This document shows, piece by piece, positions 1 to 64,000 of a stretch of DNA of 64,000 bases. The notes under the pieces were generated by a model. The model saw nothing but the letters and a program-made list of their open reading frames with translations. It was not told the origin of the DNA and did no database searches. A program made the position numbers and the translations under genes. The DNA lies in contig OZ242195.1 in assembly GCA_965205975.1 (NCBI GenBank), positions 1,776,643 to 1,840,642 on the forward strand. The letters run 5' to 3'. The stretch comes from Candidatus Latescibacterota bacterium (GTDB lineage Bacteria; Latescibacterota; UBA2968). Position 1 is the first letter of the stretch, and every line of letters starts with the position of its first letter.

Positions 1-1
1 T

Positions 2-97
2 CAAGACTGCCGCGCCTACATTCGCTACAAACAGGATGTAGTGCTGCCGGACAAATGGCACATGATTGACACGCGCATGGAATGCGAATGGCGGTAA
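2..97 (+). CDS. 3' end of an ORF entering from upstream of the window (last 31 codons), product unknown
   Basis: Frame 2 is open from the window edge to TAA at 95-97 (QDCRAYIRYKQDVVLPDKWHMIDTRMECEWR*). Same strand and 34 nt upstream of the next gene. No family recognised. Confidence 0.3.
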   Translation, partial: QDCRAYIRYKQDVVLPDKWHMIDTRMECEWR

Positions 98-131
98 GAT
101 ACGCCTTCACCTCTCAACAAGGAGTTAAGCC

Positions 132-719
132 ATGAAACTCATCACCTATGCAGCAATCGCCCTGATCGGCCTCACAACCGGATGCGCTGGTCCCAGAGCC
201 TTTACAAAAGGGACGTATGAAGATCCCAAAACCATTGCCTTGCTCGACGACCGCTTTAATGAAAACGACATGCAACTCATCGCCAAAAAAGTCGTCAACT
301 CAATCCTCGAAGCACCGTTGAACAGGCCCGACCCCGCCATCATGCTCGGCAAAATGCGCAATCGCACCACCGAACACATCGATATGGTGGCCCTCTCTGA
401 CAAAATCAAAACCGCATTGATCCAGAGCGGCAAAGTACGCTTTGTCGATGTCACCAACCGCAAAGACATCGCCACAGAATACGAATATCAACAATCGGGC
501 TACGTCGATCCCGCACAGGCCAAAGCACCGGGCAAACAGACCGGATCAGACCTGATCCTCACGGGCACACTCAGCGCGAACGTGCAGGAAGTGGGCAAAG
601 ACAAACTCATCTACTACAAAGCCACCTTCCAACTGACGGACCTGGTCTCATCAGAAATTATATGGACAGACGAGAAAGAAATCCGCAAAGCCTACAAAAA
701 GCGCAGCATCGGATTGTAA
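132..719 (+). CDS. lipoprotein, LpoB-like (penicillin-binding-protein activator family, tentative)
   Basis: ATG preceded by AAGGAG at 119-124. Signal peptide with lipobox LTTGC. Overall pattern (MLGKMRNRT...IDMVALSDKIKTALIQSGKVRFVD...DLILTGTL...IIWTDEKEI) resembles LpoB/YcfM-type lipoproteins. Confidence 0.55.
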   Translation: MKLITYAAIALIGLTTGCAGPRAFTKGTYEDPKTIALLDDRFNENDMQLIAKKVVNSILEAPLNRPDPAIMLGKMRNRTTEHIDMVALSDKIKTALIQSGKVRFVDVTNRKDIATEYEYQQSGYVDPAQAKAPGKQTGSDLILTGTLSANVQEVGKDKLIYYKATFQLTDLVSSEIIWTDEKEIRKAYKKRSIGL

Positions 720-833
720 TTGCGCTGAAAGCCTGGGATTATTAGGTTGAGCATAAAAAAATTAAAGGTTGGGCGGTTGGGTATTCTGCACATCCTTCCA
801 TCCTTTAATCCTGATCAAGAAAGGAGCAAAACC

Positions 834-1379
834 ATGAAACACCTGTTCTACACACTCGCAATCGCTCTGCTTTTGGGGAGCAGTGCCAGCGCGCAAACTG
901 GCCGCACTGATGGGGCGGAAGAAAGCGAATTTGGCAAAGGGGGATACCCGTTTGGTGGCCCGAGTCATCGCGTCTATCTCAACACCGCCTTTGGCTCCGG
1001 ATTTTTTGATCTGACGGACGTCAACAAAACGCGCACGGGTTTTCTCTACGGGATTGATCTCGGCGTCGAAATGGACCAGTGGCTCGGCATTCAGGCGAGC
1101 TATAATTATCTTTCCGACCGCGACATGTCCATCTTCAGCCTCGGCTCGCGTTTTGCCTACGCCTTTGACCCCTTTGTGTACCACGTCTCGCTCAACGCCG
1201 GGCTATATGCGCCCAATGAGGGCAGTCGCAACTTTGGTCTGGCCCCCGGTGCTGGTATAGACATCGTCCTCCACAAAAGGGTGCGTATCGGACTCGACTA
1301 CAAACACGACTTTATCTTTACCGACAACCGCACCACCGACATGGACCGGATTTACGCGGGTCTCAAATTCTTCTTTTAA
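834..1379 (+). CDS. outer-membrane beta-barrel protein (OmpA-like/porin-family barrel)
   Basis: Internal ATG at 834 with AAGGAG at 821-826. Signal peptide MKHLFYTLAIALLLGSSASAQ, alternating amphipathic strands, and a C-terminal aromatic beta-signal (YAGLKFFF). The track ORF start at 747 has no signal peptide. Confidence 0.6.
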   Translation: MKHLFYTLAIALLLGSSASAQTGRTDGAEESEFGKGGYPFGGPSHRVYLNTAFGSGFFDLTDVNKTRTGFLYGIDLGVEMDQWLGIQASYNYLSDRDMSIFSLGSRFAYAFDPFVYHVSLNAGLYAPNEGSRNFGLAPGAGIDIVLHKRVRIGLDYKHDFIFTDNRTTDMDRIYAGLKFFF

Positions 1380-1381
1380 TG

Positions 1382-1419
1382 AAAAAACAAGAGGCGAGGG
1401 ACTGTTTGGCCCTCGCCTC
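1382..1419. terminator. bidirectional hairpin terminator between convergent genes
   Basis: 10-bp GC-rich stem GAGGCGAGGG (1391-1400) / CCCTCGCCTC (1410-1419). An A-run on the plus strand upstream gives a T-run after the hairpin on the minus strand. Lies between the stops at 1379 (+) and 1443 (-). Confidence 0.5.
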
Positions 1420-1442
1420 TCTCCGTCTTAGCCACATACCAC

Positions 1443-2465
1443 CTATCCAAACACCTCACTCGCGACAAAAGCCATACCCAGTGCAGCGGCAGAATCGCCG
1501 CCGCGCGCCCATTCGAATTGCGTTGAGACAGCCTGAGAATCAAACGGATTTTCGAGATAGATCGGCCATGACCCATCCTGAAATCCTTCGATTATCCACG
1601 CCATATACCGATCGCGAAAAGACGCTTCTGAAAGTCCCCCACCGATCACCACAAGCCCCGGATCGAATAACCGCACCCAATTCGCTATCGCATAACCCAG
1701 AATAAATGCCTGCTCCTTAAAAAGCGACACCGCGAGTGGATCGTCATTCTCCGCATAATCGCGGAGTTGATACGCCTTTTCCTCAATCGACGCGTCAGAA
1801 GCATTCAGCGCGTGATCTTTCCATTTATCCCCTGCTAATTCAATCCCGAGCCTGCGTCGCAATGCCATAAGCGATACCCAAGCCTCCGCACACCCTGTAA
1901 GCCCGCACGAACAATCTGGTAACTCCCCATCCACCTCCCGAAACGGAACCGAAGCATGCCCCACTTCCAGCGCGAGGCCATTTGCCCCCTCGTAAATCTG
2001 CCCACCGGACAAAACCAATCCACCGCCCAGACCCGTTCCAGGCGCAACGAGCAAAAGGCCTGCATCGGAATCCGGACGCGCCGCGTATTCACCAGCCGCC
2101 GCTGCATTGCCATCATTTGTCATATATACAGACACACCCACACGCGTAGAAAACTCGCCGCGAATATTCGTCCCCACCCAATCCGCACCCAGATTGGCCT
2201 GCACCCGAATCACCCCACTGCTACTCGGCGCGGGAACATCCAGCCCAATACCCGCGATATCCGATTGACGCCTCCCTGCGCGACCCGTCAATAACTTCAG
2301 TGCTTCCTCAAGCTGTACAAACGTAGCCTCATACCCATCTTTGACGCGACTGGGCACTTCCACCATATCGCCCAATAAATTGCCAGAAGCATCGACGAGA
2401 ATGGATTTTACACTCGTCCCCCCAATATCCAAACCCGCAAAACAGCGCGTATCGCTCTCTCTCAT
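1443..2465 (-). CDS. ROK family sugar kinase/regulator-type protein (glucokinase-like)
   Basis: N-terminal DIGGTSVK ATPase motif. ROK signature APGTGLGGGLVLSGGQIYEGANGLALEVGH. Zinc motif CSCGLTGCAEAW. Confidence 0.8.
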   Translation of the reverse strand: MRESDTRCFAGLDIGGTSVKSILVDASGNLLGDMVEVPSRVKDGYEATFVQLEEALKLLTGRAGRRQSDIAGIGLDVPAPSSSGVIRVQANLGADWVGTNIRGEFSTRVGVSVYMTNDGNAAAAGEYAARPDSDAGLLLVAPGTGLGGGLVLSGGQIYEGANGLALEVGHASVPFREVDGELPDCSCGLTGCAEAWVSLMALRRRLGIELAGDKWKDHALNASDASIEEKAYQLRDYAENDDPLAVSLFKEQAFILGYAIANWVRLFDPGLVVIGGGLSEASFRDRYMAWIIEGFQDGSWPIYLENPFDSQAVSTQFEWARGGDSAAALGMAFVASEVFG

Positions 2466-2475
2466 AATCCCATTC

Positions 2476-3654
2476 CTATCTTCGGGTAATCACAAATAAC
2501 TGGCGCGTCCCATCTCGGGAAATCGATGGAAAAAGCACCTGATCACTCGTGCGATTCCAGCAAGGCGCGGGATCGCTCCTCAAATCCCCCGATATCCACT
2601 TCCCCTGATCGTATCGCTCAGTTCGCGCCCATACCCCATCAGCCATGCGATACATCACATAAACCGTTCCACACTTTGGTCCCGAACCATTGATGATCCA
2701 CTTTCCGTCTGGAGAAAACGCATTGTCTCCGCCAGGCTCTGGAAAAACGGACTGATCCCCCAGCGTCCGTACAATTTTCTGCTCATCGGTATCGTACACC
2801 ACCAGATCATCGGCATTGTGACCGAGAATCTCATGCCCTTCCAACCACTCGGGATGACCGCCAATAAAAACCTTCTGTATGGTCAGATCGCTACCATCGG
2901 GATTCACGGTAAAAGGCACATTGAGCCGCGCTTCGCGCTTATTGAACTTGCCTCGCGCATAAAAATAAATCCGATCATCATCCCGGTTCCAAAGCGTATG
3001 ATTGATAAACATCTCCTTGCTCTCAACTTCCGGGTGGTAATCCCGCAACGCATCTCCCAATTGGGCAAAAGATGCAATCAGCTCTTTTTCGCCCGTATTC
3101 ACATCAACCTTAAAAATCCCATCGTCCTCGGGATGTGCAACCCCTTCGGTCCAGTCCGCCGCGCCGAGATACCCAGTCACCAACCGCAGACGCGCCATGC
3201 GCGCGTAATTTAATCCCAGAAAATAGCCGCCATTTTGCGCTACGCCGCTGTTGCCAAACGGCGTATCCTCATAGCGATATTCGCGGATCCTTTTACCTCT
3301 GGAAATATCGAACAAAACCGTAAAAACTTTCTGCGTCTCCAGATCGCGATCATTAAAGAAAAACTGCGTCTCCGGCAATTCGGGATTCCAATAAAACATC
3401 GTGCCCTGCTGAGGATTCCATCCCTGCGATTGATCAACCACCTGGATCGCATGCTCATTCTCAGTATCGATCAAAATCACATCTGCCGCCTCGCCAGGCC
3501 CGGGCATATGATCCTGAAAATCATTCCGCAATGCGACGATATAGCGACCGCTCTGGTTCCAGGGAATGGTCTGCGATTGACCGATATACCCAAAAAAGTG
3601 ATGTTTGGGACCATACGTGATCTGCTCAACTTCAAGCTTAAATGAATCCAGCAA
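2476..3654 (-). CDS. beta-propeller protein (TolB / oligogalacturonate-lyase-like fold, function unknown)
   Basis: Long ORF with repeated propeller-like blades (FSPDGKWII, WNRDDDRIYFY, WNRTSDQVLF). I place the start at TTG 3654-3652 because it has AGGAG 6 nt upstream (3665-3661) and lies just after the upstream gene's stop. The track ATG at 3777 would overlap the upstream gene by 97 nt. Confidence 0.6.
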   Translation of the reverse strand: MLDSFKLEVEQITYGPKHHFFGYIGQSQTIPWNQSGRYIVALRNDFQDHMPGPGEAADVILIDTENEHAIQVVDQSQGWNPQQGTMFYWNPELPETQFFFNDRDLETQKVFTVLFDISRGKRIREYRYEDTPFGNSGVAQNGGYFLGLNYARMARLRLVTGYLGAADWTEGVAHPEDDGIFKVDVNTGEKELIASFAQLGDALRDYHPEVESKEMFINHTLWNRDDDRIYFYARGKFNKREARLNVPFTVNPDGSDLTIQKVFIGGHPEWLEGHEILGHNADDLVVYDTDEQKIVRTLGDQSVFPEPGGDNAFSPDGKWIINGSGPKCGTVYVMYRMADGVWARTERYDQGKWISGDLRSDPAPCWNRTSDQVLFPSISRDGTRQLFVITRR

Positions 3655-3680
3655 TTTATTCTCCTCGTGTATTTTACGGA

Positions 3681-5306
3681 CTAAATTCCTATCGCATATC
3701 CATCGCGCCTCGGATCTGCGCCGCCCATCAGCGCGCCGGATTCTGTATCCACCACAATACCCTGCGCACCCCCGCAAACAGGTGAATAATCGGGCAACAC
3801 TTTCACATCGTGCCCACGCGCTTTCAGCGCGCGCCGAACAGACTTCGACATCCGCCTTTCAATGGACACCTGCGTACCCGCAGTTTCAATACGGAACCGG
3901 GGTGCTTCAATCGCCGCCTGTATATTCATACCGTAATCCAGCACATTGGTCAAAAATTGCACCGATGTTTGTTGAATCCCCCAGCTTCCCGGCGTACCCA
4001 ACGCAGAAAAAAGTGCGCCATCTCGAAACACCAGCATCGGCGACAGGCACATATCCACTTTTTTGTAGGGCGCAATACAATTTGGGCTATTGGGCACAAG
4101 ATCGCCCCATCGAATAAAATTGTTCAAAAACATACCCGTATCACCCATCATCACTCCGGACCCAAAACCCGACCCCAAACTCTGGGTTATAGCCACGGCA
4201 TTGCCATCGCCATCAACCACATCGAAATGTGTCGTGCATTCATTCAGCCATGCCTTTGGATCGCCCGGTTCAATCTCACCCGGCAACTTCGTCGCCGGAT
4301 ACCACTCGCCCCGATGCACGCCCGCGCGATTCCCAATCAGCTTTCGGCGTTCTTCCGCATAGCCCTTCGCCAGCAATCCTTCAACAGGAGCCTGCGGGGC
4401 TGCGGCGTATTCTATCCGATCCGCATTGCCCAACTTCACAGCTTCGATGAACAGATGTAATGCCTGCTCCGAGTGGTGTTCCATCTCCGCCAGATCGTAT
4501 CCCTCCAGCATATTGAGCGTCTCGAGAATCTGAAATCCCGCACTCGGTGGCGGCGGACAAAACACCTCATAACCTCGATAAGTCGTCGCTATCGGATCAA
4601 CCCATTCCGGTTCAAAATCCGCCAGATCGCGCTCGGACAACCAGCCGCCTTCTCCCTGGATATATTCCGCCATTTCGCGCGCGAGATCGCCGCGATAAAA
4701 AACCTCTGCTCCTCCTTCAGCAACCCGCCGAAACGTTCGCGCCAGATCCTTTTGAATTAAAATCTCCCCCGGCAGAGGTCCGCGCCCACGCGACAAAATA
4801 ACCCGCTCCCCCCTGTCGTTCAACCGCCCTCCACTACTCATCGACTGACTATTCCTCACCGTCACAGCATACCCGTTCTCCGCCAGATCAATCGCAGGCC
4901 CAAATACTTGTGCTGGCGCCATCGTGCCATAGCGTTCCAACAATTCCAACCAGCCACCACAAGCACCCGGCGTCAAGCACGAACGCGGCCCAGCATCTTT
5001 ATCCGCCGATCCATCGAACAACTCGGCACGCGCTTGATACGGCGTTCGCCCGCAATAATCCAGCACGCGCCTGTGGTCATTTTTTGCATCATACACAATC
5101 GCATACCCCACCCCCGCAATACCAGACATATAGGGTTCTACAACATTGAGCGCAGCGGCAACCGCAACCGCAGCATCAAACGCATTACCCCCTTCGAGCA
5201 ACATCCGCGCGCCGGATAGTGCAGCCAGCGGATGTGCGCACGCCACCATACCACGCGTACCCGTAACCGTTGGTCTATGTGTCACACCATGTGCTGAAAA
5301 AGCCAT
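3681..5306 (-). CDS. ggt: gamma-glutamyltransferase family protein
   Basis: 541-aa ORF with typical GGT blocks: GGNAFDAAVA, the autoprocessing/nucleophile region ECTTHFDVVDGDGNAVAITQSLGSGFGSG, and a C-terminal GGADPRRDGYA. Confidence 0.85.
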   Translation of the reverse strand: MAFSAHGVTHRPTVTGTRGMVACAHPLAALSGARMLLEGGNAFDAAVAVAAALNVVEPYMSGIAGVGYAIVYDAKNDHRRVLDYCGRTPYQARAELFDGSADKDAGPRSCLTPGACGGWLELLERYGTMAPAQVFGPAIDLAENGYAVTVRNSQSMSSGGRLNDRGERVILSRGRGPLPGEILIQKDLARTFRRVAEGGAEVFYRGDLAREMAEYIQGEGGWLSERDLADFEPEWVDPIATTYRGYEVFCPPPPSAGFQILETLNMLEGYDLAEMEHHSEQALHLFIEAVKLGNADRIEYAAAPQAPVEGLLAKGYAEERRKLIGNRAGVHRGEWYPATKLPGEIEPGDPKAWLNECTTHFDVVDGDGNAVAITQSLGSGFGSGVMMGDTGMFLNNFIRWGDLVPNSPNCIAPYKKVDMCLSPMLVFRDGALFSALGTPGSWGIQQTSVQFLTNVLDYGMNIQAAIEAPRFRIETAGTQVSIERRMSKSVRRALKARGHDVKVLPDYSPVCGGAQGIVVDTESGALMGGADPRRDGYAIGI

Positions 5307-5496
5307 AACACTGCTCCTGATAGTTTGATTTCACGCCACAATAGGCCGAATTGAGATCGGTATAATCTACGTCCGAGAAAAAAAATTGGCAACCGTAGAG
5401 TCATAGCGATTATTGTTGCAGAATCTATTGCTCCATTTGTCACACCAACGTATATTTCCCCATCCGCTATCACATTCATCCATTTCTGACTCAAAT

Positions 5497-6624
5497 ATGG
5501 AAAGAAACCTTATGGACCCTATACAACTCACGCGCGAATTTGTATCCTTCAACTCAACCAGCTATTTGAGCAACGTCGATTGCTCAAATGCCATGGCAGA
5601 AAGAATGCGCAAAGCTGGCCTCGCGGTTGAACGCATTCCCTACACAGACCCAAACGGCGTTCCCAAACTGAACCTCGTCGGCAAAAAAGGAAATGGCACC
5701 GGTGGCCTCGCCCTGATGGGACACAACGACGTCGTACCCGCCGAAGGTTGGGCCTGGGACCCCTTTGAAGTCGTCGAAAAGGGATCCCGCATCTACGGAC
5801 GCGGCGTAGCCGACATGAAAGGTTCGGTCGCCTGCATGATCGCCACGGCAAGCCGTTTCTCCATCGACGAACTCACACAACCTATCTACGTAGTCGTCAC
5901 CGGAGATGAAGAAATCAACTGCGGAGGCGCCGATGTCATCGCCCAAAAATCCGAAGTATTAAAAGAATCCAACGTGCGCTACGGCATTATTGGCGAACCG
6001 ACCCTGCTCGACGTGGTACACGCCCACAAAGGCTCGGTCAAAATCAGCGTCACAGCCACGGGAAAAGCCACGCACAGCAGCATGGGAACAGGCATCAACG
6101 CCAATCACAAACTCATCCCCTTCCTCAACGACATGCTCGCCATAGACCGCGAACTCCAAACCGACGAAAAATACCTCAACAACGCCTTCACCCCCCCACA
6201 CGCCACCCTCAACACCGTCATACATGGGGGTGAACAAGCATCGAACATCACCACGCCAGAAAGCGGGGCAACCCTCAACATGCGCCCCATGCCGGGACAG
6301 GATTTCGCGCCCTTGCTCGACAAAATCAGAACACTGGCCGAAGAATGCGGAGTCCACGTCGATATCTACGACGGCCTCGCCCCACTCCACACCCCCATAG
6401 AATCTCGCATCGTGCAAGAAGCCCTATCCGTCACAAACAAGGGTGAGCCCAAAACCGTAGCTTATGGCACCGACGGCATGATCTTTGGCAAAACCATGGA
6501 ACTCGTCGTACTCGGTCCCGGCAATATTCAACAGGCGCACACCATTGACGAATGGATCGAAATCGAACAACTCCATCAAGCTGTGGATACCTTCTCAGAA
6601 ATGGTACGGCGGTTTTGTAGTTAG
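5497..6624 (+). CDS. M20 family metallopeptidase (ArgE/DapE-type deacylase)
   Basis: Motifs LALMGHNDVVP, GRGVADMKGS and IIGEPT. Start placed at the internal ATG 5497 (MERNLMDPIQ) because the preceding 28 track codons look non-coding. ATG 5512 is an alternative. Confidence 0.8.
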   Translation: MERNLMDPIQLTREFVSFNSTSYLSNVDCSNAMAERMRKAGLAVERIPYTDPNGVPKLNLVGKKGNGTGGLALMGHNDVVPAEGWAWDPFEVVEKGSRIYGRGVADMKGSVACMIATASRFSIDELTQPIYVVVTGDEEINCGGADVIAQKSEVLKESNVRYGIIGEPTLLDVVHAHKGSVKISVTATGKATHSSMGTGINANHKLIPFLNDMLAIDRELQTDEKYLNNAFTPPHATLNTVIHGGEQASNITTPESGATLNMRPMPGQDFAPLLDKIRTLAEECGVHVDIYDGLAPLHTPIESRIVQEALSVTNKGEPKTVAYGTDGMIFGKTMELVVLGPGNIQQAHTIDEWIEIEQLHQAVDTFSEMVRRFCS

Positions 6625-6769
6625 CGTTCAGCAGTCAGCCATCCAGTACCAAGACGCAAACTTGGATTCATAAATAAACAGCGATTATGATTTTGTACCA
6701 TATCAGACGGCAAGTACACTCTCATGAAAATTCTAACGACAGCCTAGAAATCAATATGGAGACGAAAAC

Positions 6770-7330
6770 ATGGCCATACCAGATCCGACGACGGTTCGCG
6801 AACAGATCGCTTGGTCATACGCGAACCTTGCAAGGGCTCACGCGGCACTTGAACATGGTGTCACTAAATACAAGGTGGTCCATCACGTCATTCGGAACAG
6901 GACGTACCATGGATTGCTGTCTGGGAAGATAGCTATGCGTTCTCTATACGACGATGAACGCCTGAAGATGACGATGCCACAAGCATGTTACTACTGCCGT
7001 CACAGGGACAACCTGACGGTTGATCATCTCGTTCCTCTAGTGCGTGGAGGTCCAGACGAAGCGGACAACCTGATCTGGGCGTGCCGCTCGTGCAATAGCT
7101 CCAAGCATGGACGAGATATGCTGGTTTGGGCAAAGTCAAATGGATTTTTCCCCTCAATATTGTTATTGCGACGTTATATCAAGATCGTTGCTCGTTATTG
7201 TGAAGAGATGGGTCATATGGATACCAACCTCGAAAATTTCAATCAAGTGAACGCCCCGTTCGATGTGCGTTTGTTGCCGACGAAGTTCCCGCCATTGGCC
7301 GAATTGAAGTTGTGGGTCAAGCCGAAATAG
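6770..7330 (+). CDS. HNH endonuclease
   Basis: CYYCRHRDNLTVDHLVPLVRGGPDEADNLIWACRSCNSSKHGRD is a classic HNH/zinc-finger core. GGAGA lies 7 nt upstream of the ATG. Confidence 0.8.
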   Translation: MAIPDPTTVREQIAWSYANLARAHAALEHGVTKYKVVHHVIRNRTYHGLLSGKIAMRSLYDDERLKMTMPQACYYCRHRDNLTVDHLVPLVRGGPDEADNLIWACRSCNSSKHGRDMLVWAKSNGFFPSILLLRRYIKIVARYCEEMGHMDTNLENFNQVNAPFDVRLLPTKFPPLAELKLWVKPK

Positions 7331-7474
7331 CAAGAACTCGACAATTTGACTGCATTCCCATTGCCCTCATTAGATCAGATTCGCCTTAAGCCACTCAACT
7401 ACAGGCCCTCTATATTGACGACAGCTACTCGCTGAATTAGACTTTGACACATCCCCACAGAGATGACGAAAGTA

Positions 7475-7489
7475 ATGTGTGACTTCAAA
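7475..7489 (+). repeat. solo copy of the IS982-like terminal inverted repeat core
   Basis: ATGTGTGACTTCAAA is identical to 15 nt of the left IR of the IS at 37697-37716. No transposase sequence is adjacent. Confidence 0.4.
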
Positions 7490-7501
7490 TCTATCCCATA
7501 C

Positions 7502-7537
7502 AAAAACAGCCCCGTGACCTTTCAATCATGGGGCTGT
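7502..7537 (-). terminator. rho-independent terminator after the coiled-coil gene
   Basis: Stem CAGCCCC (7507-7513) / GGGGCTG (7530-7536). On the minus strand it is followed by TTTTT. It lies 29 nt downstream of the stop at 7566. Confidence 0.55.
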
Positions 7538-7565
7538 TTGAATGTGCTATCCGAAAAAGCGTTTT

Positions 7566-7829
7566 TCATTCCAATTTGAACAAAATAAGCGTTCCAAGTG
7601 TCAGCAATGTTGTGACTTGAATCCCCACAAGCCAACAGAACAGTGTAAGCATCCGATTTGACAAGCCATCAATCCGAGTCGTCACACTATCAACCCGGTT
7701 CGACAAATCACGGTGGGATTGCTCAAGGCCAGTCAAGCGCGTTGCGACTTGCTCAATAATCCCCTCAATGCGAGATAACCGAGCATCTATTTCCGCCAGC
7801 TTGCTGTCAACAGGTGTTGGAATCTGCAT
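7566..7829 (-). CDS. small tail-anchored coiled-coil protein, paralog 1 (87 aa)
   Basis: Start at the internal ATG 7829 with GGAG 8 nt upstream. Sequence is MQIPTPVDSKLAEIDARLSRIEG... with heptad periodicity and a C-terminal TM segment (LTLFCWLVGIQVTTLLTLGTLILF). About 85% nt identity by eye to 8449-8733. Confidence 0.6.
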   Translation of the reverse strand: MQIPTPVDSKLAEIDARLSRIEGIIEQVATRLTGLEQSHRDLSNRVDSVTTRIDGLSNRMLTLFCWLVGIQVTTLLTLGTLILFKLE

Positions 7830-7869
7830 TATGATTCTCCAAATCAAGGTTGTAGTAGTGTATCTCTTA

Positions 7870-8124
7870 CTAAAGCCCAAAGTGGCGAGCATACCGGGAT
7901 CCAATACGTCTTGTCCACATTTGTGCATCTAATCTGCGGGCAAGAAGCCGGTCAGATGCAGCCAGTTCATCTCGATCAACCTCATATTCTCCCATCTCGA
8001 TGTCGATAACCACGAATTTACCCTCATCGGCAGGTTCAATATGAGGCCTTATGTCTCGGTCATAAATCTCATCGCCGAGTCGCGCGAATTCCTCTTTGCT
8101 ATACCGTGGTTTTGATATGGACAT
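7870..8124 (-). CDS. conserved hypothetical protein (84 aa)
   Basis: ATG 8124 with GGAGG 8 nt upstream. MSISKPRYSKEEFARLGDEIYDRDIRPHIEP...FVVIDIEMGEYEVD resembles a small family seen in many bacteria. No function is known to me. Confidence 0.5.
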   Translation of the reverse strand: MSISKPRYSKEEFARLGDEIYDRDIRPHIEPADEGKFVVIDIEMGEYEVDRDELAASDRLLARRLDAQMWTRRIGSRYARHFGL

Positions 8125-8158
8125 ATCATTCCTCCTCACGCCTGTCCTATCATTCCCA

Positions 8159-8425
8159 TTACCCACCCGCAATCGACGTTACAAAATGAACCTCGCTATC
8201 GGGGGGTATCTGTGTCCGCAACCCTTCTTCGGTGACAACGCCATCAATCGCAACAGCCAGTCCAGGTGCAATCCGATAATCCTCGTACACCACCCGATCT
8301 TTAATACCGGGAAATTGTGCATCCAGATTTTCGATCACCTCACGCAAGGTATTACCACCAACAACCACCTTCTCCTGGCCATCGGTCAATTTGCGCATCA
8401 GCGAGGGAATCCACACTTCAGGCAT
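8159..8425 (-). CDS. MoaD/ThiS family ubiquitin-like sulfur-carrier protein
   Basis: 88-aa product ending in the diagnostic C-terminal Gly-Gly (SIAGG*) on a beta-grasp-like sequence. ATG 8425 has AGGAG 7 nt upstream. Confidence 0.7.
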   Translation of the reverse strand: MPEVWIPSLMRKLTDGQEKVVVGGNTLREVIENLDAQFPGIKDRVVYEDYRIAPGLAVAIDGVVTEEGLRTQIPPDSEVHFVTSIAGG

Positions 8426-8448
8426 GTCAACACTCCTATTTCTCTCGC

Positions 8449-8733
8449 CTATTCGAGTTTGAACAAAATGAGCGTGCCAAGTGTCAGCAATGTTGTGACC
8501 TGAATCCCTACAAGCCAACAGAAAAATGTGAGCATCCGATTTGACAAGCCATCAATCCTGGTCGTCATACTATCAACCCGAGTCGTCATACTATCAACGC
8601 GATTCGACAAATCACGCTGACCTTGATCCAGGCCGGTCAAGCGCGTATTCATTTGCTCCGTTATGCCTTCAACGCGAGATAACCGGGCGTCTATTTCCGC
8701 CAGCTTGCTATCAACAGGTGTTGGAATCTGCAT
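8449..8733 (-). CDS. small tail-anchored coiled-coil protein, paralog 2 (94 aa)
   Basis: ATG 8733 with AGGAG upstream. Same architecture as 7566-7829, but with an in-frame 21-nt tandem duplication (8561-8581 / 8582-8602) that adds one heptad (RVDSMTT RVDSMTT). Confidence 0.6.
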   Translation of the reverse strand: MQIPTPVDSKLAEIDARLSRVEGITEQMNTRLTGLDQGQRDLSNRVDSMTTRVDSMTTRIDGLSNRMLTFFCWLVGIQVTTLLTLGTLILFKLE

Positions 8734-8758
8734 TGTAATTCTCCTGTTTATCAGCGGA

Positions 8759-11059
8759 TCAGGCCGAGCCGTTCCCACCGTTTTTATCCCACCAGGCTTC
8801 CAACACGCGCGGAGGCGACATGGGCAACTCTGTCAGACGCAGGCCAATAGCATCGTAAATCGCATTGGCAACCGCTGCTGTAGGTGGCACAATCGGCACC
8901 TCTCCCACCCCGCGCACACCATAAGGATGCCCCGGATTGGGAACCTCGACAATATGCGCATCAATCATCGGCAAATCCAGACACGTTGGCATCCGATAAT
9001 CCAGCAAGCTGCTATTCCGCAAAATGCCATCTTCATCGTACACATACTCTTCGTTGAGCGCCCAACCAATCGCCTGTGCCACGCCGCCCTGCATCTGCCC
9101 CTCCACATAAGGAGGATAAATCGCTTTCCCCGCATCCTGGAAAATCGACGCACGCAAAATATCGACCTTGCCCGTATCGGGATCGACCTCCACATCCACA
9201 ATCGCCACCGCATAAGCCCCCCCAACACCTGTGGGTTTTGCCGTGGCGCGCCCCATCACTGGCCCGCCCGTTGAATCGAGCTTGGCCGCCAAATCCTTAA
9301 ACGTAATCGACTTCGACGGATCGGACTTCGATTGGAACACCCCTTGATCGAACTCGACATCATCCTCAGAAATCTCCCAAAGGATCGCCGCACGCGCCAT
9401 CATCTGCTCTTTGATATCCTGCGCGCATTTATAAGCCGCCCAACCCGTCGCAAATGTCGTGCGCGAACCACCCGTCACACCCGTATAACCAATCGAATCC
9501 GTATCGCCTACCTGCGGACGAATCTCCTGTTCTGAGATACCCAGCACCTCTGCCATCTGCATCGCAACCGACGTACGCGTGCCCCCAATATCTGTCGAAC
9601 CTTCCACCAGATTAATCGTACCATCGTCATTCACACTCGCAGCTGCACTCGAAACACCGCCTCCATTGCCCCAGAAACCAGACGCCACGCCGCGACCGCG
9701 ATATTTCCCATTGAGTGCCATCTGATAGTGGTCAGAAGAAGCCGCAGCGCGAACGCATTCCTCGTGCCCAATGCGCTTATTCACGGGACCATCTGCGCGG
9801 CGCGTGCCTTCTTTTGCAGAATTGCTCAACCGAAATTCCAGCGGATCGACCCCCAATTTCTCTGCAAGCTCATCCACCACAGTTTCAACGGCAAAAGCCG
9901 CATTTGTCGTGCCCGGCGCACGATAAGCCGAAGAGGAAGGCTTGTTGTTCACAACATCATAACCATCCACCAGAACATGCGGAATAACATAAGGGGCCAG
10001 CATATTGCGCGCGCCCGCGCCCACGGGACTGCCGGAAAAAGCCCCCGCCTCATAAACCAATTCACTCTCTGCTGCCACGAGCTTGCCATCATTGGTCGCG
10101 CCCATCTTCACCCGAATCCACGAACCCGACGTTGGACCAGTCGCCTGCAAGACCTCAGTGCGGCTCATAATCATTTTCACCGGATGCCCGGTCTTCCTCG
10201 ACAACAGCGCGGCAATCGGTTCCAGATACGCTTTGATCTTGCCGCCAAATCCCCCGCCAATCTCCAGGGGCACAACCTTAATTTGCGACACGGGAATGCC
10301 CAAAATTCTCGCGGTCTGATCCCGCACGCCAAACGCGCCCTGATTGCTGCACCAGATCGTCACCACGCCATCGGCATTCCACAACACCGTGGCATTTTGC
10401 GGTTCGATATAGCCCTGATGCACCATATCCGTGAGAAACTCGCGCTCGACAATCACATCGGCTTCGGCAAATCCCTGTTCGATATCGCCCAATTCCGTGC
10501 GAAAATGCGACGCCACATTGCTGAAATTCTCGCTCTGCTCGCCCATCGAACGGGTTCTCTGATCTTCATGCACCAGAGGGGCACCATCCTCCATCGCCTC
10601 CCGCACATCCAGAACATGGGGCAGCACCTCGTACTCTACCTCAATCAAATCCAGCGCTTCTTCGGCAATATGGACATTAGTCGCCGCCACCGCCGCCACG
10701 GGATACCCCTGATAGAGCACCTTTTCGCGTGCCAGTACTGCCGCACACATATCCTTAACCCGCACCACCTCTTCGCCCAAATCGGCCAACTGCTCCTCGG
10801 CATTGAGCGCCAAATCCTGCCCCGTGACAATTGCGCGCACGCCTTCAAGTGCTTCGGCCTTACTCGTATCAATCGACTTAATCCGAGCATGCGCATGCGG
10901 GCTTCGCAAAACTCTGGCATGCAACATATCGGGCAAATTGAGATCCGTACCGTAAATCGCCCTGCCCGTCACCTTATCCGCGCCATCGTGCCTCACGGGC
11001 CGCGTCCCCACGACCTTGTAATCTGTAATGCCTAAATAATCTTCCTGTGGAATCGCCAT
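8759..11059 (-). CDS. xanthine dehydrogenase/aldehyde oxidase family molybdopterin-binding (large) subunit
   Basis: 766 aa. N-terminal a/b-hammerhead region (VGTRPVRHDGADKVTGRAIYGTDL...LHARVLRSPHAHARI) and MoCo-binding blocks (GGGFGGK, YRAPG, a conserved Glu region near the C-terminus). AGGAGG RBS. Confidence 0.85.
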   Translation of the reverse strand: MAIPQEDYLGITDYKVVGTRPVRHDGADKVTGRAIYGTDLNLPDMLHARVLRSPHAHARIKSIDTSKAEALEGVRAIVTGQDLALNAEEQLADLGEEVVRVKDMCAAVLAREKVLYQGYPVAAVAATNVHIAEEALDLIEVEYEVLPHVLDVREAMEDGAPLVHEDQRTRSMGEQSENFSNVASHFRTELGDIEQGFAEADVIVEREFLTDMVHQGYIEPQNATVLWNADGVVTIWCSNQGAFGVRDQTARILGIPVSQIKVVPLEIGGGFGGKIKAYLEPIAALLSRKTGHPVKMIMSRTEVLQATGPTSGSWIRVKMGATNDGKLVAAESELVYEAGAFSGSPVGAGARNMLAPYVIPHVLVDGYDVVNNKPSSSAYRAPGTTNAAFAVETVVDELAEKLGVDPLEFRLSNSAKEGTRRADGPVNKRIGHEECVRAAASSDHYQMALNGKYRGRGVASGFWGNGGGVSSAAASVNDDGTINLVEGSTDIGGTRTSVAMQMAEVLGISEQEIRPQVGDTDSIGYTGVTGGSRTTFATGWAAYKCAQDIKEQMMARAAILWEISEDDVEFDQGVFQSKSDPSKSITFKDLAAKLDSTGGPVMGRATAKPTGVGGAYAVAIVDVEVDPDTGKVDILRASIFQDAGKAIYPPYVEGQMQGGVAQAIGWALNEEYVYDEDGILRNSSLLDYRMPTCLDLPMIDAHIVEVPNPGHPYGVRGVGEVPIVPPTAAVANAIYDAIGLRLTELPMSPPRVLEAWWDKNGGNGSA

Positions 11060-11141
11060 TTATTCCTCCTGTAATAATAAAATTGCGGTCCTGATCAACT
11101 ATAAAAAATAATGCAGACCGCGCACCCTGTCCAGTCTTTAA

Positions 11142-12041
11142 TCATCCATCGCTGATCTTGATACCTGACAGAGTCTCAATAGTCTTTGTCACGGCTGAAA
11201 AATCGAGCGCGCCAGCACCCAGGCTACTGGCGGCCGCATACATTTGATAAGCCACAGCTCCCAGGGGCACGGGCACATTCATCGCGCGGCCCATCTCCAC
11301 GCCGATACCGATATCCTTCTTCATCAAATCGAGCATAAACCCCGGCGCGTACTCATCCTTGAATACAAAATCTGCAACGCGCGCCTGAAAAGCCGACGAA
11401 TCGCCCGAACTCACGCTAATCACCTGCCGCATCACCTCGGGATCAGCACCCGCTTTAACACCGAGGGTAAGCCCCTCTGCAATCGCAGCCATGGTAATAC
11501 CGCCGAGCAACTGATTCACAATTTTAACCGTTTGCCCCACCCCAACATCCCCCACATGAAAAATATTCTCGCTATTGCCCATCGCGTCAAAAATCCCCTG
11601 ACAGCGATCAAAATCGGCTTTTGCCCCGCCCGCAATAATAGTCAGCGTACCGTTAATCGCCCCAATATCGCCACCACTCACCGGCGCATCCATCACGCGA
11701 ACCCCTTTTTGCGATGCCTGTTCTGCCACACCCTGAATCGTCAGCGGCGAAATCGTACTCATATCCACAATGAGATCGCCTTCCGACGCCCCGGCCAAAA
11801 CCCCCTGATCGCCCAAAATAACCTCGCGCACCTCGGGATCAGCCGTCACAATCGTAATAATAATATCCGCTATTTCGCCCACCGCCTGCGATGAAGGCGC
11901 AAAAGTCGCCCCCGCGCCCTCCATCTCCGCCACAATCTCGTCTCGCCGCGCGTAAAATGTCACATCAAAACCGGCTTTCAACAGATTGTGGCACATAGGT
12001 TTGCCCATAATCCCCAGACCGACAAATCCAATCTTATCCAT
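11142..12041 (-). CDS. NAD(P)-dependent 3-hydroxyisobutyrate/2-hydroxy-3-oxopropionate dehydrogenase family oxidoreductase
   Basis: Rossmann motif IGFVGLGIMGKPM plus the HIBADH-type body (DAPVSGG, the catalytic Lys region). ATG 12041 has AGGAG upstream. Confidence 0.85.
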   Translation of the reverse strand: MDKIGFVGLGIMGKPMCHNLLKAGFDVTFYARRDEIVAEMEGAGATFAPSSQAVGEIADIIITIVTADPEVREVILGDQGVLAGASEGDLIVDMSTISPLTIQGVAEQASQKGVRVMDAPVSGGDIGAINGTLTIIAGGAKADFDRCQGIFDAMGNSENIFHVGDVGVGQTVKIVNQLLGGITMAAIAEGLTLGVKAGADPEVMRQVISVSSGDSSAFQARVADFVFKDEYAPGFMLDLMKKDIGIGVEMGRAMNVPVPLGAVAYQMYAAASSLGAGALDFSAVTKTIETLSGIKISDG

Positions 12042-12078
12042 CTCATCGCTCCTTCTCTGGTAAAACATCTATTTGTCT

Positions 12079-12105
12079 TTGACAACTGAAATGCTTCGAT
12101 ATAAT
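12079..12105 (+). promoter_or_regulatory. candidate sigma70-type promoter for the FGGY kinase gene
   Basis: TTGACA (12079-84) and TATAAT (12100-05). The spacer is only 15 nt, which is suboptimal. Located in the divergent intergenic region. Confidence 0.3.
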
Positions 12106-12146
12106 ATAACCCTAACCCGCCCTATCATCAGAAAAAAGAGCCAACC

Positions 12147-13715
12147 ATGAACACAAAAACATCCTCCGACCCTTTACTCATCGGCATCGACGTTGGAACC
12201 ACCAATATCAAAGCCCTGATCTTTGATCATCGAGGTCGCGAAATCGCACGCGCACAGGCCAAAACGCCCACACACCATCCACAGCCAGAATGGGCGTATT
12301 ACAAACCCGATGAACTCTGGGAAACCGTATGCGGCGTCCTGAAAAATACTGTTGCACAAATCGACAATCCCGCCAACATCACTGGCATAGCCACCGCGAG
12401 CATCGGCGAAACAGGCGTCCCAATCGACAGGAGCGGAAATCCAACCGGTCAGGCAATTGCGTGGTTTGACCAGCGCACCCGCCCGCAATGCGAACAACTG
12501 CAAAAAACCTTTGATCGAGACAAACTCTTCTCGCTTACAGGGCTTCCACTACAACCCATTTCCAGCCTGTGCAAAATCCTCTGGATACGCGAACATCAGC
12601 CCGAAGCCTTTGCGCGAACCGCCACCTGGCTCAACACTGCCGATTATATTGCTTTCCGACTATCGGGCATACCCGCCACCGACTATTCCCTCGCCTCTCG
12701 CACCCTTGCTTTTGACCTCCACAGGCGTCAATGGGCAAATGATCTCCTCAGTGAAGTCCGTATTTCTCCAAATCTCTTCGCGCCACTTTGCAATGCAGGA
12801 ACAAACCTGGGTCCCATCCTTCCCGACATCGCACGCGAAATCGGCTTGCCCCGACACACGCGGATATGCGCTGGAGGACACGATCATATTTGCGGCGCAC
12901 TTGCTGTTGGCGTTACAGAACCGGGAACAATGCTCAATTCTCTGGGCACCGCAGAAGCCATGTGCCTGCCCATTTCCCAGCCGCTTACAGACCCGCAAAT
13001 AGGCCGCCAAAACTTCACCATAGGCGCGCACGTCGCACCCCACCAATATTACTTCCTCGGCGGATTATTCACAAGTGGTGCGAGCATCGAGTGGTTCCGC
13101 AGTTTATTTGGCGAAGGCGCAGACTATAACACCTTAATTTCCGAAGCGAGCGAATCGCCCCCCGGCAGCCTGGGTGTCGGCTTTCTTCCACAACTGCGCT
13201 TTACCAACCCGCCCCATGCAGAAGCCATAGCGCGCGGAACATTTATTGGCCTGACACCCGACGCCAACCGCGGCACGCTCTTTCGCGCAATCCTCGAAGG
13301 TCTATCTATGGAAATGCGCCATATTATCGACACGTCCAAATCTCATCCCGGTGTGCCCAAAACAAAAAATATCGTCGCAATCGGCGGTGGCATACGCAAC
13401 CAACTCCTCATGCAAATCAAAGCCACCGTTTTGAACCAGCCCATCGCCCTGGCCGAAATGGATGAAGCAACAGCTCTGGGTGCGGCAGTGCTCGCGGGAT
13501 TGGACACAGGTGTTTACGCGGACGTCGCCGATGCCTTGCACACGCTCGACATCCCCAAGCAGACCATTTACCCCATACCCGATCAGGTCGCGCTCTACAA
13601 CACAATTTACAACCGCGTACACAAACAAATTTATCCAGCAGTGCAAGACCTCCACCAACAGATTGACCAGATCCAGATGGAAAACGAATCAACGAATAGA
13701 CGAATCAACGAATAG
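12147..13715 (+). CDS. FGGY family carbohydrate kinase (xylulokinase-like)
   Basis: N-terminal LIGIDVGTTNIKALIFD and C-terminal GGGIRNQLLMQIKATVL blocks. The last ~10 codons are encoded by an octamer repeat array. Confidence 0.85.
   Translation: MNTKTSSDPLLIGIDVGTTNIKALIFDHRGREIARAQAKTPTHHPQPEWAYYKPDELWETVCGVLKNTVAQIDNPANITGIATASIGETGVPIDRSGNPTGQAIAWFDQRTRPQCEQLQKTFDRDKLFSLTGLPLQPISSLCKILWIREHQPEAFARTATWLNTADYIAFRLSGIPATDYSLASRTLAFDLHRRQWANDLLSEVRISPNLFAPLCNAGTNLGPILPDIAREIGLPRHTRICAGGHDHICGALAVGVTEPGTMLNSLGTAEAMCLPISQPLTDPQIGRQNFTIGAHVAPHQYYFLGGLFTSGASIEWFRSLFGEGADYNTLISEASESPPGSLGVGFLPQLRFTNPPHAEAIARGTFIGLTPDANRGTLFRAILEGLSMEMRHIIDTSKSHPGVPKTKNIVAIGGGIRNQLLMQIKATVLNQPIALAEMDEATALGAAVLAGLDTGVYADVADALHTLDIPKQTIYPIPDQVALYNTIYNRVHKQIYPAVQDLHQQIDQIQMENESTNRRINE
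13684..13715 (+). repeat. octamer tandem array (ACGAATCA/ACGAATAG) x4
   Basis: Read directly: acgaatca acgaatag acgaatca acgaatag. Same unit family as 17337-17473. Confidence 0.85.
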
Positions 13716-13812
13716 ACGGAGCGGGGTACAACTGCGCCAGCAGTTTATCAACGGAGTGGTGTACCTGTCTGCCTCCATCACAGGCAGGCAACTGCACCGC
13801 CTCACCAGCCTT

Positions 13813-15618
13813 TCATCCGTGTTTATCTGTGTTCATCTGTGGTTGCTTTTTTTCCATATTCCGAAATTGCAAATCGCACAACTCGCGATAAAGCCCACCC
13901 CGGGCAAACAACGCCCCATGCGTTCCACTCTGCACGATCTCTCCCTGATCCAGCACCAGAATGCAATCTGCATGTTGTACTGTTGACAACCGATGTGCAA
14001 TAATAAACGTCGTGCGTCCCGCCATCAACCGTTCCAAAGCCTGTTGCACCTGTGCCTCTGAAGCCGAATCCAGCGATGAAGTGGCTTCATCCAACAACAA
14101 AATGCGCGCATCTCTCAGCAAAGCACGCGCAATCGCAACCCTCTGCCGCTGTCCCCCACTCAATTTCACGCCCTTTTCCCCAACCAACGCACCGTACCCC
14201 TCCGGCAAATCCACAATAAAATCGTGGGCATTCGCATCTCGGGCTGCCTGCTCGACCTCATCGTCCGTCGCATCCAATCGCCCATATCGGATATTTTCGC
14301 CAATGGAAGTACCGAACAAATCCACATCCTGTGATACCAGCGCAATCTGTTCGCGCAGCGATACAATCTGCACATCGCGCACATCCACGCCATCCACGCG
14401 CACAATCCCAGAAGTCGCATCGTAAAATCTCGGAATCAGATTCATCAGCGTCGTCTTTCCCGCGCCACTCACCCCCACAAGTGCTATCGTCTGCCCTGGC
14501 AAGGTCTCAAATGAAATCCCTTTGAGCACCGGGCGGTCGGGCTGGTATCCAAACCAAACATCTTCAAACGCCACAGCACCGCGAACATCTGCAAGCGGAA
14601 ACGCACTATCACTATCGGCAATCTCCGGTCGCGTATCGAGCAACTCAAAAATGTGTTCTGACGCACCCACCGCAGAATTTAAAGACGCATAAAGACGCGA
14701 AATCCCCATCACAGACCGGGAAATATTCATCGCGTAAAAGATAAACGCCACCAGATCGCCCGCCGACAAGCGCCCGGCCAGCACCTCTGTGCCCCCATAC
14801 CAGAAAATCACCACCAGCGCCAGCATAAAAAGAAACGCGATACAAGCCGAAAAAACCGCTTCCATAATTACGCGATAGCGCGATGTGCGAAACAAATCTT
14901 CGTTTGCTTCGCCATATCGCTTCACCTCAAAAACTTCGCGTGCAAACGCCTTGACAACCCGCACAGCCGACAGGGCTTCTTCGGCAATCGCCGTCGTATC
15001 GCCCAGCCGATCCTGAACCGTGCGAGACAACTCGCGGATGCGCTGTCCAAAATAGCGCGCCCCAACAGCGGCAACCGGCGCAGCAGCAAACACCACCAGA
15101 CTCAATCGCCAATTGAGAGCAACCATAGCCGCCACAGAGCCGACAGTCATAATCCCCGTCATCAAAACCTGCGAAATAGCCCCCGTCGCGGCATTTCTGA
15201 TGGCCCCCACATCATTGGTTAGACGCGACATGAGTTCGCCCAACCTGTGATCGGCATAAAAGCGAAGTCCCAAAAGGTGCAAATGCGCGTAAACCTTCTT
15301 TCGCAGATCCGTCACCACGCGCTCACCCACCCAGGAAATCCAGTAATGGCTGCCCACATGCAAAAGCGACTGAAGCACAAAAAGCACCAGCATGCCAAGC
15401 GCCAGCAAATCCAACTGGTGTCTATCCCCCTGCTCGAACACAGAATCCAAAAGCGACCGCAAGCCCAGCGGAATCATCAGCCACACACCTGAGGAAAACG
15501 CGGTAAATACCAGCCCCAGGACGAGCCGCAACAAGTATGGCCGGGCAAAAGCAAAAATGCGCTTCCACGCCAGCCACAATGCCACGGGGGAATATGTCTG
15601 GCTATTTTTTTCAGTCAT
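13813..15618 (-). CDS. ABC transporter ATP-binding/permease fusion (MsbA-like exporter)
   Basis: Six-TM exporter domain followed by Walker A GVSGAGKTT, signature LSGGQRQR and Walker B LLLDEATS. The start overlaps the hyuB stop by 8 nt (ATGACTGA). Confidence 0.85.
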   Translation of the reverse strand: MTEKNSQTYSPVALWLAWKRIFAFARPYLLRLVLGLVFTAFSSGVWLMIPLGLRSLLDSVFEQGDRHQLDLLALGMLVLFVLQSLLHVGSHYWISWVGERVVTDLRKKVYAHLHLLGLRFYADHRLGELMSRLTNDVGAIRNAATGAISQVLMTGIMTVGSVAAMVALNWRLSLVVFAAAPVAAVGARYFGQRIRELSRTVQDRLGDTTAIAEEALSAVRVVKAFAREVFEVKRYGEANEDLFRTSRYRVIMEAVFSACIAFLFMLALVVIFWYGGTEVLAGRLSAGDLVAFIFYAMNISRSVMGISRLYASLNSAVGASEHIFELLDTRPEIADSDSAFPLADVRGAVAFEDVWFGYQPDRPVLKGISFETLPGQTIALVGVSGAGKTTLMNLIPRFYDATSGIVRVDGVDVRDVQIVSLREQIALVSQDVDLFGTSIGENIRYGRLDATDDEVEQAARDANAHDFIVDLPEGYGALVGEKGVKLSGGQRQRVAIARALLRDARILLLDEATSSLDSASEAQVQQALERLMAGRTTFIIAHRLSTVQHADCILVLDQGEIVQSGTHGALFARGGLYRELCDLQFRNMEKKQPQMNTDKHG

Positions 15619-17314
15619 TTATTTTCTGCCTCAAAACAGCGGTCTCCTCAACATTCACCTCGAGATCAGCCGTAATCGCCACGCCGTAAGCATCTCGCGC
15701 AGCTTCAATCGACAACCGCTCCTGTTTAACATCCTCCAGCACCCTTTGGGGATCGCGTTCAAAAGGTGCCCCATAGCCTCCACCACCCGGAATACGCAAT
15801 GTCACCGACTGACCGGGTTGGAGATCATAGCGCCCCTTTGGCGGCAAAACAGTGCCATCCGACAAAAAAAGTTCGCCGCACCTGCCATCGCGCCCCCCCA
15901 AAAAACCGCGCGGTGCATAGCGCGTGCGATCGTACATACACGAATGCAGCGCGGGATGTTCGGAATCAACAGACAACACCATCTCCTGCCCCAGACCACC
16001 CCTAAAAGTACCCGCACCACCAGAATCGGGAATCAACCCGCGCCTGTGCATAATTACCGGCGACACGGACTCAATCGCTTCGGCAGGCACGCCCTTAATC
16101 CCACTGGGAAAAGCCGTCGCCGAAATCCCATCATCGCCGGGACGCGCACCCATACCACCCGCGGAAAAAAAGATATACGCAAAGCGTTCACCCGTGCGCC
16201 CTATCCCCTCCAACTGCGTATTCCAAAGCCCAGCCGACCCATCGGCAATCACGCGATCGGGAATCGCCTGAGAAAGTGCCCCAAACAGCGGTTGTGAAAG
16301 AAAATGCCCAACGAGGTGCCGCGCGCCCACAGCACATGGAAATTGCGCGTTTAAGATACATCCCTCAGGTGCCGTAACTGTTATGGGACGAAAACTGCCT
16401 TCATTATTGGGAATATGCGGACTAATGGCGCATTTCAAAGGATAAGTCGTATAAGCATGCGTATAATTGTACACCACATTGATCCCGCGATCCACCTGTG
16501 GCGATGTGCCCGTATAATCAACTACCAAACTGCGATCTTTAATAATAACTTTTGCGCGAATAACCAGCGGTCTATCGTACCCATCGAGTTTCACCTCATC
16601 CTCATAAACGCCATTTGCAATCTCCGAAATCGCCTCTCGGGTTGCCGATTCTGACCGATCCAAAATCAGTGTCGATAACCCTTCGAGATCTGCGAGATCG
16701 TAATTTTCCAGTGCCTGAAGCAACTTGACAGCCCCCACATCATTCCCTGCCTGCTGCGCGTACAAATCGCCGACGACCTGATCTGGCTCGCGCACATTTG
16801 CCCGCACAATGGCGATCAAATCGCGATTGATCTCCCCTTCATCAAACAATTTCATAATAGGGATATTCAGGCCCTCTTCATACACCTGACGCGCACCGGC
16901 TCCCAGCGTACGACCGCCAATATCCATTGCATGGCAGGTATTGGCAAACCACCCCACGCCCCTGTCCCGGTAAAAAACAGGCGTAACAACCGTAATATCG
17001 TGCAAATGCCCCGACCCCAGCCACGGATCATTGGTGAGCAAACTATCGCCGGACTTCAGCGTATCAATCGGATATGCTTTCACAAAATGCCGCACGCAAT
17101 TCGCCATTGTATTGATATGCCCCGGCGTCCCCGTCACTGCTTGCGCCAGCATATTACCCGCGCGGTCAAACACCCCCGCAGACAAATCGCCAGCCTCGCG
17201 CACTACCGTTGTAAAAGAAGCATGCATCAGTGCTGCAGCCTGTTCATTCACAATAGAAATGAGGCGATTCCAAAGCACTTCCAGCTCAACTGCATCGATC
17301 TCGCGCCCCGTCAT
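15611..17314 (-). CDS. hyuB: hydantoinase B/oxoprolinase family protein
   Basis: 567 aa with a typical HyuB body (VVREAGDLSAGVFD, GGGYGAP near the C-terminus). GGAGG RBS. Confidence 0.85.
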   Translation of the reverse strand: MTGREIDAVELEVLWNRLISIVNEQAAALMHASFTTVVREAGDLSAGVFDRAGNMLAQAVTGTPGHINTMANCVRHFVKAYPIDTLKSGDSLLTNDPWLGSGHLHDITVVTPVFYRDRGVGWFANTCHAMDIGGRTLGAGARQVYEEGLNIPIMKLFDEGEINRDLIAIVRANVREPDQVVGDLYAQQAGNDVGAVKLLQALENYDLADLEGLSTLILDRSESATREAISEIANGVYEDEVKLDGYDRPLVIRAKVIIKDRSLVVDYTGTSPQVDRGINVVYNYTHAYTTYPLKCAISPHIPNNEGSFRPITVTAPEGCILNAQFPCAVGARHLVGHFLSQPLFGALSQAIPDRVIADGSAGLWNTQLEGIGRTGERFAYIFFSAGGMGARPGDDGISATAFPSGIKGVPAEAIESVSPVIMHRRGLIPDSGGAGTFRGGLGQEMVLSVDSEHPALHSCMYDRTRYAPRGFLGGRDGRCGELFLSDGTVLPPKGRYDLQPGQSVTLRIPGGGGYGAPFERDPQRVLEDVKQERLSIEAARDAYGVAITADLEVNVEETAVLRQKIND

Positions 17315-17336
17315 ACATCCTCCATATAAAAAATCA

Positions 17337-17473
17337 TCAACGAATCAACGAATCAACGAATCAACGAATCAACGAATCAACGAATCAACGAATCAACGAA
17401 TCAACGAACCCCACCCATCCTCCCAAAACCGATATGTATTTCCATTCGTCCATTCGTCTATTCGTCTATTCGC
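17337..17473. repeat. (TCAACGAA)x9 perfect tandem array plus 4 inverted units (CCATTCGT/CTATTCGT) in the hyuA-hyuB spacer
   Basis: 17337-17408 holds nine perfect 8-nt units. 17442-17473 holds four units of the reverse-complement type. The two blocks can pair as a long interrupted hairpin. Confidence 0.9.
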
Positions 17474-19554
17474 ACTTTTCCTACATCCTCCCTGATGAGA
17501 ATCAGATTACCCGTATCATCGACATGCAACACCCATCCGGGCGGCAATACCGTCGTGGATTCAACTTCCTCGACAATAGCGGGACCTTGCAAAACAGCCC
17601 CCTTTCCGAGCTTGTCTCGCCTGTAAACCGCGGTCTCGTATTTCCCTTTCGAAAAAAGAACGTCGCGCTGGCCCTCAACCTCCTGACCACCTATGTCCCC
17701 AACAGACGCAACATCGCAAATTTCCGGCTCTGGCCCCGAAACCGTCACGCGCCAGTGGATGGCCTCAACGGGAACCCCATCGCACAGACGCCTGTATAAT
17801 TTTTTATAAGACGCATCAAAAGCTGCTTGAAGCGCGTCATCGGAACTTTCAATCAACTCTCCCAAAGGCACGGGAACGCTTATCTCGTGCCCCTGCCCCA
17901 CATATCGCATGTCAGCCGTGCGCACCACGCGAATCTCAGAATCATCGATCCCAGCCTCTCGCATGAGCGCGCGTCCCTCGTCTTCCATCTCGCCATAGAG
18001 CTTATTGACAACCTCGCGATCCAATGCGGCAATCCGCGACACAAAACTCCGCACATAATCAAAAGCAATGGGCGCGAGCATCAAACCAAAAGCCGACCCA
18101 ACACCCGCAGCCGGCGGCACAATTACCCGGTCAATCCCCAAACGCATCGCAACGCCGCATGCGTGTACAGGCCCGGCTCCACCCGTTGCGACAAGCGCGT
18201 ACCCATTCAAATCAATCCCGCGCTCAGCAGCGTGAACCCGCGCGGCATTGGCCATATTTTCATTCACCAAATCGTGAATTCCCTGTGCGGCACGCACGCG
18301 ATCCAATCCGGTAAAACGCGCAAATTCATCAACCGCATCCGCAGCGCGCCCCGCACTTAGCTCCATCTGTCCCCCCAAAAAATACCCGGCATTCAAATAG
18401 CCCAACAAAAGATCGGCATCCGTCACCGTAGGCAACTGCCCCCCGCGCGCATAACAAGCAGGACCGGGATCTGCCCCCGCACTTTGCGGCCCAACCGTGG
18501 GCAAACCCAATTCACTCGCCTGCGCGATACTGCCCCCACCTGCTCCAATCTCGATCATATCGAGCACGGGCACAAGCAGGGGTAAGCCACTACCGCGCTT
18601 GAAGCGATAAACCCTTGCTACTTCTGATTCAGTCGTAATAGGAAACGCCCCATTTTCGCTCAAAATGGCCTTTGCCGTCGTGCCCCCCATATCAAATGCG
18701 AGAATCTGCCGATATCCCGACCGATTGCCATAATGCGCCGCGGCAAGCGCGCCGCCACATGGACCGGATTCTACGAGACGCACGGGAAAACGCACCGCGG
18801 TCTGCACAGAACACGACCCGCCGTTTGAAAGCATAATATGCAGCGGTGCCAAAATCCCCAGTGCCTTTAATCCATCTTCTAAACGCGCGAGATATTTTTC
18901 CACCATAGGCTGCACATAAGCATTTGCCACAGTCGTGGAAGTGCGCTCAAATTCTCGAAGTTCGGCGGCAACCCTGTGCGAAACCGAAATGCCTACATCG
19001 GGCATAAGAGAACGCACAATTTCCTCTGCACGACGCTCGTGGTCGGGATTGACATAAGCGTGTAAAAATACAATGGCGACTGCATCCACCTCGGCTTCGC
19101 GCAACACCTCGCAGGCTTTGACCACATCATCTTCGTTTAAAGGCGTCATCACCTCGCCACGCGCGTACAGCCGCTCCCGCACCTCAACGCGCAACCGCCT
19201 CTCAACGAGAGGCTCGGGCAATTTCAAAAACAAATCGTATATATCGTAACGCCCCTCCCGCCCAATCTCCAGCGCATCTCGAAAACCCGCCGTCGCAATC
19301 AGCCCGGTCTTAGCCCCCCTGCGCTCAATCAGGGCGTTTGTCACCAGTGTCGTGCCGTGAACCGCCCGGGAAATCGCGCCGGGCGACACCCCATTGAGCA
19401 CCTCTTTTACACCTTCCAGCACACTGACCGAAGGATCTGGAGACTGCGTCAACACCTTCGCCACAGACAAAATACCCGAAGTATGTGCTCTCAACACAAC
19501 ATCTGTAAACGTACCGCCGATATCTATTGCAAGTGTGTATGACTCCTCACTCAC
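17458..19554 (-). CDS. hyuA: hydantoinase/oxoprolinase family protein (A subunit)
   Basis: 698 aa. N-terminal IDIGGTFTDV ASKHA-type motif and a second GGGS region. GTG start with AAGGAG 7 nt upstream. The last codons (RIDE*) lie in the octamer repeat. Confidence 0.85.
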   Translation of the reverse strand: MSEESYTLAIDIGGTFTDVVLRAHTSGILSVAKVLTQSPDPSVSVLEGVKEVLNGVSPGAISRAVHGTTLVTNALIERRGAKTGLIATAGFRDALEIGREGRYDIYDLFLKLPEPLVERRLRVEVRERLYARGEVMTPLNEDDVVKACEVLREAEVDAVAIVFLHAYVNPDHERRAEEIVRSLMPDVGISVSHRVAAELREFERTSTTVANAYVQPMVEKYLARLEDGLKALGILAPLHIMLSNGGSCSVQTAVRFPVRLVESGPCGGALAAAHYGNRSGYRQILAFDMGGTTAKAILSENGAFPITTESEVARVYRFKRGSGLPLLVPVLDMIEIGAGGGSIAQASELGLPTVGPQSAGADPGPACYARGGQLPTVTDADLLLGYLNAGYFLGGQMELSAGRAADAVDEFARFTGLDRVRAAQGIHDLVNENMANAARVHAAERGIDLNGYALVATGGAGPVHACGVAMRLGIDRVIVPPAAGVGSAFGLMLAPIAFDYVRSFVSRIAALDREVVNKLYGEMEDEGRALMREAGIDDSEIRVVRTADMRYVGQGHEISVPVPLGELIESSDDALQAAFDASYKKLYRRLCDGVPVEAIHWRVTVSGPEPEICDVASVGDIGGQEVEGQRDVLFSKGKYETAVYRRDKLGKGAVLQGPAIVEEVESTTVLPPGWVLHVDDTGNLILIREDVGKVRIDE

Positions 19555-19633
19555 CCTAATCTCCTTGTGTATTTATTTTTTTTCATTTCAAAAATAAAGA
19601 ACAGTTCCTTTACCAACAAAGGCAAAAATGACC

Positions 19634-19662
19634 TTGACAAGCCATGATCCTTTTTGTAATTT
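19634..19662 (+). promoter_or_regulatory. candidate sigma70-type promoter for tRNA-Gly
   Basis: TTGACA (19634-39), 17-nt spacer, TAATTT (19657-62), about 18 nt upstream of the mature tRNA 5' end. Confidence 0.4.
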
Positions 19663-19679
19663 TTGGTTCCTCATAATGA

Positions 19680-19756
19680 GCGGGAATAGCTCAGCTGGCT
19701 AGAGCATCTGCTTGCCATGCAGAAGGTCGCGGGTTCGAATCCCGTTTCCCGCTCCA
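19680..19756 (+). tRNA. tRNA-Gly (anticodon GCC), CCA encoded
   Basis: Cloverleaf read by hand. Acceptor GCGGGAA/TTCCCGC, D stem GCTC/GAGC, anticodon stem TCTGC/GCAGA with loop TTGCCAT (GCC at 19714-16), T arm GCGGG-TTCGAAT-CCCGT, then TCCA. Confidence 0.9.
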
Positions 19757-19763
19757 TTAACTC

Positions 19764-19790
19764 AACCCGTTAAATTAACGGGTTTTTTTT
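19764..19790 (+). terminator. rho-independent terminator after tRNA-Gly
   Basis: AACCCGTTAA-AT-TTAACGGGTT hairpin followed by the T-run through 19790. Confidence 0.75.
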
Positions 19791-19804
19791 GTGGAGCAAA
19801 CCGC

Positions 19805-20944
19805 TTGTCGTCAGCCTTTGCCCGAGAAATAGCCAACCTGCGCCTGCCTGTGCTTGCCCTTTGGGCACCTGGACCGCACATGCTCACCCCGGCGGTCCGC
19901 AGGGTTTTGCAAACATATCAGGCGACCTATTCTCACCGATCCACTGCATTTCAAGCCCGCTACCAAAAAACCGTGGATTTGCTGCGCGAGGTCTTTCAAA
20001 TTCCGCGCGGATTTACCCCGCTCATCTTCGGCCACACCGGCAGCTACAACTGGGAAATGGTCGTCACCAACACGCCTTGCAATAGTGCAACATTGGGCAT
20101 GGACATCGGTGCTTTTTCAAAAAAATGGGCACAGGTTTTCACAAGTCACGGACGCGACATCGACATCTTAAAAGCAGCCTGGGGCGACGGCATCTGCGCT
20201 CGGACCTGGTCCAACGCCATTGCAAAAAACTACGACCTCACCCTTTTGACCCACAACGAAACATCTACCGGTGTTATGCTGCCCATTCAGGAAATGTGTG
20301 ACACCATCCGCAACACATCTCCCAAAACCCTGATTGCCATCGACGCAGTCAGCATAGCAGGGGCATCAGATACACCAATTGAGGCCCTGCGCCCCGACTA
20401 CTATCTCTGGAGCCTGCAAAAAGACTTCGCGTGTCCCACCATCGGCTCTGTCATGATTGTATCAGACCGCGCGTTTGACATCGCAGCCAACACGCCAAAC
20501 CGCGGTTATGTCCTCGACTTAATCGAATGGCGAACGCGCGCAAAAACAGCCCAAACCCCGATGACCGTAGCCGACCTGACCTTACAATGCCTGAGTGCGC
20601 GTCTCGAAGAAATGAAACGAGAAGGCGACCAGCGCTTCAAACGCCACCAGAGCCTCGTCCGCATGCAACGCGAATGGGCAAAAAAACACGACCTGAATCT
20701 CATCGCCAAACCGGGATACGAGAGCCTGACCGTAAATGCCATCCTCTTACCAGACCACATCTCGGGTTCCGATTTCGTCGATCACGCAAAAAAATTGCTC
20801 AATGTTCAACTCGCCCCGGGCTATGGCGATACCAAAGACAAAGCTTTTCGCATTGCAGCTATGGGCCACACGTCAGAACGCGATATGCGGCGCGTACTCA
20901 AGGGCCTCTCGCTCATCCTCAACAACTGGTCAAAATTCGAGTAA
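19805..20944 (+). CDS. class V aminotransferase (serine-pyruvate/alanine-glyoxylate aminotransferase-like)
   Basis: N-terminal LWAPGPHMLTPAV (the PGP motif of fold-type I class V enzymes), HNETSTGV, and the SLQKD PLP-lysine region. The track start (TTG 19712) lies inside the tRNA. I use TTG 19805 (GGAG 8 nt upstream); GTG 19850 and ATG 19880 are alternatives. Confidence 0.75.
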   Translation: MSSAFAREIANLRLPVLALWAPGPHMLTPAVRRVLQTYQATYSHRSTAFQARYQKTVDLLREVFQIPRGFTPLIFGHTGSYNWEMVVTNTPCNSATLGMDIGAFSKKWAQVFTSHGRDIDILKAAWGDGICARTWSNAIAKNYDLTLLTHNETSTGVMLPIQEMCDTIRNTSPKTLIAIDAVSIAGASDTPIEALRPDYYLWSLQKDFACPTIGSVMIVSDRAFDIAANTPNRGYVLDLIEWRTRAKTAQTPMTVADLTLQCLSARLEEMKREGDQRFKRHQSLVRMQREWAKKHDLNLIAKPGYESLTVNAILLPDHISGSDFVDHAKKLLNVQLAPGYGDTKDKAFRIAAMGHTSERDMRRVLKGLSLILNNWSKFE

Positions 20945-20948
20945 TCCT

Positions 20949-21773
20949 ATGCAAACCCCCACCTCAATGATCTGTCCAGGCTGTGGGACCCTCATCAATA
21001 CCGATGAGAAACGATGTCCCCATTGCGGCGCTTATAATCCCAATCTCTGGGGTCTCGGTCCCGCGCTGAACCGACTTTTTGGCGGTCGCATCGATGTCCT
21101 CACCCTGATACCCACCGCGTGTATTGCCCTTTACGCAGTCAGTCTATTGCTCGACCTCGGCGCCGCGCTGTCTATGGGTGGTGGGCTTTTTGGCATGCTA
21201 AGCCCCGGTAATATCCCGCTAATCGTTCTCGGTATGACCCACGGCGAAGCACCCTGGTGGACAGTACTCACCGCGACATATCTCCACGGCAGCCTCCTCC
21301 ACATCCTGTTCAACGTCTTGTGGATCCGGCAACTCGGTCCCGAGGTCGGGCAGTTCTTTGGACCCGCGCGCTATTTTATCATCTACACCGTCGCAGGGGC
21401 TATCGGCTTTATCCTCTCCAATCTGATCTCAGGCTACCCAACCGTCGGTGCTTCAGGGGCTATTTTTGGACTTTTTGCCGCCATCATTGTATATGGCCGC
21501 AACCACAAAACGCAGATGATGTCACTCATGACGCGACAGATGTGGCAATGGGCCATCATGCTATTCGTCCTGGGCTTTCTCATGAGCGGCGTCAACAACT
21601 GGGCGCACCTGGGCGGTTTTATCGGCGGCTGGATCGCAGCACAAATCCTCGTCTCAAGTGCAGAATACCGCGAAGGACGCATCACCATTCTCATAGCCCT
21701 GCTCTGTCTTTTGCTCACTGTCCTCGGCTTTGTCCTCTCAATCTTAGAATACTTCCCACTCCTCTTGTCCTGA
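20949..21773 (+). CDS. rhomboid family intramembrane serine protease with N-terminal zinc ribbon
   Basis: CPGCG...CPHCG ribbon, then TM core with GASGAIFGLF (catalytic Ser) and HLGGFIGG (catalytic His). Starts 2 nt after the upstream stop. Confidence 0.85.
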   Translation: MQTPTSMICPGCGTLINTDEKRCPHCGAYNPNLWGLGPALNRLFGGRIDVLTLIPTACIALYAVSLLLDLGAALSMGGGLFGMLSPGNIPLIVLGMTHGEAPWWTVLTATYLHGSLLHILFNVLWIRQLGPEVGQFFGPARYFIIYTVAGAIGFILSNLISGYPTVGASGAIFGLFAAIIVYGRNHKTQMMSLMTRQMWQWAIMLFVLGFLMSGVNNWAHLGGFIGGWIAAQILVSSAEYREGRITILIALLCLLLTVLGFVLSILEYFPLLLS

Positions 21774-21780
21774 CACAGGC

Positions 21781-23388
21781 CTATCCCCCCAATCGTACAT
21801 CCACAGGCTCAGGGATCCAAGAAGCAGTAATACCCAGATCACTGTGAATAACCTGTGCTGCATTATACCCCGGCAACCCAGTCACATTACCGCCGGGATG
21901 GCAGCACGCCCCGCAAAGATACAGCCCCTCAAAACATCCCCGATAATGCCCTGCACCGGGAAAGGGGCGGTTATACCCCGTCTGCCCATTTGTAAACGCA
22001 CCCACGAGCAAATCCCCCTCCCGCATATTGGGCAATGCGCGTTCAACATCCAGAGGACTGCGAACAAAAGAATCGATCACACAATCCTTCAAATTGGGCG
22101 CGTATTCAGACCACATATCCAGCATATCGCGACCAACCGCATCCCGCTGGCGATCCCAGTTTGCAGAATCACCATACAGGTGAAATGGCAACTTCTGCCA
22201 CATAAACGCCGTGTGTTTTCCCAAAGGAGCCTGTGTGGCGTCAAAATGCGTTGGACACGCGCCCCACATCACAGTCGGCGGAATCGTCCCCTTCTCGTGA
22301 TGGGCAACAATATCCACATATTGATCCGCGTGTTCCAGCCCCAGAATAACCATCAGCGCATCCGCCACTTCCGGATGTTTTTCCAAAGCCCGATAACGCG
22401 GCGATTCATTCAAATTCAAATGGAGCGCGAACAGCGGAGCCAGCTCATTGTACTGAAATTTTTCGACCCGGTTTTGCCAGGTTTTGGGCAACGCCTCGCG
22501 GTCAATCAAATCGAGAAAGGTCTGATGGGGATTCAGACTGGACACAACCACAGGTGCTTTGATATACTTGCCATCCACCGTTTCAACACCTCTAACACAA
22601 TTATCCTCCACCACAATGCGCCCGGGTTCGGTTTGCAACCAGATCTCCCCACCCATATCAGAAATAGCAGCAATTAGTGCGCGCGCCAGCCCGGCTGCCC
22701 CGCCCACACACATCTGCGCTTTCCCCTTGCTCGCCAGCAAAGCCGGTATATGGTGTCCAAACCCCGTGGCGCGCAAATCCACTTCGCGCAGCCCATTGAA
22801 AAACAACAACCCGGCTCGAATAACCGGGTGTTCAAATTCCCGATTCACAAACTCGTGCGGAGAAAGCGTACTGACATCGAGCAACATCTTCCCCTCTCGA
22901 GTCTGCGACAGAATCTCTTGCCTCTGTTCTTGCGGCAAAGGTGGCGCCTGCGCCTCTACAGACAGAATATTTCGTACAACAGGATCAAACGCATCGCGCC
23001 ATCGCCGAAGTGTCTGTGCATCCCTCTTGCTAAACCGCGCAAAACTATCTTCCGTGCGTTCAAAATCTGTGTACCATTTCAGCACATCGCCATTTCGCAG
23101 CACAAGCGCCACATTCAGTTCGGGTTCAATATAGCGCGCGCCATACCGTTCCAGATGCAAATCGCCAAACCACGGCATTTGCGTGATAGCGCGATGAAAA
23201 AAAGAATGCGTATTGTGCAAAAAACCCGGATAACGGGGGTCTTCAACAGTCGCCAGCCCGCCTCCGGGTTTATCCGATCGCTCCAGACAAATCACATTGA
23301 GTCCTGCGCGACACAAATACGCCTGCAAAATGAGGCCATTGTGCCCGGCACCCAGCACAATCGCATCAGTCGTTATATCCTCTCCCAT
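21781..23388 (-). CDS. FAD-dependent oxidoreductase, phytoene desaturase (CrtI)-like family
   Basis: N-terminal dinucleotide fold IVLGAGHNGLILQAYLCRAGLNVICLERSDKPGGG. CrtI-like length and C-terminal GGNVTGLPG. Confidence 0.75.
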   Translation of the reverse strand: MGEDITTDAIVLGAGHNGLILQAYLCRAGLNVICLERSDKPGGGLATVEDPRYPGFLHNTHSFFHRAITQMPWFGDLHLERYGARYIEPELNVALVLRNGDVLKWYTDFERTEDSFARFSKRDAQTLRRWRDAFDPVVRNILSVEAQAPPLPQEQRQEILSQTREGKMLLDVSTLSPHEFVNREFEHPVIRAGLLFFNGLREVDLRATGFGHHIPALLASKGKAQMCVGGAAGLARALIAAISDMGGEIWLQTEPGRIVVEDNCVRGVETVDGKYIKAPVVVSSLNPHQTFLDLIDREALPKTWQNRVEKFQYNELAPLFALHLNLNESPRYRALEKHPEVADALMVILGLEHADQYVDIVAHHEKGTIPPTVMWGACPTHFDATQAPLGKHTAFMWQKLPFHLYGDSANWDRQRDAVGRDMLDMWSEYAPNLKDCVIDSFVRSPLDVERALPNMREGDLLVGAFTNGQTGYNRPFPGAGHYRGCFEGLYLCGACCHPGGNVTGLPGYNAAQVIHSDLGITASWIPEPVDVRLGG

Positions 23389-23391
23389 ATC

Positions 23392-24210
23392 TCACCAGTA
23401 GCGTTCTATATGTATCTGCCCGGGATCTCTCCGCTTGTGCTCCTTAAAGCCCTCTGAAATCAAAATTTCTGTCACATCATCGCACATATAGGGATTACCA
23501 CATACAAACACATGCGTATCTTCCGGTGTGGGATGCCCACCCCAAACCTCATCGAGCGGGCCATCTGTCCACAAATTCTGCACATAGCCCGTATATCCGC
23601 TCCACGCCACATGCTCATTTGCCGGACGGCTAATCTGGGGGATATAAATAAAATTAGCGCATAAATCTTGCATCATCTCCAACTCTGACCGATATCCCAA
23701 ATCCCAAGAATGTCGCGCCCCGTGCAACACCACAAATCGCCGCTCTGTGTTTTCCTTCAAATAAGTCCGCAGCATACTCATATAAGGCGCCAATCCCGTG
23801 CCCGTCGCCACCATCACGACATTTTTATTTGGCGGAACATCTTGCAGCGTAAACATACCCGTTATTTTTGGTCCCAACCAGAGGCGGTCGCCAATTTCGA
23901 GCGCGAATAATCTGGGCGTCAACGCCCCCGACCTCACCAGGGTAATATAAAACTCGAGGTACTCTGTTGCCACCGAAGAAGATGCAATAGAATACGCCCG
24001 CCGGATCAAACCTCTCTGTGGCTTCTCATAATCTTCGACAGGATCTGAATACTCGGTGCGGGATGCCTCGGGAGGCAATCCGATCACGCCAAATTGCCCA
24101 GCCTCAAAAGCTGGCAATTCCCATCCGTCGGGCACAACGCGAAGAATAATCAAATCGGGGGTCACTTCGAGGCGCTGTGTCACAACGGCATTGAGTTCAT
24201 CCTTCGGCAA
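23392..24210 (-). CDS. ferredoxin--NADP(+) reductase (Fpr-type)
   Basis: FAD motif RAYSIASS, NADP motif MVATGTGLAPYMSM, C-terminal aromatic (ERYW*). TTG start with AAGGAGG upstream. Confidence 0.8.
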   Translation of the reverse strand: MPKDELNAVVTQRLEVTPDLIILRVVPDGWELPAFEAGQFGVIGLPPEASRTEYSDPVEDYEKPQRGLIRRAYSIASSSVATEYLEFYITLVRSGALTPRLFALEIGDRLWLGPKITGMFTLQDVPPNKNVVMVATGTGLAPYMSMLRTYLKENTERRFVVLHGARHSWDLGYRSELEMMQDLCANFIYIPQISRPANEHVAWSGYTGYVQNLWTDGPLDEVWGGHPTPEDTHVFVCGNPYMCDDVTEILISEGFKEHKRRDPGQIHIERYW

Positions 24211-24220
24211 ACCACCCTCC

Positions 24221-25267
24221 TTAAGCTAAGTTTATACCAACTGCCTGTCCTGTTTCGCAAATCTGTCGCCAGGTCTCGTCATCTATATCTACACCACGCG
24301 CTTCTTTCTCACGCCGCATGCGCGCTTCCATCTCGCCTGGCATCAAAATTTCATCAAACCCGGGCGCGAGCCGGGCACTCTTCAAAAATTGCACAAAGGA
24401 TTGCATCTCATCGCGAAATTGATCTCGCCCGACAAAAGCCCCAATATCCAGCGCCATAATAAACACCCCATTGCCACCGGAAAGCCCGCCCTCGCGGCTA
24501 CAACCACCGCCACCGAGTGCGCCAGACAAAACATCAACCACCACGGAAAGCGCGTAGCCCTTATGCGCGGAAAGCCCGCCAAAAGGCAAAATAGCCCCTC
24601 TGGGTGGACCGTAGAACTTTGCCGGATCCGTCGTCGAATCACCTTCTGCATCAATAACCCATCCTTCGGGCAGCGATTCCCCCAAATTGCGCTTCACCCG
24701 GATTTTCCCTTCCGCAACAACACTCGTGGTCAAATCCACGACAATCGGAAAATCGCCCCCCGTGGGAATACCCACGGCAATGGGATTGGGCGACATGCGC
24801 GCGTCAATGCCGCCAAACGGATGCTGAAGCAATCCCCCGCCGTGATTATTGCACATCACAATGCCAATCATCTCGGCCTCGGCAGCGACCTCCACATATT
24901 CACCCAAACGCCCAATATGCCCGCTATTGAAAAGCTCGACCACCGCAACCGACCGCTGTTTTGCCTTCTCCATAGCCAGCGCCATAGCCTGATGGCAAAC
25001 GGTTTGCCCAAACCCCCAACCACCATCGACAACCGCCGAAGCATCGGCCTCGCGCACAACCGCGATCTCCTGCCCGGCCTGCACGCGCCCTTCCTCAAGT
25101 GCTTGAACGTACTGCACAAGCCGAATCACACCGTGAGAATCGTGTCCCATCAAATTGGACAACACCAGCGAATGCGCAATCTGACGCGCTTCTTTCGCGT
25201 CCAGACCCGCGCCTTCAAACACCTGTGTACAGGCCCCTTTGAGCCTCTCAACATCCAAAACAGGCAT
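24221..25267 (-). CDS. Ldh_2 family (malate/L-lactate/sulfolactate-type) dehydrogenase
   Basis: LMGHDSHGVIRL and NSGHIGRLGEY blocks typical of the Ldh_2 family. ATG 25267 with GAGGAGG upstream. Confidence 0.8.
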   Translation of the reverse strand: MPVLDVERLKGACTQVFEGAGLDAKEARQIAHSLVLSNLMGHDSHGVIRLVQYVQALEEGRVQAGQEIAVVREADASAVVDGGWGFGQTVCHQAMALAMEKAKQRSVAVVELFNSGHIGRLGEYVEVAAEAEMIGIVMCNNHGGGLLQHPFGGIDARMSPNPIAVGIPTGGDFPIVVDLTTSVVAEGKIRVKRNLGESLPEGWVIDAEGDSTTDPAKFYGPPRGAILPFGGLSAHKGYALSVVVDVLSGALGGGGCSREGGLSGGNGVFIMALDIGAFVGRDQFRDEMQSFVQFLKSARLAPGFDEILMPGEMEARMRREKEARGVDIDDETWRQICETGQAVGINLA

Positions 25268-25355
25268 ACGACACCCTCCTCGCCAGATCAGAATCGGGCC
25301 TAAATCTACCATTAACGGGCATAATGGTCAATAATTGAGTCTAACTACTCACCCC

Positions 25356-25742
25356 TCAAAGCATCTTTTCTTTGCGATGCACCAGTTGCACGCAAACGCC
25401 CCAGGGATCGCGCAACATCGCCAGCGTATCCCCTGCATCCGTGGGTTCGGGTTCCTGCACAACTGTTGCACCCGCGGCTTTCAAACGCGCAAAATCGGCC
25501 TCAATATCCTCCGTCGCATAAGCAAAATGCAGTGCCAGATGGTGCATCGAAGCATAATCTGGCGTCTCCACCTCTGGCTGATGATAAAGCTCGTACATCG
25601 TCTCCCCCTCCGAATCCGCCACAAACGTCATCTTGATAGGTGGCGGTCCCTGGCGCACAACGCGCATACCCAGATTATCGCAATACCACTTTGCAACCAC
25701 ATCGGGATCATCAACCACAAAAGCAATGTGTTCAACCTTCAT
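25356..25742 (-). CDS. VOC (glyoxalase/bleomycin-resistance/dioxygenase) family protein
   Basis: 128 aa. Paired beta-alpha-beta-beta-beta modules with H at the start (VEHIAFVV) and LHFAY...VQ E. Confidence 0.7.
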   Translation of the reverse strand: MKVEHIAFVVDDPDVVAKWYCDNLGMRVVRQGPPPIKMTFVADSEGETMYELYHQPEVETPDYASMHHLALHFAYATEDIEADFARLKAAGATVVQEPEPTDAGDTLAMLRDPWGVCVQLVHRKEKML

Positions 25743-25786
25743 CTCTTTCTCCTTATTAAAATGATGGGCAGATAACCGGGTCTGCC

Positions 25787-26800
25787 CTAACCCGTCATAC
25801 CTTCCAACTGCAATACATCGCTCAAATGACAGCGCACCGCCTGCCCTGGCGCGATCTCGCGTAATTCTGGAACTTCCTCCTTACACCGATCCTCAGCATA
25901 AGGACAGCGCGGATGAAACGCGCATCCCGAAGGCGTATCCCCGGGATCCGCCACCTCGCCAGAAAGTAAAACGCGCTTCTTCTTGCGTTTGGGATCTGGA
26001 TTGGGCACCGCCGACAAAAGTGCCTCGGTATAGGGATGCGCGGGACTTTGAAAAAGCTGATCAACCGGCGCCAATTCCACAACCTTACCCACATACATCA
26101 CAGCCACGCGGTCAGAAATATGGCGCACCACACTCAAATCGTGCGCGACAAACAAATACGTCAACCCGAACTGTTCTTGCAATTCCTGAAGCAAATTGAG
26201 CACCTGCGCCTGCACAGAGACATCCAGCGCGGAAACGGGTTCATCCGCCACGATCAACCTGGGATGCAATGCCAGTGCCCTCGCAATGCCAATACGCTGC
26301 CGCTGCCCCCCGCTAAAAGCGTGTGGATACCGCCGCAAAAAATGGGGATTCAACCCCACCTGAGCGAGCAATTCCCGCACGCGCGTCTCCCGCTCAAGAC
26401 GATCTGCAACTCCATTGACCAGCAACGGTTCACCAATAATATCGAGCACCGTCATACGCGGATTCAAGGAGGCATAAGGGTCTTGAAAAATCATCTGCAT
26501 ATCTCGGCGCAGAGACTTGAGCACATCATGAGGTGCCTGTGCAACATTGACCTCCTCACTGTCTCTGCGGAACCACACCTCGCCAGCCGTGGGAGCTATC
26601 GCCCGCAAAATCGTGCGCCCAACCGTTGTTTTACCCGATCCGCTTTCCCCAACCAGCCCCAGGCACTCCCCTTCAAACAAATCAAAACTCACGCCATCTA
26701 CGGCCTTGACCTGACCGACAACCGTATTAAAAAAACCGCGCGTAATGGGAAAATACTTTCTCAAATCGCGCACCCGCAACAGGGCGTTCTGTTCACGCAT
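25787..26800 (-). CDS. peptide ABC transporter ATP-binding protein (OppF/DppF-like)
   Basis: Walker [18 protein letters not shown], Walker [13 protein letters not shown]-terminal oligopeptide-type extension with a Cys cluster. ATG 26800 overlaps the upstream stop by 8 nt (ATGCGTGA). Confidence 0.85.
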
Positions 26801-27800
26801 CGCGCACATCCTCTCCATAGAGCACACACGCAACCCCATGCCCATCCTCAACAGCGAACAATTCTGGCCTATCGCCCGCATTGCACACCCCGTCCTGCGC
26901 CACGTCACATCGCGGATGGAAAGGACACCCCTGCAATTGCGTATAGGGATTGGGCACGGACCCCCTGATCGTTTGCAACCGCGTCTTTCTCGCCTGACTC
27001 ATTCCTGGGATAGACTGCATCAGCGCCTGCGTATAGGGGTGTTTGGGATTTTCAAAAATCTCCTCTGTCGCCGCGTGTTCCACAATGCGCCCCATATACA
27101 TCACCGCAACCTCATCTGCCATTTCTGCAACCACGCCCAAATCGTGTGTAATCAGCATAATCGACATCTGAAATTCGTCTTGCAAATCGCGCATCAAATC
27201 CAGTATCTGCGCCTGAATGGTGACATCTAATGCCGTCGTGGGTTCATCGGCAATCAACAGCGACGGACGGCACGAAAGCGCCATGGCAATCATCACGCGC
27301 TGTCGCATCCCACCGCTCATCTCGTGCGGATATTGTGCAAACCGTCGATCCGCATCTGGAATCCCAACCCGATCCAGCATATTTACGGCGAGTGACCGCG
27401 CTTCTTCACCCCGCAAATCGAGATGCAGCCGAATCGCCTCAACAATTTGAAATCCCACCGTATGCACCGGACTCAGCGACGTCATCGGCTCCTGAAAAAT
27501 CATCGCAATCTCATGCCCGCGAATCGCGCGAATATCCTCGCCCTCCTCGTCCAGATCCGTCAAATAAATCTCGCGGTCTGGACGGTGCAAAACAATCTCA
27601 CCCGCCACAATCCGCCCGGGCGATGACACCAGGCGCAAAGCCGAAAAAGCCGTCACGCTCTTCCCGCACCCACTCTCCCCCACAATCCCCACCGTCTTCC
27701 CCCGGGGAATATCCATCGTCACACCATCCACTGCGCGAACCGTTCCCTCATCGAGAAAAAAGTGCGTCTTCAAATTATTTATGGTCAACACATTGTCCAA
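26793..27800 (-). CDS. peptide ABC transporter ATP-binding protein (OppD/DppD-like)
   Basis: Walker [28 protein letters not shown] and the OppD-type C-terminal domain. The track start is TTG 27800; GTG 27791 is an alternative. Confidence 0.85.
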
Positions 27801-27814
27801 ATCACACGGCTCCC

Positions 27815-27956
27815 TTTGCCCGCGCTATGAATCCCTTTGCACCCTTCTAAACCGACCCCCTTGCTCTCTATCTTGCTCTCTTTGCTCTTTAGACCGAGAG
27901 TATGATGACCTGCGTCTTGGTCTTTTTGCCCGCGCTATAAACGCCTTTGCACCCTC
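27815..27956. repeat. 32-bp imperfect direct repeat pair (27815-27846 / 27925-27956) bracketing a ~78-bp segment rich in TTGCTCTCT-type short repeats
   Basis: tttgcccgcgctat[g/a]aa[tc/cg]cctttgcaccct occurs twice. The segment between contains cttgctctct...cttgctctct...tgctcttt. Confidence 0.8.
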
Positions 27957-28664
27957 TTGCAGCCACCCGGTGCTATTCACCAGCAGCATCTGTACCCCGG
28001 CAGCGGCAAATTTGCCCACATTATCCGACGAGGTCATCGTACCCGCAACACGCCCCGACGCGATAATCTTCGCAAGCGCGTCGTCAATTGTCTTTTGCAC
28101 CACTTTATTTTCCAAATCGCCAATATATCCCATCGACGCCCCCAGATCTGAAGGCGCGACAAAAAATACATCGACCTGATCCACAGTCAGGATCTCATCC
28201 AAATTCTCCACCGCGACGATGTCTTCAATCAAAATGGTGAGCAACACCTCGTCATTGGCCTTTGCAAAATAATCCGCAACCCCATAGCCCTGCCGGCTCG
28301 TGAACATACCGCGCTGACCAATGGGTGCAAACCGACCCCCCGCCACGACATTTTCCGCTTCTTCGCGCGTATTCACATGCGGCACCACAATACCCTGCGC
28401 CCCCCTGTCCAGCGTGCGATAAATAAGCGTCTGATCGTTGCGATTCACGCGCACAATCGACGTCATGCCCCACAGATCACAGGCGCGCGTGAGATTGCCC
28501 AACTCGTCAAAAGCCATGGGGCCGTGCTCCCCCTCAATCCATATCCCATCAAAATTTGCGGGACCAAATGCGTCGATATCATCCGCGTGCGTAAATCCAC
28601 CGGCGATATACGCCTGTTCGCCGCGTCGCAACTTGTGTTTTACCCGATTCTGTCGAAGTTCCAT
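27825..28664 (-). CDS. HpcH/HpaI aldolase/citrate-lyase family protein with an aberrant repeat-derived C-terminal tail
   Basis: FDGIWIEGEHGP, IVRVN and LDRGAQGIVVPHVNTREEAE are typical HpcH blocks. The last ~35 aa (RPRRRSSYSRSKEQREQDREQGGRFRRVQRDS) are encoded by the inserted repeat segment. Confidence 0.75.
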   Translation of the reverse strand: MELRQNRVKHKLRRGEQAYIAGGFTHADDIDAFGPANFDGIWIEGEHGPMAFDELGNLTRACDLWGMTSIVRVNRNDQTLIYRTLDRGAQGIVVPHVNTREEAENVVAGGRFAPIGQRGMFTSRQGYGVADYFAKANDEVLLTILIEDIVAVENLDEILTVDQVDVFFVAPSDLGASMGYIGDLENKVVQKTIDDALAKIIASGRVAGTMTSSDNVGKFAAAGVQMLLVNSTGWLQEGAKAFIARAKRPRRRSSYSRSKEQREQDREQGGRFRRVQRDS

Positions 28665-28676
28665 AAGTCTAATCCC

Positions 28677-29812
28677 CTAACGTGAATAAGGATCGGCGGC
28701 GTCGCGCAGACCGTCGCCGACAAAATTAAATGCGAGAACAGTAATAATCACAAAAATCACAGGCGTCAAAAGCCACGGCTGAAAAGCCACAGCCTGAACA
28801 TTTTGCGCCTCTTTCAACAGCACCCCCCAACTCGTCACCGGCGGACGCAACCCAAGACCGAGAAAACTCAGCGAAGTCTCGCCCAAAATCATACCCGGCA
28901 CAGCGAGCGTCAAACTCACGATAATATGGCTCATAAACGAAGGCAGCAGATGCCGCGTCATAATCCGCCAGCGACTCGCGCCGGCAAGCAGCGCAGCAGT
29001 TGCAAAATCCTCCTCGCGCAACGACAAAATTTTTCCGCGCACCTGCCGCGCCAAACCCGTCCATCCAATAAAAGACAACACAACCGTAATGCCCATATAG
29101 ATCTGCAAGGGCGACCACGACGAAGGCAGTGCCGCAGCCAGAGCCATCCACAGCGGAATAGACGGAAAAGACCTGAGAATCTCAATCCCGCGCTGAATGA
29201 GATTGTCGATCCAACCCCCGTAGTACCCGGACACCACGCCGATCACCAGACCAAACACAAAACTCAGTGTCACCCCCACCAGCCCTATCGTCAGCGAAAT
29301 GCGCGAACCGTAAATAATCCTCGAAAGCAAATCCCGCCCGAGATGATCCGTCCCCAACAGAAAAAGCGTCCCCCCATCATCAACGCCAAAAGATGGACAT
29401 CCGTCTCAAACAAGCCCCAGAACCGATAGGGCGCGCCCCGCACAAACAACCGTACGGCATAGCGCTGTGAGCGGTCTTCGATATAGAACTTCCGAAGCGT
29501 TTCCGGATGTCGCACGCCCTTGATCCCATACACAAACGGCCAGAAATGCACGCCCTCATCCGACACAAATTGCAAACGCTGGGGCGGGGCAAACGCATAG
29601 GCAACCTGCCGATGATTGAGCGTATAAGGCGCCAAAAACTCGCAAAACACAGCCACCACATAAAGCGCGACAATAACCATACCCGCAGCCATCGCCAGGT
29701 GGTGCTTGCGAAACTTCCACCACATCAACTGCCACTGAGACGCGGCATAAGCCTCCGTTTCCCCGGTCTGAACATCTCGCTCGACCACCTCTTCCCGCTT
29801 GGGCATAGCCAT
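28677..29812 (-). pseudogene. peptide ABC transporter permease (OppC/DppC-like) interrupted by a 1-nt frameshift
   Basis: Track ORFs 29291-29812 (N-terminal OppC-N region ...FETDVHLL) and 28677-29357 (TTG-started ...LGTDHLGRDLL... permease core) form one protein if one base is added near 29386-29387. The shifted frame reads GVDDGGTLFLLGTDHLGRD. Confidence 0.7.
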
Positions 29813-30808
29813 CTAATGCTCCCCCTCTTCGTAGCGAATACGCGGATCGAGCCACAACAACAAAATGTCTGAAATGAGCGTACCGACAAGCGTCAACAGG
29901 CTCAACATCATCACCATACTGCCCGCCAGATACATATCCTGATTCATAAGCGCGCGCAACAACAGCGGTCCCGTCGTCGGCAAGCCCAACACCACCGACG
30001 TAATCGTCGCCCCAGACACAATGCCCGGCAAAACCCATCCCACAGTACTGACGAGCGGATTGAGCGCCACGCGCACCGGATACCGCATCAACAACACCCA
30101 GTAGCGCACGCCTTTGGCGCGGGCAGTCATCACGTATTGTTTCCGCAATTCATCCAGCAAATTGCCCCGCATCACCCGTATCAATCCCGCCGTACCCGAC
30201 GTGCCAATCACAATCACAGGGATCCACAAATGCCAGAGCAAATCGAGAAATTTGCCAAAGGACCACGCCGCACTCTGATACTCCGGTGAAAACAGACCGC
30301 CTGCACTCACCCCAAACACGGAATACCCGATGTACATAAAAACGAGCGCGAGTAAAAAATTGGGCGTAGCAAGCCCGATAAAACCCAAAAACGTAAAACA
30401 ATAATCCGGCAGTGAATACTGCTTCACAGCCGAATAAATCCCAACTGGAATCGCCAGTGCCCACGTCACCAGCAGCGTCACAATCGAAATAATAGACGTC
30501 AGCAAAATGCGTTCGCCAATCAGCTCTGTCACGGGCCGATTCCACTCAAACGACATCCCCAAATCGCCCCGCACCATGCCTTTCAACCACCGCCAGTATT
30601 GCACTATAAAAGGCTGATCGAGATTGTACCGCGCCCGCAGTGCCGCAGCCTGCGCCTCATCCACCGTCTCTCCCGTCTCACCCAGCGCAGCAATATACGA
30701 CGTGAGATAATCCCCTGGTGGAAGCTGGATAATTGAAAACGAAATGAATGAGATGATAACCATTGTGGGGATCATCCACAACAGGCGTTTGACGATGAGA
30801 ATGAGCAT
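29813..30808 (-). CDS. peptide ABC transporter permease (OppB/DppB-like)
   Basis: 331 aa. N-terminal IVKRLLWMIP and EAA-type loop region (ARAKGVRYWVLLMRYPVRVAL), six TM segments. Confidence 0.85.
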   Translation of the reverse strand: MLILIVKRLLWMIPTMVIISFISFSIIQLPPGDYLTSYIAALGETGETVDEAQAAALRARYNLDQPFIVQYWRWLKGMVRGDLGMSFEWNRPVTELIGERILLTSIISIVTLLVTWALAIPVGIYSAVKQYSLPDYCFTFLGFIGLATPNFLLALVFMYIGYSVFGVSAGGLFSPEYQSAAWSFGKFLDLLWHLWIPVIVIGTSGTAGLIRVMRGNLLDELRKQYVMTARAKGVRYWVLLMRYPVRVALNPLVSTVGWVLPGIVSGATITSVVLGLPTTGPLLLRALMNQDMYLAGSMVMMLSLLTLVGTLISDILLLWLDPRIRYEEGEH

Positions 30809-30850
30809 ATAAAAATTTCCTGGGAGGTAAAAAAACTATCCGCAGATGAA
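30691..30850. repeat. copy 1 of a ~160-bp duplication (functional oppB 5' end plus leader)
   Basis: Aligns by eye with 31752-31921: ...caatatacgacgtgag[a/g]taatccc... to ...aaaaactatccgcagatgaa. Confidence 0.85.
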
Positions 30851-30872
30851 TAAAAATAAAAATATTTTGAAT

Positions 30873-31484
30873 TCAGCCATTATGGTCTTCAGACCCTTCT
30901 CGTGCCCGTTGCAATAATTCAGACAAATTTAGAGATTCCGCCCAGTGCTTCAGGTAATCCCAATCTAACCTGTCGCCCTGTACTTTCAATATACCCGATA
31001 CATCCCGTAATTGTCGGTCTGAAACTTCGCCACCTTTTCGATACCAGATCAATTTTTGCAGTACAATATCCTCTGGCGTTGCCACGACCAATTGCGTGCC
31101 AGCAATGGTCTGCGACCTTCGACGACGCATTTCTTCACGGTCAATCGCTTCAGAACCAGGTACAAAAATATCTACCTTAATCATTGTTTCGAGATGGATA
31201 ACATTGAAGGAACTGTGCCGAGAAACAGCGCGAATAACATCTTCTTCTTCGATGTAAAATGCGTTTTGGGTATTTGCAATGAGAGCTTGAATATGGTGAT
31301 TCTTCAGTTCTGCAACCATGTCGATATCCTGTGTGGCGCGAGGCTCTCCGTAGATGGAACTGGCAATTGACCCGCCCACCAGATATGGAATATCCAGGTT
31401 TTCAAAAATTTCAGCCATTTGCAGAGCGACGCACAGGGGTTCAGAAATCACCTCAATAGCCCTCTTTGTGTGGGTCCCAGCCAA
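30873..31484 (-). CDS. nucleotidyltransferase-fold protein (putative toxin-like partner of a two-gene module)
   Basis: NTase signature GGSIASSIYGEPRATQDIDMV. The track start is TTG 31484, overlapping the upstream small gene by 32 nt. ATG at 31418 (MAEIFENL) is an alternative. Confidence 0.6.
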   Translation of the reverse strand: MAGTHTKRAIEVISEPLCVALQMAEIFENLDIPYLVGGSIASSIYGEPRATQDIDMVAELKNHHIQALIANTQNAFYIEEEDVIRAVSRHSSFNVIHLETMIKVDIFVPGSEAIDREEMRRRRSQTIAGTQLVVATPEDIVLQKLIWYRKGGEVSDRQLRDVSGILKVQGDRLDWDYLKHWAESLNLSELLQRAREGSEDHNG

Positions 31485-31719
31485 ATGCTTTAATCATGGT
31501 CTGCCGGGGGAGCCGCAACGCGCCGAGGCGAAGGCGAATTTCTCGCTCATCTGCTTCGGGATACCGGCTGCGAATGCCCGAAATTGCAAGGTCTGTACAC
31601 GCCTGAGAGAGTTGGGATATTTTTTCGGCTTTTTCGTGTGGTGTCATTCGCCGATACGCTTCAATGAGCAGGCGTTCTACCCTATGATTCGTGTCCCGCG
31701 ATTGTGTTTTATAAGCCAT
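31453..31719 (-). CDS. small helical protein, antitoxin-like partner of the nucleotidyltransferase
   Basis: 88 aa with GGAG upstream of ATG 31719, positioned immediately upstream of and overlapping the NTase gene. Family not identified by eye. Confidence 0.5.
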   Translation of the reverse strand: MAYKTQSRDTNHRVERLLIEAYRRMTPHEKAEKISQLSQACTDLAISGIRSRYPEADEREIRLRLGALRLPRQTMIKAFGWDPHKEGY

Positions 31720-31751
31720 ACGACTCTCCAGCTATTTGGGTTTTGATATTT

Positions 31752-31921
31752 CAATATACGACGTGAGGTAATCCCCCGGTGGAAGCTGGATAATTGAAAA
31801 CGAAATAAATGAAATAATCACCATTTTGGGAATCATCTACAACAGGCGTTTGATAATGAGGACGAGCATGTAAAAATTTCCTAGAGGTAAAAAACAACCA
31901 CAAAAACTATCCGCAGATGAA
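31752..31921 (-). pseudogene. decayed duplicate of the oppB 5' end and leader
   Basis: Minus strand reads ATG CTC GTC CTC ATT ATC AAA CGC CTG TTG TAG (MLVLIIKRLL*), versus MLILIVKRLLWMIP in the real gene. TGG is changed to TAG and a 10-nt insertion lies in the leader. Confidence 0.75.
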
Positions 31922-32074
31922 CGCAGATAAAAGGCGAAAGGGCAATCCAACCCCGAATCAGGATTTACAGGATTAAATGAGGGCAGGATTAGCGGTCATC
32001 AACGAACACAGGCACACACGTCATTCCTGTGCATGCCGTAGGCAGGGCTTAATAGCCACTCTCAGGAATCCAAG

Positions 32075-33901
32075 CTATGAGATTAAGGGAATTCCGGAAA
32101 AGCCAGAAACTATTGGTATTAGTAGAGACTTTAAAATTTCCATGGCTGAACTAGCTGCAAAACTAGAAAAAAAATTTTCTACCCATCGCTTCAATCGCTC
32201 CCTTCCGTTGCCATCCCCAGAGTTTATTGAGGCTAGTTCTTTGATGTGTTCTTCAATGTGTTCTTCAATGTGTTCTTTAATGTGTTCTTTAATGTGTTCT
32301 TTAATATGTTTTTCAAGCAACTTAACGAGTTCAGCAACCTTATTCCATTCGGGACTCTCAGCGGTAATATGTTTTTCAAGCTGCTTAACGAGTTCAGCAA
32401 CCTTATTCCATTCGGGACTCTCAGCAGTTTTTTGGTCTAGTTCGGCAAGATGCTTTTTGGCCTGCTCAACAAATCTCTGAACCCTATCCTTATAGTCTTT
32501 TGACAGTGCATCTATAGTATCTTGGATATTTTCATTAGCGAGAGACTTTATCTTTGTCCCGTTTTTCTTAGTCTCAGTCTCAAGGGTGGTAATGCGGTCT
32601 GTCGCTTCAGTAAGGGAGGTGTTGCTACTTTCCATATCAGTCTCAAGGGTGGAAACGCGATCTGTCGCTTCAGTAAGGGAAGTGTTGCTACTTTCCATAT
32701 CAGTCTCAAGGGTGGAAACGCGATCTGTCGCTTCAGTAAGGGAGGTGTTGCTACTTTCCATATCAGTCTCAAGGGTGGAAACGCGATCTGTCGCTTCAGT
32801 AAGGGAAGTGTTGCTACTTTCCAAACCAGTCTCAAGGGTGGTAATGCGGTCTGTCGCTTCAGTAAGGGAGGTGTTGCTACTTTCCAAACCAGTCTCAAGG
32901 GTGGAAACGCGATCTGTCGCTTCAGAAAGGGAGGTGTTGCTACTTTCCAAACCAGTCTCAAGAGTAGAAACGCGATCCGTCACTTCAGAAAGGGAGGTGT
33001 TGCTACTTTCCATATCAGTCTCAAGAGTAGAAACGCGATCTGTCGCTTCAGTAAGGGAGGTGTTGCTACTTTCCATATCAGTCTCAAGGGTGGTAATGCG
33101 GTCTGTCGCTTCAGTAAGGGAAGTGTTGCTACTTTCCATATCAGTCTCAAGGGTGGTAATGCGATCTGTCGCTTCAGAAAGGGAGGTGTTGCTACTTTCC
33201 ATATCAGTCTCAAGAGTAGAAACGCGATCCGTCACTTCAGTAAGGGAGGTGTTGCTACTTTCCAAACCAGTCTCAAGAGTAGAAACGCGATCTGTCGCTT
33301 CAGTAAGGGAGGTGTTGCTACTTTCCATATCAGTCTCAAGGGTGGAAACGCGATCTGTCGCTTCAGTAAGGGAGGTGTTGCTACTTTCCAAACCAGTCTC
33401 AAGAGTGGTAATGCGATCCGTCACTTCAGAAAGGGAGGTGTTGCTACTTTCCAAACCAGTCTCAAGAGTAGAAACGCGGTCTGTCGCTTCAGTAAGGGAG
33501 GTGTTGCTACTTTCCAAACCAGTCTCAAGGGTGGAAACGCGATCCGTCACTTCAGAAAGGGAGGTGTTGCTACTTTCCATATCAGTCTCAAGAGTAGAAA
33601 CGCGGTCTGTCGCTTCAGTAAGGGAGGTGTTGCTACTTTCCAAACCAGTCTCAAGGGTGGAAACGCGATCCGTCACTTCAGAAAGGGAGGTGTTGCTACT
33701 TTCCATATCAGTCTCAAGAGTAGAAACGCGATCCGTCACTTCAGTAAGGGAGGTGTTGCTACTTTCCAAACCAGTCTCAAGAGTGGTAATGCGGTCTGTC
33801 GCATTTGCCACATCACCTATGGCGAGGATTGCCAATATCATCGCCATTAATGCCATAACGATCAAGATAATCCCTAACATCACCATCAAAGTCGTCTCCA
33901 T
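32075..33901 (-). CDS. membrane-anchored repeat protein: N-terminal TM helix, 19.5 x 21-aa heptad repeats, C-terminal helical domain with further repeats
   Basis: ATG 33901 with AAGGAG 7 nt upstream. N-terminal TM segment METTLMVMLGIILIVMALMAMILAILAI. Repeat unit is TDR[VI][ST]TLET[GD][LM]ESSNTSL[TS]E[AV]. Non-repeat C-terminal part ends in a hydrophobic segment. Neighbouring genes are all on the same strand. Confidence 0.7.
   Translation of the reverse strand: METTLMVMLGIILIVMALMAMILAILAIGDVANATDRITTLETGLESSNTSLTEVTDRVSTLETDMESSNTSLSEVTDRVSTLETGLESSNTSLTEATDRVSTLETDMESSNTSLSEVTDRVSTLETGLESSNTSLTEATDRVSTLETGLESSNTSLSEVTDRITTLETGLESSNTSLTEATDRVSTLETDMESSNTSLTEATDRVSTLETGLESSNTSLTEVTDRVSTLETDMESSNTSLSEATDRITTLETDMESSNTSLTEATDRITTLETDMESSNTSLTEATDRVSTLETDMESSNTSLSEVTDRVSTLETGLESSNTSLSEATDRVSTLETGLESSNTSLTEATDRITTLETGLESSNTSLTEATDRVSTLETDMESSNTSLTEATDRVSTLETDMESSNTSLTEATDRVSTLETDMESSNTSLTEATDRITTLETETKKNGTKIKSLANENIQDTIDALSKDYKDRVQRFVEQAKKHLAELDQKTAESPEWNKVAELVKQLEKHITAESPEWNKVAELVKLLEKHIKEHIKEHIKEHIEEHIEEHIKELASINSGDGNGRERLKRWVENFFSSFAASSAMEILKSLLIPIVSGFSGIPLIS
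32576..33799 (-). repeat. 63-bp in-frame tandem repeat, 19 full copies plus a 27-bp partial copy
   Basis: Period verified on the nucleotide sequence (gtctcaag recurs at 32640, 32703 ...). Copies differ at a few biallelic positions. Confidence 0.9.
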
Positions 33902-33927
33902 GACACACTCCTTATGGATATAAAACG

Positions 33928-34125
33928 CTAAAATTCTCCTGGCGTGCCTCTTGCGTGACCTTCTGCAATATTCGATGAAATAGAAATTCTTGCACGCCGC
34001 ATCTGACTGATCAAGCCAAACTTTTCCTGCTCTGGAAACTTTTCTGTTGCACGATAAAGTTCTTTAGCCAACACAATGCCCTGTTTCCAAACTTCAAGAT
34101 CGCGATAACTTCTAATGCCCTTCAT
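33928..34125 (-). pseudogene. 3'-truncated four-helix-bundle protein gene (23S rRNA intervening-sequence protein family)
   Basis: MKGIRSYRDLEVWKQGIVLAKELYRATEKFPEQEKFGLISQMRRARISISSNIAEGHARGTPGEF* matches the N-terminal half of this ~120-aa family. It stops where the family normally continues (EF...). Confidence 0.6.
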
Positions 34126-34182
34126 ACACCACCTTCCCACTTACAACCACCAACCAGCCCCAACTCTTAATCCCCAGCCTCC

Positions 34183-36276
34183 TTATTCAATCGCATAACA
34201 TTCAACCGCCGTATTCCCTGGCGTGCGAAATGCCCAGCCGGACATCGCGACCTCGGGCACATTGCGAAATGAATTTTTGACCAGATAAAACGAGGGCAAT
34301 GCTCCCACCGTGCCGATGACCCACAGATTCTTTCGATTCAAATCGATAATTTCTCCCATAAGCCGGATTTGTTCATCTTCGTCAATCGTCTTCTCAATCT
34401 CCCAAAACAGCTCAATACACCGCCGCATATCACTGGGGGGTTCTTCACCGCGTTTTTTCTCCGTGCGATACCAACGCGCATAATCCACTGCGTGTACAGA
34501 CTCATCGCTAAATGGAACGAGCCAGCGCGGATCCAGAACAGCGATCTGCTCATCTGACCCACCCCACACGCCGACATCGTGCAGCAAACCCTTTTTGCGC
34601 TCATAAAACAACTGCCGCGCTTCTTCCTTCACCTCTGACTGCACCCCCACCGCAGTCCAGTAGCTCGCCACCAGTTCCAGAATGCGATTATTCAGAGACG
34701 TCGTCTCAATATAGAGCTTAATCGGTTCGCCATCAGCCCGCAATCGCATGCCATTGCTCCCGCGCTTCAGCCCCATCTCGTCGAGCAATGCATTTGCGCG
34801 GTCTGGATCGTATTCGATATATGCGTGCTCGTAATCCGCATCGTAAAACGGCGACGATGGCGGCGGACAAACTTGCCTCGGCTTCCCAATCCCAAAATAA
34901 TCCGCCTCGTTTAATTCATCGCGATTCAGCGCGTGCGACAGGGCTTTTCGAAAGCGGCGATCCCCGATAATTCTCTTCATTTCCGGATCGCGGTGATTCA
35001 AATTCAACGCCAGGATATTTGACCCCGCCGACCCATTGATCCAATGTACAACCCGATAATCGCCCTTCTTTCTCCCCTCCATAAACAGCGGATAATTCTG
35101 GAACTGCAGGTGCCGCCCCTGCATGCCTATTTCCCCGTTGATCGCCTTGAGATTGATGGTCTCGGGATCAAAAATCTCAAAGGTCATGCGGTCGATGTAC
35201 GGCAGTTGATTCCCATCGGGATCGACCTTCCAATAATAGGGATTGCGCTCCAGCACTGCCGGACGCGCAGGCGGCGGCGCAACCACAATCCACGGCCACA
35301 AACGCGGGATATCCGGATTGCGCCAATCGCGCATATCTTCAAAAAGCTGCTTCCACAAATCAAATCCCGCGGCCTCGCTCATGGCCTCGAGCTTTTCCAA
35401 AGACGTGTACTTCGGATGAAATTGCTTCATATAATGGGCCGGATAGCGCAGCATCTCATAACCGCGTCCCGACGCCAACTTCATAATAAACAACCCATTG
35501 GGCTCCAAAAACGTGAACCGCACCGTATAATCATCGACCCTCTCCAACCCCATCACCCGTCCACCCCGCTTAAAATCGCGCGGCACAACAGGCGTTATCT
35601 CCTCGTCTTGCAACACATCTTCATACCAGAAAATGAGATCATCAACCGTAAACGGATGCCCGTCTGACCACCTTACCCCTCTGCGCAAATAAAATGTAAA
35701 ACTGCGTCCCCCATCGGCAATCTCCCACCGCACAGCCAGATTGGGAATCACCTCCTGCGCCATCGCATCCCACCGCACCAGACCCTCATACGCAAACCGG
35801 GCTTCGACAATACCCACATCGCGGGGACCAGTCGCAAACCGCGTCCACGTCCCCCCATAAGGCCCATGCTGTTGCGGCGGTACAATAACAAGAGGATCTT
35901 CCGGCAGGCGTTCCGATACCGACGGCAAGATCCCCTCTCGCACCCGCTGGGCGAGCATAGGCGCTTCGGCAAATCGTCCCTCCGACCATTCAGCCACCTG
36001 ATGCACCGCCCCTGTTGCCTCGGGATGGCGATTGGGAATCTCAACATCCGCCATCACAGCCTCGAGATCCCGCGTCCCATCTGCTGGCACCACAGGCACA
36101 ACACCATCCTCGGGCGCACGCACCAGACTGCCCATCACGGCCTCAAATTCCGATGCCCGTTGTATCGCATCCGGATCGCGCGGCGACAGGTAAAATGCGA
36201 CATATCCCATCCCCTGCACCAGAAGCACAAAACTGGCAAAAACACCGATAAGCGTGATCCACACTTTAATTCCCAT
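34183..36276 (-). CDS. ABC transporter substrate-binding protein, family 5 (peptide/nickel type), large variant
   Basis: 697 aa. N-terminal TM/signal anchor and a family-5 SBP body (e.g. FTFYLRRGVRWSDGHPFTVDDLIFWYE, NPYYWKVDPDGNQLPYID). Confidence 0.8.
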   Translation of the reverse strand: MGIKVWITLIGVFASFVLLVQGMGYVAFYLSPRDPDAIQRASEFEAVMGSLVRAPEDGVVPVVPADGTRDLEAVMADVEIPNRHPEATGAVHQVAEWSEGRFAEAPMLAQRVREGILPSVSERLPEDPLVIVPPQQHGPYGGTWTRFATGPRDVGIVEARFAYEGLVRWDAMAQEVIPNLAVRWEIADGGRSFTFYLRRGVRWSDGHPFTVDDLIFWYEDVLQDEEITPVVPRDFKRGGRVMGLERVDDYTVRFTFLEPNGLFIMKLASGRGYEMLRYPAHYMKQFHPKYTSLEKLEAMSEAAGFDLWKQLFEDMRDWRNPDIPRLWPWIVVAPPPARPAVLERNPYYWKVDPDGNQLPYIDRMTFEIFDPETINLKAINGEIGMQGRHLQFQNYPLFMEGRKKGDYRVVHWINGSAGSNILALNLNHRDPEMKRIIGDRRFRKALSHALNRDELNEADYFGIGKPRQVCPPPSSPFYDADYEHAYIEYDPDRANALLDEMGLKRGSNGMRLRADGEPIKLYIETTSLNNRILELVASYWTAVGVQSEVKEEARQLFYERKKGLLHDVGVWGGSDEQIAVLDPRWLVPFSDESVHAVDYARWYRTEKKRGEEPPSDMRRCIELFWEIEKTIDEDEQIRLMGEIIDLNRKNLWVIGTVGALPSFYLVKNSFRNVPEVAMSGWAFRTPGNTAVECYAIE

Positions 36277-36286
36277 TATTGCCTCT

Positions 36287-36338
36287 CATCTGCCATTCAT
36301 CTGCGTACATCTGCGTACATCTGCGTATATCTGCGGAT
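36287..36338. repeat. decamer tandem array, about 5 units (CATCTGCGTA type)
   Basis: ATCTGC recurs at 36288, 36299, 36309, 36319 and 36329. The array fills most of the 66-nt spacer between the stop at 36343 and the oppA-like start at 36276. Confidence 0.85.
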
Positions 36339-36342
36339 ACCC

Positions 36343-37080
36343 TCATCTACTATATGCCCCACTGACAAACTTCTCAATCTCATCTCGCCCTCGCGCAATA
36401 GCTTCATCGACAAAACGCGCTTTTATATTCTCATCAAAAAACGCATCTGCCCGTCTTCTGTTCTCAGCAAGATGCTTTTCCATATCATCAGACAGAGGGC
36501 GACCTATCATCTTGAGAAATATCTGCTCGAGAACAACGGGGTCTGCATTCTCTGCCCATCCCCGCGCGCGCCTCACAAATCGAGATACTGTTTTGCGATC
36601 AATAAATCCCACCTCTCCACGTCCATCAAACTGATCCAGCACTCCCGCGACACCTGGATAATTGATCGGCAATTCATCTACATAAGACCACAACCCATAA
36701 ATAATGGGCCGCCAGTCCTCAACGCCGTGGACGTGAATCGTCACCTCATCGCGAAACGCTTCATCCGTCGTCAAATGCGCGATATACCCCATCAACAAAA
36801 CGCGATCTCGCGGGTCCATATTCTGATAATCTGCCAGATTGGGATGCGCCTCAAACATACCCGAAACGGATTTGCCCCACGTCTCGCGCTGCTCCTCTGT
36901 ATAAAAATGCGACCCGTACTTGCCCATCTTTCCGAGCAAACGCATCGCATCCGGCGCCATAGAACCCGCCACAAGATCCGGCAAATACCGCCGATTTAGA
37001 GCACCGACCTCAGGCAAATCGCGCTCGAGCTGTACCTGCAACCCGAGCACCAATGCAAAATGACATCGCCCACGAGGCAT
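36343..37080 (-). CDS. zinc-dependent phospholipase C-like family protein (tentative)
   Basis: N-terminal CHFAL, GSMAPD, SHFY and GYIAHLTTDEAF resemble the His/Asp metal ligand pattern of the PLC/P1-nuclease-like superfamily. ATG 37080 with AGGA upstream. Confidence 0.45.
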   Translation of the reverse strand: MPRGRCHFALVLGLQVQLERDLPEVGALNRRYLPDLVAGSMAPDAMRLLGKMGKYGSHFYTEEQRETWGKSVSGMFEAHPNLADYQNMDPRDRVLLMGYIAHLTTDEAFRDEVTIHVHGVEDWRPIIYGLWSYVDELPINYPGVAGVLDQFDGRGEVGFIDRKTVSRFVRRARGWAENADPVVLEQIFLKMIGRPLSDDMEKHLAENRRRADAFFDENIKARFVDEAIARGRDEIEKFVSGAYSR

Positions 37081-37104
37081 CCATTTTCCTTTCTCAAGCA
37101 GAAT

Positions 37105-37242
37105 TCATCTGTAATTCTGATCGTATTTCAGAATATGCTCGAAAAGCCGTTGCATCAATGCGCGAAAATCTTTGATTGACAGCACGACTGCGGTCTTCCG
37201 CCCTTTTGCATCCACGACATATTTGGGTTTGATATTGAGCAT
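37105..37242 (-). CDS. 45-aa antitoxin-like ORF (not in the supplied track)
   Basis: Hand translation: MLNIKPKYVVDAKGRKTAVVLSIKDFRALMQRLFEHILKYDQNYR*. The GRKTAVVLSIKDFRALM segment resembles Phd/YefM-type antitoxin N-domains. Its ATG shares one base with the PIN gene's TGA (TGATG). Confidence 0.5.
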   Translation of the reverse strand: MLNIKPKYVVDAKGRKTAVVLSIKDFRALMQRLFEHILKYDQNYR

Positions 37243-37664
37243 CATTGTTCAACCGTTTTGAGCACAGTTATTCCCATCATCGCAAAATGATCGTCAAATG
37301 CATACGTCTCAGAAATGTTATGCTTCTGACAAACCGCGAAGCTGGTGCAATCTGTAAATGATAATTGTACGGAATCATATTGCCGAAAGAGTTTCTTTGC
37401 TTCTTGAAACAGGATCTTATCAATTTCCGCGACAGTTAAAACACCAGTTTTTTCAACGCTTTCAACCAAGTCAAGAAACTGCACTGCTACCTGATGGCTC
37501 GATCTATATTTAAGCCATGTCACAGTCTCATCAATCACATAATCTGTCGTTAAAAGTCTCGCTTTCTGCTGTTTTAAGCCGTTGTAAATTACAACAGCAT
37601 CGTCATGATATTGATCCCTCTGATTTAAAAGAGCAATCCAGGCACCGCTATCGACAAAAATCAT
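37242..37664 (-). CDS. PIN domain ribonuclease (VapC-like toxin)
   Basis: Four acidic PIN residues in canonical context: IFVDSGAW, IDETV, FTDCTS, FDDHF. 140 aa. Confidence 0.8.
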   Translation of the reverse strand: MIFVDSGAWIALLNQRDQYHDDAVVIYNGLKQQKARLLTTDYVIDETVTWLKYRSSHQVAVQFLDLVESVEKTGVLTVAEIDKILFQEAKKLFRQYDSVQLSFTDCTSFAVCQKHNISETYAFDDHFAMMGITVLKTVEQ

Positions 37665-37696
37665 TATTTTGAACGCTCTCCATAGATAACTTCATC

Positions 37697-38744
37697 ACGC
37701 GATGTGTGACTTCAAAATGTTACGAGGCCGTCAAAATCCAGCGGGTCTCTGTAATTGATGATATTTAGAAAGACACACATGGTATGGGTTAAGATTTTGG
37801 TATGCCACAAGTTTAATAGATGCCAAGCATCTCGCACTTTCATGCGCGCAATATGCAAACGTTCAGTCAATTGTGCGTAAACGGTTTCGACTAATCGCCT
37901 TGTGGTTCTCTTGGCTTTGGGCAAAATGAAAGGGGTGCGTTGTGGATTGTCTTTCATATTGGACTTTAAGGGTGTCTTTATGCGTATGCGGTAGGTATCA
38001 AAGCACCTTTTTTGCCAGTCCAAATCCATAAATGCTGAATCGGCTAAGACGGTTGTATCTCCCATTGTGCCTTCTATGAGTGCGTCTCGGCACTGCTTGT
38101 CGTGTCCATAGGCTTGCAGGATGGGTGCGTGGAGGATAAGGCCATAATCCGTGATCCTCAGACCGCCCTTAAAACCAAAATAGGCTTCGTTTTTAGCAGC
38201 ACAGAAGCCTTTTGAAGGGGTAGGGAACTCAAAGACAGGCTCTGTTTTAAAAATCTTGCGCGTGTGTCGCCTTGCCAGTTTACAGATGGGTAAGGGCAAG
38301 GTGTCTATGATCTGACAGGACGCCTGATGCCCTTCGAGGCAGGCCACAATCCGCTGTTGCATCCACATCTTGACAACCCACAAATTGGCACATTGACGCA
38401 CAAAGGCCGGACGATCTTTCAAAGTGGGAAACCAGCAAGAAAAATGTTCTTTCATCTGCTCATAAAGTTTCTTCTGGCTTGAATACCCCAAAAAGTGACC
38501 CACAATTTCTATGGTGAGGCATTCCACATCACTTAAACCGGGGTCAAAGCCTGCCCGACGCGGCTTGCCATGCACCTCACAATACGCTGGATAGAGGTCG
38601 TCTTCAATAAAACAGTAGATTGCAATGACAAAAAGGGCTAAATTATACATCGGAGGTTCCTTTCGTTGTATGGCTTCTTGTTTTATGGACAATCCAAGAT
38701 AGCCGAGGAACCTCTTTTTGTCTATTTAAAGTCACACATCACGT
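37697..38744 (-). mobile_element. IS982-family-like insertion sequence (1048 bp) with 20-bp imperfect IRs and 9-bp target-site duplication
   Basis: IRs are ACGCGATGTGTGACTTCAAA (37697-37716) and the reverse complement of 38725-38744, ACGTGATGTGTGACTTTAAA (18/20 match). Direct repeat AACTTCATC occurs at 37688-37696 and 38745-38753. Single DDE ORF inside. Confidence 0.85.
37712..38650 (-). CDS. IS982 family DDE transposase
   Basis: N-terminal LFVIAIYCFIEDDL, IIDTLPLPICK (first Asp), VLADSAF (second Asp), VETVYAQL (Glu). ATG 38650 preferred over the track's TTG 38692. The stop codon lies in the left IR. Confidence 0.8.
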   Translation of the reverse strand: MYNLALFVIAIYCFIEDDLYPAYCEVHGKPRRAGFDPGLSDVECLTIEIVGHFLGYSSQKKLYEQMKEHFSCWFPTLKDRPAFVRQCANLWVVKMWMQQRIVACLEGHQASCQIIDTLPLPICKLARRHTRKIFKTEPVFEFPTPSKGFCAAKNEAYFGFKGGLRITDYGLILHAPILQAYGHDKQCRDALIEGTMGDTTVLADSAFMDLDWQKRCFDTYRIRIKTPLKSNMKDNPQRTPFILPKAKRTTRRLVETVYAQLTERLHIARMKVRDAWHLLNLWHTKILTHTMCVFLNIINYRDPLDFDGLVTF

Positions 38745-40409
38745 AACTTCATCATGATTGACAGACCCATCAGTTCGGTCAGATTTTGCAAATCCAACCA
38801 TCTCATCGAGAATCGCGTATCCTTCTTCTATTTTATTTTTTTCTACGATTTCGGGGTTGATTGGACCGCTCCGCACAAGAAAGATAAAGTAATCGAGAAC
38901 GTCTAATGCCTGCCAGATAATTCCTGTGAACACATCTCGTAAATGCTGACTCTCAATGCCAAAGTCCTTAGCAATTTTTCGATAGTTGCGACCTTTGCGA
39001 TGCGCGGCACTGCTGGAACGCAGACTCTGAAGCTTTCGCAGAAAGGCGATGCGCTCGGCAACACCTTCAACATCATGGGCACTAAGCACAGCTTCCAGGC
39101 GTGCAATGCTACCTTTAAGTCTCGCTTTCTGATCCTCAGGAATAAGCGTGTTTAGACGTCTTTCGTTTAGGGAATCAATGAGTATCTTTGTGAGACTCAA
39201 AATCAACGCATCAAAATCGCGTTGCTCGTCAGTAGATGGAATTCTCAAGCCTTGGAAATGATAATCATCATCTGTGTCCAGTGGCAGCAACAACTGCCAC
39301 CCCAGATATTCTTTACAGGTATCTTGCAACTTCTGATAACGTGCCCTAAACAAGTGTTCTGGCTGGTCTGATTCCGTAGCTTCTCCCATGAATTGACGAC
39401 TAAAATAAGTCCTACTCACACCGCCTTCGGGTGGGATATTGTGTGATCGCCAGTGTAGCTGTTCTGTATAGGGAAGGGCTTGCCCAAGATCGCCCAACCA
39501 CGCACAGACTTTGTCGTCGTGATGGTTGTCAATAGTCACTATCCACAAAGAGCCACAGTGCAGCGTCGAATCCTCTACGGTGTATTTACTGGGCTCTTGG
39601 TAGTATTTGTCTAAAACCTGTTTGCGAAAATGCACAGGGGTCAGATAATGGGGAGCATCGGGGTTTGCGCCAGAATAATTTGCCAGAGTACTCGGGTCAG
39701 ATGTATGGGTAATTTCATCTCCGTTCTCATCAACATCAATGATAAATTCCACATGCTTTTTGTTTCGTTTTTTAGATTTCGGTAGGGGTTCAATAAGTCT
39801 CTTTCCTTGTACCAGACTAACCGCTGAAGAGTTACTCTGATCGAAAAAATCATACTTCCAACACATAAGTCCATCCCTCTGCTCACTATCGCCTTTCTTA
39901 AATCCAAGTTCTCGCAACGAATACTTCGAGTGCTCTGGAAAAAAGAATTGGACTGATAGGTACATATCTTTGGCCGCTAAAAACTGACGAATTTCCTTAA
40001 GCCTTATCTTGATGCAGTCTGGCTTCACAATAGCTACTATTTCTTCATTACCTGCATCATCAATCTTAATGTATTCATCCGCCTCTCTATCGTGATATAG
40101 ATTGTGAAAAAGGCGAAACTCCTCGGATATTTCCCTGTAGCCCTCCCGCATTTCATCAAAGTTACGATCAATGATCAAAGGTTTAATTTTGTCGGTGGCT
40201 CCATTATCGGGTGAAAAGTCCCAATATGGGATAGAAAGTGTTTGCTCAATCTGAGCAGGGGGAATTAAAGCACAAGAGATATCGTAATCGTGGGACTCTT
40301 GGCGGTCCAGTAGATACACAGTGATCATCTCGGTCATTTTTAGATCGCGTTGCAACCACTCCAGCCTCTCAGCTTGCGATAGCCGTTTTCGATCTAAATC
40401 AATGCTCAT
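38739..40409 (-). CDS. 556-aa protein of unknown function, 3' end altered by the IS insertion
   Basis: ATG 40409 with AGGAGG 6-7 nt upstream. No motif I can recognise. The present stop (TGA 38741-38739) is inside the IS right IR. AT-rich relative to flanking genes (by eye). Confidence 0.7.
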   Translation of the reverse strand: MSIDLDRKRLSQAERLEWLQRDLKMTEMITVYLLDRQESHDYDISCALIPPAQIEQTLSIPYWDFSPDNGATDKIKPLIIDRNFDEMREGYREISEEFRLFHNLYHDREADEYIKIDDAGNEEIVAIVKPDCIKIRLKEIRQFLAAKDMYLSVQFFFPEHSKYSLRELGFKKGDSEQRDGLMCWKYDFFDQSNSSAVSLVQGKRLIEPLPKSKKRNKKHVEFIIDVDENGDEITHTSDPSTLANYSGANPDAPHYLTPVHFRKQVLDKYYQEPSKYTVEDSTLHCGSLWIVTIDNHHDDKVCAWLGDLGQALPYTEQLHWRSHNIPPEGGVSRTYFSRQFMGEATESDQPEHLFRARYQKLQDTCKEYLGWQLLLPLDTDDDYHFQGLRIPSTDEQRDFDALILSLTKILIDSLNERRLNTLIPEDQKARLKGSIARLEAVLSAHDVEGVAERIAFLRKLQSLRSSSAAHRKGRNYRKIAKDFGIESQHLRDVFTGIIWQALDVLDYFIFLVRSGPINPEIVEKNKIEEGYAILDEMVGFAKSDRTDGSVNHDEVT

Positions 40410-40450
40410 CACTATCCTCCTTCCGCTATTTTGAATCCTGATCAAACAAA

Positions 40451-40478
40451 TGTATAGCACAAAAACCACGTTTGTCAA
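40451..40478 (-). promoter_or_regulatory. candidate sigma70-type promoter for the 556-aa gene cassette
   Basis: Minus strand TTGACA (40478-40473), 16-nt spacer, TATACA (40456-40451), about 40 nt upstream of the ATG. Confidence 0.4.
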
Positions 40479-40500
40479 CTTAATCCCCTCATCTGACTCT

Positions 40501-41343
40501 CTATCTCACCTCATAACTACCCGTATCATCCCGCCGCAGTCTTCCCCATGCAATATCCGGATCGTGCGGCCACACCATAATCCAGTCCTCGGAAACAGCC
40601 CTCTCCATAACCTCTTGCTTAACCAGATAGGTCTGCCGGGGATACAGATCGTAAGCCATCACATAAATCGGCTTTAAGTGATGCGTCGTAGGAATCAAAT
40701 CCCCCACAAAACAGAACGTATCCTTCCCTGTATGCACCAGCACAGATTGATGCCTGCGGGTATGCCCTGGCGTAACTATGACCTCGATAAGAGGACAAAT
40801 ACGCTCATCCCCCTCCAACAGCGCGAGCACAGGTGACAACGGCCTCATCACCTCATCGTATCGATACCCATTCACCGTCTGCCCATCGGCATTCTCCGCA
40901 TCCTCCCATTCCCCCTTTTGCACATAATAAGTCGCATTTGGAAAAGCGGGCACATATTCACCACCCTCTTGCACCGTACACCCGCCAGCATGATCCTGGT
41001 GCAAATGCGTCAGCACAACCCGTGTAATCTCCTCGGGCGCAATCCGCAACGTCTCCAGAGACGATAGGAGACCATCCGACTCATCAAGCGCGTAAATCTC
41101 CCGCAGCTTTTCCGTCACTTTGCCCCCAAACCCGGTCTCAATCAGCACGGTCTCCCCTTTCCCTCTCACAAGCAAACAATTCATCGTCAACCCAATGCGG
41201 TTGCGCTCATCGGGCGGGTAACACCTCTCCCACAGCGGACGGGGCACAACCCCAAACATCGCGCCGCCATCCATCCTCACCTGCCCAGCAGATAAAACCC
41301 ACACATCGCAACCACCACTTTGCTTATAATCTACAATCGCCAT
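40501..41343 (-). CDS. MBL-fold metallo-hydrolase
   Basis: HLHQDHAGG metal motif. ATG 41343 with GGAGG upstream. The track N-terminal extension lacks support. Confidence 0.8.
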   Translation of the reverse strand: MAIVDYKQSGGCDVWVLSAGQVRMDGGAMFGVVPRPLWERCYPPDERNRIGLTMNCLLVRGKGETVLIETGFGGKVTEKLREIYALDESDGLLSSLETLRIAPEEITRVVLTHLHQDHAGGCTVQEGGEYVPAFPNATYYVQKGEWEDAENADGQTVNGYRYDEVMRPLSPVLALLEGDERICPLIEVIVTPGHTRRHQSVLVHTGKDTFCFVGDLIPTTHHLKPIYVMAYDLYPRQTYLVKQEVMERAVSEDWIMVWPHDPDIAWGRLRRDDTGSYEVR

Positions 41344-41435
41344 ACTTTTACCTCCAACTTTGCACTTCGCACTTAACCCTATATATCTTATCTTATCCCC
41401 ATAAAAAATATTCGCAACCAAAAACAGGAGGAACC

Positions 41436-42203
41436 ATGCCAGCAGCACTCGTCACCGGATCCAGCAGAGGCATAGGCAGAGGCATAGCTTTCTGCCTTGC
41501 CGACGCGGGCTACGACATCCTCGTCAACTACGCGGGCAATCTAACCGCAGCAGAAGAAACCGCAACAGGTATTCGAGAACGCGGACAAAACGTCCACATT
41601 TGTCAGGGCGACGTAACCCGCATAGAAGACAGCAAACGCCTCGTAGATACCACACTCGACGCCTTTGGTCGCCTCGACATGCTCGTCAACAACGCCGGCA
41701 TTGCCCCTCGCGTACGCGCCGACATCCTCGAAGCCACCCCAGAAAGCTACGAAGACGTCATGAACACCAACCTCAAAGGACCCTACTTCTTAACCCAATA
41801 CGCGGCAAACCACATGATCGCACTCAAAAAACAGGAAAAAATACAAACACCGCGCATCGTCGTCATCACCTCCATATCGGCCTACACCTCTTCAACGGCA
41901 CGCGGCGAATACTGCGTCTCAAAAGCTGGCCTGAGCATGATGACGCGCCTATTTGCCGACCGGCTCGCAGAACACGGCATCCCCGTCAATGAAATCCAGC
42001 CAGGCATCATCCAGACCGACATGACAGGACCCGTCAAAGAAAAATACGACCACCTGATAGCCGATGGTCTGACCCCCATCCGCAGGTGGGGACAACCCGA
42101 AGACATCGGCAAAGCCGTAGCGGCCATTGGACTCGGCTATTTCGACTTCACAACCGGCGCGGCAATCCCGGTTGACGGCGGATTCCACATGCACCGGCTC
42201 TGA
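41436..42203 (+). CDS. SDR family oxidoreductase (3-oxoacyl-ACP reductase-like)
   Basis: TGSSRGIGRGIA cofactor motif, NNAG, and the catalytic YCVSK. Confidence 0.85.
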   Translation: MPAALVTGSSRGIGRGIAFCLADAGYDILVNYAGNLTAAEETATGIRERGQNVHICQGDVTRIEDSKRLVDTTLDAFGRLDMLVNNAGIAPRVRADILEATPESYEDVMNTNLKGPYFLTQYAANHMIALKKQEKIQTPRIVVITSISAYTSSTARGEYCVSKAGLSMMTRLFADRLAEHGIPVNEIQPGIIQTDMTGPVKEKYDHLIADGLTPIRRWGQPEDIGKAVAAIGLGYFDFTTGAAIPVDGGFHMHRL

Positions 42204-42220
42204 TTTAGCAGCCAGTCTAT

Positions 42221-42253
42221 ATACCCCAAATGGCCTTTGATTTTTTGGGGTAT
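42221..42253 (+). terminator. hairpin after the SDR gene (weak terminator candidate)
   Basis: ATACCCCAAA (42221-30) pairs with TTTGGGGTAT (42244-53). The T-run is part of the stem rather than trailing it. Confidence 0.3.
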
Positions 42254-42348
42254 GTAGTTGACATATTTTCTCTTATATCGTACCTTATAAGTAAGCATAA
42301 TAAGTAATCATAAACATCGCAATTCTACGCTTTCAAGTGAGGACGCAA

Positions 42349-43125
42349 ATGCTGAAGCGCTTTTTTAGTAAAAATGCTGAACCAGAGAATGGTACAACCA
42401 AAGAAAGACAAATCCACATCGAAGGGCAAGACGAGCACGTTCAGGAAGCCATGGACCTCCTCGCACAAGAGGATCAAGATGATCTCGACGAAGCTCTTGA
42501 CGAAGTTAATGAAACCGTGCGAGAAGCCGCCAGAGCCTCACTGCGCGACCTGAGACTCATGCAAGAAGGCCACTGTCCATCCTGTGGTCACAAAACACTG
42601 CGTCAATTTCTCTTTACCACTGTGTGTTCCAGTTGCGGTTGGTTTTCATTTATCTCGCCCGAAGAAGGCAAATCTCACATCCACCTGCAAAGTGGACGCA
42701 CCATCGAATGCGGCACCACATTTGACACCAAAGGAGACTTTGTACTCGGCATCACAAATGGCGTTGTTCGCGCCAAGGTACCCAAAGAAAATGTCGAATA
42801 CATCGAATTTGCATGGACTGCTGAAGAAATCCAGCGCAAACGCGAATCCCGCGCAAAAGAGGAAACGGGAATATGTAGCTGGTGCGAAAAAGCGCTCGCA
42901 GATGATGGTGATGAAAATATCATTGTCTATGCGGCCTTCGGCACCACCCAGATGCGCTATGTCTTCTGTTCAAACAAATGCAACGAAGCCTTCCAAAAAC
43001 AATACCCCATTCGCATTCACAAAAATTGCTACGAACGCTCCTGCCTCGATTGCGACCTGTGCGACAAACGCTACCTGGGCGAAGACGAGACCTTTCTCAA
43101 ATTGCTCGAGCAAGGGAAAGTCTGA
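42349..43125 (+). CDS. Cys-rich protein with acidic N-terminus, a zinc ribbon and a TRASH/MYM-like C-X2-C...C-X3-C motif
   Basis: CPSCGHK...CSSCG ribbon. CSWCEKAL-(21 aa)-FCSNKCNEAF. Further CYERSCLDCDLCDK. ATG 42349 with GAGGA 5 nt upstream (the track start is GTG 42337). Confidence 0.55.
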   Translation: MLKRFFSKNAEPENGTTKERQIHIEGQDEHVQEAMDLLAQEDQDDLDEALDEVNETVREAARASLRDLRLMQEGHCPSCGHKTLRQFLFTTVCSSCGWFSFISPEEGKSHIHLQSGRTIECGTTFDTKGDFVLGITNGVVRAKVPKENVEYIEFAWTAEEIQRKRESRAKEETGICSWCEKALADDGDENIIVYAAFGTTQMRYVFCSNKCNEAFQKQYPIRIHKNCYERSCLDCDLCDKRYLGEDETFLKLLEQGKV

Positions 43126-43155
43126 TAAGGCGGTCACTCATCAACCTAAAAAATC

Positions 43156-43195
43156 AGTCCCCCATCGCAATAATACGCGATGGGGGACTTTTATT
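43156..43195. terminator. bidirectional rho-independent terminator between convergent genes
   Basis: 13-bp perfect stem AGTCCCCCATCGC / GCGATGGGGGACT. TTTATT follows on the plus strand and TTTTTT follows on the minus strand. Confidence 0.7.
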
Positions 43196-43226
43196 ATGTC
43201 CTCAAAACCGCTTTGCATAAAGTCTT

Positions 43227-43829
43227 TTACTCGAGTTCAAATACACCCCACTTTGAGTCGGCTGAGTCCTTGAGGATTTCCCTGTCCGAAAGCAGGACAT
43301 GAAATCTGTATCGACTGCCATTAACAGGCATCTGAGCATAGATCGAATAGCAACGCCTACAAGCCGTTATCTTGATCTCTGTGTCGCAGGGGATACAGTC
43401 CCAAACCCCCAAAGGTTTTCTTTGACATCGCAGGCACTCGATTTGTTCGATCAGATTTTTGTTGCGTTCCCGAAATTTTTCCAACTCGCCAGAAACCACC
43501 ATGGGACCTATATACGATACACCTGCAGAGTTGCACACCTTGCAGAATGACCTTTCGTCACCATCCATCGTTCGCCTTTCGCCCGAAAAGTCGTCGTACA
43601 CCAGCAGGCAATGCCCACACGCGAAAATGCCCTCTTCGTCTGGCTCGCGGTCCTCAAAACGCCTGAAATACGCCAGAATATCGGACTTATCACTATCGGG
43701 CAATTTCTCGAATGGCTGCATTTTGGTTCCACATTCATGGCAGCAACAGCCAAAGAAACCCTTTGCCCATCGGCCAAAAGTTCCAAGGATTACGATAATG
43801 AGAATGGCTAAAATGATAAACGCTTCCAC
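43227..43829 (-). CDS. membrane-anchored multi-CxxC (zinc-ribbon-rich) protein
   Basis: N-terminal TM (EAFIILAILIIVILGTF) then six CxxC pairs (CHEC, CGHC, CKVC, CLRC, CIPC, CRRC). GTG start with GAGGAA upstream. Confidence 0.55.
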   Translation of the reverse strand: MEAFIILAILIIVILGTFGRWAKGFFGCCCHECGTKMQPFEKLPDSDKSDILAYFRRFEDREPDEEGIFACGHCLLVYDDFSGERRTMDGDERSFCKVCNSAGVSYIGPMVVSGELEKFRERNKNLIEQIECLRCQRKPLGVWDCIPCDTEIKITACRRCYSIYAQMPVNGSRYRFHVLLSDREILKDSADSKWGVFELE

Positions 43830-44024
43830 AGTCGGTTCCTCATGTTAGTAGTTATCACACTTGCAACCACACCTGCTTACCTGTAGCTATGAGCTTTGCG
43901 ATGGCGCACTGATTTTTCCAGAATTGGTAAATTGCATTAGAAAATTGAACATCTATCTCTTTCCTCTGATCTACGGGTTTTTAGCTCTATCCATCCCCGT
44001 TTTCACAGGGACATGCCTGCGGCT

Positions 44025-44246
44025 CTATTCAATCAATTCTTTACCACCGTGAACGCGAATATCAACTTCAGGCAAGTGTTTATTCAGAATGTCTATGATG
44101 TGATCCTTCGGTCCGACAAAGATCATGATCATATTTTCTGGCACAAAAAACTTCTCGAGATAGTCACGTACCTCATCATCGGTAACCGACGTAGAACCGC
44201 CTTTGTGAGTTGGCGGATTATAGATGGATAAACCGTTGCACGTCAT
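44025..44246 (-). CDS. 73-aa hypothetical protein translationally coupled to the ABC exporter
   Basis: The ATG overlaps the ABC gene stop (ATGA at 44243-44246). No recognisable motif. Confidence 0.45.
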   Translation of the reverse strand: MTCNGLSIYNPPTHKGGSTSVTDDEVRDYLEKFFVPENMIMIFVGPKDHIIDILNKHLPEVDIRVHGGKELIE

Positions 44247-45958
44247 ATACTCGCTGTTTTTTTATTTAAATGAGCATAAACCCCATCTTGCATAGTCAGC
44301 CACTCAGGCGTGCCCTGCTCTGCGATCTGTCCCTCATCCAATACCACAATTTCATCTGCGTTTTGAATGGTCGATAGCCGATGTGCGATGATGATTGTCG
44401 TCCTTCCTTTTCGCACGGTTTTCAATGCTTCTTGAATGTGATATTCAGATTCCATATCCAAGGCGGCAGTAGGTTCATCTAAAATCAAAATGGGCGTGTC
44501 CATCAACAGCACACGCGCCAAGGCAATGCGCTGTTTCTGCCCTTCAGACATCTGCGCCCCTTGTTCTCCTACCAGTGTTTCATATCCTTCGGGCAATGAT
44601 GCGATGAAGTCGTGGATGTACGCAGCCTGTGTTGCAGCCTGAACATCTCGCAAAGGTATGTCGTGTCCAAAGGTCAGGTTGTCCAAAATACTGCCCTGAA
44701 ATAAGGTGCTACCCTGCATGGCGAATCCTACCTGCTGACGGACAGATTTTAAGCGGTAGTTCCGAATATCGTAACCATCAATAGACACATATCCCTCTTG
44801 CGGATCATAAAATCTCGGGATCAATTTGGCAAGTGTTGATTTGCCAGACCCACTCTTGCCGACCAGAGCAATGGTGGTCTGCGCGGGAATGTGCAGGTTG
44901 ATGTGGCGCAAAACGGGTTGGTCTTCTTGATACGAAAAACACACACTGTGAAACCCGATTTCACCTCTCACCTGTGGCAAGGAGGGCATATCAGGACGCT
45001 CCTGTATTTCGGGTTGCAAGTCATAGACCTCAAAAAAGCGATTGATGCGAACCAATGCCATTTCAACCTGTCCTACGAGACCGATGAGATTGCCGATTGG
45101 ACCGTAGAGATATCCCACATACCCCGAAAAAGCCATATAACTGCCCAGAGAGAGATTGCCGTTTAGAACTTCTGTCCAACCGTACCAGCCATACGCCAAA
45201 GTACCCGCTGTTTTTACCAACGACCCGATAAACCCAAATCCCCCACTTAAATGCGTTGACCGGATTCGCAATTTGGAAACATCAATAAAAATATCTCTGA
45301 TCTTATAGTAAAACGCGGCTTCCAGTCCCAGTGCTTGCACAGTGCGAATGCCCGAAAGCGATTCGTATGATGTGGCAGATGACTCAGCCGAGGCTTCGGT
45401 TAATTTTTTAGACACTCTGCTAAGATATTTCTTTGAAATCATAACCAATACGGTATCGAAAGGTAGTACCGCCAGACTGATCAATGCCAGTTTCCAGTTA
45501 ATATAAAGCAAAATAGGTGGAAAAATGAGCAACTGAAGCGAGTTCATAATCAGGCTGTTCACCATCCCTACGGTGCTATTGACAGAACTATCCATATCTC
45601 TAAATCGAGACAGGATTTCGCCCGTCTGCCGGTTGTCAAAAAAGCTGAAGTCCAGCGATTGTATGTGGGAATAGAGTCGCGATTTGAAATCCAACCCCAT
45701 GTTGACACCCACATAACGCGCGAAATAAGTGCTCAACAGATTTGTGAATCCCAATCCTGTCGAGAGCACAGCACCCAAAATCAGAATAAAGGTCAGGAGC
45801 GTGTAGTCTTTGTGCGGATACACATCATCAATCAAAACCTTAGTGATGTACGGTCCCGGAATTTGCAAAAACATGACCATGATGCCCACGAGAAGAGACT
45901 GAAAGATAAACCGCCAGTAAGGACGGAGCATTTTGATGATTTTGAATATCTGGCGCAT
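44243..45958 (-). CDS. T1SS/bacteriocin-exporter-type ABC transporter (permease + ATPase), no N-terminal C39 peptidase domain
   Basis: 571 aa. TMD resembling HlyB/CvaB-type exporters (LIDDVYPHKDYTLL...FFDNRQTGEILSRF). Walker A GKSGSGKST, signature MSEGQKQR (variant), Walker B LILDEPTAALD. Confidence 0.85.
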   Translation of the reverse strand: MRQIFKIIKMLRPYWRFIFQSLLVGIMVMFLQIPGPYITKVLIDDVYPHKDYTLLTFILILGAVLSTGLGFTNLLSTYFARYVGVNMGLDFKSRLYSHIQSLDFSFFDNRQTGEILSRFRDMDSSVNSTVGMVNSLIMNSLQLLIFPPILLYINWKLALISLAVLPFDTVLVMISKKYLSRVSKKLTEASAESSATSYESLSGIRTVQALGLEAAFYYKIRDIFIDVSKLRIRSTHLSGGFGFIGSLVKTAGTLAYGWYGWTEVLNGNLSLGSYMAFSGYVGYLYGPIGNLIGLVGQVEMALVRINRFFEVYDLQPEIQERPDMPSLPQVRGEIGFHSVCFSYQEDQPVLRHINLHIPAQTTIALVGKSGSGKSTLAKLIPRFYDPQEGYVSIDGYDIRNYRLKSVRQQVGFAMQGSTLFQGSILDNLTFGHDIPLRDVQAATQAAYIHDFIASLPEGYETLVGEQGAQMSEGQKQRIALARVLLMDTPILILDEPTAALDMESEYHIQEALKTVRKGRTTIIIAHRLSTIQNADEIVVLDEGQIAEQGTPEWLTMQDGVYAHLNKKTASI

Positions 45959-46325
45959 TGGATCGTACCGTGGTATTTCAAAAGAAGGTCTATAACGAAT
46001 GCCGAAAGCGTGTCATCTATCAGGACTGGCGTTGTGCCTATACGTTGACGAGCCTGCCGCAGAGTACAGTACTTTGATATAGTGGCCTATGAAAACCGGT
46101 TTGCAGACTGCCCTACCTCCGGTAGGCAGGCACGCGGGCAAGAGGTAGATAGGCGCGAACACAACATAGCGATCCACCGTCGAGAAATTATTATGGGTGT
46201 TCAACACACTCCTATAAGACAATACGGTAAGCATTGAACACCCAATGATCAGAGGTCATATATTTTGTTCTTCTAAGCGGCTATCAATGATTAAATCCGA
46301 AATTCATTTGATCTTTTGACATCCG

Positions 46326-46688
46326 CTAATTACCCTCATCCTTCTTCTTTTCTTCCTCCTCTTCATCCTCTGTTTCTATTTCCGGTACAGGCGGTTCCTT
46401 TGGAGGACTTTCATCGTGGCAAGCCACCCAACAAGATTGATATGATGAGGCTAATCCAGTAACGGTCGCCGCGATGGCTGCGCCACCTGGTCCACCGCCA
46501 CCAAAACCTGCCCCAAGAGCAGATGCCAACATGTTTGATCCAACTGTATTCACGGCATCTTCATGCACTTCTTGAACTGCTTGGTTACGCTGATGAATTT
46601 CTAAACTTCTTTCGAGAGCCCTTTGCTCAGCAATAGGCGTTTCAGTGGTATCCACCTCCACTGTCGGCATAGGGAGATTCAGATTCAT
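46326..46688 (-). CDS. 120-aa Gly-rich protein with two Cys and a strongly acidic tail (candidate exported peptide or accessory factor)
   Basis: ATG with AAGGAG 7 nt upstream. Central SALGAGFGGGGPGGAAIAATVTGLASSYQSCWVAC and C-terminal ETEDEEEEEKKKDEGN. Confidence 0.55.
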   Translation of the reverse strand: MNLNLPMPTVEVDTTETPIAEQRALERSLEIHQRNQAVQEVHEDAVNTVGSNMLASALGAGFGGGGPGGAAIAATVTGLASSYQSCWVACHDESPPKEPPVPEIETEDEEEEEKKKDEGN

Positions 46689-46723
46689 GGTTTACTCCTT
46701 TCTTGAAAAGTGATGACCTCTGA

Positions 46724-47473
46724 TCAAAAAATAAAAAATTCTCTATATTGAAATACCACTATAGCGACCAAATTCGCAATAGAATGAAACACAAAGCTTG
46801 CGGTTAGTGAATTTGTACGTTCTACTAAGTATGCTGTTACCAAACCATATAAGAATACAAAAGGAAGGTTTGTAACAGCTAACCAGTATTGAAAATGGTA
46901 TGCTGTAAAAATGATGGCTGAAATTAAAACGGCATTTCGTTCGAGATAACGTTTACGTAAGGTTCTGTACAACATCCCTCGAAAGTACAATTCTTCTTGA
47001 AATGGAATTAAAAATCCCATCACTATTATTTGGTTATAAAATATCGCCCCAGAATACTTCGCGGGTATGTTGTCAAAATTTACGATTTTCCAGTTCCATA
47101 TAAGTGACAGGAAAGCACCGAGGATTAAAGCAAAAACGATATCTTGAGTTTGAGGAGCCTGGATACCCCATATTTTCCTGAGTGATAACTTCACTTTTTT
47201 ATATTGCCATATAAGAAATGCAAGAAAGGCAAGTATCAAAACCAATCCGAGATATATTTGCCCAATAAGAACAATATTTTGAACCTTTAAACCCCATCTG
47301 TTGACGTGATTAAAATGTGCCATCAAAAGGCCAAACACGGCAATAACTACGAAACCGATCACACAATATAAAACTAACCAGAGAATTAATCTTTTAATAG
47401 ACCAGGGGAGTTGTAGTCGCTGAGTGCCATCAAATCCCAAATTATTATCTATATCTATTTTGCTATCTTTCAT
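46724..47473 (-). CDS. CPBP family (CAAX-type) intramembrane glutamic endopeptidase
   Basis: Motif 1 FQEELYFRG, motif 2 FTAYHF, motif 3 FVFHSIANL. Multi-TM and very AT-rich. Confidence 0.8.
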   Translation of the reverse strand: MKDSKIDIDNNLGFDGTQRLQLPWSIKRLILWLVLYCVIGFVVIAVFGLLMAHFNHVNRWGLKVQNIVLIGQIYLGLVLILAFLAFLIWQYKKVKLSLRKIWGIQAPQTQDIVFALILGAFLSLIWNWKIVNFDNIPAKYSGAIFYNQIIVMGFLIPFQEELYFRGMLYRTLRKRYLERNAVLISAIIFTAYHFQYWLAVTNLPFVFLYGLVTAYLVERTNSLTASFVFHSIANLVAIVVFQYREFFIF

Positions 47474-47533
47474 GTTCTTCTCGCATGTAAAAGGTGCAGC
47501 TCTCGAAGGCCATAATGAACTTGATTCGCGTCA

Positions 47534-48805
47534 CTATCTACCGCCTCTATCTTCCAACCCATAAATCTCCGGACGCCCAATTTTGCCCACGGTTTTCAAA
47601 AACTTCTTCCACAGCAAGCCAACGATAGGACCGCGCTTTGTCACGATCTTGGCTTCTATACCCATGCCATAAGCAAGCGGACATTCTTTCTCACCATTAG
47701 ATAAATGCGGATCTATCACACTGATCTTCACCGGATAAACAGTGCTCATACCGCCTGGAACGAGACCGGCACCTATGGGTGTAATAGGTTCGGGTTTTCT
47801 CGGCACGTCTGTCACCCTGCCCTCAAAAATCTTGTATTCCATGTGCGGGAAAGCATTCACATATATTCGCACCTTATGTCCCTCTTTCACCTTTGGGATA
47901 TCCACTTCTTGAATCATCACCTCTGCTTGCCAACTGTGCAATTCGGCCAGTTCAATCACGGCTTCACCCGCCTCAATGCGGTCTCCTTCGCGTTTATCCA
48001 AATCGCGTGTCAACACCGTTCCAGAAACAGGTGCGTATATCTTCATCTGTTCCAGACGGGTTTTGATAAGACGATGGCTGACCTCTAATTTTTTGTATGT
48101 CTGCTCCAGCATCTCGTGTTCCTGCTTGCGATTGTCCAGAGCAACCAACCGTCGTTTTGCACGCTCAATTTCTACTTTTGCACCCTCTACCCGCGTCTGG
48201 TGTACCCGAATAGGGATCAACGTATCAACAGGTGGTCGCACACTCCCATCTTCGCGATAAGGCGCGTATTTGCGATAGATCTGGTATTCTTGCCGAACCT
48301 GTTCCAATTGCAACTGCGCGGTCTCATACGCCACTTCAGCCCGCGCTATCTCTGTCTCCAAAACAGCGCGCTCGCGTTGCAATTCTGCGACCAACGCCAC
48401 ACGCCGCCCCTGATTTATTCCCAGTTCATGTTCGAGTTGCTCCAATTCCGTGCGTAAATCGGTATCGTCCAGAGTCAGCATCAAATCACCCTGTGCAATC
48501 TCTTGTCCGTGTTGCACATGAACCGTCTGGATCAAACCTGATCGCTGTGCTTTCACTTCATAACGCGCAGTAGGCTGCAAGCGACCTTGTCCTGCAACCG
48601 TAATTTCCATGCCCAAATGCCAGCCCAAAAGACAGATAAACGCGACCATACTCCCCACAACGCACAAAATAGTGAGCAAGAAATAGCGCACAAACCGGAA
48701 CCCAATTCCCGAAGTTGAGAGGGCTTCTCGCGTCTCCGTGTTTGCAAAATCTCCCTCTTTTTGGGGATAGCCATTGAATCGTACAACCTGTTCACTGTGT
48801 ACCAT
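47534..48805 (-). CDS. HlyD family secretion adaptor (periplasmic membrane-fusion protein)
   Basis: N-terminal TM, lipoyl-like hairpin (VKAQRSGLIQTVHVQHGQEIAQGDLMLTLD), long coiled coil and C-terminal beta-barrel region. Confidence 0.8.
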   Translation of the reverse strand: MVHSEQVVRFNGYPQKEGDFANTETREALSTSGIGFRFVRYFLLTILCVVGSMVAFICLLGWHLGMEITVAGQGRLQPTARYEVKAQRSGLIQTVHVQHGQEIAQGDLMLTLDDTDLRTELEQLEHELGINQGRRVALVAELQRERAVLETEIARAEVAYETAQLQLEQVRQEYQIYRKYAPYREDGSVRPPVDTLIPIRVHQTRVEGAKVEIERAKRRLVALDNRKQEHEMLEQTYKKLEVSHRLIKTRLEQMKIYAPVSGTVLTRDLDKREGDRIEAGEAVIELAELHSWQAEVMIQEVDIPKVKEGHKVRIYVNAFPHMEYKIFEGRVTDVPRKPEPITPIGAGLVPGGMSTVYPVKISVIDPHLSNGEKECPLAYGMGIEAKIVTKRGPIVGLLWKKFLKTVGKIGRPEIYGLEDRGGR

Positions 48806-48861
48806 AACTCATTCAGCTCACTGTTGAAAGTGAATTTCGACCAGACAAATGAACATTCAAT

Positions 48862-49581
48862 TCAAACATCTTCCGAAAGCGTTTGAATTTCTCCGCGCAT
48901 AACTTTTGTGCGGTACTCGGTAGGCGGCATTCCGTGTATGGTCTTGAAAGCCTCGCGCAAACGATTTGGTGAAAGAAACCCGCACGCACTTGCAATTTCA
49001 TAGACGAATACTGAAGGTTCTTTTATCAAATGCTGTGCCCGTGAAACCCTTATCTCTCGCAATTTTTCTGAGAACGTCTTGCCCACATGTTTTTTGAACA
49101 ATTTGCAACCGTGCGATCTGGAAAATCCGAAATGGGCCATGAGGTCATCAAAGCTCAGCCCTGGGTCGCTGTAATGCGCCTCCAAAAACGACTCCAGACT
49201 CCTTTTTATCCAATCTTGTGATGGCATGCACTTCTTGACCTTTGCCAAAAATTTATCCTTGCGGATCGGTTTATCCAGCACGCCTACAGCACCCAGCTTG
49301 AGCATCCTTTCCATTAATTCCAGGCGTTCCATCCCGCCCATGATCAGGACAGGTGTTTGAATTTCCTCTACCTTTAGACAAGTCAAAAGAGATATCGCAT
49401 CGAGGTCTCTTATATCTTTGTCAACCACAGCGAGATCAATCTTCTCACGTCTCAAAGTTTTAAACCCTGCTACGCCATCTCTCGCTGTGAATACGTCGTA
49501 AAGTTCATCATTCAAGTATTCACAAAGAGTCGATATAACGCAGCTATCGCGATCTACAATTAAAACTTTCTTCGCATTCAT
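48862..49581 (-). CDS. response regulator with AraC-type HTH output domain
   Basis: REC domain (KVLIVDRD ... DLAVVDKD ... LDKP) followed by AraC HTH (FGFSRSHGCKLFKKHVGKTFSEKLREIRV...HGMPPTEYR). No histidine kinase gene nearby. Confidence 0.8.
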   Translation of the reverse strand: MNAKKVLIVDRDSCVISTLCEYLNDELYDVFTARDGVAGFKTLRREKIDLAVVDKDIRDLDAISLLTCLKVEEIQTPVLIMGGMERLELMERMLKLGAVGVLDKPIRKDKFLAKVKKCMPSQDWIKRSLESFLEAHYSDPGLSFDDLMAHFGFSRSHGCKLFKKHVGKTFSEKLREIRVSRAQHLIKEPSVFVYEIASACGFLSPNRLREAFKTIHGMPPTEYRTKVMRGEIQTLSEDV

Positions 49582-50046
49582 ATTTTCCCCATACGCTAAA
49601 AATTTCTACAACCATATTCAAAACATGCTCTTTGCACGAAAACAGATATATGCAACCTGTGTGCCAATTTAAATTTTTCAAGCAATAATACATGTAACCT
49701 ATTATCTTTACTTCATATAGAGTTATTACCGCACAAAATCCAGACCGAATATCAAATTAAAAAGTGAAAATATTGTTCACTTATTCCCGATCAATTGAAC
49801 ATTACTTGCACCTTATGCGCTTTAATTCGCATTGACAATCACCCTTTGGGTCGCTACCTTAGTTTAGTCTTCTCAAGACCTATCTTGAGATACTCACCGC
49901 CGCTGACAGATGACTTGCCACGGTCTTGTCGGCGGCTCTTTTATGATAATACTGTCACACCTGAAATTTCAACACAAAAAGTCCCCGCGTATTTGTGATT
50001 TCCACCGCGTATTTCTGTTTTTTTTATTGTTTTTGAGATTAAGCAT

Positions 50047-50078
50047 AAAAAAACTGTGAATGGACTTCCCATTCACAG
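50047..50078 (-). terminator. rho-independent terminator after the ABC exporter pair
   Basis: Perfect 10-bp stem CTGTGAATGG / CCATTCACAG (50054-63 / 50069-78), followed on the minus strand by seven T. Confidence 0.7.
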
Positions 50079-50131
50079 TTCGCAAAAATATGGGGCGGGC
50101 ACGGGGCACCGCCCTTACGCAGGCCTGCGCT

Positions 50132-50185
50132 ACATCTATCTATATCTCGCCTTTCATCTGCGTCTATCTGCGTCCATCTGCGGAT
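50132..50185. repeat. decamer array (ATCTGCG type, 3 good plus 2 degenerate units) overlapping the 3' end of the ABC gene
   Basis: catctatctatatctcgcctttcatctgcgtctatctgcgtccatctgcgg. It encodes the terminal ...GHPQMDADRRR* on the minus strand. Confidence 0.8.
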
Positions 50186-52133
50186 GCCCTTGTAATTGCT
50201 TCTTTCCCTTTTCAACCTCTTCCACCGCCGTCATAATCCCATCAATAAATTCATCTGCTATATCGTCTTTCTGCTTTTGCTGCTGTTCGTAAAGCAAGCG
50301 ATAGACCTCGCACTCTTCCAGCAAATCGTCGTGGCCTCCCCAGCCCGCCATGCGACCGTTGTCCAGCACCAGAATGCGATCCGCCCGCATCGCCGTAGAA
50401 ATTCTGTGCGTAATCACAAAAGTCGTGCGCCCCTCCATCAAATGATCCAGCGTCTCTTGAATCTTCGCCTCCGTCTTTGCATCCAGTGCTGAAGTCGTAT
50501 CGTCCAAAATCAGAATACTGGGATCGGTGACAACAGCCATCGCAAAAGCCAAACGCTGTTTTTGACCGCCCGATAAATTGGTACCGCGCTCCTCGACCGG
50601 CGCTTCGTATTTCTCTGGCAGCGTCATAATAAAATCGTGCAACTCCGCCGCTTTAGCCGCATCCATCACCTGTTCGGGCGTGGTATAGGGCTGACCGTAG
50701 CGAATATTATCGGCAATCGTCCCGGAAAAAAGAACGGGTTCCTGGGGCACCATACTGATGTGCTGTCGCAGTGAAGAAATTTTGACATCTTGTATATCGT
50801 AATCGTCCAGAATAATTCTCCCCTCTGTGGGTTCATAAAGACGCATCAACAAACTCACCAGCGTACTCTTCCCCGAACCCGAAGGCCCAACCACGGCCAC
50901 CGAAGTGCCTGGCCGCACGACAAACTTGAGATCTCGAAGAACGTAATCGCCCGCATCTGTATAGCGAAACGACACATTGCGAAACGACACCCGCCCGCGC
51001 ACTTTGTCGAGGGTCTTCGCATCTTCCCTATCCTGAATAATCACCTCTTCATCCAGCACCTCAAACACGCGACTGATCACCACCAGCATCTGTTGCAACG
51101 TAGCATTCACATTGGCAAGAGCAACCAGTGGCGAAAAGAGATTCCCCATCGACATAGAAAAATAAACCAATTCCCCAACCGTCATCACACCGCCGCGAAC
51201 CTGTAATGCGCCATAATAAAAGATCAGACCCATTGCAACCCCCCCCACAACCGAACAGACTGACCCCAGACCAGAACTCAAAACAGACTGTTTGACGCCC
51301 AAACGATACAACCCGATCAGCCGCCTGAAAAAGTCCCGAAACTCCCGTCTTTCTCGCGCATAAGACAGGATGAGACGAATCCCCTTTGAGCGTTCTTCCA
51401 ACAGCGCAGAAACCTCGCTATAATCCTCTCGAAACCGCATAAAAACATTTGCTATCGGACGCTGAAACACCTTATAAGTCACGACATACGCGGGCAATGC
51501 AACAAAAGCCATCAGCGCGAGCTTGACATCAATCGTAAACAGAATCGCCGTACCCATCAAAATGCGCGCAACATGCCGCAGCGTCTCTACAAAAGTCGTC
51601 GTAATTTCGCTCTGCAATAACCCCACATCATCCAAAATGCGCGCCATAATCCGCCCGGTTTGCTGGCGATCAAAAAACGTCATCTGCAACTGCTGCACTT
51701 TCTCGTGCAGCGCAAGGCGGATGCGGAAAACAATCCGCTGCCCCACATAGGAGATGTTATAGGTATAAAACCAGTTGAGTGTGGCAAAAAACGATCTCAC
51801 GACCAGATAGAGAATGAAAATCCACCCCAACCATGCCAGTTTTTCCGTGCGCGTTTTGGGCAGCATTATCCCGCCTTCTTTGCCCAGCCCCGGAATCGTC
51901 GCCTGTGGATCGCGCTTTGGGCGCCTCTCCTCCTGAATCAAAGACTGCATGTGGGCTTCTGAAACGACTTCACCCGCGGGCTTGAGTTGCAAGACCTCAT
52001 CAACCGTAATTTTTGAAATAAACCCGAGCAAAAACGTATAGGACGACGTAATAGTGGCCATCGCAATGACCATCAACATGCGCCCCCAATACGGCTTGAT
52101 ATATAAAATGATAAATCGCTTTAAGTTTTCCAT
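50154..52133 (-). CDS. ABC transporter ATP-binding/permease (second half of a heterodimer-type exporter pair)
   Basis: Start at ATG 52133 (MENLKRFIILYIKPYWGRML), 4 nt after the upstream stop. Walker A GPSGSGKST, LSGGQKQR, LILDDTTSALD. Confidence 0.85.
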   Translation of the reverse strand: MENLKRFIILYIKPYWGRMLMVIAMATITSSYTFLLGFISKITVDEVLQLKPAGEVVSEAHMQSLIQEERRPKRDPQATIPGLGKEGGIMLPKTRTEKLAWLGWIFILYLVVRSFFATLNWFYTYNISYVGQRIVFRIRLALHEKVQQLQMTFFDRQQTGRIMARILDDVGLLQSEITTTFVETLRHVARILMGTAILFTIDVKLALMAFVALPAYVVTYKVFQRPIANVFMRFREDYSEVSALLEERSKGIRLILSYARERREFRDFFRRLIGLYRLGVKQSVLSSGLGSVCSVVGGVAMGLIFYYGALQVRGGVMTVGELVYFSMSMGNLFSPLVALANVNATLQQMLVVISRVFEVLDEEVIIQDREDAKTLDKVRGRVSFRNVSFRYTDAGDYVLRDLKFVVRPGTSVAVVGPSGSGKSTLVSLLMRLYEPTEGRIILDDYDIQDVKISSLRQHISMVPQEPVLFSGTIADNIRYGQPYTTPEQVMDAAKAAELHDFIMTLPEKYEAPVEERGTNLSGGQKQRLAFAMAVVTDPSILILDDTTSALDAKTEAKIQETLDHLMEGRTTFVITHRISTAMRADRILVLDNGRMAGWGGHDDLLEECEVYRLLYEQQQKQKDDIADEFIDGIMTAVEEVEKGKKQLQGHPQMDADRRR

Positions 52134-52137
52134 AACC

Positions 52138-53913
52138 TCAACTCGCCATCGCCTCCACAGCCTCTTCAATAGAACCCGCGGCCTGCTGTTCGTAAAGCTG
52201 GCGATACTTTCCATCGGGTATTTGCAACAACTCGCTGTGCGTCCCCTGCTCAATAATCTCGCCGTGATCCATCATAACAATAATATCCGCATTGACAATC
52301 GTCGATAATCGGTGTGCAATGGCAAAGGACGTGCGCTCCTTTAACACCCTGGTCATCGCCTTTTGTATCAAAGCTTCCGATAGGGAATCGAGTGACGAAG
52401 TCGCTTCATCGAGAATTAAAACCGACGGATTGGTCAGCACGGCTCTCGCAATGGCGAGGCGCTGTTTTTCTCCCACAGACAGTTTAATCCCATCTTTCCC
52501 CAGCATCGAATCGTAACCCTCGGGCGTACGCATAATAAATTCGTGAATCTCGGCAATACGCGCCGCCTCAATCAACTCGGCATCTGTGGCATCTGCGCGG
52601 CCATATAGCAAATTTTCTCGAATCGTCCCATCAAACATCACCGAATCTTGCAACACCTGTCCAATTTGCGTGCGCAAGGTGCGCAACTTCACATCTCTCA
52701 AATCGTGACCATCAATTGTAATACGCCCGTCCTTAACATCGTAAAAGCGCATCAACAAACTCGTCAAAGTCGTCTTTCCGCATCCCGTATGCCCCACCAG
52801 CGCCACCATCTGCCCCGGCTGCACCTCGAGATTGATCCCCTTCAAAACAGGCTCACCCTCTTTGTACTCAAAATGTACATCTTCAAATTTAATATGTCCT
52901 TTTATCGGCGGCAGTTCAACGGCATCTTCCTTATCCTTAATCTCTATGGGAAAATCTAAAATTTCCAAAACGCGATCCACAGACACCATCACGGCTTGAA
53001 GGCGCATGGCAATTTGCGTGAGATTGAGAACAGGCTGAAACATCCGACTTGAATAAGAAAAAAAGGCCATCACAGCCCCATAAGTCATTTCACCCTCAAT
53101 CACGTAATAACAGCCCAAACAAAAAATCACCGTATTGCGAAGTCCCGACACCCCCCAGGAGCCAGCCATATAGCCAGCGCGATTTGTGGCAGTCTGCATC
53201 GCCGCATCCAAACTCTGGTGCGTATCTTCCGCAAATGCGCGGTGTTCTCTGCGCTCTCGTCCATAAGATTTTACGAGTTGCACCCCGGACAACCGCTCTT
53301 GTAGTCCAACCGACACCTGATCCATTTTTCTACGCCAGAGACTGTACGACTCCCTCATTGGCGTGCGCCACCCGTAATAATTAAAAAAATACAGGGGCAT
53401 CAACAAAAGCAGCAGACACGCCATCTTCCAATTCAAGCCCATGCACAGCGCAAGCGCCACCCAGAACGACACAAAATCGACAAGAATGCCCAGCATACGC
53501 GATGTCACCATACTGCGCACACTCGCAATATCAGACATAATGCGCGACATAATTTTGCCCGTACCCATCTCGTCGTAAAAGCGCATGGGCAATCTCAACA
53601 TGTGCTCATACGTAAACTTTCGCATACTCGTCGTTATCCCCCACCCCACATAGGCATTGGTAAATGAGACCCAAACGCGCATCGCAGCGGACATGATAGG
53701 CAGGCAAATCGAAATAAACAGAAGCACTTCCAGCAACTGCCAGTTGCCCAGGGTAATGACATCATCAATGATAAACTTCATCACCAGAGGAGGCAACATG
53801 CTCAGTGCCGTCATTGTCGCCGTCAGGCACACCAGCAAAATCAGGCGCGATTTAAAAGGCGTGACAAAATGCGCGAGCTTGCGCAGCTTGTCAGTATTGC
53901 TCTCATCTGCCAT
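52138..53913 (-). CDS. ABC transporter ATP-binding/permease (first half of a heterodimer-type exporter pair)
   Basis: 591 aa. Walker A GHTGCGKTT, signature LSVGEKQR, Walker B LILDEATSSLD. Confidence 0.85.
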   Translation of the reverse strand: MADESNTDKLRKLAHFVTPFKSRLILLVCLTATMTALSMLPPLVMKFIIDDVITLGNWQLLEVLLFISICLPIMSAAMRVWVSFTNAYVGWGITTSMRKFTYEHMLRLPMRFYDEMGTGKIMSRIMSDIASVRSMVTSRMLGILVDFVSFWVALALCMGLNWKMACLLLLLMPLYFFNYYGWRTPMRESYSLWRRKMDQVSVGLQERLSGVQLVKSYGRERREHRAFAEDTHQSLDAAMQTATNRAGYMAGSWGVSGLRNTVIFCLGCYYVIEGEMTYGAVMAFFSYSSRMFQPVLNLTQIAMRLQAVMVSVDRVLEILDFPIEIKDKEDAVELPPIKGHIKFEDVHFEYKEGEPVLKGINLEVQPGQMVALVGHTGCGKTTLTSLLMRFYDVKDGRITIDGHDLRDVKLRTLRTQIGQVLQDSVMFDGTIRENLLYGRADATDAELIEAARIAEIHEFIMRTPEGYDSMLGKDGIKLSVGEKQRLAIARAVLTNPSVLILDEATSSLDSLSEALIQKAMTRVLKERTSFAIAHRLSTIVNADIIVMMDHGEIIEQGTHSELLQIPDGKYRQLYEQQAAGSIEEAVEAMAS

Positions 53914-54088
53914 ATCGATCTCATCTCAAAAATAAGTTGCAGATTTTTGGATCTCGACGCTTCTTTATTTAGATAGCTTTGGGTAAACATAAATAATATT
54001 TAAGAACAGATATAAAAATATAAAGATACCTTTTAATTTAATCAAGCCCATCTCATCCGATGACGCATCTTCTACCACTGGTTGAGCT

Positions 54089-55372
54089 ATGAAAAATCTC
54101 GCAACAATGACCATCGCGCAAATTCGCGCCCACATCAAATCTATCAATCGCCCTGGCGAAGCATACCTCCGCGCACTCGAGCAGGACCCTCGTGCTGGTG
54201 TTCGCGCAATCGCAGAACAGGTGAGAAAAAAGCAAAAAGCACAGGCACGTGAAAAAGCGCGCCTCGAACAAATGCTCACCATAGAAAAAAAACTCAGAGA
54301 ACGGGGCATCCAGCACATTGCAGGCGTAGATGAAGCCGGACGAGGTCCCCTCGCGGGTCCCGTTGTCGCCGCCGCGGTTATCCTCCCGCCAGATACACTC
54401 ATCCCCGGCTTGAACGATTCCAAAGCACTATCCGAAAAACGCAGAGCAGAACTTTTTGAAACCATTCACAATACAGCCCTTGCCATTGGTGTAGGCAAAG
54501 CATCTCCACAGGAAATAGACAAATACAACATCCGCAACGCCACCCACCATGCCATGTGCGAGGCACTCGCCGCCCTCAACATCTCGCCCGACCGCGTGCT
54601 CATCGACGGCAATGCCCTCCCGGGTAGTCCATTTCCCGAACAAGCGGTCATAGGCGGTGACCGGAAGTCGCTTTCTATAGCCGCCGCGTCTGTCATCGCC
54701 AAAGTAACGCGCGATCGTCTGATGATCGATTACCACGCGCAATACCCCGCTTACGGCTTTGCCGGTCACAAGGGATATGGTAGCGCCGATCACCTCGCCG
54801 CCTTGCAAAAACACGGGCCCTGTCCCATCCACCGCCAATCTTTCCGGGGTGTCTTTGAAGCCAGGAGTTCTGAAGACTTTAAAATTTTTGCCGAAGGCAT
54901 TCGCGCAGCGATGAACCTCGACCAACTTCAAGCCATAGGAAAAACCATTGCCAGTGCCAGCAAACATATCCCACAGGATGAGGTACAGGCCCTGCGCATA
55001 CTATTTCGCAAACAACGCACCCGCCTGCAACAATCCGGTCCCAAAGGCGAACAATTGGCAGAAAAATTTATAGAACAAAAGGGATACGAAATCCGCGCGC
55101 GCGGATTTCGCGCCCTGGGCGGTGAAATCGACCTCATTGCGATGAAAAACGACGTGCTGATCTTTGTCGAAGTCAAAACCGCGACCACGCCACATTTTGG
55201 ACAACCAGAGACCCGGGTAACACCAGCCAAACAGGCGCAAATCATCAAAATCGCAAAAGCCTACCTGAGACAACACCCCGATCACGCAGCACCGCGATTT
55301 GACGTCATTGCCGTTGACCTGACACAACCGCGCCCTACCATCCGCCACTACGAAAACGCTTTTACAGCTTAG
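54089..55372 (+). CDS. rnhB: ribonuclease HII fused in frame to a YraN-family (UPF0102) endonuclease domain
   Basis: RNase HII: IAGVDEAGRGPLAGPVV, NDSKALS, HKGYGS. After a ~60-aa linker comes a YraN-type domain: KGEQLAEKFIEQKGYEI...GGEIDLIA...LIFVEVKT...RFDVIAV. One uninterrupted 427-codon ORF. Confidence 0.8.
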   Translation: MKNLATMTIAQIRAHIKSINRPGEAYLRALEQDPRAGVRAIAEQVRKKQKAQAREKARLEQMLTIEKKLRERGIQHIAGVDEAGRGPLAGPVVAAAVILPPDTLIPGLNDSKALSEKRRAELFETIHNTALAIGVGKASPQEIDKYNIRNATHHAMCEALAALNISPDRVLIDGNALPGSPFPEQAVIGGDRKSLSIAAASVIAKVTRDRLMIDYHAQYPAYGFAGHKGYGSADHLAALQKHGPCPIHRQSFRGVFEARSSEDFKIFAEGIRAAMNLDQLQAIGKTIASASKHIPQDEVQALRILFRKQRTRLQQSGPKGEQLAEKFIEQKGYEIRARGFRALGGEIDLIAMKNDVLIFVEVKTATTPHFGQPETRVTPAKQAQIIKIAKAYLRQHPDHAAPRFDVIAVDLTQPRPTIRHYENAFTA

Positions 55373-55401
55373 ACCAGTACCCAAATTTCTCCTCTTAAAC
55401 C

Positions 55402-55430
55402 TTGACAATACCACCTCTTACCTTTATTTT
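55402..55430 (+). promoter_or_regulatory. candidate sigma70-type promoter for hisS-aspS
   Basis: TTGACA (55402-07), 17-nt spacer, TATTTT (55425-30). Confidence 0.4.
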
Positions 55431-55473
55431 CGTTTTTTCTTATAAAAAAATAATCTGCAACGGATATACACCC

Positions 55474-56766
55474 ATGCCCCAGTTAATTCCCAAGGTAAAA
55501 GGCACCCGAGATTTTTATCCCGAAGATTGGGCCTACCAGAAGTGGCTCTGCGAGAAATTTATCGGCGTTGGCAATCTCTTTGGATATAGAGAATACGAAA
55601 GCACAATACTCGAATATATGGCCCTTTACCTGGGCAAAAGCAGCGAAGAAATCGTCACACAGCAGACATTCACGCTATCTGATCGAGACGATAAACAACT
55701 CGTCATGCGCCCAGAACTCACCCCCACACTCGCGCGCATGGTCGCCCAAAAAGAAGGCGAACTCACCTTCCCCATTCGCTGGCAATCATACGGCCGGTTC
55801 TTTCGCTATGAGCGTCCTCAACGCGGGCGCGGGCGTTCCTTTTTTCAATGGAATATCGACGCCCTCGGCAGCGATAGCTATCTGGCTGATGCCGAAATAA
55901 TCACCATAGCTTGCACGCTATTCAAACACCTCGGTCTCAGTAACGAACACGCCACTATTAGAATCAATGACCGACAGGCCCTTGAAATTTTAATTGCCAA
56001 AAAACTGACCTTATCGCCCGAGGATATCAAACCCGTTTTTGGGGCCATTGACCGCATAGACAAAATTCCCGAGGAAAAATTCCGCACCTATCTGGCCAAT
56101 GACCTGAATCTCAGTGCAGGTCAAATTGACGCCCTCTACGAAATCCTCCACACGACAGACCTGACATTTTCTCCCTGGCTTCAGCACATTTTTGAGCAAC
56201 TCGACCAAAATGGTGTTATAGACCTCGTAGAACTCGACCTCAAAATCGTACGAGGTTTTGACTATTATACGCGTACGGTATTTGAAGCCTGGGCCAAAAC
56301 CTCGCTGCGCCGCGCCCTCTTTGGAGGTGGTCGTTACGACAATCTCACACGTCAAGTAGGCGGGAAGCGCCAGGTACCTGGCGTGGGATTTGCAGTTGGC
56401 GATATGGCCATCACCGAATTACTCAAAGAAATAGACGCTTATCCCCAACTCGAAATGCCCGGTGCCCGCGTATTCGTTACAGTATTCTCCGAAGACCTTC
56501 TCGCCCAATCGTCTTCTTTTGCCGAAAAACTGCGCCAAGAGGGTATCGCAACAGAACTGCATCTCATTCCTGGACAGCGTCTCGACAGACAATTCAAATA
56601 TGCAGATCGCCAAAATATTCCCTTTGCAGCGGTTATTGGACCAGACGAGGCATCTGCAAATACCATCGTAATCAAAGACCTCAAAGCGCGCGCGCAACAA
56701 ATTTTTTCACAAAACGACCTGTGCGCGATAAAAACAACGCTTAAAAACGGAATTACCCAAGCGTAG
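55474..56766 (+). CDS. hisS: histidine--tRNA ligase
   Basis: KGTRDF, motif 2 region RFFRYERPQRGRGRSFFQWNIDALG, and a C-terminal anticodon-binding domain. ATG 55474 (the track start TTG 55402 coincides with the -35 box). Confidence 0.9.
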   Translation: MPQLIPKVKGTRDFYPEDWAYQKWLCEKFIGVGNLFGYREYESTILEYMALYLGKSSEEIVTQQTFTLSDRDDKQLVMRPELTPTLARMVAQKEGELTFPIRWQSYGRFFRYERPQRGRGRSFFQWNIDALGSDSYLADAEIITIACTLFKHLGLSNEHATIRINDRQALEILIAKKLTLSPEDIKPVFGAIDRIDKIPEEKFRTYLANDLNLSAGQIDALYEILHTTDLTFSPWLQHIFEQLDQNGVIDLVELDLKIVRGFDYYTRTVFEAWAKTSLRRALFGGGRYDNLTRQVGGKRQVPGVGFAVGDMAITELLKEIDAYPQLEMPGARVFVTVFSEDLLAQSSSFAEKLRQEGIATELHLIPGQRLDRQFKYADRQNIPFAAVIGPDEASANTIVIKDLKARAQQIFSQNDLCAIKTTLKNGITQA

Positions 56767-56775
56767 GAGACAGCC

Positions 56776-58551
56776 ATGTCAGAGTCGCTCGGCGACTGGA
56801 AACGCACGCACAACTGCGGCGAATTGCGCATCGAAAATGTAGGCGAAGAAGTCTGCCTGATGGGTTGGGTTGGCAAAAGACGCGACCACGGAGGCGTCAT
56901 ATTTGTCGATTTGCGCGACCGCTACGGCATCACCCAGGTGGTCTTTCGTCCCGATCTCGAAGAAGAGACACACGCCATTGCCGAAAAAATTCGCAACGAA
57001 TTTGTCCTCGCTATAAAAGGCAGAGTTGAACCGCGCCCAGAAGGCATGACAAATCCCAAACTGCCCACCGGTGCCATCGACATCGAATGTTCAGATCTGC
57101 GTCTTCTCAACGAAGCGGACACCCCGCCATTTGCCATAGAACCCGACATTGACGTCAACGAAGAACTCCGCCTGCGCTATCGCTACCTCGACCTGCGCCG
57201 CCCCGACATGCAACAAGCTCTGTTCCTCAGACATAATGCCGCACAGGAGACGCGCAAATATTTAATCACTCAGGGCTTTCTCGAAATCGAAACACCCTTT
57301 CTCATGAAAAGCACACCCGAAGGTGCGAGAGATTACCTCGTCCCCTCTCGCGTTCAAATAGGCAACTTCTATGCCCTGCCCCAATCGCCTCAAACCTACA
57401 AGCAGTTGCTCATGATCGCCGGCTATGATCGCTACTTTCAAATCGTGCGCTGCTTCCGCGATGAAGACTTGCGGGGCGACCGCCAGCCCGAGTTTACCCA
57501 AATTGACATTGAAATGGCATTTGTCACAGAAACCGATGTCATGCAACTCGCAGAAGGGCTTACGCGGCACCTGTTTGAGCATATCATAGGCTTTGATATC
57601 CCCTCTCCCATACCGCAAATGACCTATCGCGAGGCGATTGATCGCTTTGGCACTGATCGCCCGGATACGCGCTTCGGTCTCGAAATTGTCGATATTGCAA
57701 AAGCTGCCCTCGCTTCGGAATTCCGGGTCTTTAGATCTGTAATTGATTCCGGTGGGCAAGTTCGCGCCATTAATGCCAAGGGATGTGCAAACTACTCGCG
57801 CAAACAAATCGACGATCTCACGGCTTTTGTTGCAAAACACGGTGCTAAGGGACTCGCCTGGATCAAAGTGACAGACCAGGGGCTTGAATCATCAATTGTC
57901 AAGTTCTTCCCCGATCAAGCCCAACAAATGCTAAGGGAATCACTCGACGCCCAGACAGGAGACCTGCTTTTATTTGTCGCTGACCAACCCGCAGTCGTCG
58001 CAAACGCACTGGGCAATCTGCGCTTAGAACTCGCGAGACAACAAGACCTTATGGAGACTGGTGACTTTCGTTTTTTATGGGTAACGCAGTTCCCTCTCCT
58101 CGAATTTGATGACGTTGAAAAACGTTACGTTGCCTGTCACCACCCCTTCACGTCTCCCCTGGAAGCAGACCTCAACGAGCTTGAAACAGCCCCGGGTGAT
58201 GTTCGCGCCAGAGCTTATGATCTCGTTCTCAATGGCAACGAAATCGCTGGTGGAAGTATCCGTATCCACCACAGAGAAACCCAGGAGCGCGTGTTTCGCA
58301 TGTTGGGGATATCCGAAAGTGAATCACGAGAAAAATTTGGCTTCTTACTCGACGCCTTTCGATACGGCGCGCCTCCCCATGGCGGTATCGCGTTTGGATA
58401 CGATCGCCTGGTCGCCCTCATGGCCGGCAAAGCGTTTATCCGCGATGTCATTCCATTTCCAAAAACCAATACAGCAGCATCGCTCATGGATGGTGCACCA
58501 TCTATAGTAGATCCCGCCCAACTCCGCGAACTCGGTTTGCGATTATTGTAA
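56776..58551 (+). CDS. aspS: aspartate--tRNA ligase (bacterial type with GAD insertion)
   Basis: OB-fold N-domain, FRDEDLRGDRQPEFTQIDIEM motif 2, and the class II motif 3 region GGIAFGYDRLV. 591 aa. Confidence 0.9.
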   Translation: MSESLGDWKRTHNCGELRIENVGEEVCLMGWVGKRRDHGGVIFVDLRDRYGITQVVFRPDLEEETHAIAEKIRNEFVLAIKGRVEPRPEGMTNPKLPTGAIDIECSDLRLLNEADTPPFAIEPDIDVNEELRLRYRYLDLRRPDMQQALFLRHNAAQETRKYLITQGFLEIETPFLMKSTPEGARDYLVPSRVQIGNFYALPQSPQTYKQLLMIAGYDRYFQIVRCFRDEDLRGDRQPEFTQIDIEMAFVTETDVMQLAEGLTRHLFEHIIGFDIPSPIPQMTYREAIDRFGTDRPDTRFGLEIVDIAKAALASEFRVFRSVIDSGGQVRAINAKGCANYSRKQIDDLTAFVAKHGAKGLAWIKVTDQGLESSIVKFFPDQAQQMLRESLDAQTGDLLLFVADQPAVVANALGNLRLELARQQDLMETGDFRFLWVTQFPLLEFDDVEKRYVACHHPFTSPLEADLNELETAPGDVRARAYDLVLNGNEIAGGSIRIHHRETQERVFRMLGISESESREKFGFLLDAFRYGAPPHGGIAFGYDRLVALMAGKAFIRDVIPFPKTNTAASLMDGAPSIVDPAQLRELGLRLL

Positions 58552-58707
58552 TCACAGAGGGTCATAACACATTCAAAACTTTTTCTTGACTTTCTGTATT
58601 TTATGTAGTACTTTGTCTGAAAGTTGTATTATTGGATTTTTTGTTTTTACTTTACGTCTTGATAATTTAAATACTTACGCCAATATCCATGAGGAGGCAA
58701 TTGGGTT

Positions 58708-58953
58708 ATGAAAAGACTCAAAAAAGCGGCAGGTTGCGGTCTATTACTCGTTCTGTTATCTGGATGTTGCACGCCAATGGCCTCAAGATCGCAACTCCAA
58801 ATGCTTGAAGAAGCGCGTAAAGCCGCAGAATCGGCTGAAGCCGACCTCGCAGCCTGCAAGCAGCACCGAGCCGAGTTGGAACGCCAATTGGCACAGAAAA
58901 AACAGGTTCTGGCCGAGTGGCAAAATATCTTAAGTCAGTGCAACAGGTCTTGA
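58708..58953 (+). CDS. small coiled-coil lipoprotein
   Basis: Signal peptide with lipobox LLSGC. GAGGAGG RBS. Confidence 0.6.
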   Translation: MKRLKKAAGCGLLLVLLSGCCTPMASRSQLQMLEEARKAAESAEADLAACKQHRAELERQLAQKKQVLAEWQNILSQCNRS

Positions 58954-58991
58954 GCCAGTAATTTTTTGGTGTGTGGAAAGGAGTTGGTCGG

Positions 58992-59834
58992 ATGACAGGT
59001 TTGAAGCTTTTCGGGTTCTTTCTCGTTTGTTGCGCAATCACTCTTTTGGTTTTCCCTCAAAAGGGAATTGCCCAAATGGAAATGACCTATGATGAATACA
59101 GGATGAAACTTACAGAACAGGAGCAACGGCTTGCAGAACTTAAACAGACTCTGCTCGAATGCCAAACTGCGTCTAATGACCTTTCTAACCAGATTTCGAG
59201 TCTGGATACCCAGATTAGTGAAATCAAACAGCAAGTCTATAGTCTTGTTGAGTCCAATGAAGCAGGGGTCGATGAATATATACAAGAACTCGGCCGCATT
59301 GAAGGCCGCCTCATGGGCTTGCGCAGCCTGGCAGAAGATGCTCTTTTTGAAGTTCGAGATGAAATTGATCAAATAGAAGCCCGCGTATCAGAGCTTAAAG
59401 CAGACAAAAGAGCCTGTTTTCCAGCTGCACAGGAAAAACTGGCGAGTATCGATCAATTACTTGAACAAGTCAAAGCGCGGATGCCTCGCAAGCGCATTCG
59501 ACAATATTCGGTTGTCAGAGGTGACAATCTCTGGAAAATCGCCAAAAAAGACGATATTTACGGCGATCCTTATCTCTGGCCCCGTATTTACGTTGAAAAC
59601 CGGGATAAAATTAAACATCCCGATATAATTTATCCCAAGTGGGTTCTCAATGTTCCTTTTGGCGTCGATATCAATCAACATCTCGTAATGAGCGGCGAAA
59701 ACCTCTCGTCCATTGCTGGCAAGGTGTACAATGATGTCACCAAATGGAATCGGATCTACCAGGCTAACAAAACACAGATTTTTGATCCGAGCATGATTTT
59801 CCCTGCTCAAGTATTCGATATTCCGGCAAACTGA
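58992..59834 (+). CDS. LysM domain protein with N-terminal signal/anchor and coiled coil
   Basis: Two LysM-like modules (YSVVRGDNLWKIAKK...IYPKWVLNVP and HLVMSGENLSSIAGKVY...IFPAQVFDIP). ATG 58992 with GGAAAGGAG upstream. Confidence 0.75.
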   Translation: MTGLKLFGFFLVCCAITLLVFPQKGIAQMEMTYDEYRMKLTEQEQRLAELKQTLLECQTASNDLSNQISSLDTQISEIKQQVYSLVESNEAGVDEYIQELGRIEGRLMGLRSLAEDALFEVRDEIDQIEARVSELKADKRACFPAAQEKLASIDQLLEQVKARMPRKRIRQYSVVRGDNLWKIAKKDDIYGDPYLWPRIYVENRDKIKHPDIIYPKWVLNVPFGVDINQHLVMSGENLSSIAGKVYNDVTKWNRIYQANKTQIFDPSMIFPAQVFDIPAN

Positions 59835-59914
59835 CCTCAACCTTTTCGATCCCAGAATTTGGATCTTTCATAAATCCAATGGAAGGTTCATCTATAAACC
59901 TTTAACTCTAAAAT

Positions 59915-59961
59915 AAAACTCTCATTCCCGTAGTCTGTTTGGGAATGAGAGTTTTATTTTT
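59915..59961 (+). terminator. rho-independent terminator after the LysM gene
   Basis: 15-bp stem AAAACTCTCATTCCC / GGGAATGAGAGTTTT followed by ATTTTT. Confidence 0.75.
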
Positions 59962-60958
59962 AAATACTCAAATCGTGGAAAATAGAGAACTCTCCCATAG
60001 ACTATCGTTGCGCGGTGTTGACCTCCTATCGTTATACGGTCACAACGATGCAAATTTGCTCGCCCTTGAAGACCGCTATGGCGTGCGTTTAACCGCCCGC
60101 GGTGATCAGCTAAATGTCCAGGGGCCACAACACAAAGTTCAACACGTCTCTGGTCTATTAGAAGAAATGATTTCGTGCCTTCGGCGTGGCGATCAGTTTG
60201 ACCCTCTGCACCTGCTTGCGCCACCGCCGGAAAATTGTGAATCTGAAATTGGCGAATACGCAAAGCCCATTCTTTCAACACCCAAAATTCTCATTCGCCC
60301 CCGCTCCCGGACTCAGGTTACTTACTCGGCAGCTATCGAAAACCACGACATTGTTTTTGGCATTGGGCCTGCGGGCACGGGAAAAACTTATCTGGCAGTC
60401 GCAGCGGCTGTTGCTGCACTAAAAAGCAAACACATCTCCAGAATTATTCTGACACGGCCGGCCGTAGAAGCTGGCGAAACCCTGGGATTTCTTCCGGGAG
60501 ATATACAGGATAAAGTTGATCCCTATTTGCGCCCGCTCTACGATGCACTGCGCGACATGTTACCCGATACACAATTGCAACACCTTATGGAAATGCGCAC
60601 ACTTGAAATTGCACCGCTTGCATTTATGAGAGGACGCACCCTGAACAACGCTTTTGTCATTCTCGACGAAGCTCAGAATACCACCGTCAACCAGATGAAG
60701 ATGTTTCTTACCCGCCTGGGCAACAATGCCAAGGCTGTGATTACGGGTGATATAACACAAATAGACCTGCCACCGGGTATTCAGTCTGGACTTATACACG
60801 TCCAACACATCCTGTCTCATATAGAAGCCATCAAATTTGTCAGTTTTTCAGAAAAAGATGTCGTACGACACGCATTGGTCCAGCAAATCATAACAGCCTA
60901 TGAGCAAAGTGAACATTCCCCTGAACCAGACGTAGAAGAGGCACTGCCAAAACCATGA
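59945..60958 (+). CDS. phoH: PhoH family ATPase (PhoH-like, with N-terminal KH-like region)
   Basis: Walker A GPAGTGKTY and ILDEAQN. The start is uncertain: ATG 59945 lies inside the terminator 3' arm, and GTG 59975 is a plausible alternative. Confidence 0.85.
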   Translation: MRVLFLNTQIVENRELSHRLSLRGVDLLSLYGHNDANLLALEDRYGVRLTARGDQLNVQGPQHKVQHVSGLLEEMISCLRRGDQFDPLHLLAPPPENCESEIGEYAKPILSTPKILIRPRSRTQVTYSAAIENHDIVFGIGPAGTGKTYLAVAAAVAALKSKHISRIILTRPAVEAGETLGFLPGDIQDKVDPYLRPLYDALRDMLPDTQLQHLMEMRTLEIAPLAFMRGRTLNNAFVILDEAQNTTVNQMKMFLTRLGNNAKAVITGDITQIDLPPGIQSGLIHVQHILSHIEAIKFVSFSEKDVVRHALVQQIITAYEQSEHSPEPDVEEALPKP

Positions 60959-63210
60959 TGTTCTTTAGAAAACGTCAGCGCGAACGCACGCGTCGGACAA
61001 AACAACAGTGGAAACAGCGGGGAAAGCAAGCCTTTCGCATGGCATTGATGCTCGCCCTCTTAGGCGTACTAACCGTCTTATTTCCCACGCAACAGCAGTA
61101 CGAGTACAGTGCATTTCGCGAAGGCGCGATTGCGCCAGATGAAGTCATCGCCTCTGAATCATTCTCCGTGTACAAAAGCGAAGAAGCATACCAGAATGAA
61201 GTCGCAGAAGCTCGCCGCCAGATTTTGCCGGTTTTGCGCTATGATAGCACGGTTCAGCAAAGCAAACTGAACGCATATAAAACATTTCTAAACGACATAA
61301 AAAAGCACATAGGCTCCGGGGTAAGCGAATCGCTCTCACACGAGTTGCGGCTTTCACACCCGGAGATTAGCCCCCTGTCGGAATCCACCCTGAAACATCT
61401 CGTACCCGTATCTCGAAGGCGATCAGCCAGCCGCAGTACATTGACCACCGCAGTTGAGAAAATTCTTCAAAGCACCTACCAGAACGGGATTATCGACCAG
61501 GAAATAAATACCGTCGAAGAGGGGTACGCAGAGGTTATACTACTCAACAATGGCTCAGAACGCCAAATTAGCCTTGAAGAACTGGCCGATATAGAAAATT
61601 TCACCTCGGAGCTCCAACAAACCATAGAACAACAAGTGCCAAAAGCGAGCGCTATGGAAATGAGAGCGGGTAGTGAACTGGTCCTGGCCTATCTATCCCC
61701 CAACATTGCCTATGACGCTACCGAAACGCAGAGGCGCAGAGATGAAGCAGCCAGCAATGTCCAACGCGCCAAGCCTGGGACAGTCCTCAAAGGCGAGCGC
61801 ATTATTGACAAACACGACCGCGTAACATCTGACGACATAGATAAACTCAGGTCGCTGGCAGAACATATCAACCAACGCCGCCAGCAAGACCCATTCATTG
61901 ACCTCATTCAACGAGGTGCTGGACTATCACTTTGCGCGTTGACGCTAATCATATTTTTTGCATTTCTAAAATTTTATCGTCCTGACCTTTATCGTCCATC
62001 CAAAAACATCGTACTGTTTGGCATCATTATTTTAATCCCTACTGCCGTGGCTGATTACGCCGCCCAAAGTCAGGCCATATCGCCGTTTCTCATCCCCGTC
62101 GCACTATCTGCAATGCTGGCAACCGTGCTCTTTGATGCCGTCATCGGCATGGTGATCACCCTTGTCGTTACAACGCTTTGTGCCAGCATACTCGGCGAAC
62201 TTCAATACGGAATCATCTTTCTCACCACAGGCATTATTGGCGCATTTTCGGTACATCAGGTGCGCCATCGCAGAGATTTTTACCGTCCGGGGCTGTATCT
62301 GATTGCCGCTTATGCCTTGACAATTACCTCTACAGTTGGACTCCTTTTTTCTTATGCCAACACCACCGAGTTTCTCACGGAAATACGCGAAGATTTATTC
62401 TGGGGCATCTTGTCTGCCTGTGGTTCCTTAATCCTCACCATTGGATTACTGCCTGTATTCGAAAGTGTTTTCAATGTCGTAACATCAATGACATTGCTCG
62501 AATTGGCAGACTTAAATCGCCCGCTGTTACGCAATTTGGCCATTCGTGCTCCTGGCACCTTTAGTCACAGCATAAATATGGCCAATATCTCGGAAGAAGC
62601 CGCGGTCGCAATAGGTGCAGACCCCTTGCTCGCGCGCGTTGGGTGCTATTACCACGATATTGGGAAGATGAGACGCCCACACTATTTTATAGAAAATCAG
62701 CATGGCGTGAATCCTCACGATGAGTTGCAACCTCAAATAAGTGCCCTGATTCTCATCTCTCATGTCAGGGACGGGATCGAATTGGCGAAAGAAGAAGGCC
62801 TTCCTCTTGCAATCATTGATCTCATCCCACAGCACCATGGGACTTCAGAAATGACTTCATTTAAGCATCAGGCACAACTCATAGACGAACAGGCGGTCCG
62901 CGATGCCGACTTCCACTATCCTGGTCCCAAACCCCAGACCAAAGAAGCGGGCATTATTAACCTCGCAGACGCTGTTGAATCTGCGACGCGGTCTCTGCCC
63001 AACAATGATCCAGACGAAATTAGAGAACTCGTCCATACAATTGTCAAAGGCCGTTATGATGCTGGGGAATTGGATGAATGCGATCTTACATTGCGCGACC
63101 TGACCCGAATTCAGGAAGCCTTTTTACCTGTCTTGCAGGCTTCGCACCATCACCGAGTCCCCTATCCCTGGCAAGTACAACAACAAGAACGCCAAAGCGC
63201 GAGCGCATGA
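60955..63210 (+). CDS. pgpH: 7TM-receptor HD-domain phosphohydrolase (PgpH/YqfF-like, cyclic-di-AMP phosphodiesterase family)
   Basis: Extracellular N-domain, seven TM segments and an HD domain with YYHDIGKM. ATGA overlap with the phoH stop. Confidence 0.8.
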   Translation: MMFFRKRQRERTRRTKQQWKQRGKQAFRMALMLALLGVLTVLFPTQQQYEYSAFREGAIAPDEVIASESFSVYKSEEAYQNEVAEARRQILPVLRYDSTVQQSKLNAYKTFLNDIKKHIGSGVSESLSHELRLSHPEISPLSESTLKHLVPVSRRRSASRSTLTTAVEKILQSTYQNGIIDQEINTVEEGYAEVILLNNGSERQISLEELADIENFTSELQQTIEQQVPKASAMEMRAGSELVLAYLSPNIAYDATETQRRRDEAASNVQRAKPGTVLKGERIIDKHDRVTSDDIDKLRSLAEHINQRRQQDPFIDLIQRGAGLSLCALTLIIFFAFLKFYRPDLYRPSKNIVLFGIIILIPTAVADYAAQSQAISPFLIPVALSAMLATVLFDAVIGMVITLVVTTLCASILGELQYGIIFLTTGIIGAFSVHQVRHRRDFYRPGLYLIAAYALTITSTVGLLFSYANTTEFLTEIREDLFWGILSACGSLILTIGLLPVFESVFNVVTSMTLLELADLNRPLLRNLAIRAPGTFSHSINMANISEEAAVAIGADPLLARVGCYYHDIGKMRRPHYFIENQHGVNPHDELQPQISALILISHVRDGIELAKEEGLPLAIIDLIPQHHGTSEMTSFKHQAQLIDEQAVRDADFHYPGPKPQTKEAGIINLADAVESATRSLPNNDPDEIRELVHTIVKGRYDAGELDECDLTLRDLTRIQEAFLPVLQASHHHRVPYPWQVQQQERQSASA

Positions 63211-63632
63211 ATACACTGGAAATCACAACTTTGGTCGATGTCTGCGATCTGGATATCCCTCAATTAGAAGCTGTAGTGAAACAACTTCTTTCAGACAACG
63301 AGGTGCATCTTCCCATTTCGTGCGTTCTAACCCATGACGCCCATATCCGACAACTCAACAAACAATATCGGAACATAGACAAAACGACCGACGTTCTTTC
63401 ATTTGAGCTTTCCGATGCGATCCATCCAGAAGCGCATTATTGTGGAGAGATATACATTTCAGTAGATCGCGCACGACAGCAAGCAAAAACGCATAACCGA
63501 TCCCTACAGACAGAAATAACTCATCTGACAGTGCATGGGACCCTGCATTTGCTGGGATTTGAACACGATACCCCCGAGGGGTACACGCAAATGCAAAACG
63601 AAGAAAAAAAATACCTGACCTTGATGGGATAA
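63207..63632 (+). CDS. ybeY: rRNA maturation endoribonuclease YbeY
   Basis: HGTLHLLGFEHD zinc motif. ATG 63207 overlaps the upstream TGA (ATGA). Confidence 0.9.
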   Translation: MNTLEITTLVDVCDLDIPQLEAVVKQLLSDNEVHLPISCVLTHDAHIRQLNKQYRNIDKTTDVLSFELSDAIHPEAHYCGEIYISVDRARQQAKTHNRSLQTEITHLTVHGTLHLLGFEHDTPEGYTQMQNEEKKYLTLMG

Positions 63633-63676
63633 CCCTTGCTATAAACAATTCTTCCCCCGAAAGGAGCGTGATTTTT

Positions 63677-64000
63677 TTGGACGATCCTTGGCCAGCAATC
63701 TTTATAACCATCGCTTCTATTCTCCTGACAGCAGCTTTCTCCAGGCTCGGATCAATTGTTGTTTCGCGCACAACTCTCGAACGCCTTCACGAAGAAAAAA
63801 TAGGACGTGCAGGGCTCTACCTCTGGCTCTATCGCTCCCGCGATTTTGTGTCACAAATGGTTTTGCTCGGTCAGACAATCGCCATATCTATAGGCGCTCT
63901 GGCACTGTTTTCCATTCTTTTTCAGACGTTAAAACCGGGTTTCTGGCTATATCCCAGTGCAGCATTGCTCATCGCACTTTATGTATTTATCGCCCTGGTC
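63677..64000 (+). CDS. CNNM/DUF21-domain hemolysin-family protein (CorC/TlyC-like), 5' part only, runs off the window
   Basis: Open frame to the window end encoding TM-rich LDDPWPAIFITIASILLTAAFS.... AAGGAG at 63661-66. The start may be TTG 63677 or GTG 63668. Position after ybeY matches the conserved phoH-ybeY-corC order. Confidence 0.65.
   Translation, partial: MDDPWPAIFITIASILLTAAFSRLGSIVVSRTTLERLHEEKIGRAGLYLWLYRSRDFVSQMVLLGQTIAISIGALALFSILFQTLKPGFWLYPSAALLIALYVFIALV

Follow-up and report, generated by a model that had tools for sequence, protein, structure and literature searches.

A Long Heptad-Repeat Protein of an Uncultured Latescibacterota Bacterium with Apparent Ancestry in the Anchor and Stalk of RmuC-Type Nucleases

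Organization of the Locus

The window, i.e., the whole 64-kb stretch of DNA analyzed here, was shown to carry a real gene of an uncultured Latescibacterota bacterium at 32075..33901 on the minus strand, on which all other features given below with coordinates are also located. The open reading frame list confirmed the 608-aa product given in the first-pass annotation, and the sequence showed an ATG start codon and an AGGAG ribosome-binding site (33908..33912), which is positioned 6 nt 5' of the ATG. The leader AAGGAGT(G/A)TGTC(A/G)TG is common to this gene and to that of P0012, a homologue encoded in L021. The encoded protein (hereafter, the window protein) consists of an N-terminal transmembrane (TM) helix, 19.5 units of 21 aa, a helical C-terminal region, and a hydrophobic tail. 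Of the layout described earlier, the TM helix and the repeat array stood, while the conserved C-terminal tail and two repeats in the C-terminal part had been overlooked.

These C-terminal features lie in the 170-aa helical region that follows the array. Tandem Repeats Finder detected a second duplication of 63 bp x 2 at 32302..32425, encoding TAESPEWNKVAELVK[QL]LEKHI, which is also found in the partial orthologue on contig L022 (AKDSGWEKVAELVKPLKKHI / AESFDWEKVAELVKPLEEHL) and is therefore older than the split between the window and L022. The same program identified a 12-bp x 6.2 repeat at 32236..32310 encoding (K/E)EHI x 6, which was found in neither L022 nor P0012. At the end of the region, a hydrophobic or amphipathic tail (VENFFSSFAASSAMEILKSLLIPIVSGFSGIPLIS; 32078..32182; Kyte–Doolittle 19-residue mean 1.81) is directly preceded by the basic cluster RERLKR, and its motif E[IV]L[KR]xL..PI is kept in the window protein, P0012, and L022.

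The gene resides in an Opp/Dpp-type ABC operon, at a variable site between the family-5 solute-binding-protein (SBP) gene (34183..36276; PF00496, E 7e-63) and the first ABC permease gene (29813..30808; PF00528, PF19300), which form the upstream and downstream flanks, respectively, of the insertion hot spot that had been proposed earlier and was borne out here. The SBP gene is 85–96% identical in 18 Latescibacterota MAG loci, and the SBP–permease gap is only ~15 bp in 9 of 20 related genomes. Immediately upstream of the repeat gene is a truncated 70-aa gene of the four-helix-bundle (23S rRNA IVS protein) family (33928..34140), whose matches to PF05635 and TIGR02436 extend over no more than the first half of each profile; it carries a CAG→TAG change, an intact 133-aa copy is present in L013, and homology to L013 ends at 33913. 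On its downstream side, the segment holding the repeat gene is bounded by a pseudo-duplicate of the permease 5' end and leader with an in-frame stop (31752..31928), which was recognized from the sequence and by blastn against eight related loci and has a counterpart at 835–984 of L022. A consensus scan placed a terminator-like hairpin (31907..31930), holding the over-represented CATCTGCG octamer, ~145 nt past the stop codon. Two overlapping genes of 88 aa and 203 aa (30873..31719), the latter of the nucleotidyltransferase fold, with weak matches to NTP_transf_5, AbiEii, and DUF6036, make up a cassette of their own within the hot spot; this pair is present in L002, L003, L009, L017, L022, and L023.

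Repeat Array

The 63-bp x 19.5 tandem array encoding the three-heptad unit spans 32574..33802. Tandem Repeats Finder (91% matches, 0% indels) and unit parsing confirmed the earlier count, with 19 full copies of TDR[VI][ST]TLET[GD][LM]ESSNTSL[TS]E[AV] followed by a 20th unit reduced to TDRITTLET. Every full unit contains the N-T-S sequon that had been pointed out previously. The array carries a net charge of −67, and its predicted repeated tryptic peptides of 21 residues are VSTLETDMESSNTSLTEATDR and VSTLETGLESSNTSLTEATDR. A DNA mimic was considered and rejected, the charge density of the protein being far below that of DNA.

Six residues vary among the units as four fully linked groups (VS/IT, GL/DM, T/S, and A/V), which combine in 10 of the 16 possible ways. 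At the DNA level, 11 sites are variable, the 19 units comprise 16 distinct sequences, and all four gametes were seen in 39 of 55 site pairs; the variants are thus shuffled as either unequal recombination or gene conversion, both suggested in the first-pass annotation, would do. Two long plus-strand open reading frames (442 and 445 aa) also run over the array, hardly reaching past its ends, and they owe their openness solely to the lack of stop codons in these two frames of the unit. The minus-strand coding frame, in which 5 of the 11 variable sites are synonymous and the others conservative, beat every other frame (joint Monte Carlo P ~0.014).

Homologues and Relationship to RmuC

The sensitive homology search with the non-repeat C-terminal part that had been proposed earlier proved productive: exhaustive phmmer with the C-terminal 171 aa as query yielded P0012 (E 8.6e-9), a 219-aa homologue with one unit copy and the same tail, at 44% identity. 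A partial orthologue, L022:3-644, was found on a second metagenome contig and is 57% identical over 171 aa. This contig starts inside an array of TTRVSTLETDLEASNISLAKA units and holds at least 2.7 copies of the diverged unit, which is identical to the window unit at 45 of 63 nt and 15 of 21 aa; downstream of the orthologue lie the same pseudo-permease fragment and 88-aa/203-aa pair as in the window. The unit number therefore differs by lineage, from 1 (P0012) and at least 2.7 (L022) to 19.5 (window), in line with the earlier proposal that the length may vary. Since this second sample carries an array at the same locus, an assembly artefact is an unlikely source of the repeats, an argument that covers the existence of the array and not its exact copy number of 19.5.

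The family is extremely rare: searches of contig sets and of protein collections comprising 5.8 billion clusters and 1.84 billion representatives brought up only three members. Exact look-up of the window protein and two neighbours returned no record, the exact L022 partial sequence was absent from the protein collection, a search with P0012 as query gave no match besides itself, and no relatives were detected in JGI metagenome contigs or IMG/VR by profile or by an exact 29-nt repeat pattern. Matches of the whole protein to SMC, Rad50, tape measure, JetC, TolA_bind_tri, and similar entries (Pfam, PHROG, PADLOC, NCBIfam) were treated as compositional.

The ancestry of the protein was revealed through P0012, of which aa 1–120 align with an RmuC protein encoded in L014 (80% nt identity over 143 nt) that matches PF02646 at E 2.8e-80. 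In the resulting chain from the window protein via P0012 to the L014 RmuC, the three sequences align collinearly until just inside the RmuC domain, and the alignment of the window protein with the L014 RmuC stops ~45 positions into the domain. Comparison of the family profile with the RmuC profile by hhalign gave a probability of 99.2% (E 8e-20). PF02646 was not among the Pfam matches listed for the whole window protein (best 25 of 44), nor among the best 25 for the C-terminal 171 aa, P0012, and L022 (E up to 10). Both P0012 and L022 connect the window protein with RmuC-domain proteins of this lineage, which have the TM helix and stalk in common with it. The TM helix of the window protein (about aa 4–28; 33818..33892; Kyte–Doolittle 19-residue mean 3.1) aligns with those of P0012, the L014 RmuC, and P0014–P0016, M1, L9, G10, I12, L18, A20, I25, and G29 being invariant, and the unit is homologous to aa 75–95 of P0012 and to the L014 RmuC stalk.

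Together, the alignments and the Pfam listings showed that the window protein is derived from the TM-plus-stalk module found in RmuC-type nucleases and that the nuclease is absent. The earlier statement that no described family has this unit thus holds for the 21-aa unit, and does not hold for the protein, whose RmuC-type ancestry is indicated by alignment and hhalign. RmuC has been described as a TM segment (residues 1–25), a coiled coil, and a nuclease (PMC1189080), and ShdA of the Shield anti-phage system is bound to the membrane, its RmuC domain being cytoplasmic (PMC10270631); the N-terminal TM helix and coiled-coil stalk of these proteins (PF02646) are homologous to those of the window protein. 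Unlike RmuC and ShdA, the window protein lacks the PD-(D/E)XK nuclease core and has the conserved hydrophobic tail instead, and one segment of its stalk is amplified 19.5-fold. Among the relatives, the L014 RmuC-domain protein has the same stalk, occupies the same chromosomal site, and adjoins a type II restriction-modification pair. Stalk length is labile in nuclease-bearing relatives as well, P0014 having a 33-aa tandem duplication relative to P0015. In P0016/P0018, a TM-plus-stalk module of the same lineage at the same hot spot has its nuclease replaced by another C-terminus; this is a leucine-rich-repeat (LRR) domain in place of the hydrophobic tail, and the 21-aa array is lacking. No rmuC gene or full-length RmuC partner was found elsewhere within the 64-kb window.

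Selection on the Gene

Loss of the catalytic domain raises the question of whether the gene is a non-functional leftover, i.e., a broken rmuC gene whose stalk segment was expanded by slippage and whose frame stays open owing to the stop-free 63-bp unit. The truncated gene and gene fragment among its neighbours, the rarity of the family, and the two other open frames over the array would all fit such a relic. Codon comparison argues otherwise: dN/dS was 0.43 against L022 over 171 codons (Fisher P 5e-5) and 0.48 against P0012, at a synonymous divergence of 0.7–0.9 that left time enough for stops and frameshifts, neither of which occurs in the 170 non-repeat codons. For the unit alone, dN/dS between the window and L022 was 0.13 (P 0.001). 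The motif of the tail, which follows the truncation point, is kept in 3 of 3 members, and the ribosome-binding site and leader are conserved as well. We thus regard a functionless relic as distinctly improbable.

Identity among units amounts to 92% within the genome, compared with 72% between genomes, a sign that the units evolve in concert while purifying selection acts on them. Selection was shown to act on the minus-strand reading frame, and concerted evolution of the units was likewise shown.

Predicted Fold of the Array

Hydrophobic or small residues occupy unit positions 4, 7, 11, 14 (Ser), 18, and 21, and the hydropathy power spectrum peaks at period 3.5 (464 versus 126 for the next harmonic), with no beta-type peak near period 2. 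The heptad a/d pattern noted previously is thus a true one, and a long coiled-coil rod is likely. AlphaFold gave discordant models. Modelled full-length from the single sequence, the array was a beta meander at pLDDT about 70, which would correspond to 19-residue strands with turns at Ser-Ser; Ser and Thr make up half of each unit, Gly is present at position 10 in half of the units, and ESSNTS is poor in helix propensity, as a beta-rich repeat would allow. The same residues formed one continuous helix at pLDDT 92–95 when aa 351–608, with four units, were modelled. The 3-4 hydrophobic spacing, as opposed to an alternation of period about 2, the description of the homologous RmuC stalk as a coiled coil (PMC1189080), and the nearest solved sequences (reovirus sigma-1 tail, crescentin, and the P22 needle), which are Ser/Thr-rich alpha-helical coiled coils, render the beta fold highly improbable. 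We infer from the heptad pattern, the fragment model, and these solved sequences that the array forms an alpha-helical coiled coil, presumably parallel.

Ser/Thr-rich trimeric fibre coiled coils, including the reovirus sigma-1 tail, T4 fibritin, the P22 gp26 needle, and phage tail-fibre shafts (R[VI][ST][TA]LE), were the best matches in PDB, phage records, and a large protein collection. The xxR[VI]S[TA]LExx heptad motif and surfaces rich in Ser, Thr, and Asn are common to these proteins and the window array, at only 24–33% identity, which is consistent with shared composition. Unlike the window protein, they have no TM helix, and no non-repeat domain is held in common. The weak matches of a word-indexed search with the full protein (up to 48 bits), mostly phage-fibre-like proteins, were likewise rejected as homologues, at 23–33% identity and with no shared non-repeat part, and tblastn against phage and plasmid collections gave nothing beyond coiled-coil analogues of 24–33% identity. 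Identification as a phage tail fibre or fibritin was dismissed, given that PHROG matches were limited to coiled-coil regions, that phage matches were 25–31% identical over the coiled coil only with no IMG/VR relatives, and that the neighbours are ABC-transporter and cassette genes, not phage genes.

Membrane Topology

All relatives with an intact N-terminus carry [RH]x[KR]G..GK after the TM helix. Unlike in these relatives, basic residues no longer follow the helix in this way in the window protein, which has one Lys/Arg after TM1 and four just before the C-terminal tail. The loss of this Lys/Arg/His cluster leaves the orientation of TM1 weakly defined, and the acidic segment that follows TM1 should be readily exported.

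In the first-pass annotation, a coiled-coil stalk or ruler projecting from the membrane was envisaged. On this view, the window protein would be a type II membrane protein, its acidic stalk reaching the periplasm or farther to serve as a spacer, and the N-T-S sequons might bear glycans. The nearly uncharged flanks of TM1 and the acidity of the next segment (net −2 in 15 residues) do not oppose export, A-N-A at the end of the hydrophobic segment resembles a signal-peptidase site, the L022 unit keeps the N-x-S motif as N-I-S, and fibres located outside the cell (sigma-1, fibritin, YadA-like adhesins) are the nearest analogues in sequence. Of the features of a Sec signal peptide, however, A-N-A alone fits: no basic residue precedes the hydrophobic core, and the core of ~26 residues exceeds the length for a cleaved signal peptide. 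The C-terminal domain of the lineage is a cytoplasmic DNA nuclease, and the RmuC ancestry, the basic cluster of relatives after TM, and the one before the tail point to a cytoplasmic rod. In addition, the typical Gram-negative periplasm is about 25–30 nm, less than a rod of 60–67 nm. As for glycosylation, the unit reads E-S-S-N-T-S, with Ser at −2 where a PglB-type enzyme needs Asp/Glu, and P0012 is devoid of the sequon. An exported stalk is thus unlikely; the homology with RmuC and ShdA makes a cytoplasmic position of the rod probable, and the N-T-S sequon would accordingly be incidental. A unimolecular or inner-membrane spanin was rejected on the basis that the protein has no Cys, lipobox, or lysis context.

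Discussion

The window protein is an unusual form of an already known type of protein and does not represent a type of its own. We favor, as moderately probable, its origin from a membrane-anchored defence nuclease of the RmuC type (ShdA-like), with the nuclease lost and one stalk segment amplified. According to this proposal, the N-terminal TM helix and coiled-coil stalk would have been kept from the nuclease, while the protein would now end soon after the first RmuC-domain helices, in the conserved tail, the PD-(D/E)XK core being gone. Unequal recombination or slippage may then have amplified one three-heptad (21-aa) segment to 19.5 copies, which gene conversion would keep alike and purifying selection would keep intact in their heptad core. 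The resulting parallel alpha-helical coiled coil, about 60 nm long for the array alone, would be located on the cytoplasmic side of the inner membrane, with the N-terminal helix and perhaps the tail as anchors. Having no catalytic domain, the protein can act only through anchoring and oligomerization, possibly as a structural tether or, more speculatively, as a stalk-only partner co-assembling with RmuC-type proteins of the same stalk.

Coiled coils built of tandem in-register units are familiar from concertedly evolving surface proteins such as streptococcal M proteins and from coiled coils that set a length, such as Lpp, and here, too, unequal recombination changes the copy number; in such arrays, rod length is proportional to copy number, and a 21-residue step keeps the heptad register. 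M proteins and Lpp lie outside the cytoplasmic membrane and have no sequence relationship to the window protein, which is probably cytoplasmic.

The gene appears to document a defence nuclease dismantled and reused, in which anchor and stalk outlived the catalytic head under purifying selection and one three-heptad segment expanded 20-fold in concert. If the rod is functional, it would constitute a new coiled-coil element that is associated with the membrane and tunable in length; if not, it would serve as a warning that striking repeat proteins may be recent derivatives of ordinary genes. A broader notion, which we put forward as doubtful at present, is that the RmuC/Shield TM-plus-coiled-coil is an exchangeable membrane platform in these bacteria, bearing at one hot spot a nuclease, an LRR domain, or only a membrane-binding tail, the tail-only form being a greatly lengthened (~60-nm), strongly acidic rod under selection with its length set by the concertedly evolving 21-aa array. 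If true, the protein would not be a by-product and would represent either a structural element of the membrane periphery that has not been described before or a regulator of defence nucleases. The hot spot in the ABC-transporter operon of sponge-type Latescibacterota, for its part, is a well-defined integration site at which restriction-modification genes, RmuC, nucleotidyltransferase pairs, four-helix-bundle genes, and stalk fusions are swapped.

Array structure and selection on the coding frame

The 608-aa ORF was listed on the minus strand at 32075-33901 with an ATG start, and an AGGAG motif lies 6 nt 5' of this ATG. As the first-pass annotation had claimed, the ORF is largely composed of a 63-bp, 21-aa repeat in about 19.5 copies: Tandem Repeats Finder delineated 19.5 units at 32574-33802 with 91% matches and 0 indels, and parsing of the translation yielded 19 full units, all exact fits to TDR[VI][ST]TLET[GD][LM]ESSNTSL[TS]E[AV], followed by a 20th partial unit in which TDRITTLET alone is retained. 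The same program found two further, smaller repeats toward the 3' end of the gene on the minus strand, 63 bp x 2 at 32302-32425 and 12 bp x 6.2 at 32236-32310. Six residues vary per unit, fully linked as four groups (VS/IT, GL/DM, T/S, and A/V), and 10 of the 16 possible combinations were seen among the units. At the DNA level, the array contains 11 variable sites, 16 of the 19 units are distinct, and all four gametes occur at 39 of the 55 site pairs. Such a pattern is what repeated exchange among units leaves behind, in agreement with the earlier view of variation limited to four sites in many, recombination-like combinations.

Read in the minus-strand frame, the 11 variable sites comprise 5 synonymous ones and six replacements, all conservative (V/I, S/T, D/G, M/L, T/S, and A/V); the other five frames all scored worse on unit variation, and random substitutions match the minus-strand pattern with a joint probability of ~0.014. 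Two long opposite-strand ORFs reach scarcely past the array ends, and therefore reflect only the lack of stop codons in the unit. Stronger evidence of coding came from an orthologue met by chance on a contig (L022) obtained for another protein. Its positions 3-644 encode the C-terminal 213 aa of the protein (57% identical), and the contig starts within an array of at least 2.7 TTRVSTLETDLEASNISLAKA units, a break expected of short-read assembly at a tandem repeat. The presence of this independent array disposed of the concern that the array was an artefact of the window assembly. Downstream of the orthologue lie a pseudo-permease fragment and an 88-aa/203-aa gene pair, as in the window.

Across 171 aligned codons of the two genes, dN/dS was 0.43 (Fisher P 5e-5), and for the unit alone 0.13 (P 0.001), with 15 of 21 unit residues identical even though synonymous sites are near saturation. 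Mean unit identity is 92% within the window versus only 72% to the unit of the L022 genome. By these measures the array is undergoing concerted evolution under purifying selection, and the minus-strand frame is therefore probably translated and the protein of use to the cell. That the gene is a decaying remnant, although it stands among disrupted genes, is quite unlikely given these constraints.

Insertion hot spot in the ABC operon

The solute-binding-protein gene on the flank (PF00496) shares 85-96% identity with genes at 18 of the loci returned, all from metagenome-assembled genomes labelled Candidatus Latescibacterota; their accession series and the literature suggest that these are sponge-associated. 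The downstream genes of the window include those for two permeases and two ATPases with an oligo_HPY domain, and the operon is therefore of the Opp/Dpp type. An HpcH/HpaI aldolase gene at 27825-28664 on the minus strand lies between the permease and ATPase genes, and is likewise placed in the related locus L023.

Between the binding-protein gene and the first permease gene, nine relatives have a gap of ~15 bp without insert, and four have an overlapping 88-aa/203-aa nucleotidyltransferase-fold pair; L013 has an intact 133-aa four-helix-bundle gene there, and L014 a type II methyltransferase together with an MjaI-type endonuclease and an RmuC-domain protein of 553 aa. Since the content of this gap varies so among relatives, the hot spot proposed earlier inside the opp operon is real. 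A restriction-modification pair and a putative RmuC-type nuclease occupy it in at least one genome (L014 12103-15753: N4/N6 methyltransferase, restriction endonuclease, and a TM-coiled-coil-RmuC protein whose top PADLOC match was the DRT-associated RmuC model).

In the window, a four-helix-bundle gene of the 23S rRNA IVS protein family (33928-34140, minus strand) is reduced to 70 aa by a CAG to TAG change together with loss of its 3' half; its homology to L013 stops at 33913, 12 nt before the ATG of the repeat gene. On the other side, a dead copy of the permease 5' end with its leader (31752-31928, minus strand) carries a TGG to TAG change, and the same fragment is found after the orthologous repeat gene in L022 (835-984). 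This arrangement points to cassette entry through recombination at the 5' region of the permease gene, leaving copies behind. G+C is 0.46-0.48 over 30-34 kb versus 0.53-0.55 in the flanks. In the window (30873-31719, minus strand), the 203-aa gene, which gave weak nucleotidyltransferase-fold matches (NTP_transf_5, AbiEii, and DUF6036), overlaps with the 88-aa one; the two are reminiscent of a toxin-antitoxin module and, being found in six related loci, behave like a mobile cassette.

Relatives and RmuC ancestry

Family libraries gave only generic coiled-coil matches to the window protein, and a word-indexed search of 5.8 billion clusters gave no match above 48 bits. With the 171 non-repeat residues of the C-terminus as query, as proposed at the outset, phmmer was run exhaustively against 1.84 billion representatives and recovered a single convincing match, P0012 (E 8.6e-9). 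This 219-aa protein consists of an N-terminal TM helix, a coiled coil with one TTRISTLET segment, and a C-terminal tail aligning to that of the window protein (ENxxxSFxxSxxxE[IV]L[KR]xL..PI....G[IV]PL), with 44% identity in the shared part. Only the last ~80 nt of the binding-protein gene lie just upstream of its gene (L021 210-296), preceded by unrelated sequence, and P0012 therefore comes from the hot spot or one of its copies. Either the cassette carries a piece of its target along, or the site is a rearranged copy. Known family members are three: the window protein, P0012, and the L022 product.

Residues 1-120 of P0012 align to the L014 RmuC-domain protein (80% nucleotide identity over 143 nt), with the stretch GEVGKLA.(D)NA.LKA.L.QAQKQAQ almost identical. 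A three-way alignment of the last unit and C-terminus of the window protein, P0012, and residues 127-303 of the L014 protein is collinear and enters the first helices of the Pfam RmuC domain, with KLV..LEK and LGELD in common, past which the window protein and P0012 diverge into their own tail. The amplified unit is the counterpart of P0012 residues 75-95 (KLKSQTKSLSDATTRISTLET) and of QLEASKNLLAKANNRVSDFET in L014. When the three-member family was compared, profile against profile, with three RmuC proteins, the probability was 99.2% (E 8e-20), a score that comes mostly from the P0012 N-terminus. The window TM helix aligns to those of the RmuC relatives with four additional hydrophobic residues; the basic cluster found after the helix in every one of these relatives is lost.

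PF02646 was absent among the matches listed for the three short proteins, so that none of them belongs to the RmuC family by its defining domain. They are stalk-only derivatives of RmuC-type proteins; the unit belongs to no described family in the libraries, as first noted, and yet the stalk has a recognizable origin. The TM-plus-stalk module is also fused at the hot spot to a leucine-rich-repeat (LRR) domain in P0016 and P0018 (L022 2133-3215 and L023 10001-11083), where ~140 aa of RmuC-type TM helix and stalk are joined directly to the LRR domain, which would be cytoplasmic by the positive-inside rule. Among nuclease-bearing relatives, P0014 is set apart from P0015 by a 33-aa duplication in the stalk. 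The module is therefore prone to recombine and to change in length.

Fold, topology, and possible role of the proposed rod

At unit positions 4, 7, 11, 14, 18, and 21 the residues are all hydrophobic or small, and among the hydropathy harmonics of the 21-residue period that of 3.5 residues is dominant (464 versus 126, 99, and 61), confirming the proposed heptad a/d pattern. As read from the sequence, Arg3 and Glu8 fall at g and e' positions of a parallel coiled coil. The nearest solved sequences, the reovirus sigma-1 tail (6gao, 6gaj, and 6gap), crescentin, and the P22 gp26 needle, are all alpha-helical coiled coils, several of them Ser/Thr-rich. AlphaFold in single-sequence mode gave conflicting models: in the full protein the array formed a meander of 19-residue strands (pLDDT ~70), whereas in residues 351-608 the last four units formed one continuous helix with the 50 residues after them (pLDDT 92-95). 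We gave more weight to the predicted fragment helix, to the 3.5 periodicity, and to homology to the RmuC stalk, which is described as a coiled coil behind a TM helix predicted at residues 1-25 (PMC1189080). A beta-rich array, as drawn by the full-length model, is very improbable, and the hydropathy spectrum of the array lacked any beta-type peak around period 2. A helical array would by itself (~410 residues x 0.148 nm) span ~60 nm; the net charge of the array is -67.

The RmuC domain of ShdA, a membrane-bound protein of the Shield system, was shown to be cytoplasmic (PMC10270631). Since an RmuC nuclease must also reach DNA, the stalk should, by homology, be cytoplasmic. The RERLKR sequence just before the hydrophobic C-terminal tail (Kyte-Doolittle 1.81) agrees with this placement; TM1 has almost no charge bias. 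The rod is more likely than not to be cytoplasmic; of the earlier picture of a stalk projecting from the membrane, the long coiled coil is kept as likely and its side is revised. Export, for which the N-T-S sequon in the unit might speak, seems rather unlikely. The sequon is present as claimed, although it lacks the Asp/Glu at -2 found in the bacterial PglB sequon, is absent from the one-unit P0012, and is irrelevant if the rod is cytoplasmic; its retention as N-I-S in the L022 unit may just reflect conserved Ser14/Asn15 heptad positions.

The product of the gene is thus membrane-anchored, nuclease-less, and under selection; its stalk is RmuC-derived, its three-heptad unit amplified, and its tail conserved. 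Compared with the RmuC/ShdA-type module, it keeps the TM helix and coiled coil, lacks the nuclease, and has the unit amplified 19.5-fold. We infer that it forms a long, acidic coiled-coil rod at the cytoplasmic side of the membrane; this rod might speculatively act as a structural tether or as a stalk-only partner of RmuC-type or LRR proteins with the same stalk.

Short repeated motifs

The octamer CATCTGCG occurs 15 times in the window versus 3.07 expected (31907-31930, 30841-30848, 36298-36335, and 12 other sites). It makes a hairpin preceding the pseudo-permease, is found again ahead of the true permease, and stands in three tandem copies shortly upstream of the binding-protein gene; a regulatory or REP-like role as an intergenic motif is possible. 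Tandem octamers were also observed at gene ends at 17336-17408 and 13684-13718 (ACGAATCA x 8-9 and ACGAATCAACGAATAG x 2), and related GAATAGACGAA / TTCGTTGATTCGT inverted motifs lie either side of a GC-rich hairpin in a spacer of the related locus L002 (12095-12200). These tandem and inverted motifs may be substrates for cassette exchange.

Follow-up and report, generated by a model that had tools for sequence, protein, structure and literature searches.

We wanted to know what kind of system is encoded by a cassette at positions 37105-40478 of the window, the 64-kb stretch of DNA that was analysed as a whole. The original prediction was that it could be a toxin-antitoxin or abortive-infection system of three components, with a small downstream ORF as the antitoxin of a PIN nuclease and a large upstream protein as sensor, regulator or chaperone. 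We surveyed 80 related genome loci, 43 with tail-bearing and 37 with tail-less large proteins. Taken together, the results make it probable (roughly 0.68) that the window holds a decaying copy of a horizontally mobile two-gene defence-island module, which consists of a large protein with a VapB-like tail and its cognate PIN RNase. All features of the cassette lie on the minus strand:

40451..40478, minus strand: promoter-like TTGACA (40478-40473), 16 nt, TATACA (40456-40451), read directly upstream of the large ORF
40416..40421, minus strand: AGGAGG ribosome-binding site, read directly, 6 nt ahead of the ATG at 40409
38745..40409, minus strand: large ORF, codons 1-555 (to ...NHDEV), ahead of the insertion sequence
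38865..39227, minus strand: HEPN-like helical domain, residues ~395-515 (motif and weak fold matches)
39018-39020 and 39000-39002, minus strand: R464 and H470 of the motif LRSSSAAHRKG (R-x5-H)
38745..38855, minus strand: VapB-like tail, residues 519-555, the portion ahead of the insertion sequence (hhalign, co-occurrence with PIN)
37697..38744, minus strand: IS982-family insertion sequence, 1048 bp (NCBIfam match, repeats and duplication)
37712-38650, minus strand: transposase of this element (NCBIfam transpos_IS982, NF033520, 163 bits against a cut-off of 130)
37664..37696, minus strand: second copy of the 9-bp duplication (37688-37696), IYGERSK codons (37667-37687) and TAA (37664-37666)
37242..37664, minus strand: intact VapC-type PIN nuclease gene, 140 aa (Pfam PIN, E = 1.8e-12)
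37105..37245, minus strand: remnant of a RelB/Phd-like antitoxin gene, 46 aa (Pfam RelB-like, E = 4e-6)

The cassette is AT-rich, as had been claimed: its GC content was 39-44%, compared with 53-54% in the flanking genes. In 38/38 loci the module was likewise poorer in GC than the sequence around it. Both signals described ahead of the large ORF, the TTGACA-16-TATACA promoter and the AGGAGG site, were present by direct reading. A promoter scan additionally gave TTGACA-18-TACATT with 10/12 matches. Promoter-like sites were no more numerous in the region than in shuffled sequence (6 observed vs 6.9 expected), and therefore the promoter of the large ORF is plausible but unproven.

As it stands, the large ORF has 556 codons and its stop is a TGA inside the insertion sequence. 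This element has the transposase, the terminal inverted repeats and the target-site duplication by which the IS982 family is defined. The repeats are 16 bp long with one mismatch (ACG[T/C]GATGTGTGACTT; 37697-37712 and 38729-38744), and the duplication is a perfect 9 bp (GATGAAGTT; 38745-38753 and 37688-37696). We found no second copy of the element within the 64-kb window. When the element and one copy of the duplication were excised in silico, we obtained an ORF ending DEVIYGERSK-TAA, whose TAA overlaps the ATG of the PIN gene (TAATG). The predicted junction was thus recovered, while the length was not, as the reconstructed protein has 562 aa and not 556. The IYGERSK codons are the last seven of the tail and lie beyond the element, next to the PIN gene. 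In relatives free of the insertion the large protein ends ...DE.IYELRSKP, and the stop/start overlap is kept, as TAATG in locus L002 and as a 4-nt ATGA overlap in most other loci. The insertion deprives the large protein of the window of its last seven tail residues, including the I-Y of the terminal motif, and parts the PIN gene from its promoter and from translational coupling. Two conserved internal segments are also missing from this large protein. The window copy is a decaying version of the two-gene module.

The identification of the PIN gene as a canonical VapC-type nuclease held. Its Pfam score was 48 bits (cut-off 23.6), and the acidic tetrad D5, E46, D105 and D124 was invariant in 37 module PINs. 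A complete or nearly complete PIN gene was found directly downstream in 38 of the 43 tail-bearing loci; in one more it was cut at the contig end, and three of the remaining four contained PIN remnants. No PIN gene was located beside the tail-less large proteins (0/37 loci), and the tail was present only in PIN-linked homologues. The tail and the PIN coupling are kept across at least four bacterial phyla, and the two-gene module occurs in bacterial phyla typical of marine sponges. These data, together with the conserved stop/start overlap, support the view that the large protein and the PIN are a conserved, translationally coupled pair, as was originally claimed. A solitary vapC without antitoxin, standing by chance beside an unrelated gene, would have in its favour just the general frequency of orphan toxin genes. 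We regard it as extremely improbable: counting the gene cut at the contig end, a PIN accompanied the tail in 39/43 loci and its absence in 0/37, the overlap is conserved across phyla, and the tail itself carries a VapB-like motif. The co-occurrence of tail and PIN rules this candidate out.

The expectation that homologues of the large protein would have an adjacent PIN gene was borne out by the tail-bearing subfamily and not by the family as a whole, most of whose members lack one, an outcome that the original prediction had named as refuting. The family comprises 2,338 clusters at 50% identity, nearly all of them tail-less, and therefore the PIN coupling is a derived trait of one subfamily and not a family property. 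Tail-bearing forms were not monophyletic in a crude NJ tree, which speaks against the two-gene reading.

Further, we analysed the small downstream ORF. Read from its first ATG it has 46 aa and overlaps the stop codon of the PIN gene by 4 nt (ATGA); read from the second it has 45 aa and a TGATG junction. The described ORF is therefore present, it overlaps the PIN gene, and its N-terminal half matches Pfam RelB-like and PhdYeFM. It is not an intact gene. DNA alignment with five relatives, which encode 63-68 aa, revealed a 55-nt frameshifting deletion near 37144 that replaces the C-terminal half. The RelB-like score was 26.9 bits, compared with 34 bits for the full-length relatives (cut-off 27). 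Among the 38 loci with a complete or nearly complete PIN gene the small ORF was present in 5, and these, with the window, belong to the closest clade only.

From surveys of type II toxin-antitoxin systems, antitoxins of the Phd type are known to partner PIN toxins. This background, the RelB/Phd-like character of the small ORF and the fact that it overlaps the stop codon of the PIN gene, both in the window and in five relatives, speak for the three-component system. Several observations oppose it. The other 33 loci with a complete or nearly complete PIN lacked the small ORF, so it is not a conserved third component. In loci L090 and L091 an overlapping ParE toxin gene directly follows it, while the PIN is just a remnant; in L092 and L093 the PIN gene has been precisely deleted and the small ORF is still there. 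In the window it is the small ORF that is frameshifted and the PIN that is intact, and the VapB-like motif sits on the large protein. Judged by this distribution, the three-component model is largely refuted, and we consider it very improbable. The small ORF probably stems from a RelB-ParE pair that once lay next to the module, of which it would be the RelB/Phd-type antitoxin, and it is not a component of the module. It resembles the antitoxins of such pairs in its N-terminal half and in the ParE gene that lies downstream of it in L090 and L091. It differs from them in that its C-terminal half is lost and no ParE gene is present in the window, or in any locus other than L090 and L091.

The two-gene reading depends on the C-terminal tail of the large protein. 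The tail is approximately 45 aa long and, with pLDDT of 54-69, is the sole low-confidence part of the AF2 model (pLDDT 93.5, pTM 0.85). It ends in the motif TDGSVNHDEVIY, and its last ~22 residues resemble the C-termini of small VapB-type antitoxins. Alignment of the tails with these C-termini by hhalign gave a probability of 81% and P = 1.2e-5, over a likeness that spans just ~22 residues. The plasmid relatives of the PIN all have a small upstream antitoxin that abuts the PIN start, and the N-termini of these antitoxins differ (AbrB, HTH). Three of the nine antitoxins examined end ...STNHDAYLYGT, ...SINHDRYLYSNPHE and ...TDGAEEHDHYLYGSPKK, and the other six share the motif partly. A tail HMM placed these three 1st to 3rd among 8,083 sequences, with low bit scores (6-8). 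The pattern [NE]HD..[ILVM]Y did not occur in the last 16 residues of any of 8,074 decoy ORFs. In VapBC systems the C-terminal end of the antitoxin is the inhibitory element, and the tail end looks like such a toxin-binding end in its sequence. Therefore the large protein would fill the usual antitoxin position upstream of the toxin, and the gene order, which had been described as non-canonical, would be canonical.

The module shares with VapBC a VapC-type PIN with all four acidic residues, an antitoxin element encoded upstream with stop/start overlap, and the C-terminal motif S-x-N-H-D-x-x-[IL]-Y, common to the tail and to the VapBs of related PINs. The putative antitoxin differs in not being small, as it has ~560 aa (562 aa in the window), and in having a ~520-aa core in place of the DNA-binding domain of 40-60 aa (AbrB, RHH, HTH or Phd). 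We detected no DNA-binding domain in this core; indeed, neither the large protein nor 89 relatives had any Pfam domain, DNA-binding or other.

We propose that the first gene encodes a core, composed of a beta-rich region and a HEPN-like domain, with a flexible ~45-residue tail ending in the VapB-type motif, and that the second, translationally coupled to the first through the stop/start overlap, encodes the cognate PIN RNase of VapC type. The tail would keep the PIN inactive, as VapB does VapC, and the large protein would stand in for the usual small DNA-binding domain of an antitoxin. PIN activity would thus be tied to the state or presence of the large protein. If the latter was triggered, degraded or lost, the PIN would be freed, RNA would be cut and the cell would be arrested. 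The outcome may be abortive infection or a guard function. A related concept is CapRel, where an antitoxin element is reportedly joined to a larger sensing moiety and release of the toxin is said to depend on the state of the sensor. The likeness lies in the antitoxin element being physically joined to a larger moiety. In CapRel, toxin and antitoxin are reported to form one polypeptide, with a RelA/SpoT-like pyrophosphokinase as toxin; in our module a separate PIN would be the toxin, and what is fused is an antitoxin-like peptide and an uncharacterised core.

The pair could also be a pure addiction element, in which the VapB-type tail and VapC only stabilise the large gene or its island by post-segregational killing. 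The PIN would then have no sensing or immunity role, and the function of the large protein would be separate. Most family members do without a PIN, and the tail with the PIN resembles a bolt-on from an ordinary VapBC pair. The PIN gene was also deleted or disrupted repeatedly while the large ORF stayed open (window, L025, L039, L090-L093); therefore the PIN is dispensable and could be selfish. Fusion of the antitoxin peptide to a defence-island protein, and its retention with strict coupling in at least four phyla, fits functional integration at least equally well, and we regard pure addiction as unlikely.

As had been stated, the large protein falls outside all known and housekeeping families: its ~520-aa core had no match in Pfam, NCBIfam or PADLOC. 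Against PADLOC-DB v2.0 the large protein gave merely an insignificant match to RTas1465 (E = 0.0086, 13.8 bits), and the PIN and the small ORF gave nothing. In the AF2 model residues 1-~330 are beta-rich and ~330-518 helical. The best match of the N-terminal ~330 residues was Avs3 (E = 0.011), and no interpretable relative was found for this part.

In the helical part, H470 was invariant in 138 diverse members and R464, K472 and G473 were conserved in at least 90%. R and H are separated by 4-5 residues, the first of which is mostly S. HEPN proteins carry R-x4-6-H, with a polar residue after R, where a long helix ends and passes into a loop (PMC3710099). The large protein has this pattern, and its placement agrees with that description: in the AF2 model the helix of residues 450-467 has R464 in its last turn, and H470 belongs to the loop after it. 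Foldseek with the domain model gave the HEPN toxin HpeT (6m6u_G) as the top, weak match (E = 0.38, probability 0.72); 8xeh_D and 1wwp_A were likewise among the 50 best matches. The domain matched no Pfam HEPN family and no PDB sequence, even when family consensus sequences were used. Because of this E value and the negative Pfam result, the HEPN-like assignment is weak and is to be taken as a lead. In one family member a PNP_UDP_1 effector is fused to the protein and the R..H motif is missing, a single example which suggests that effectors are exchangeable in the family.

The tail might also be a recruiting handle instead of an inhibitor. The PIN would then be a constitutive nuclease subunit of a complex that it forms with the large protein, and the trigger would regulate the complex as a whole. 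Large non-VapB partners of VapC-like PINs do occur in tested defence systems: HEC-03, an ABC ATPase with a VapC-like PIN, is an experimentally tested defence pair, and HEC-03A is stated to bear no relation to VapB (Payne et al., bioRxiv 10.1101/2024.01.29.577857). Our module resembles HEC-03 in having a VapC-like PIN and a large partner in a defence setting, and differs in that the partner is no ATPase, has no PADLOC match and carries a recognisable VapB-like tail. The PNP_UDP_1 fusion hints in the same direction, but it is one case. What the tail shares with the antitoxins of related PINs is specifically their C-terminal end, which is inhibitory in VapBC, and we find the recruiting handle quite improbable.

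As to the ~520-aa core, we tentatively suggest, at less than even odds, that it represents a new and widespread anti-phage immune family linked to restriction-modification, with a beta-rich sensor, a divergent HEPN RNase, a PrrC-like back-up role and modular output. Most members would then use their own HEPN-like site and some a fused PNP nucleosidase, and sponge-microbiome-type lineages would have recruited a VapC PIN in trans through a grafted VapB peptide. With such recruitment, immune sensors would have a new route by which to turn the toxins of toxin-antitoxin systems into their effectors.

PrrC/EcoprrI and RloC are HEPN anticodon nucleases whose genes lie within type I restriction-modification operons and whose HEPN domain is fused to an ABC-type ATPase at the N-terminus. 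The large protein has a conserved R-x(4-5)-H at a HEPN-like position in its C-terminal helical domain, and a tail-less family member in L055 occupies the same slot as PrrC, in the order hsdM-hsdS-X-hsdR, where X is that family member; location in a type I operon concerns a minority of the tail-less relatives. Unlike PrrC and RloC, the large protein matched neither of their models, has no ABC-ATPase N-terminal domain (Pfam, NCBIfam, PADLOC) and is predicted to be mostly beta at its N-terminus. The window copy also does not adjoin a restriction-modification system. The family, which is low in GC, is often located in or beside restriction-modification operons. Type I genes were upstream in six short-form loci in all (L055 and five others), and type I methyltransferase models matched 7/124 neighbour proteins. 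In 13 long-form loci the gene immediately upstream encoded a Type ISP-like methyltransferase. The neighbours also included DndC/D-like, HNH and AAA_15 genes, and the genomic context is thus defence-like, in agreement with the defence role suggested for the locus.

We read the cassette directly from the sequence. All of its features lie on the minus strand.

Features of the cassette in the window
40478-40451, minus strand: promoter-like TTGACA-16 nt-TATACA
40421-40416, minus strand: AGGAGG, ahead of the ATG of the large ORF at 40409
37697-38744, minus strand: IS982-family element with 16-bp inverted repeats and a perfect 9-bp duplication, GATGAAGTT
37242-37664, minus strand: PIN gene, 140 aa; the TAA of the restored large ORF shares one base with its ATG
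37105-37245, minus strand: small ORF, 46 aa, overlapping the PIN stop codon

The GC content of the cassette was 39-44%, compared with 53-54% in the neighbouring genes, in agreement with the original prediction of an AT-rich cassette. A promoter of its own had also been proposed. Both TTGACA-16-TATACA and AGGAGG are present, but promoter-like sites around the cassette were no more frequent than in shuffled sequence, and therefore the promoter remains a plausible reading only. The transposase of the IS scored 163 bits against the IS982-family profile (cut-off 130), and a search of the window for a second copy of the element found none. Two 16-mers (window 7470-7485 and 43175-43190) differ from the IS inverted repeat at two positions each; chance alone would give approximately 0.05 matches, of any kind, across the window. 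There was no transposase similarity near them, and they may be either relics of solo repeats or products of chance. A single RNA gene, tRNA-Gly(GCC) at 19680-19756, was detected in the 64 kb. Since it lies apart from the cassette, we rejected a tRNA-targeted island.

Excising the IS in silico, together with one of the two duplication copies, restored a 562-aa protein ending ...SVNHDEVIYGERSK. We found more than 1,900 homologues of this large protein. In relatives free of the IS it ends ...DE.IYELRSKP and its stop codon overlaps the PIN start, as TAATG in locus L002 and as ATGA in other loci. The TAATG junction predicted from IS removal is thus genuine, and the two genes are coupled by overlapping stop and start codons. 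Three loci (L001, L003, L090) are syntenic with the window, which therefore belongs to a Latescibacterota chromosome; they share with it the MBL-fold gene on the upstream side and, downstream, a 245-aa gene and an ABC substrate-binding gene.

Further, we surveyed 80 loci from species-representative genomes. The large protein carried a C-terminal extension of approximately 45 aa, the tail, in 43 of them. A complete or near-complete PIN gene lay immediately 3' of the tail-bearing gene in 38 of these 43, and in one more the PIN was cut by the contig end. Three of the remaining four (L025, L039, L071) held PIN remnants, while at L018 no PIN was found up to the contig end. Beside the short forms, which lack the tail and end at approximately residue 518, no PIN was observed (0 of 37 loci). 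Next to this co-occurrence, the idea that tail and PIN stand together by coincidence has practically no credit.

The whole family comprises 2,338 clusters at 50% identity, searched with one representative per cluster, and nearly all members among the matches listed are short forms. PIN coupling is therefore a derived feature, confined to a small subfamily. The expectation that a PIN gene follows homologues of the large protein therefore fails for the family as a whole and holds for the tail-bearing subfamily (38/43). The version with tail and PIN was found in metagenome-assembled genomes of Latescibacterota, Poribacteria, Caldilineaceae and Nitrospinota; from the genome names and published background (PMC5649159, PMC8163846) these phyla are probably typical of sponge microbiomes. 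Protein identity between phyla was 53-77%, and in all 38 loci compared the module had a lower GC content than its flanks. Taken together, these values point to exchange of defence genes among phyla inside the sponge habitat. In a crude neighbour-joining tree of the core region from the 80 loci, tail-bearing forms fell into two groups (Latescibacterota/Nitrospinota and Caldilineaceae/Poribacteria) with tail-less forms between them, and a tail-less Poribacteria protein (L061) was nested among tail-bearing ones. Monophyly of the tail-bearing forms was not supported by this tree, and its pattern suggests loss of tail and PIN, or recombination. At one locus (L016:8764-9105) the C-terminal portion of a module-type PIN occurs a second time, in degenerate form, approximately 570 bp 3' of the intact PIN.

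We compared the tail with the partners of related PIN proteins. The nearest annotated plasmid relatives of the PIN, from haloarchaea, cyanobacteria and Salinibacter, were approximately 30-34% identical to it. In all nine examined, a small gene (69-117 aa) abuts the PIN start. The encoded proteins have varied N-termini (AbrB, HTH, other), and three of the nine end ...GASTNHDAYLYGT, ...PSINHDRYLYSNPHE and ...PTDGAEEHDHYLYGSPKKRQ; the tail of the large protein ends ...RTDGSVNHDEVIYELRSKP. Four more carry a partial version of this motif. These three antitoxins ranked first to third of 8,083 sequences with an HMM of the tail, at only 6-8 bits, and the pattern [NE]HD..[ILVM]Y within the last 16 residues was present in none of 8,074 decoy ORFs. 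Profile-profile comparison of the tails with the antitoxin C-termini gave a probability of 81% (P = 1.2e-5, 22 columns). An AF2 model of the large protein was obtained with pLDDT 93.5 and pTM 0.85. Its only low-confidence part was the tail (54-69), which fits a segment that folds on a partner. This motif similarity suggests that the large protein is the equivalent of an antitoxin. The gene order had been regarded as non-canonical; on this reading it is canonical, with the VapB-like end located upstream, in the large protein. The unusual feature would be a protein of 520 aa in place of the DNA-binding domain of the antitoxin. The tail might also be a handle that recruits the PIN rather than an inhibitor of it; with the similarity to antitoxin ends at hand, we consider such a role rather improbable.

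The original prediction had assigned the antitoxin-like part to the small ORF, as the third component of a toxin-antitoxin or abortive-infection module. Its full-length version (63-68 aa) does score as RelB-like in Pfam (34 bits, cut-off 27). It was present in the five closest Latescibacterota loci of the 80 and in further close relatives (L090-L093), and absent from all 33 other loci with a complete or near-complete PIN. The full-length small antitoxin gave no tblastn match in plasmids, and the copy in the window is frameshifted by a 55-nt deletion. The closest relative, L090/L091, occupies the same chromosomal site. In this region (L090:2419-2888, and L091) an 87-aa ParE_toxin gene comes after the RelB-like ORF and overlaps it. 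The PIN upstream is a remnant of approximately 20 codons with CTG in place of its ATG, and 5 bp have been inserted in the tail. The simplest reading is that the small ORF is an orphaned antitoxin of a neighbouring RelB-ParE pair. A three-component system is accordingly very improbable.

The core of the large protein had no Pfam, NCBIfam or PADLOC match, which bears out its description as an unknown protein. No match was obtained in a wider Pfam scan of 89 diverse members and family consensus sequences, or when PDB was searched by sequence profile, once with the whole family and once with the C-terminal domain. Foldseek with the full model found nothing in BFVD, and nothing in PDB below E = 1e-3; the top PDB entry was Avs3 (8dgc, E = 0.011, 191 columns). 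This match was absent when the C-terminal domain was searched alone, and it is therefore likely to concern the N-terminal region only, which comprises approximately 330 beta-rich residues. A PD-(D/E)xK nuclease in this region was rejected, as there is no conserved (D/E)xK around K203.

The strongest motif of the family, LRSxGxAHRKG, lies in the C-terminal helical domain. H470 is invariant; at R464, K472 and G473 conservation is at least 90%. In the AF2 model R464 occupies the final turn of a long helix, with H470 in the loop after it; the same helix-end/loop position was described for the HEPN R-x4-6-H motif (PMC3710099). Residues 326-519 were also modelled separately (pLDDT 88.9). Their best Foldseek match in PDB was the HEPN toxin HpeT, and two more HEPN entries were in the top 50, all of them non-significant (E = 0.38 and above). 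As a lead, we regard a HEPN fold of this domain as somewhat more probable than not. Membership of PrrC/RloC was rejected, as the large protein has no ATPase domain. A retron or DRT was rejected too (the sole PADLOC match was insignificant), as was the toxin-antitoxin-chaperone type (no SecB-like gene). Some members have additional parts: P0179 (857 aa) combines a C-terminal PNP_UDP_1 phosphorylase domain (E = 4e-12) with loss of the R..H motif, P0128 (764 aa) has an N-terminal HTH_3, and P0227 and P0254 (approximately 780-800 aa) have a helical C-terminal extension of approximately 230 aa with no Pfam match.

Short forms were observed within or beside type I restriction-modification operons. 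At L055 the gene order is hsdM-hsdS-X-hsdR, where X is the short form; this slot is the place of prrC in EcoprrI (PMC3710099). Type I genes lie directly upstream of the short form at six loci in all. Long forms were directly preceded at 13 loci (L002, L007, L011-L013, L016, L027-L029, L052, L053, L059, L071) by a gene on the same strand for a Type ISP-like methyltransferase-specificity protein of approximately 1,030 aa. The protein consists of a coupler, an N6 methyltransferase and a Type_ISP_C specificity domain, and has no nuclease and helicase parts. At L002 (2909-5998) the stop of its gene overlaps the start of the large gene. Other neighbours were an AAA_15 ATPase pair, DndC/DndD-like genes and HNH_2 genes. 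This context points to defence. In Poribacteria (L014, L020, L027, L029, L038, L039, L052, L053, L071) a recurrent island adjoins a guanylate-kinase-like gene. It contains an AAA_15/AAA_21 ATPase (approximately 480-530 aa) and a protein of approximately 155-167 aa with no Pfam match, in the order ATPase pair, ISP-like methyltransferase (some loci), large gene, PIN.

We estimate a probability of roughly two in three that the pair derives from VapBC, the toxin-binding peptide of VapB having been grafted onto a restriction-modification-linked, probably HEPN-type protein of defence islands. The tail would bind and inhibit the PIN, release of the PIN would be triggered by the state or loss of the large protein, and the module may have a role in immunity. 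Its parts are of known kinds: PIN, VapB-like peptide, possibly a HEPN domain, IS982 element, RelB-like remnant. The architecture, a 560-aa antitoxin equivalent on an uncharacterised family, is new, and the family itself appears undescribed. The closest published analogues HEC-03, PrrC (PMC3710099) and CapRel (PMC9712102) differ from the module in the partner protein. Such grafting would be a concrete route of toxin-antitoxin rewiring, in which only the toxin-binding peptide moves onto an unrelated large protein and the PIN RNase is thereby tied to that protein, not to a DNA-binding autoregulator. A very large family with no Pfam, NCBIfam or PADLOC model, in classic defence contexts that include the prrC-like slot of type I operons, makes a candidate new immune family that is open to testing.

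The pair might serve addiction only, and here the fate of the PIN has to be weighed. In the window the IS cuts off the last seven residues of the tail, including I-Y of the motif. It also comes between the PIN and its promoter and ends translational coupling of the PIN. The RelB-like gene is disrupted, and the PIN still intact. At least four further independent ways of disabling the PIN were seen in relatives. By sequence comparison the set shows repeated, independent losses of the PIN with the large ORF staying open (window, L025, L039, L071, L090/L091, L092/L093). In the window and its close relatives the toxin has been disarmed independently in several ways: by insertion of an IS, by a deletion between microhomologies and by loss of the start codon. 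Such losses would fit addiction alone; we nevertheless consider it unlikely, and we retain the VapBC-derived, defence-linked pair. The window locus is best seen as decaying. In L092/L093 the PIN and the end of the tail were deleted precisely between two ATGATG microhomologies (L092:2330-2450), and the large ORF, ending ...SVNHDDA*, now abuts the RelB-like ORF. The window protein and the 86%-identical family member P0002 are without segments of 22 aa and 8 aa present in the other aligned members, around residues 65-70 and 212-214 of the large ORF (window 38745-40409). These segments include two columns at least 90% conserved (P and Y), and the gaps may reflect degeneration or lineage-specific trimming.

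What the first reader, a model, noticed from the sequence alone, without database searches (positions are those of the whole stretch)
44025..49581. AT-rich island encoding a T1SS-like export set with CPBP protease, Gly-rich small protein and an orphan REC-AraC regulator
All genes are on the minus strand and visibly more AT-rich than the flanks, with the CPBP gene especially so. The order is response regulator with AraC output, HlyD adaptor, CPBP intramembrane protease, 120-aa Gly-rich protein, a 367-bp gap, an HlyB/CvaB-like ABC exporter lacking the C39 peptidase domain, and a stop/start-overlapping 73-aa ORF.

Established knowledge: HlyD plus ABC pairs export microcins and bacteriocins (for example CvaAB for colicin V). 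CPBP proteins are frequent bacteriocin immunity or maturation factors.

Inference: this is a horizontally acquired peptide-toxin production/immunity or self-protection locus. Its architecture is atypical: no C39 domain, no obvious double-glycine leader, no TolC-like gene, and REC-AraC control.
Basis: partly seen in the sequence, partly recalled or inferred. Interest (0 to 1): 0.65.

Follow-up and report, generated by a model that had tools for sequence, protein, structure and literature searches.

The report
Swappable peptide cassette on conserved exporter
An uncultured sponge-associated bacterium (Latescibacterota) has a conserved two-part export pump carrying a fast-evolving, swappable pair of genes, a membrane protease and a previously undescribed 120-residue peptide, which looks like a new bacteriocin-type competition system, though no function has been tested.

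Summary

Corrections:
- Only the CPBP and small-gene pair is a compositional outlier. ABC and HlyD have normal composition.
- The 73-aa ORF is the 3' remnant of an M16 peptidase gene at a rearrangement junction.

Thirty related loci come mostly from Candidatus Latescibacterota MAGs and sponge metagenomes.
- ABC and HlyD are 89-95% identical (dN/dS 0.04-0.15).
- The CPBP (54-85%) and small protein (31-86%) diverge together (rho 0.69; dN/dS 0.19-0.78).
- The pair sits in two different positions, has been exchanged between loci, and is replaced elsewhere by other small-protein plus CPBP cassettes.

The small protein belongs to an unannotated family of about 30 members.
- It is predicted to be a helical hairpin.
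- Only H42, C86, C90 and H91 are invariant.
- Its mRNA is closed by a conserved 5'-3' stem followed by a hairpin.
- A variant is about 35-fold more abundant than its neighbours in one sponge metatranscriptome.

Best reading: a bacteriocin or microcin-like exported peptide with a cognate CPBP, in a reduced, leaderless, enzyme-free version. Toxicity, immunity and export are untested.

The parts
48862..49581 (-). Response regulator with REC receiver and AraC-type HTH output. No kinase gene is adjacent.
   Evidence: Pfam Response_reg 7.4e-17, HTH_18 1.2e-17, HTH_AraC 7.1e-13. It is the first gene of the backbone in all related loci. Two types exist, about 88% or about 45% identical to the window's, and type is independent of cassette type.
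49582..50081 (-). Upstream non-coding region, with a terminator-like hairpin of the preceding ABC gene (50051-50081) and a sigma-70-like promoter match (49943-49972).
   Evidence: Consensus scans. The region is 76-89% identical to the corresponding region of related loci. Promoter function is not shown.
47534..48805 (-). HlyD-family membrane-fusion (periplasmic adaptor) protein, 423 aa.
   Evidence: Pfam HlyD_3 3.1e-16, HlyD_D23 1.7e-13. Best solved relative is the MFP of the HlyB/D complex, 8dck_C. It is 89-93% identical across loci, dN/dS 0.08-0.15.
46724..47473 (-). CPBP (Rce1-like) glutamic intramembrane protease, 249 aa. First gene of the variable cassette.
   Evidence: Pfam Rce1-like 69.2 bits. 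Motifs EExxxR (160-165), FxxxH (189-193) and HxxxN (230-234) are invariant in 13 cassette CPBPs. GC 0.345, GC3 0.32. It is 54-85% identical across loci, dN/dS 0.19-0.64.
46706..46726 (-). 5' arm of the stem that brackets the small ORF. The 14-nt core TGATCAGAGGTCAT (46713-46726) begins at the CPBP stop codon and lies upstream of the RBS.
   Evidence: Inverted repeat I3. It closes the ORF in the MFE fold. Compensatory and G.U changes occur across loci. Sequence-unrelated brackets occur in L028 and L029.
46326..46688 (-). 120-aa small protein, the proposed exported peptide: an acidic N-terminal helix, a Gly/Ala-rich helix, C-x3-C-H then SPPKEP, and an acidic tail (residues 100-120).
   Evidence: AGGAG RBS. 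The family has 29 aligned members with only H42, C86, C90 and H91 invariant. AF2 predicts a helical hairpin, pLDDT 79. No Pfam, NCBIfam or PDB relatives. A variant forms a metatranscriptome contig at depth 172 against 5 or less for neighbours.
46246..46266 (-). 3' arm of the bracket stem (core ATGACCTCTGATCA, 46246-46259).
46192..46243 (-). Conserved 52-nt hairpin immediately after the bracket stem (GGGTGTTCAATGC...GTGTTGAACACCC). It is part of a roughly 110-nt block that is more conserved than the coding sequence.
   Evidence: It occurs once in the window (0 expected) and in 11 of 11 fetched Latescibacterota-clade loci that show sequence 3' of a family small gene. It is absent from 16 other loci, including distant members L028-L030. 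Fold -41.6 kcal/mol, z -2.5. Almost no covariation.
44243..45958 (-). ABC exporter half-transporter (TMD + NBD, 571 aa) with no N-terminal peptidase or C39-like domain.
   Evidence: Pfam ABC_membrane 21-287, ABC_tran 350-498. Below every NCBIfam cutoff. Best bacterial solved relative is PCAT1, aligned from its residue 159. It is 90-95% identical across loci, dN/dS 0.04-0.07.
44025..44246 (-). 3' remnant of an M16-family peptidase gene, marking a rearrangement junction at the ABC stop codon. It is probably not a functional gene.
   Evidence: It aligns to residues 380-446 of a 446-aa protein and 421-487 of a 487-aa protein with M16 + M16_C domains in L012 and L011 (82-84% identity). Pfam M16_C fragment.

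Best explanation
The locus is a lineage-specific peptide-export system of Candidatus Latescibacterota (sponge and marine symbionts). It has two layers.

Layer 1, the conserved backbone:
- A REC-AraC regulator, a HlyD-type adaptor and an ABC exporter without a peptidase domain.
- It is under strong purifying selection.

Layer 2, the variable cassette:
- A catalytically intact CPBP intramembrane protease, immediately followed by a 120-aa peptide gene.
- The cassette evolves fast, co-varies internally, is AT-rich at synonymous sites, and is moved between loci by recombination.

Proposed mechanism (inferred, not shown):
- The regulator switches on the operon.
- The small-gene segment of the mRNA is closed by a 5'-3' stem followed by a 3' hairpin. 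This makes it more stable or more abundant than the rest of the transcript.
- The peptide is a helical hairpin whose four invariant residues (H42, C86, C90, H91) come together as a probable His2Cys2 metal site, or a disulfide with histidines.
- The ABC/HlyD pump exports the peptide, presumably with an outer-membrane partner encoded elsewhere.
- The cognate CPBP protects the producer from that particular peptide variant, or processes it. This resembles the Abi/CPBP proteins of Gram-positive bacteriocin loci.

The window's copy is a reduced, mosaic version:
- Its peptide lacks the N-terminal leader found in relatives that carry maturation enzymes (QhpE-like S8 protease fused to a TIGR04066-like domain, ACP, BtrH-like protein, GNAT).
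- It carries an acidic C-terminal tail instead.
- Everything downstream of the ABC gene has been replaced at a junction marked by an M16 gene remnant.
For: Shown:
- Domain content.
- Co-conservation. CPBP then small gene, with a 35-67-bp spacer, in 13 of 15 contexts, including a 28%-identical member. HlyD/ABC are adjacent wherever the contig allows.
- Mean pairwise identity: ABC 93%, HlyD 92%, CPBP 66%, small protein 51%. Spearman correlation: small vs CPBP 0.69, CPBP vs ABC 0.10, CPBP vs HlyD -0.18.
- dN/dS: ABC 0.04-0.07, HlyD 0.08-0.15, CPBP 0.19-0.64, small 0.30-0.78. Cassette dS is 0.08-0.11 against exporter dS of 0.33-0.48 in L001/L011/L018, which indicates recent cassette exchange.
- The cassette sits either between HlyD and ABC or after ABC. 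ABC 3' fragments are left behind in L002 and L018. HlyD-ABC junctions without a cassette occur in the same metagenomes.
- The window's small gene is mosaic: the core resembles L002 and the tail plus downstream resembles L006, with the junction in the CH-DESPPKEP motif.
- Other loci carry unrelated small proteins plus other CPBPs at the same position.
- One genome has four loci with different cassettes.
- CPBP catalytic motifs are invariant.
- The family is tiny, with a four-residue invariant signature.
- The AF2 model is a hairpin, with H42 and C86 each 22 residues from the turn.
- The bracket stem and hairpin.
- Metatranscriptome depth of 172 against 5 or less for neighbours.
- The best bacterial solved relatives of the pump are a bacteriocin exporter (PCAT1) and the HlyD of the haemolysin system.

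Background:
- Abi/CPBP proteins are implicated in bacteriocin self-immunity (Kjos et al. 2010, as cited in PMC8692603).
Against: - No assay of any kind exists. Export, toxicity and immunity are all inferred.
- The ABC and HlyD score below every curated NCBIfam cutoff. The best ABC hit is MsbA-like, so the substrate class is not established by homology.
- The peptide is strongly acidic (net charge -16), has no recognisable leader or secretion signal, and its Gly/Ala segment is only weakly hydrophobic (maximum KD 1.0).
- Tail-less, leader-bearing relatives use an almost identical pump, so neither the tail nor the leader can be the sole export signal.
- An invariant H...C-x(2-4)-C-H signature is not typical of bacteriocins. 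It could indicate a cofactor or metal protein instead.
- Two distant family members have no CPBP immediately upstream.
- Within the close clade, covariation in the stem is not statistically significant.
- Contig depth is a poor measure of expression, and the abundant contig is a variant, not the window's allele.
- Pairwise statistics are not phylogenetically independent.
Confidence: 0.55

Rival explanations
1. Processing rather than immunity. The CPBP is the maturation protease of the small protein, trimming its N-terminus or acidic tail. The exported product is a signal or another non-toxic secreted factor, and the REC-AraC regulator forms the response arm. This would be analogous to the CPBP protease MroQ acting on the AgrD pheromone precursor in staphylococci (own knowledge).
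For: - CPBP catalytic motifs are strictly conserved.
- The CPBP precedes the peptide gene and is tightly coupled to it.
- CPBP clades track the peptide core, as expected for enzyme-substrate specificity.
- A response regulator is always present.
- Leaderless forms begin exactly at the conserved F.T.[EQ].D.T.V motif that follows the leader in other members. This suggests a defined processing point.
Against: - No kinase or receptor is present in any locus.
- Regulator type does not track cassette type.
- Up to four different cassettes in one genome, high dN/dS and cassette exchange fit antagonism better than signalling, although pherotype diversification could look similar.
- At 120 aa the peptide is large for a pheromone.
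Confidence: 0.2
2. Cofactor or metal protein delivery. The small protein is a His2Cys2 metal-binding, or haem-binding (CXnCH plus a distal His), periplasmic or extracellular protein that lacks a Sec signal. A dedicated ABC exporter translocates it, as QhpF does for the QhpC subunit of quinohaemoprotein amine dehydrogenase. It is not a toxin.
For: - The only invariant residues are H42, C86, C90 and H91. Cys spacing is 2, 3 or 4, followed by His, which matches the known range of haem-c attachment motifs (own knowledge).
- The hairpin geometry brings them together.
- Relatives encode a QhpE-like S8 protease (162 bits against a cutoff of 165).
- Qhp precedent: a leader-bearing small Cys protein, an S8 leader protease, an efflux-type ABC exporter and an inducible regulator (PMC7876137).
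Against: - There is no partner enzyme subunit, radical-SAM enzyme or cytochrome-maturation gene in any locus.
- Variable Cys spacing among close homologs is unusual for haem sites.
- Rapid diversification, cassette swapping, several alternative cassettes lacking the motif at the same position, and a co-varying CPBP are not expected for a housekeeping cofactor protein.
Confidence: 0.15
3. The pump exports a non-peptide substrate (lipid, glycolipid or drug; MsbA- or DevB-like), and the small ORF and CPBP are unrelated passengers or decaying remnants.
For: - The top NCBIfam hit of the ABC is MsbA (405.9 bits).
- HlyD also matches RND, EmrA and DevB adaptors.
- The window's locus shows signs of rearrangement, in the M16 remnant.
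Against: - All curated cutoffs are missed, including MsbA's (405.9 against 602).
- Most related loci with readable sequence after the ABC gene carry a small protein gene plus a CPBP-type gene directly beside the pump. Exceptions are the truncated or distant loci L009 and L025-L027.
- All five genes are intact, with dN/dS below 1.
- The small gene is transcribed at high level in a metatranscriptome.
- Relatives add peptide-maturation enzymes.
Confidence: 0.05

Closest known systems
Bacteriocin-immunity regions of Gram-positive class II bacteriocin loci (pneumococcal blp, L. plantarum pln) with Abi/CPBP immunity proteins
   Same: - A conserved ABC transporter and accessory protein next to a hypervariable region of small peptide genes paired with CPBP/Abi membrane proteins.
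- The CPBP catalytic motifs are retained.
- A response regulator controls the locus.
- Strains carry different cassette combinations (own knowledge; Kjos 2010 as cited in PMC8692603).
   Different: - A diderm phylum (Latescibacterota).
- The ABC has no C39 peptidase, and the peptide has no double-glycine leader.
- The peptide is 120 aa, acidic, and has an H...CxnCH signature.
- The CPBP precedes the peptide gene rather than following it.
- The regulator has an AraC rather than a LytTR output, and no kinase or pheromone gene is present.
Class II microcin systems of Enterobacteria (colicin V: CvaA/CvaB/CvaC/Cvi with TolC)
   Same: - A Gram-negative host.
- An MFP plus ABC pair exporting a Gly-rich, anionic or neutral ribosomal peptide with a C-terminal Cys pair.
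- The outer-membrane partner is not encoded in the locus (own knowledge).
   Different: - No C39 domain and no GG leader.
- The partner protein is a 249-aa CPBP protease rather than a small Cvi-type immunity protein.
- The locus is chromosomal, has a modular cassette, and occurs in multiple copies.
McjD-type and QhpF-type ABC exporters (peptidase-less exporters of mature ribosomal peptides)
   Same: - A half-transporter without an N-terminal peptidase domain, dedicated to a ribosomally made small peptide or protein that lacks a Sec signal.
- In the Qhp system an S8 protease removes a leader before export (PMC7876137). A QhpE-like S8 occurs in relatives of this locus.
   Different: - The window has no S8 protease, no radical-SAM enzyme and no leader.
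- QhpC is an enzyme subunit, not a polymorphic peptide.
- A HlyD adaptor and a CPBP are present here.
Type I secretion systems with peptidase-less ABC (PrtD/HasD type) and C-terminal secretion signals
   Same: - An ABC without an N-terminal domain, plus a HlyD-type adaptor.
- The substrate candidate has an acidic, unstructured C-terminal extension that is shared between otherwise unrelated small proteins served by the same pump.
   Different: - Scores are far below the T1SS subfamily cutoffs.
- No RTX/GG repeats and no TolC-like gene.
- Tail-less relatives use a pump that is about 92% identical.
CPBP-based C-terminal sorting systems (myxosortase MrtC/MrtP, MrtS, MrtJ)
   Same: - A CPBP protease genetically paired with a specific substrate.
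- Weak HMM similarity to MrtS, MrtJ and Mrt_core.
   Different: - All scores are below cutoff.
- The substrate has no tripartite C-terminal sorting signal (motif, TM helix, basic cluster).

Membership tests
CPBP / Rce1-like glutamic intramembrane proteases (PF02517) | HMM match above the gathering score. | tested here: met
   69.2 bits against a cutoff of 22.4.
CPBP / Rce1-like glutamic intramembrane proteases (PF02517) | Three catalytic motifs: EExxxR, FxxxH and HxxxN/D. | tested here: met
   EELYFR at 160, FTAYH at 189, HSIAN at 230. They are invariant in 13 cassette CPBPs.
Peptide cleavage/export ABC transporters (PCAT; TIGR01193 bacteriocin_ABC) | N-terminal C39 peptidase domain. | tested here: not met
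   The TMD starts at residue 21. Alignments to TIGR01193 and PCAT1 begin at their residues 144 and 159. No upstream in-frame extension is possible.
Peptide cleavage/export ABC transporters (PCAT; TIGR01193 bacteriocin_ABC) | Score above the curated cutoff. | tested here: not met
   356.2 against 523.85.
Type I secretion system (HlyB TIGR01846 / HlyD TIGR01843 / TolC) | ABC and adaptor above the subfamily cutoffs. | tested here: not met
   HlyB 381.7 against 725.55. HlyD 95.8 against 208.65.
Type I secretion system (HlyB TIGR01846 / HlyD TIGR01843 / TolC) | An outer-membrane TolC-like partner. | tested here: inconclusive
   None was found among the ORFs scanned at 34183-58551 or in related loci. 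It may be encoded elsewhere, as in E. coli.
Class II microcins / class II bacteriocins | A double-glycine leader (LSxxELxxIxGG-type) cleaved by the transporter. | tested here: not met
   No conserved GG/GA/GS site with the expected hydrophobic spacing in the 29-member alignment (by inspection).
Class II microcins / class II bacteriocins | Antibacterial activity of the peptide and specific immunity. | not testable with these tools
   Requires expression and inhibition assays.
NHLP / Nif11 leader-peptide RiPP export systems | Precursor matches the NHLP or Nif11 leader HMMs, and the transporter or adaptor matches the NHLM_micro models. | tested here: not met
   No NCBIfam or Pfam hit for any of the small proteins. 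NHLM_micro_ABC2 314 against 709. NHLM_micro_HlyD 39.9 against 156.
Qhp-type maturation and export (QhpC/D/E/F) | QhpE protease, QhpD radical-SAM enzyme and a leader-bearing Cys-rich QhpC. | tested here: not met
   A QhpE-like S8 occurs only in relatives (162.2 against 165) and is absent from the window (tblastn). No radical-SAM gene is present in any locus.
c-type cytochromes | A CXXCH-type haem attachment motif plus Sec-dependent export. | tested here: inconclusive
   C-x(2-4)-C-H is invariant and a distal His is present. No hydrophobic signal peptide (by inspection). Haem binding is not testable here.
Two-component response regulators with AraC output | REC domain plus AraC-type HTH. | tested here: met
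   Response_reg 62 bits, HTH_18 64.4 bits. A candidate phospho-acceptor Asp54 and Lys104 are present by inspection. The usual Thr/Ser after beta-4 appears to be Gly (not aligned formally).
Known anti-phage defence systems (PADLOC) | A specific match of the components. | tested here: not met
   Only generic ATPase similarity for the ABC, and nothing for the other five proteins.

The most novel reading that the evidence does not exclude
The small proteins define a new class of exported helical-hairpin peptides with a His2Cys2 (H...CxnCH) clamp.
- They are used by sponge-symbiont Latescibacterota as a polymorphic, cassette-shuffled toxin system, with CPBP proteases as cognate immunity or processing partners.
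- Alternative pro-sequences keep them inactive: an N-terminal leader read by a previously undescribed ACP-dependent maturation set (QhpE-like S8 fused to TIGR04066, ACP, BtrH-like ligase, GNAT), or an acidic C-terminal tail.
- A conserved 5'-3' mRNA bracket sets peptide dosage.
- The extended loci would then be a new RiPP family, and the window's locus its enzyme-free form.
Probability: 0.3. Interest if true: 0.75.

Novelty: new variant of a known kind. Interest (0 to 1): 0.6.

Why it matters
- Latescibacterota and Poribacteria are uncultured, abundant sponge symbionts, and how they compete is essentially unknown.
- This locus offers a concrete, testable candidate for inter-strain antagonism. 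It has a conserved pump that could be used as a genomic marker, and a library of naturally diversified peptide and CPBP pairs for specificity studies.
- It would extend CPBP-linked bacteriocin biology from Firmicutes to a diderm candidate phylum.
- It adds an unannotated peptide family with a very sparse but strict His/Cys signature.
- It points to an apparently undescribed ACP/BtrH-like/S8-TIGR04066 peptide-maturation gene set in relatives.
- The ORF-bracketing mRNA stem is conserved in architecture across unrelated sequences. It is a simple example of how one gene in an operon may be expressed far above its neighbours.

Tried and rejected
- Rfam scan of 42000-51000 at E up to 1: no hits.
- Pfam, NCBIfam, a PDB sequence profile and Foldseek-PDB gave nothing for the small protein.
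- Metagenome (JGI) scan with the C[YW]x[SA]CH[DN][QE]SP pattern returned only two chance matches.
- Literature searches for Latescibacteria bacteriocins and for DUF1611/BtrH found nothing directly relevant. Kjos 2010 is not held.
- Double-glycine leader and Sec signal: looked for by eye in the alignments and not found.
- Integron-attC-like or mobile-element reading of the conserved 3' block: no integrase, no flanking direct repeats, and no tRNA near the locus. G.U-preserving changes favour an RNA role, so this was set aside but not excluded.
- Whole-island horizontal transfer: rejected on composition and on conservation of the backbone.
- The 73-aa ORF at 46013-46234 inside the gap overlaps the hairpin and has no credible family. 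It was treated as non-coding.
- Covariation test of the bracket stem within the close clade: 93.7% paired, but not better than shuffles (101 of 500) because there is too little variation. The claim rests on the independent L028 and L029 brackets.
- A contig in DNA run X5 joins 43855 to 50155, so the whole locus would be absent. Only 24 nt support one side, which is too weak to call an empty site.

Full report
**1. What is in the sequence**

- REC + AraC regulator, 48862-49581.
- HlyD adaptor, 47534-48805.
- CPBP/Rce1-like protease, 46724-47473.
- ABC exporter, 44243-45958. Its transmembrane domain starts at residue 21.
- A 120-aa ORF, 46326-46688, with a good AGGAG ribosome-binding site and no family match.

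The ABC aligns to HlyB, bacteriocin-ABC and PCAT1 only from their residues ~137-159, so it has no C39 domain. The ABC and HlyD score below every curated NCBIfam cutoff. The ABC's top hit is MsbA-like, 406 bits against a cutoff of 602. The 367-bp gap and the ATGA stop/start overlap are real.

No kinase or TolC-like gene lies among the ORFs scanned between 34183 and 58551. The neighbours are two other ABC half-transporters, HisRS, AspRS, an MBL-fold protein, an SDR and a DDE transposase.

**2. Composition**

The window GC is 0.504, the island 0.451 and the flanks about 0.49. Per gene, only two features are outliers:
- the CPBP (GC 0.345, z -5.0; GC3 0.32);
- the third codon positions of the small gene (GC3 0.37, z -2.9).

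ABC, HlyD and REC-AraC lie within the spread of other genes. The same contrast is seen in every related locus. Cassette genes have GC3 of 0.24-0.43, while the exporter genes are near 0.50. The "AT-rich island" is therefore really an AT-rich two-gene cassette.

**3. The 73-aa ORF**

It is 82-84% identical to the last 67 residues of 446- and 487-aa M16 + M16_C proteins that are intact in two relatives. There the gene lies upstream of a Cys-rich 200-aa gene and the REC-AraC gene. DNA similarity of the window to other loci breaks at 44229/44227, exactly at the ABC stop codon. The ORF is a gene remnant marking a rearrangement or deletion junction.

**4. Source and relatives**

The small protein has 9 homologs in the 5.8-billion-protein collection. 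A profile search of 1.84 billion representatives finds only 24 proteins, 23 of them 100-140 aa and one, a 1275-aa protein, probably a chance match. Contexts were recovered for many of them.

A scan of GTDB species genomes with the HlyD protein returned 20 loci. Nineteen are titled Latescibacterota or Latescibacteria and one Poribacteria. Runs holding the window's sequence are sponge and marine metagenomes.

**5. Architecture across loci**

The backbone is REC-AraC, HlyD and ABC, often preceded by IDH and YceI genes. After it, or inserted in it, comes a variable region:
- (a) CPBP plus the small-protein family studied here.
- (b) An unrelated 140-170-aa small protein plus TPR, another CPBP and a GNAT.
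- (c) Another unrelated small protein of about 148 aa plus a 262-aa CPBP-like protein and a TPR protein.

Many loci then continue with an S8-DUF1611 fusion, an ACP and a BtrH_N-like protein. Cassette (a) lies after the ABC in six loci (L001, L002, L003, L011, L018, L020). It lies between HlyD and ABC in five (the window, L004, L006, L007, L021).

Further signs of reshuffling:
- Fragments of the ABC 3' end are left after the cassette in L002 and L018.
- DNA contigs from the same metagenomes join HlyD directly to ABC, or join ABC to the CPBP.
- One genome, OZ244847.1, has four loci with different cassettes.

**6. Evolutionary pattern**

| Gene | Mean pairwise identity | dN/dS |
|---|---|---|
| ABC | 93% | 0.04-0.07 |
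| HlyD | 92% | 0.08-0.15 |
| CPBP | 66% | 0.19-0.64 |
| Small protein | 51% | 0.30-0.78 |

Divergence of the small protein and the CPBP is correlated (Spearman 0.69). CPBP divergence is unrelated to that of ABC (0.10) or HlyD (-0.18). The pairs are not phylogenetically independent, so the p-values are not meaningful.

In L001, L011 and L018 the cassette's synonymous divergence (0.08-0.11) is 3-6-fold lower than that of the flanking exporter genes (0.33-0.48). The cassette was therefore exchanged after the exporters diverged.

The window's small gene is itself mosaic.
- The CPBP and peptide core match L002 at 84-88% nt identity.
- The tail, intergenic block and ABC match L006 at 85%.
- The junction lies in the conserved CH-DESPPKEP codons at about 46393-46422.

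CPBP clades follow the peptide core, not the tail.

**7. The small protein**

The 29-member alignment shows this layout:
- An optional basic N-terminal leader ending in AY[SA]GEE.
- An F.T.[EQ].D.T.V motif, which is exactly where leaderless members begin.
- H42.
- A Gly/Ala-rich stretch of about 30 residues.
- C86-x(2-4)-C90-H91.
- Optionally SPPK.P and an acidic tail, PPVPEIETEDEEEEEKKK.

Only H42, C86, C90 and H91 are invariant.

AlphaFold2 gives a helical hairpin (mean pLDDT 79.4, pTM 0.49). The helices are 18-62 and 66-88, the turn is at GGGGP, and a short helix lies in the tail. H42 and C86 are each 22 residues from the turn. I infer that the four invariant residues meet, but I could not measure this because no coordinates were available.

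No structural or sequence relatives were found in the PDB. The window's protein has a net charge of -16 and no strongly hydrophobic segment.

Within the 10 Latescibacterota-clade loci examined, members with the leader end in SPPK.PGG. Members without the leader carry the tail. Three more distant members have both.

Leader-bearing precursors sit in loci with the maturation enzymes. Leaderless ones sit in loci without them, or where the enzymes accompany another leader-bearing peptide. The acidic tail motif also ends the unrelated type (c) proteins. It is therefore a module tied to the shared machinery rather than to one core.

**8. RNA features**

A block of about 110 nt immediately 3' of the small gene is more conserved than the gene itself. 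It contains a 52-nt hairpin at 46192-46243.
- The hairpin motif occurs once in the window, with 0 expected by chance.
- It is found in 11 of 11 fetched Latescibacterota-clade loci that show sequence 3' of a family small gene.
- It is absent from 16 other loci, including the distant members L028-L030.

The small ORF is also bracketed by an inverted repeat. The 5' arm is TGATCAGAGGTCAT at 46713-46726, starting at the CPBP stop codon. The 3' arm is ATGACCTCTGATCA at 46246-46259.

The minimum-free-energy fold of the 551-nt transcript closes the whole ORF with this stem, followed directly by the hairpin (-176 kcal/mol, z -4.3, 0 of 100 shuffles as stable).

Evidence from comparison across loci:
- In the close clade the stem is 93.7% paired, with two compensatory pairs and several G.U substitutions. 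There is too little variation to beat the shuffle control, which did as well in 101 of 500 trials.
- Two distant homologs with unrelated flanking sequence have the same architecture as their top-ranked inverted repeat. L029 has 17 nt at 94%. L028 has 18 nt at 94%, followed by a terminator-like hairpin.

In one sponge metatranscriptome a variant of the small gene forms a contig at word depth 172. It is 94% identical over 179 nt and 83% over a further 48 nt. Contigs matching the CPBP, HlyD and ABC genes are at 5 or less. Contig depth is a rough measure, and the contig ends fall at variant branch points, so transcript ends are not mapped.

**9. Enzymes in relatives**

- The S8-DUF1611 fusion matches QhpE (162.2 bits, cutoff 165) and the TIGR04066 peptide-maturation protein (131 bits, cutoff 200).
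- The next genes are an ACP and a weak BtrH_N match.
- In the Qhp system, QhpE removes a 28-residue leader from the small Cys-crosslinked QhpC before an efflux-type ABC transporter, QhpF, moves it to the periplasm (PMC7876137).
- None of these enzymes is encoded anywhere in the 64-kb window (tblastn).

**10. Interpretation**

The data best fit a bacteriocin or microcin-like export system with a conserved pump and a shuffled peptide plus CPBP cassette. The window holds a reduced, leaderless, enzyme-free and rearranged copy.

The CPBP could be an immunity factor, as proposed for Abi/CPBP proteins in Gram-positive bacteriocin loci (Kjos 2010, cited in PMC8692603), or a core-specific processing protease. 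The sequence data cannot separate these two roles.

The invariant H...CxnCH signature keeps open a metal- or haem-protein reading. A non-peptide substrate for the pump is unlikely, given the near-constant presence of small-protein and CPBP genes beside it. PADLOC gives no support for a known defence system.

**11. Verdict**

- It is a new variant of a known kind, built around an unannotated peptide family in an uncultured phylum.
- No function has been tested.

Noticed in passing
L001:10607-16102, L008:13634-19080, L004:3463-9060, L011:14456-18518 (relatives; absent from the window): Many related loci continue with TPR protein, a second CPBP, a GNAT, an S8 protease fused to a DUF1611/TIGR04066-like domain (QhpE-like, 162 bits against a cutoff of 165), an ACP and a BtrH_N-like protein. 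Together with leader-bearing small proteins this looks like an undescribed RiPP-type maturation pathway.
   Followed up: partly
L008:13061-13444, L010:13055-13501, L004:3463-3891, L024:12989-13366: At least three further unannotated small-protein families occupy the same position after the ABC gene. They share with the window's family an N-terminal leader-like motif (K.KP......V.AY.GEE) and/or the acidic C-terminal tail (P.PE..T.D.E.KKK..G[DN]).
   Followed up: partly
window 43227-43829 (-) and 42337-43125 (+): Two CxxC-rich proteins (200 aa with an N-terminal hydrophobic segment, and 262 aa) have no family assignment and are conserved in relatives at 77-88%. They converge on a strong bidirectional terminator-like hairpin at 43156-43189. 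In L011 and L012 the 200-aa gene lies between the M16 gene and REC-AraC.
   Followed up: partly
window 50154-52253 and 52138-53913 (-): Two adjacent ABC half-transporters (699 and 591 aa) whose ORFs overlap by 116 nt as listed, probably a heterodimeric exporter. The 699-aa one has an N-terminal extension of about 140 residues. They are about 94% identical in nt to L012 and L018, so the locus keeps the same upstream neighbour in some genomes.
   Followed up: no
window 37712-38692 (-), 38739-40478 (-), 30873-33901 (-): A DDE transposase (DDE_Tnp_1_3) and neighbouring genes have low GC (0.44-0.46, z -1.6 to -2.2) about 5 kb from the locus. The 579-aa ORF has no Pfam hit.
   Followed up: no
L002:2808-3247, L018:14466-14872, L017:18837-19211: Duplicated fragments of the 3' end of the ABC gene lie after the cassette or at the end of the locus in several relatives. 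These are footprints of recombination that used the ABC gene as a homology arm.
   Followed up: partly
window 43855/50155 (DNA run X5): One metagenome contig joins 43855 to 50155, skipping the whole 6.3-kb locus. This may be an empty-site variant, but only 24 nt support one side.
   Followed up: no
window 46270-46310 (-): The conserved block 3' of the small gene also contains a near-consensus TTGACA (TTGATA in the window), about 17-19 nt upstream of TATGAC. This could be an internal promoter reading into the hairpin and the ABC gene. It was not tested.
   Followed up: no
window 48862-49581 (-): The receiver domain has the candidate phospho-acceptor Asp54 and Lys104, but appears to have Gly where the conserved Thr/Ser normally follows beta-4, and D-R-D instead of the usual acidic pair. 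It may be an atypical, kinase-independent receiver. This is by inspection only.
   Followed up: no
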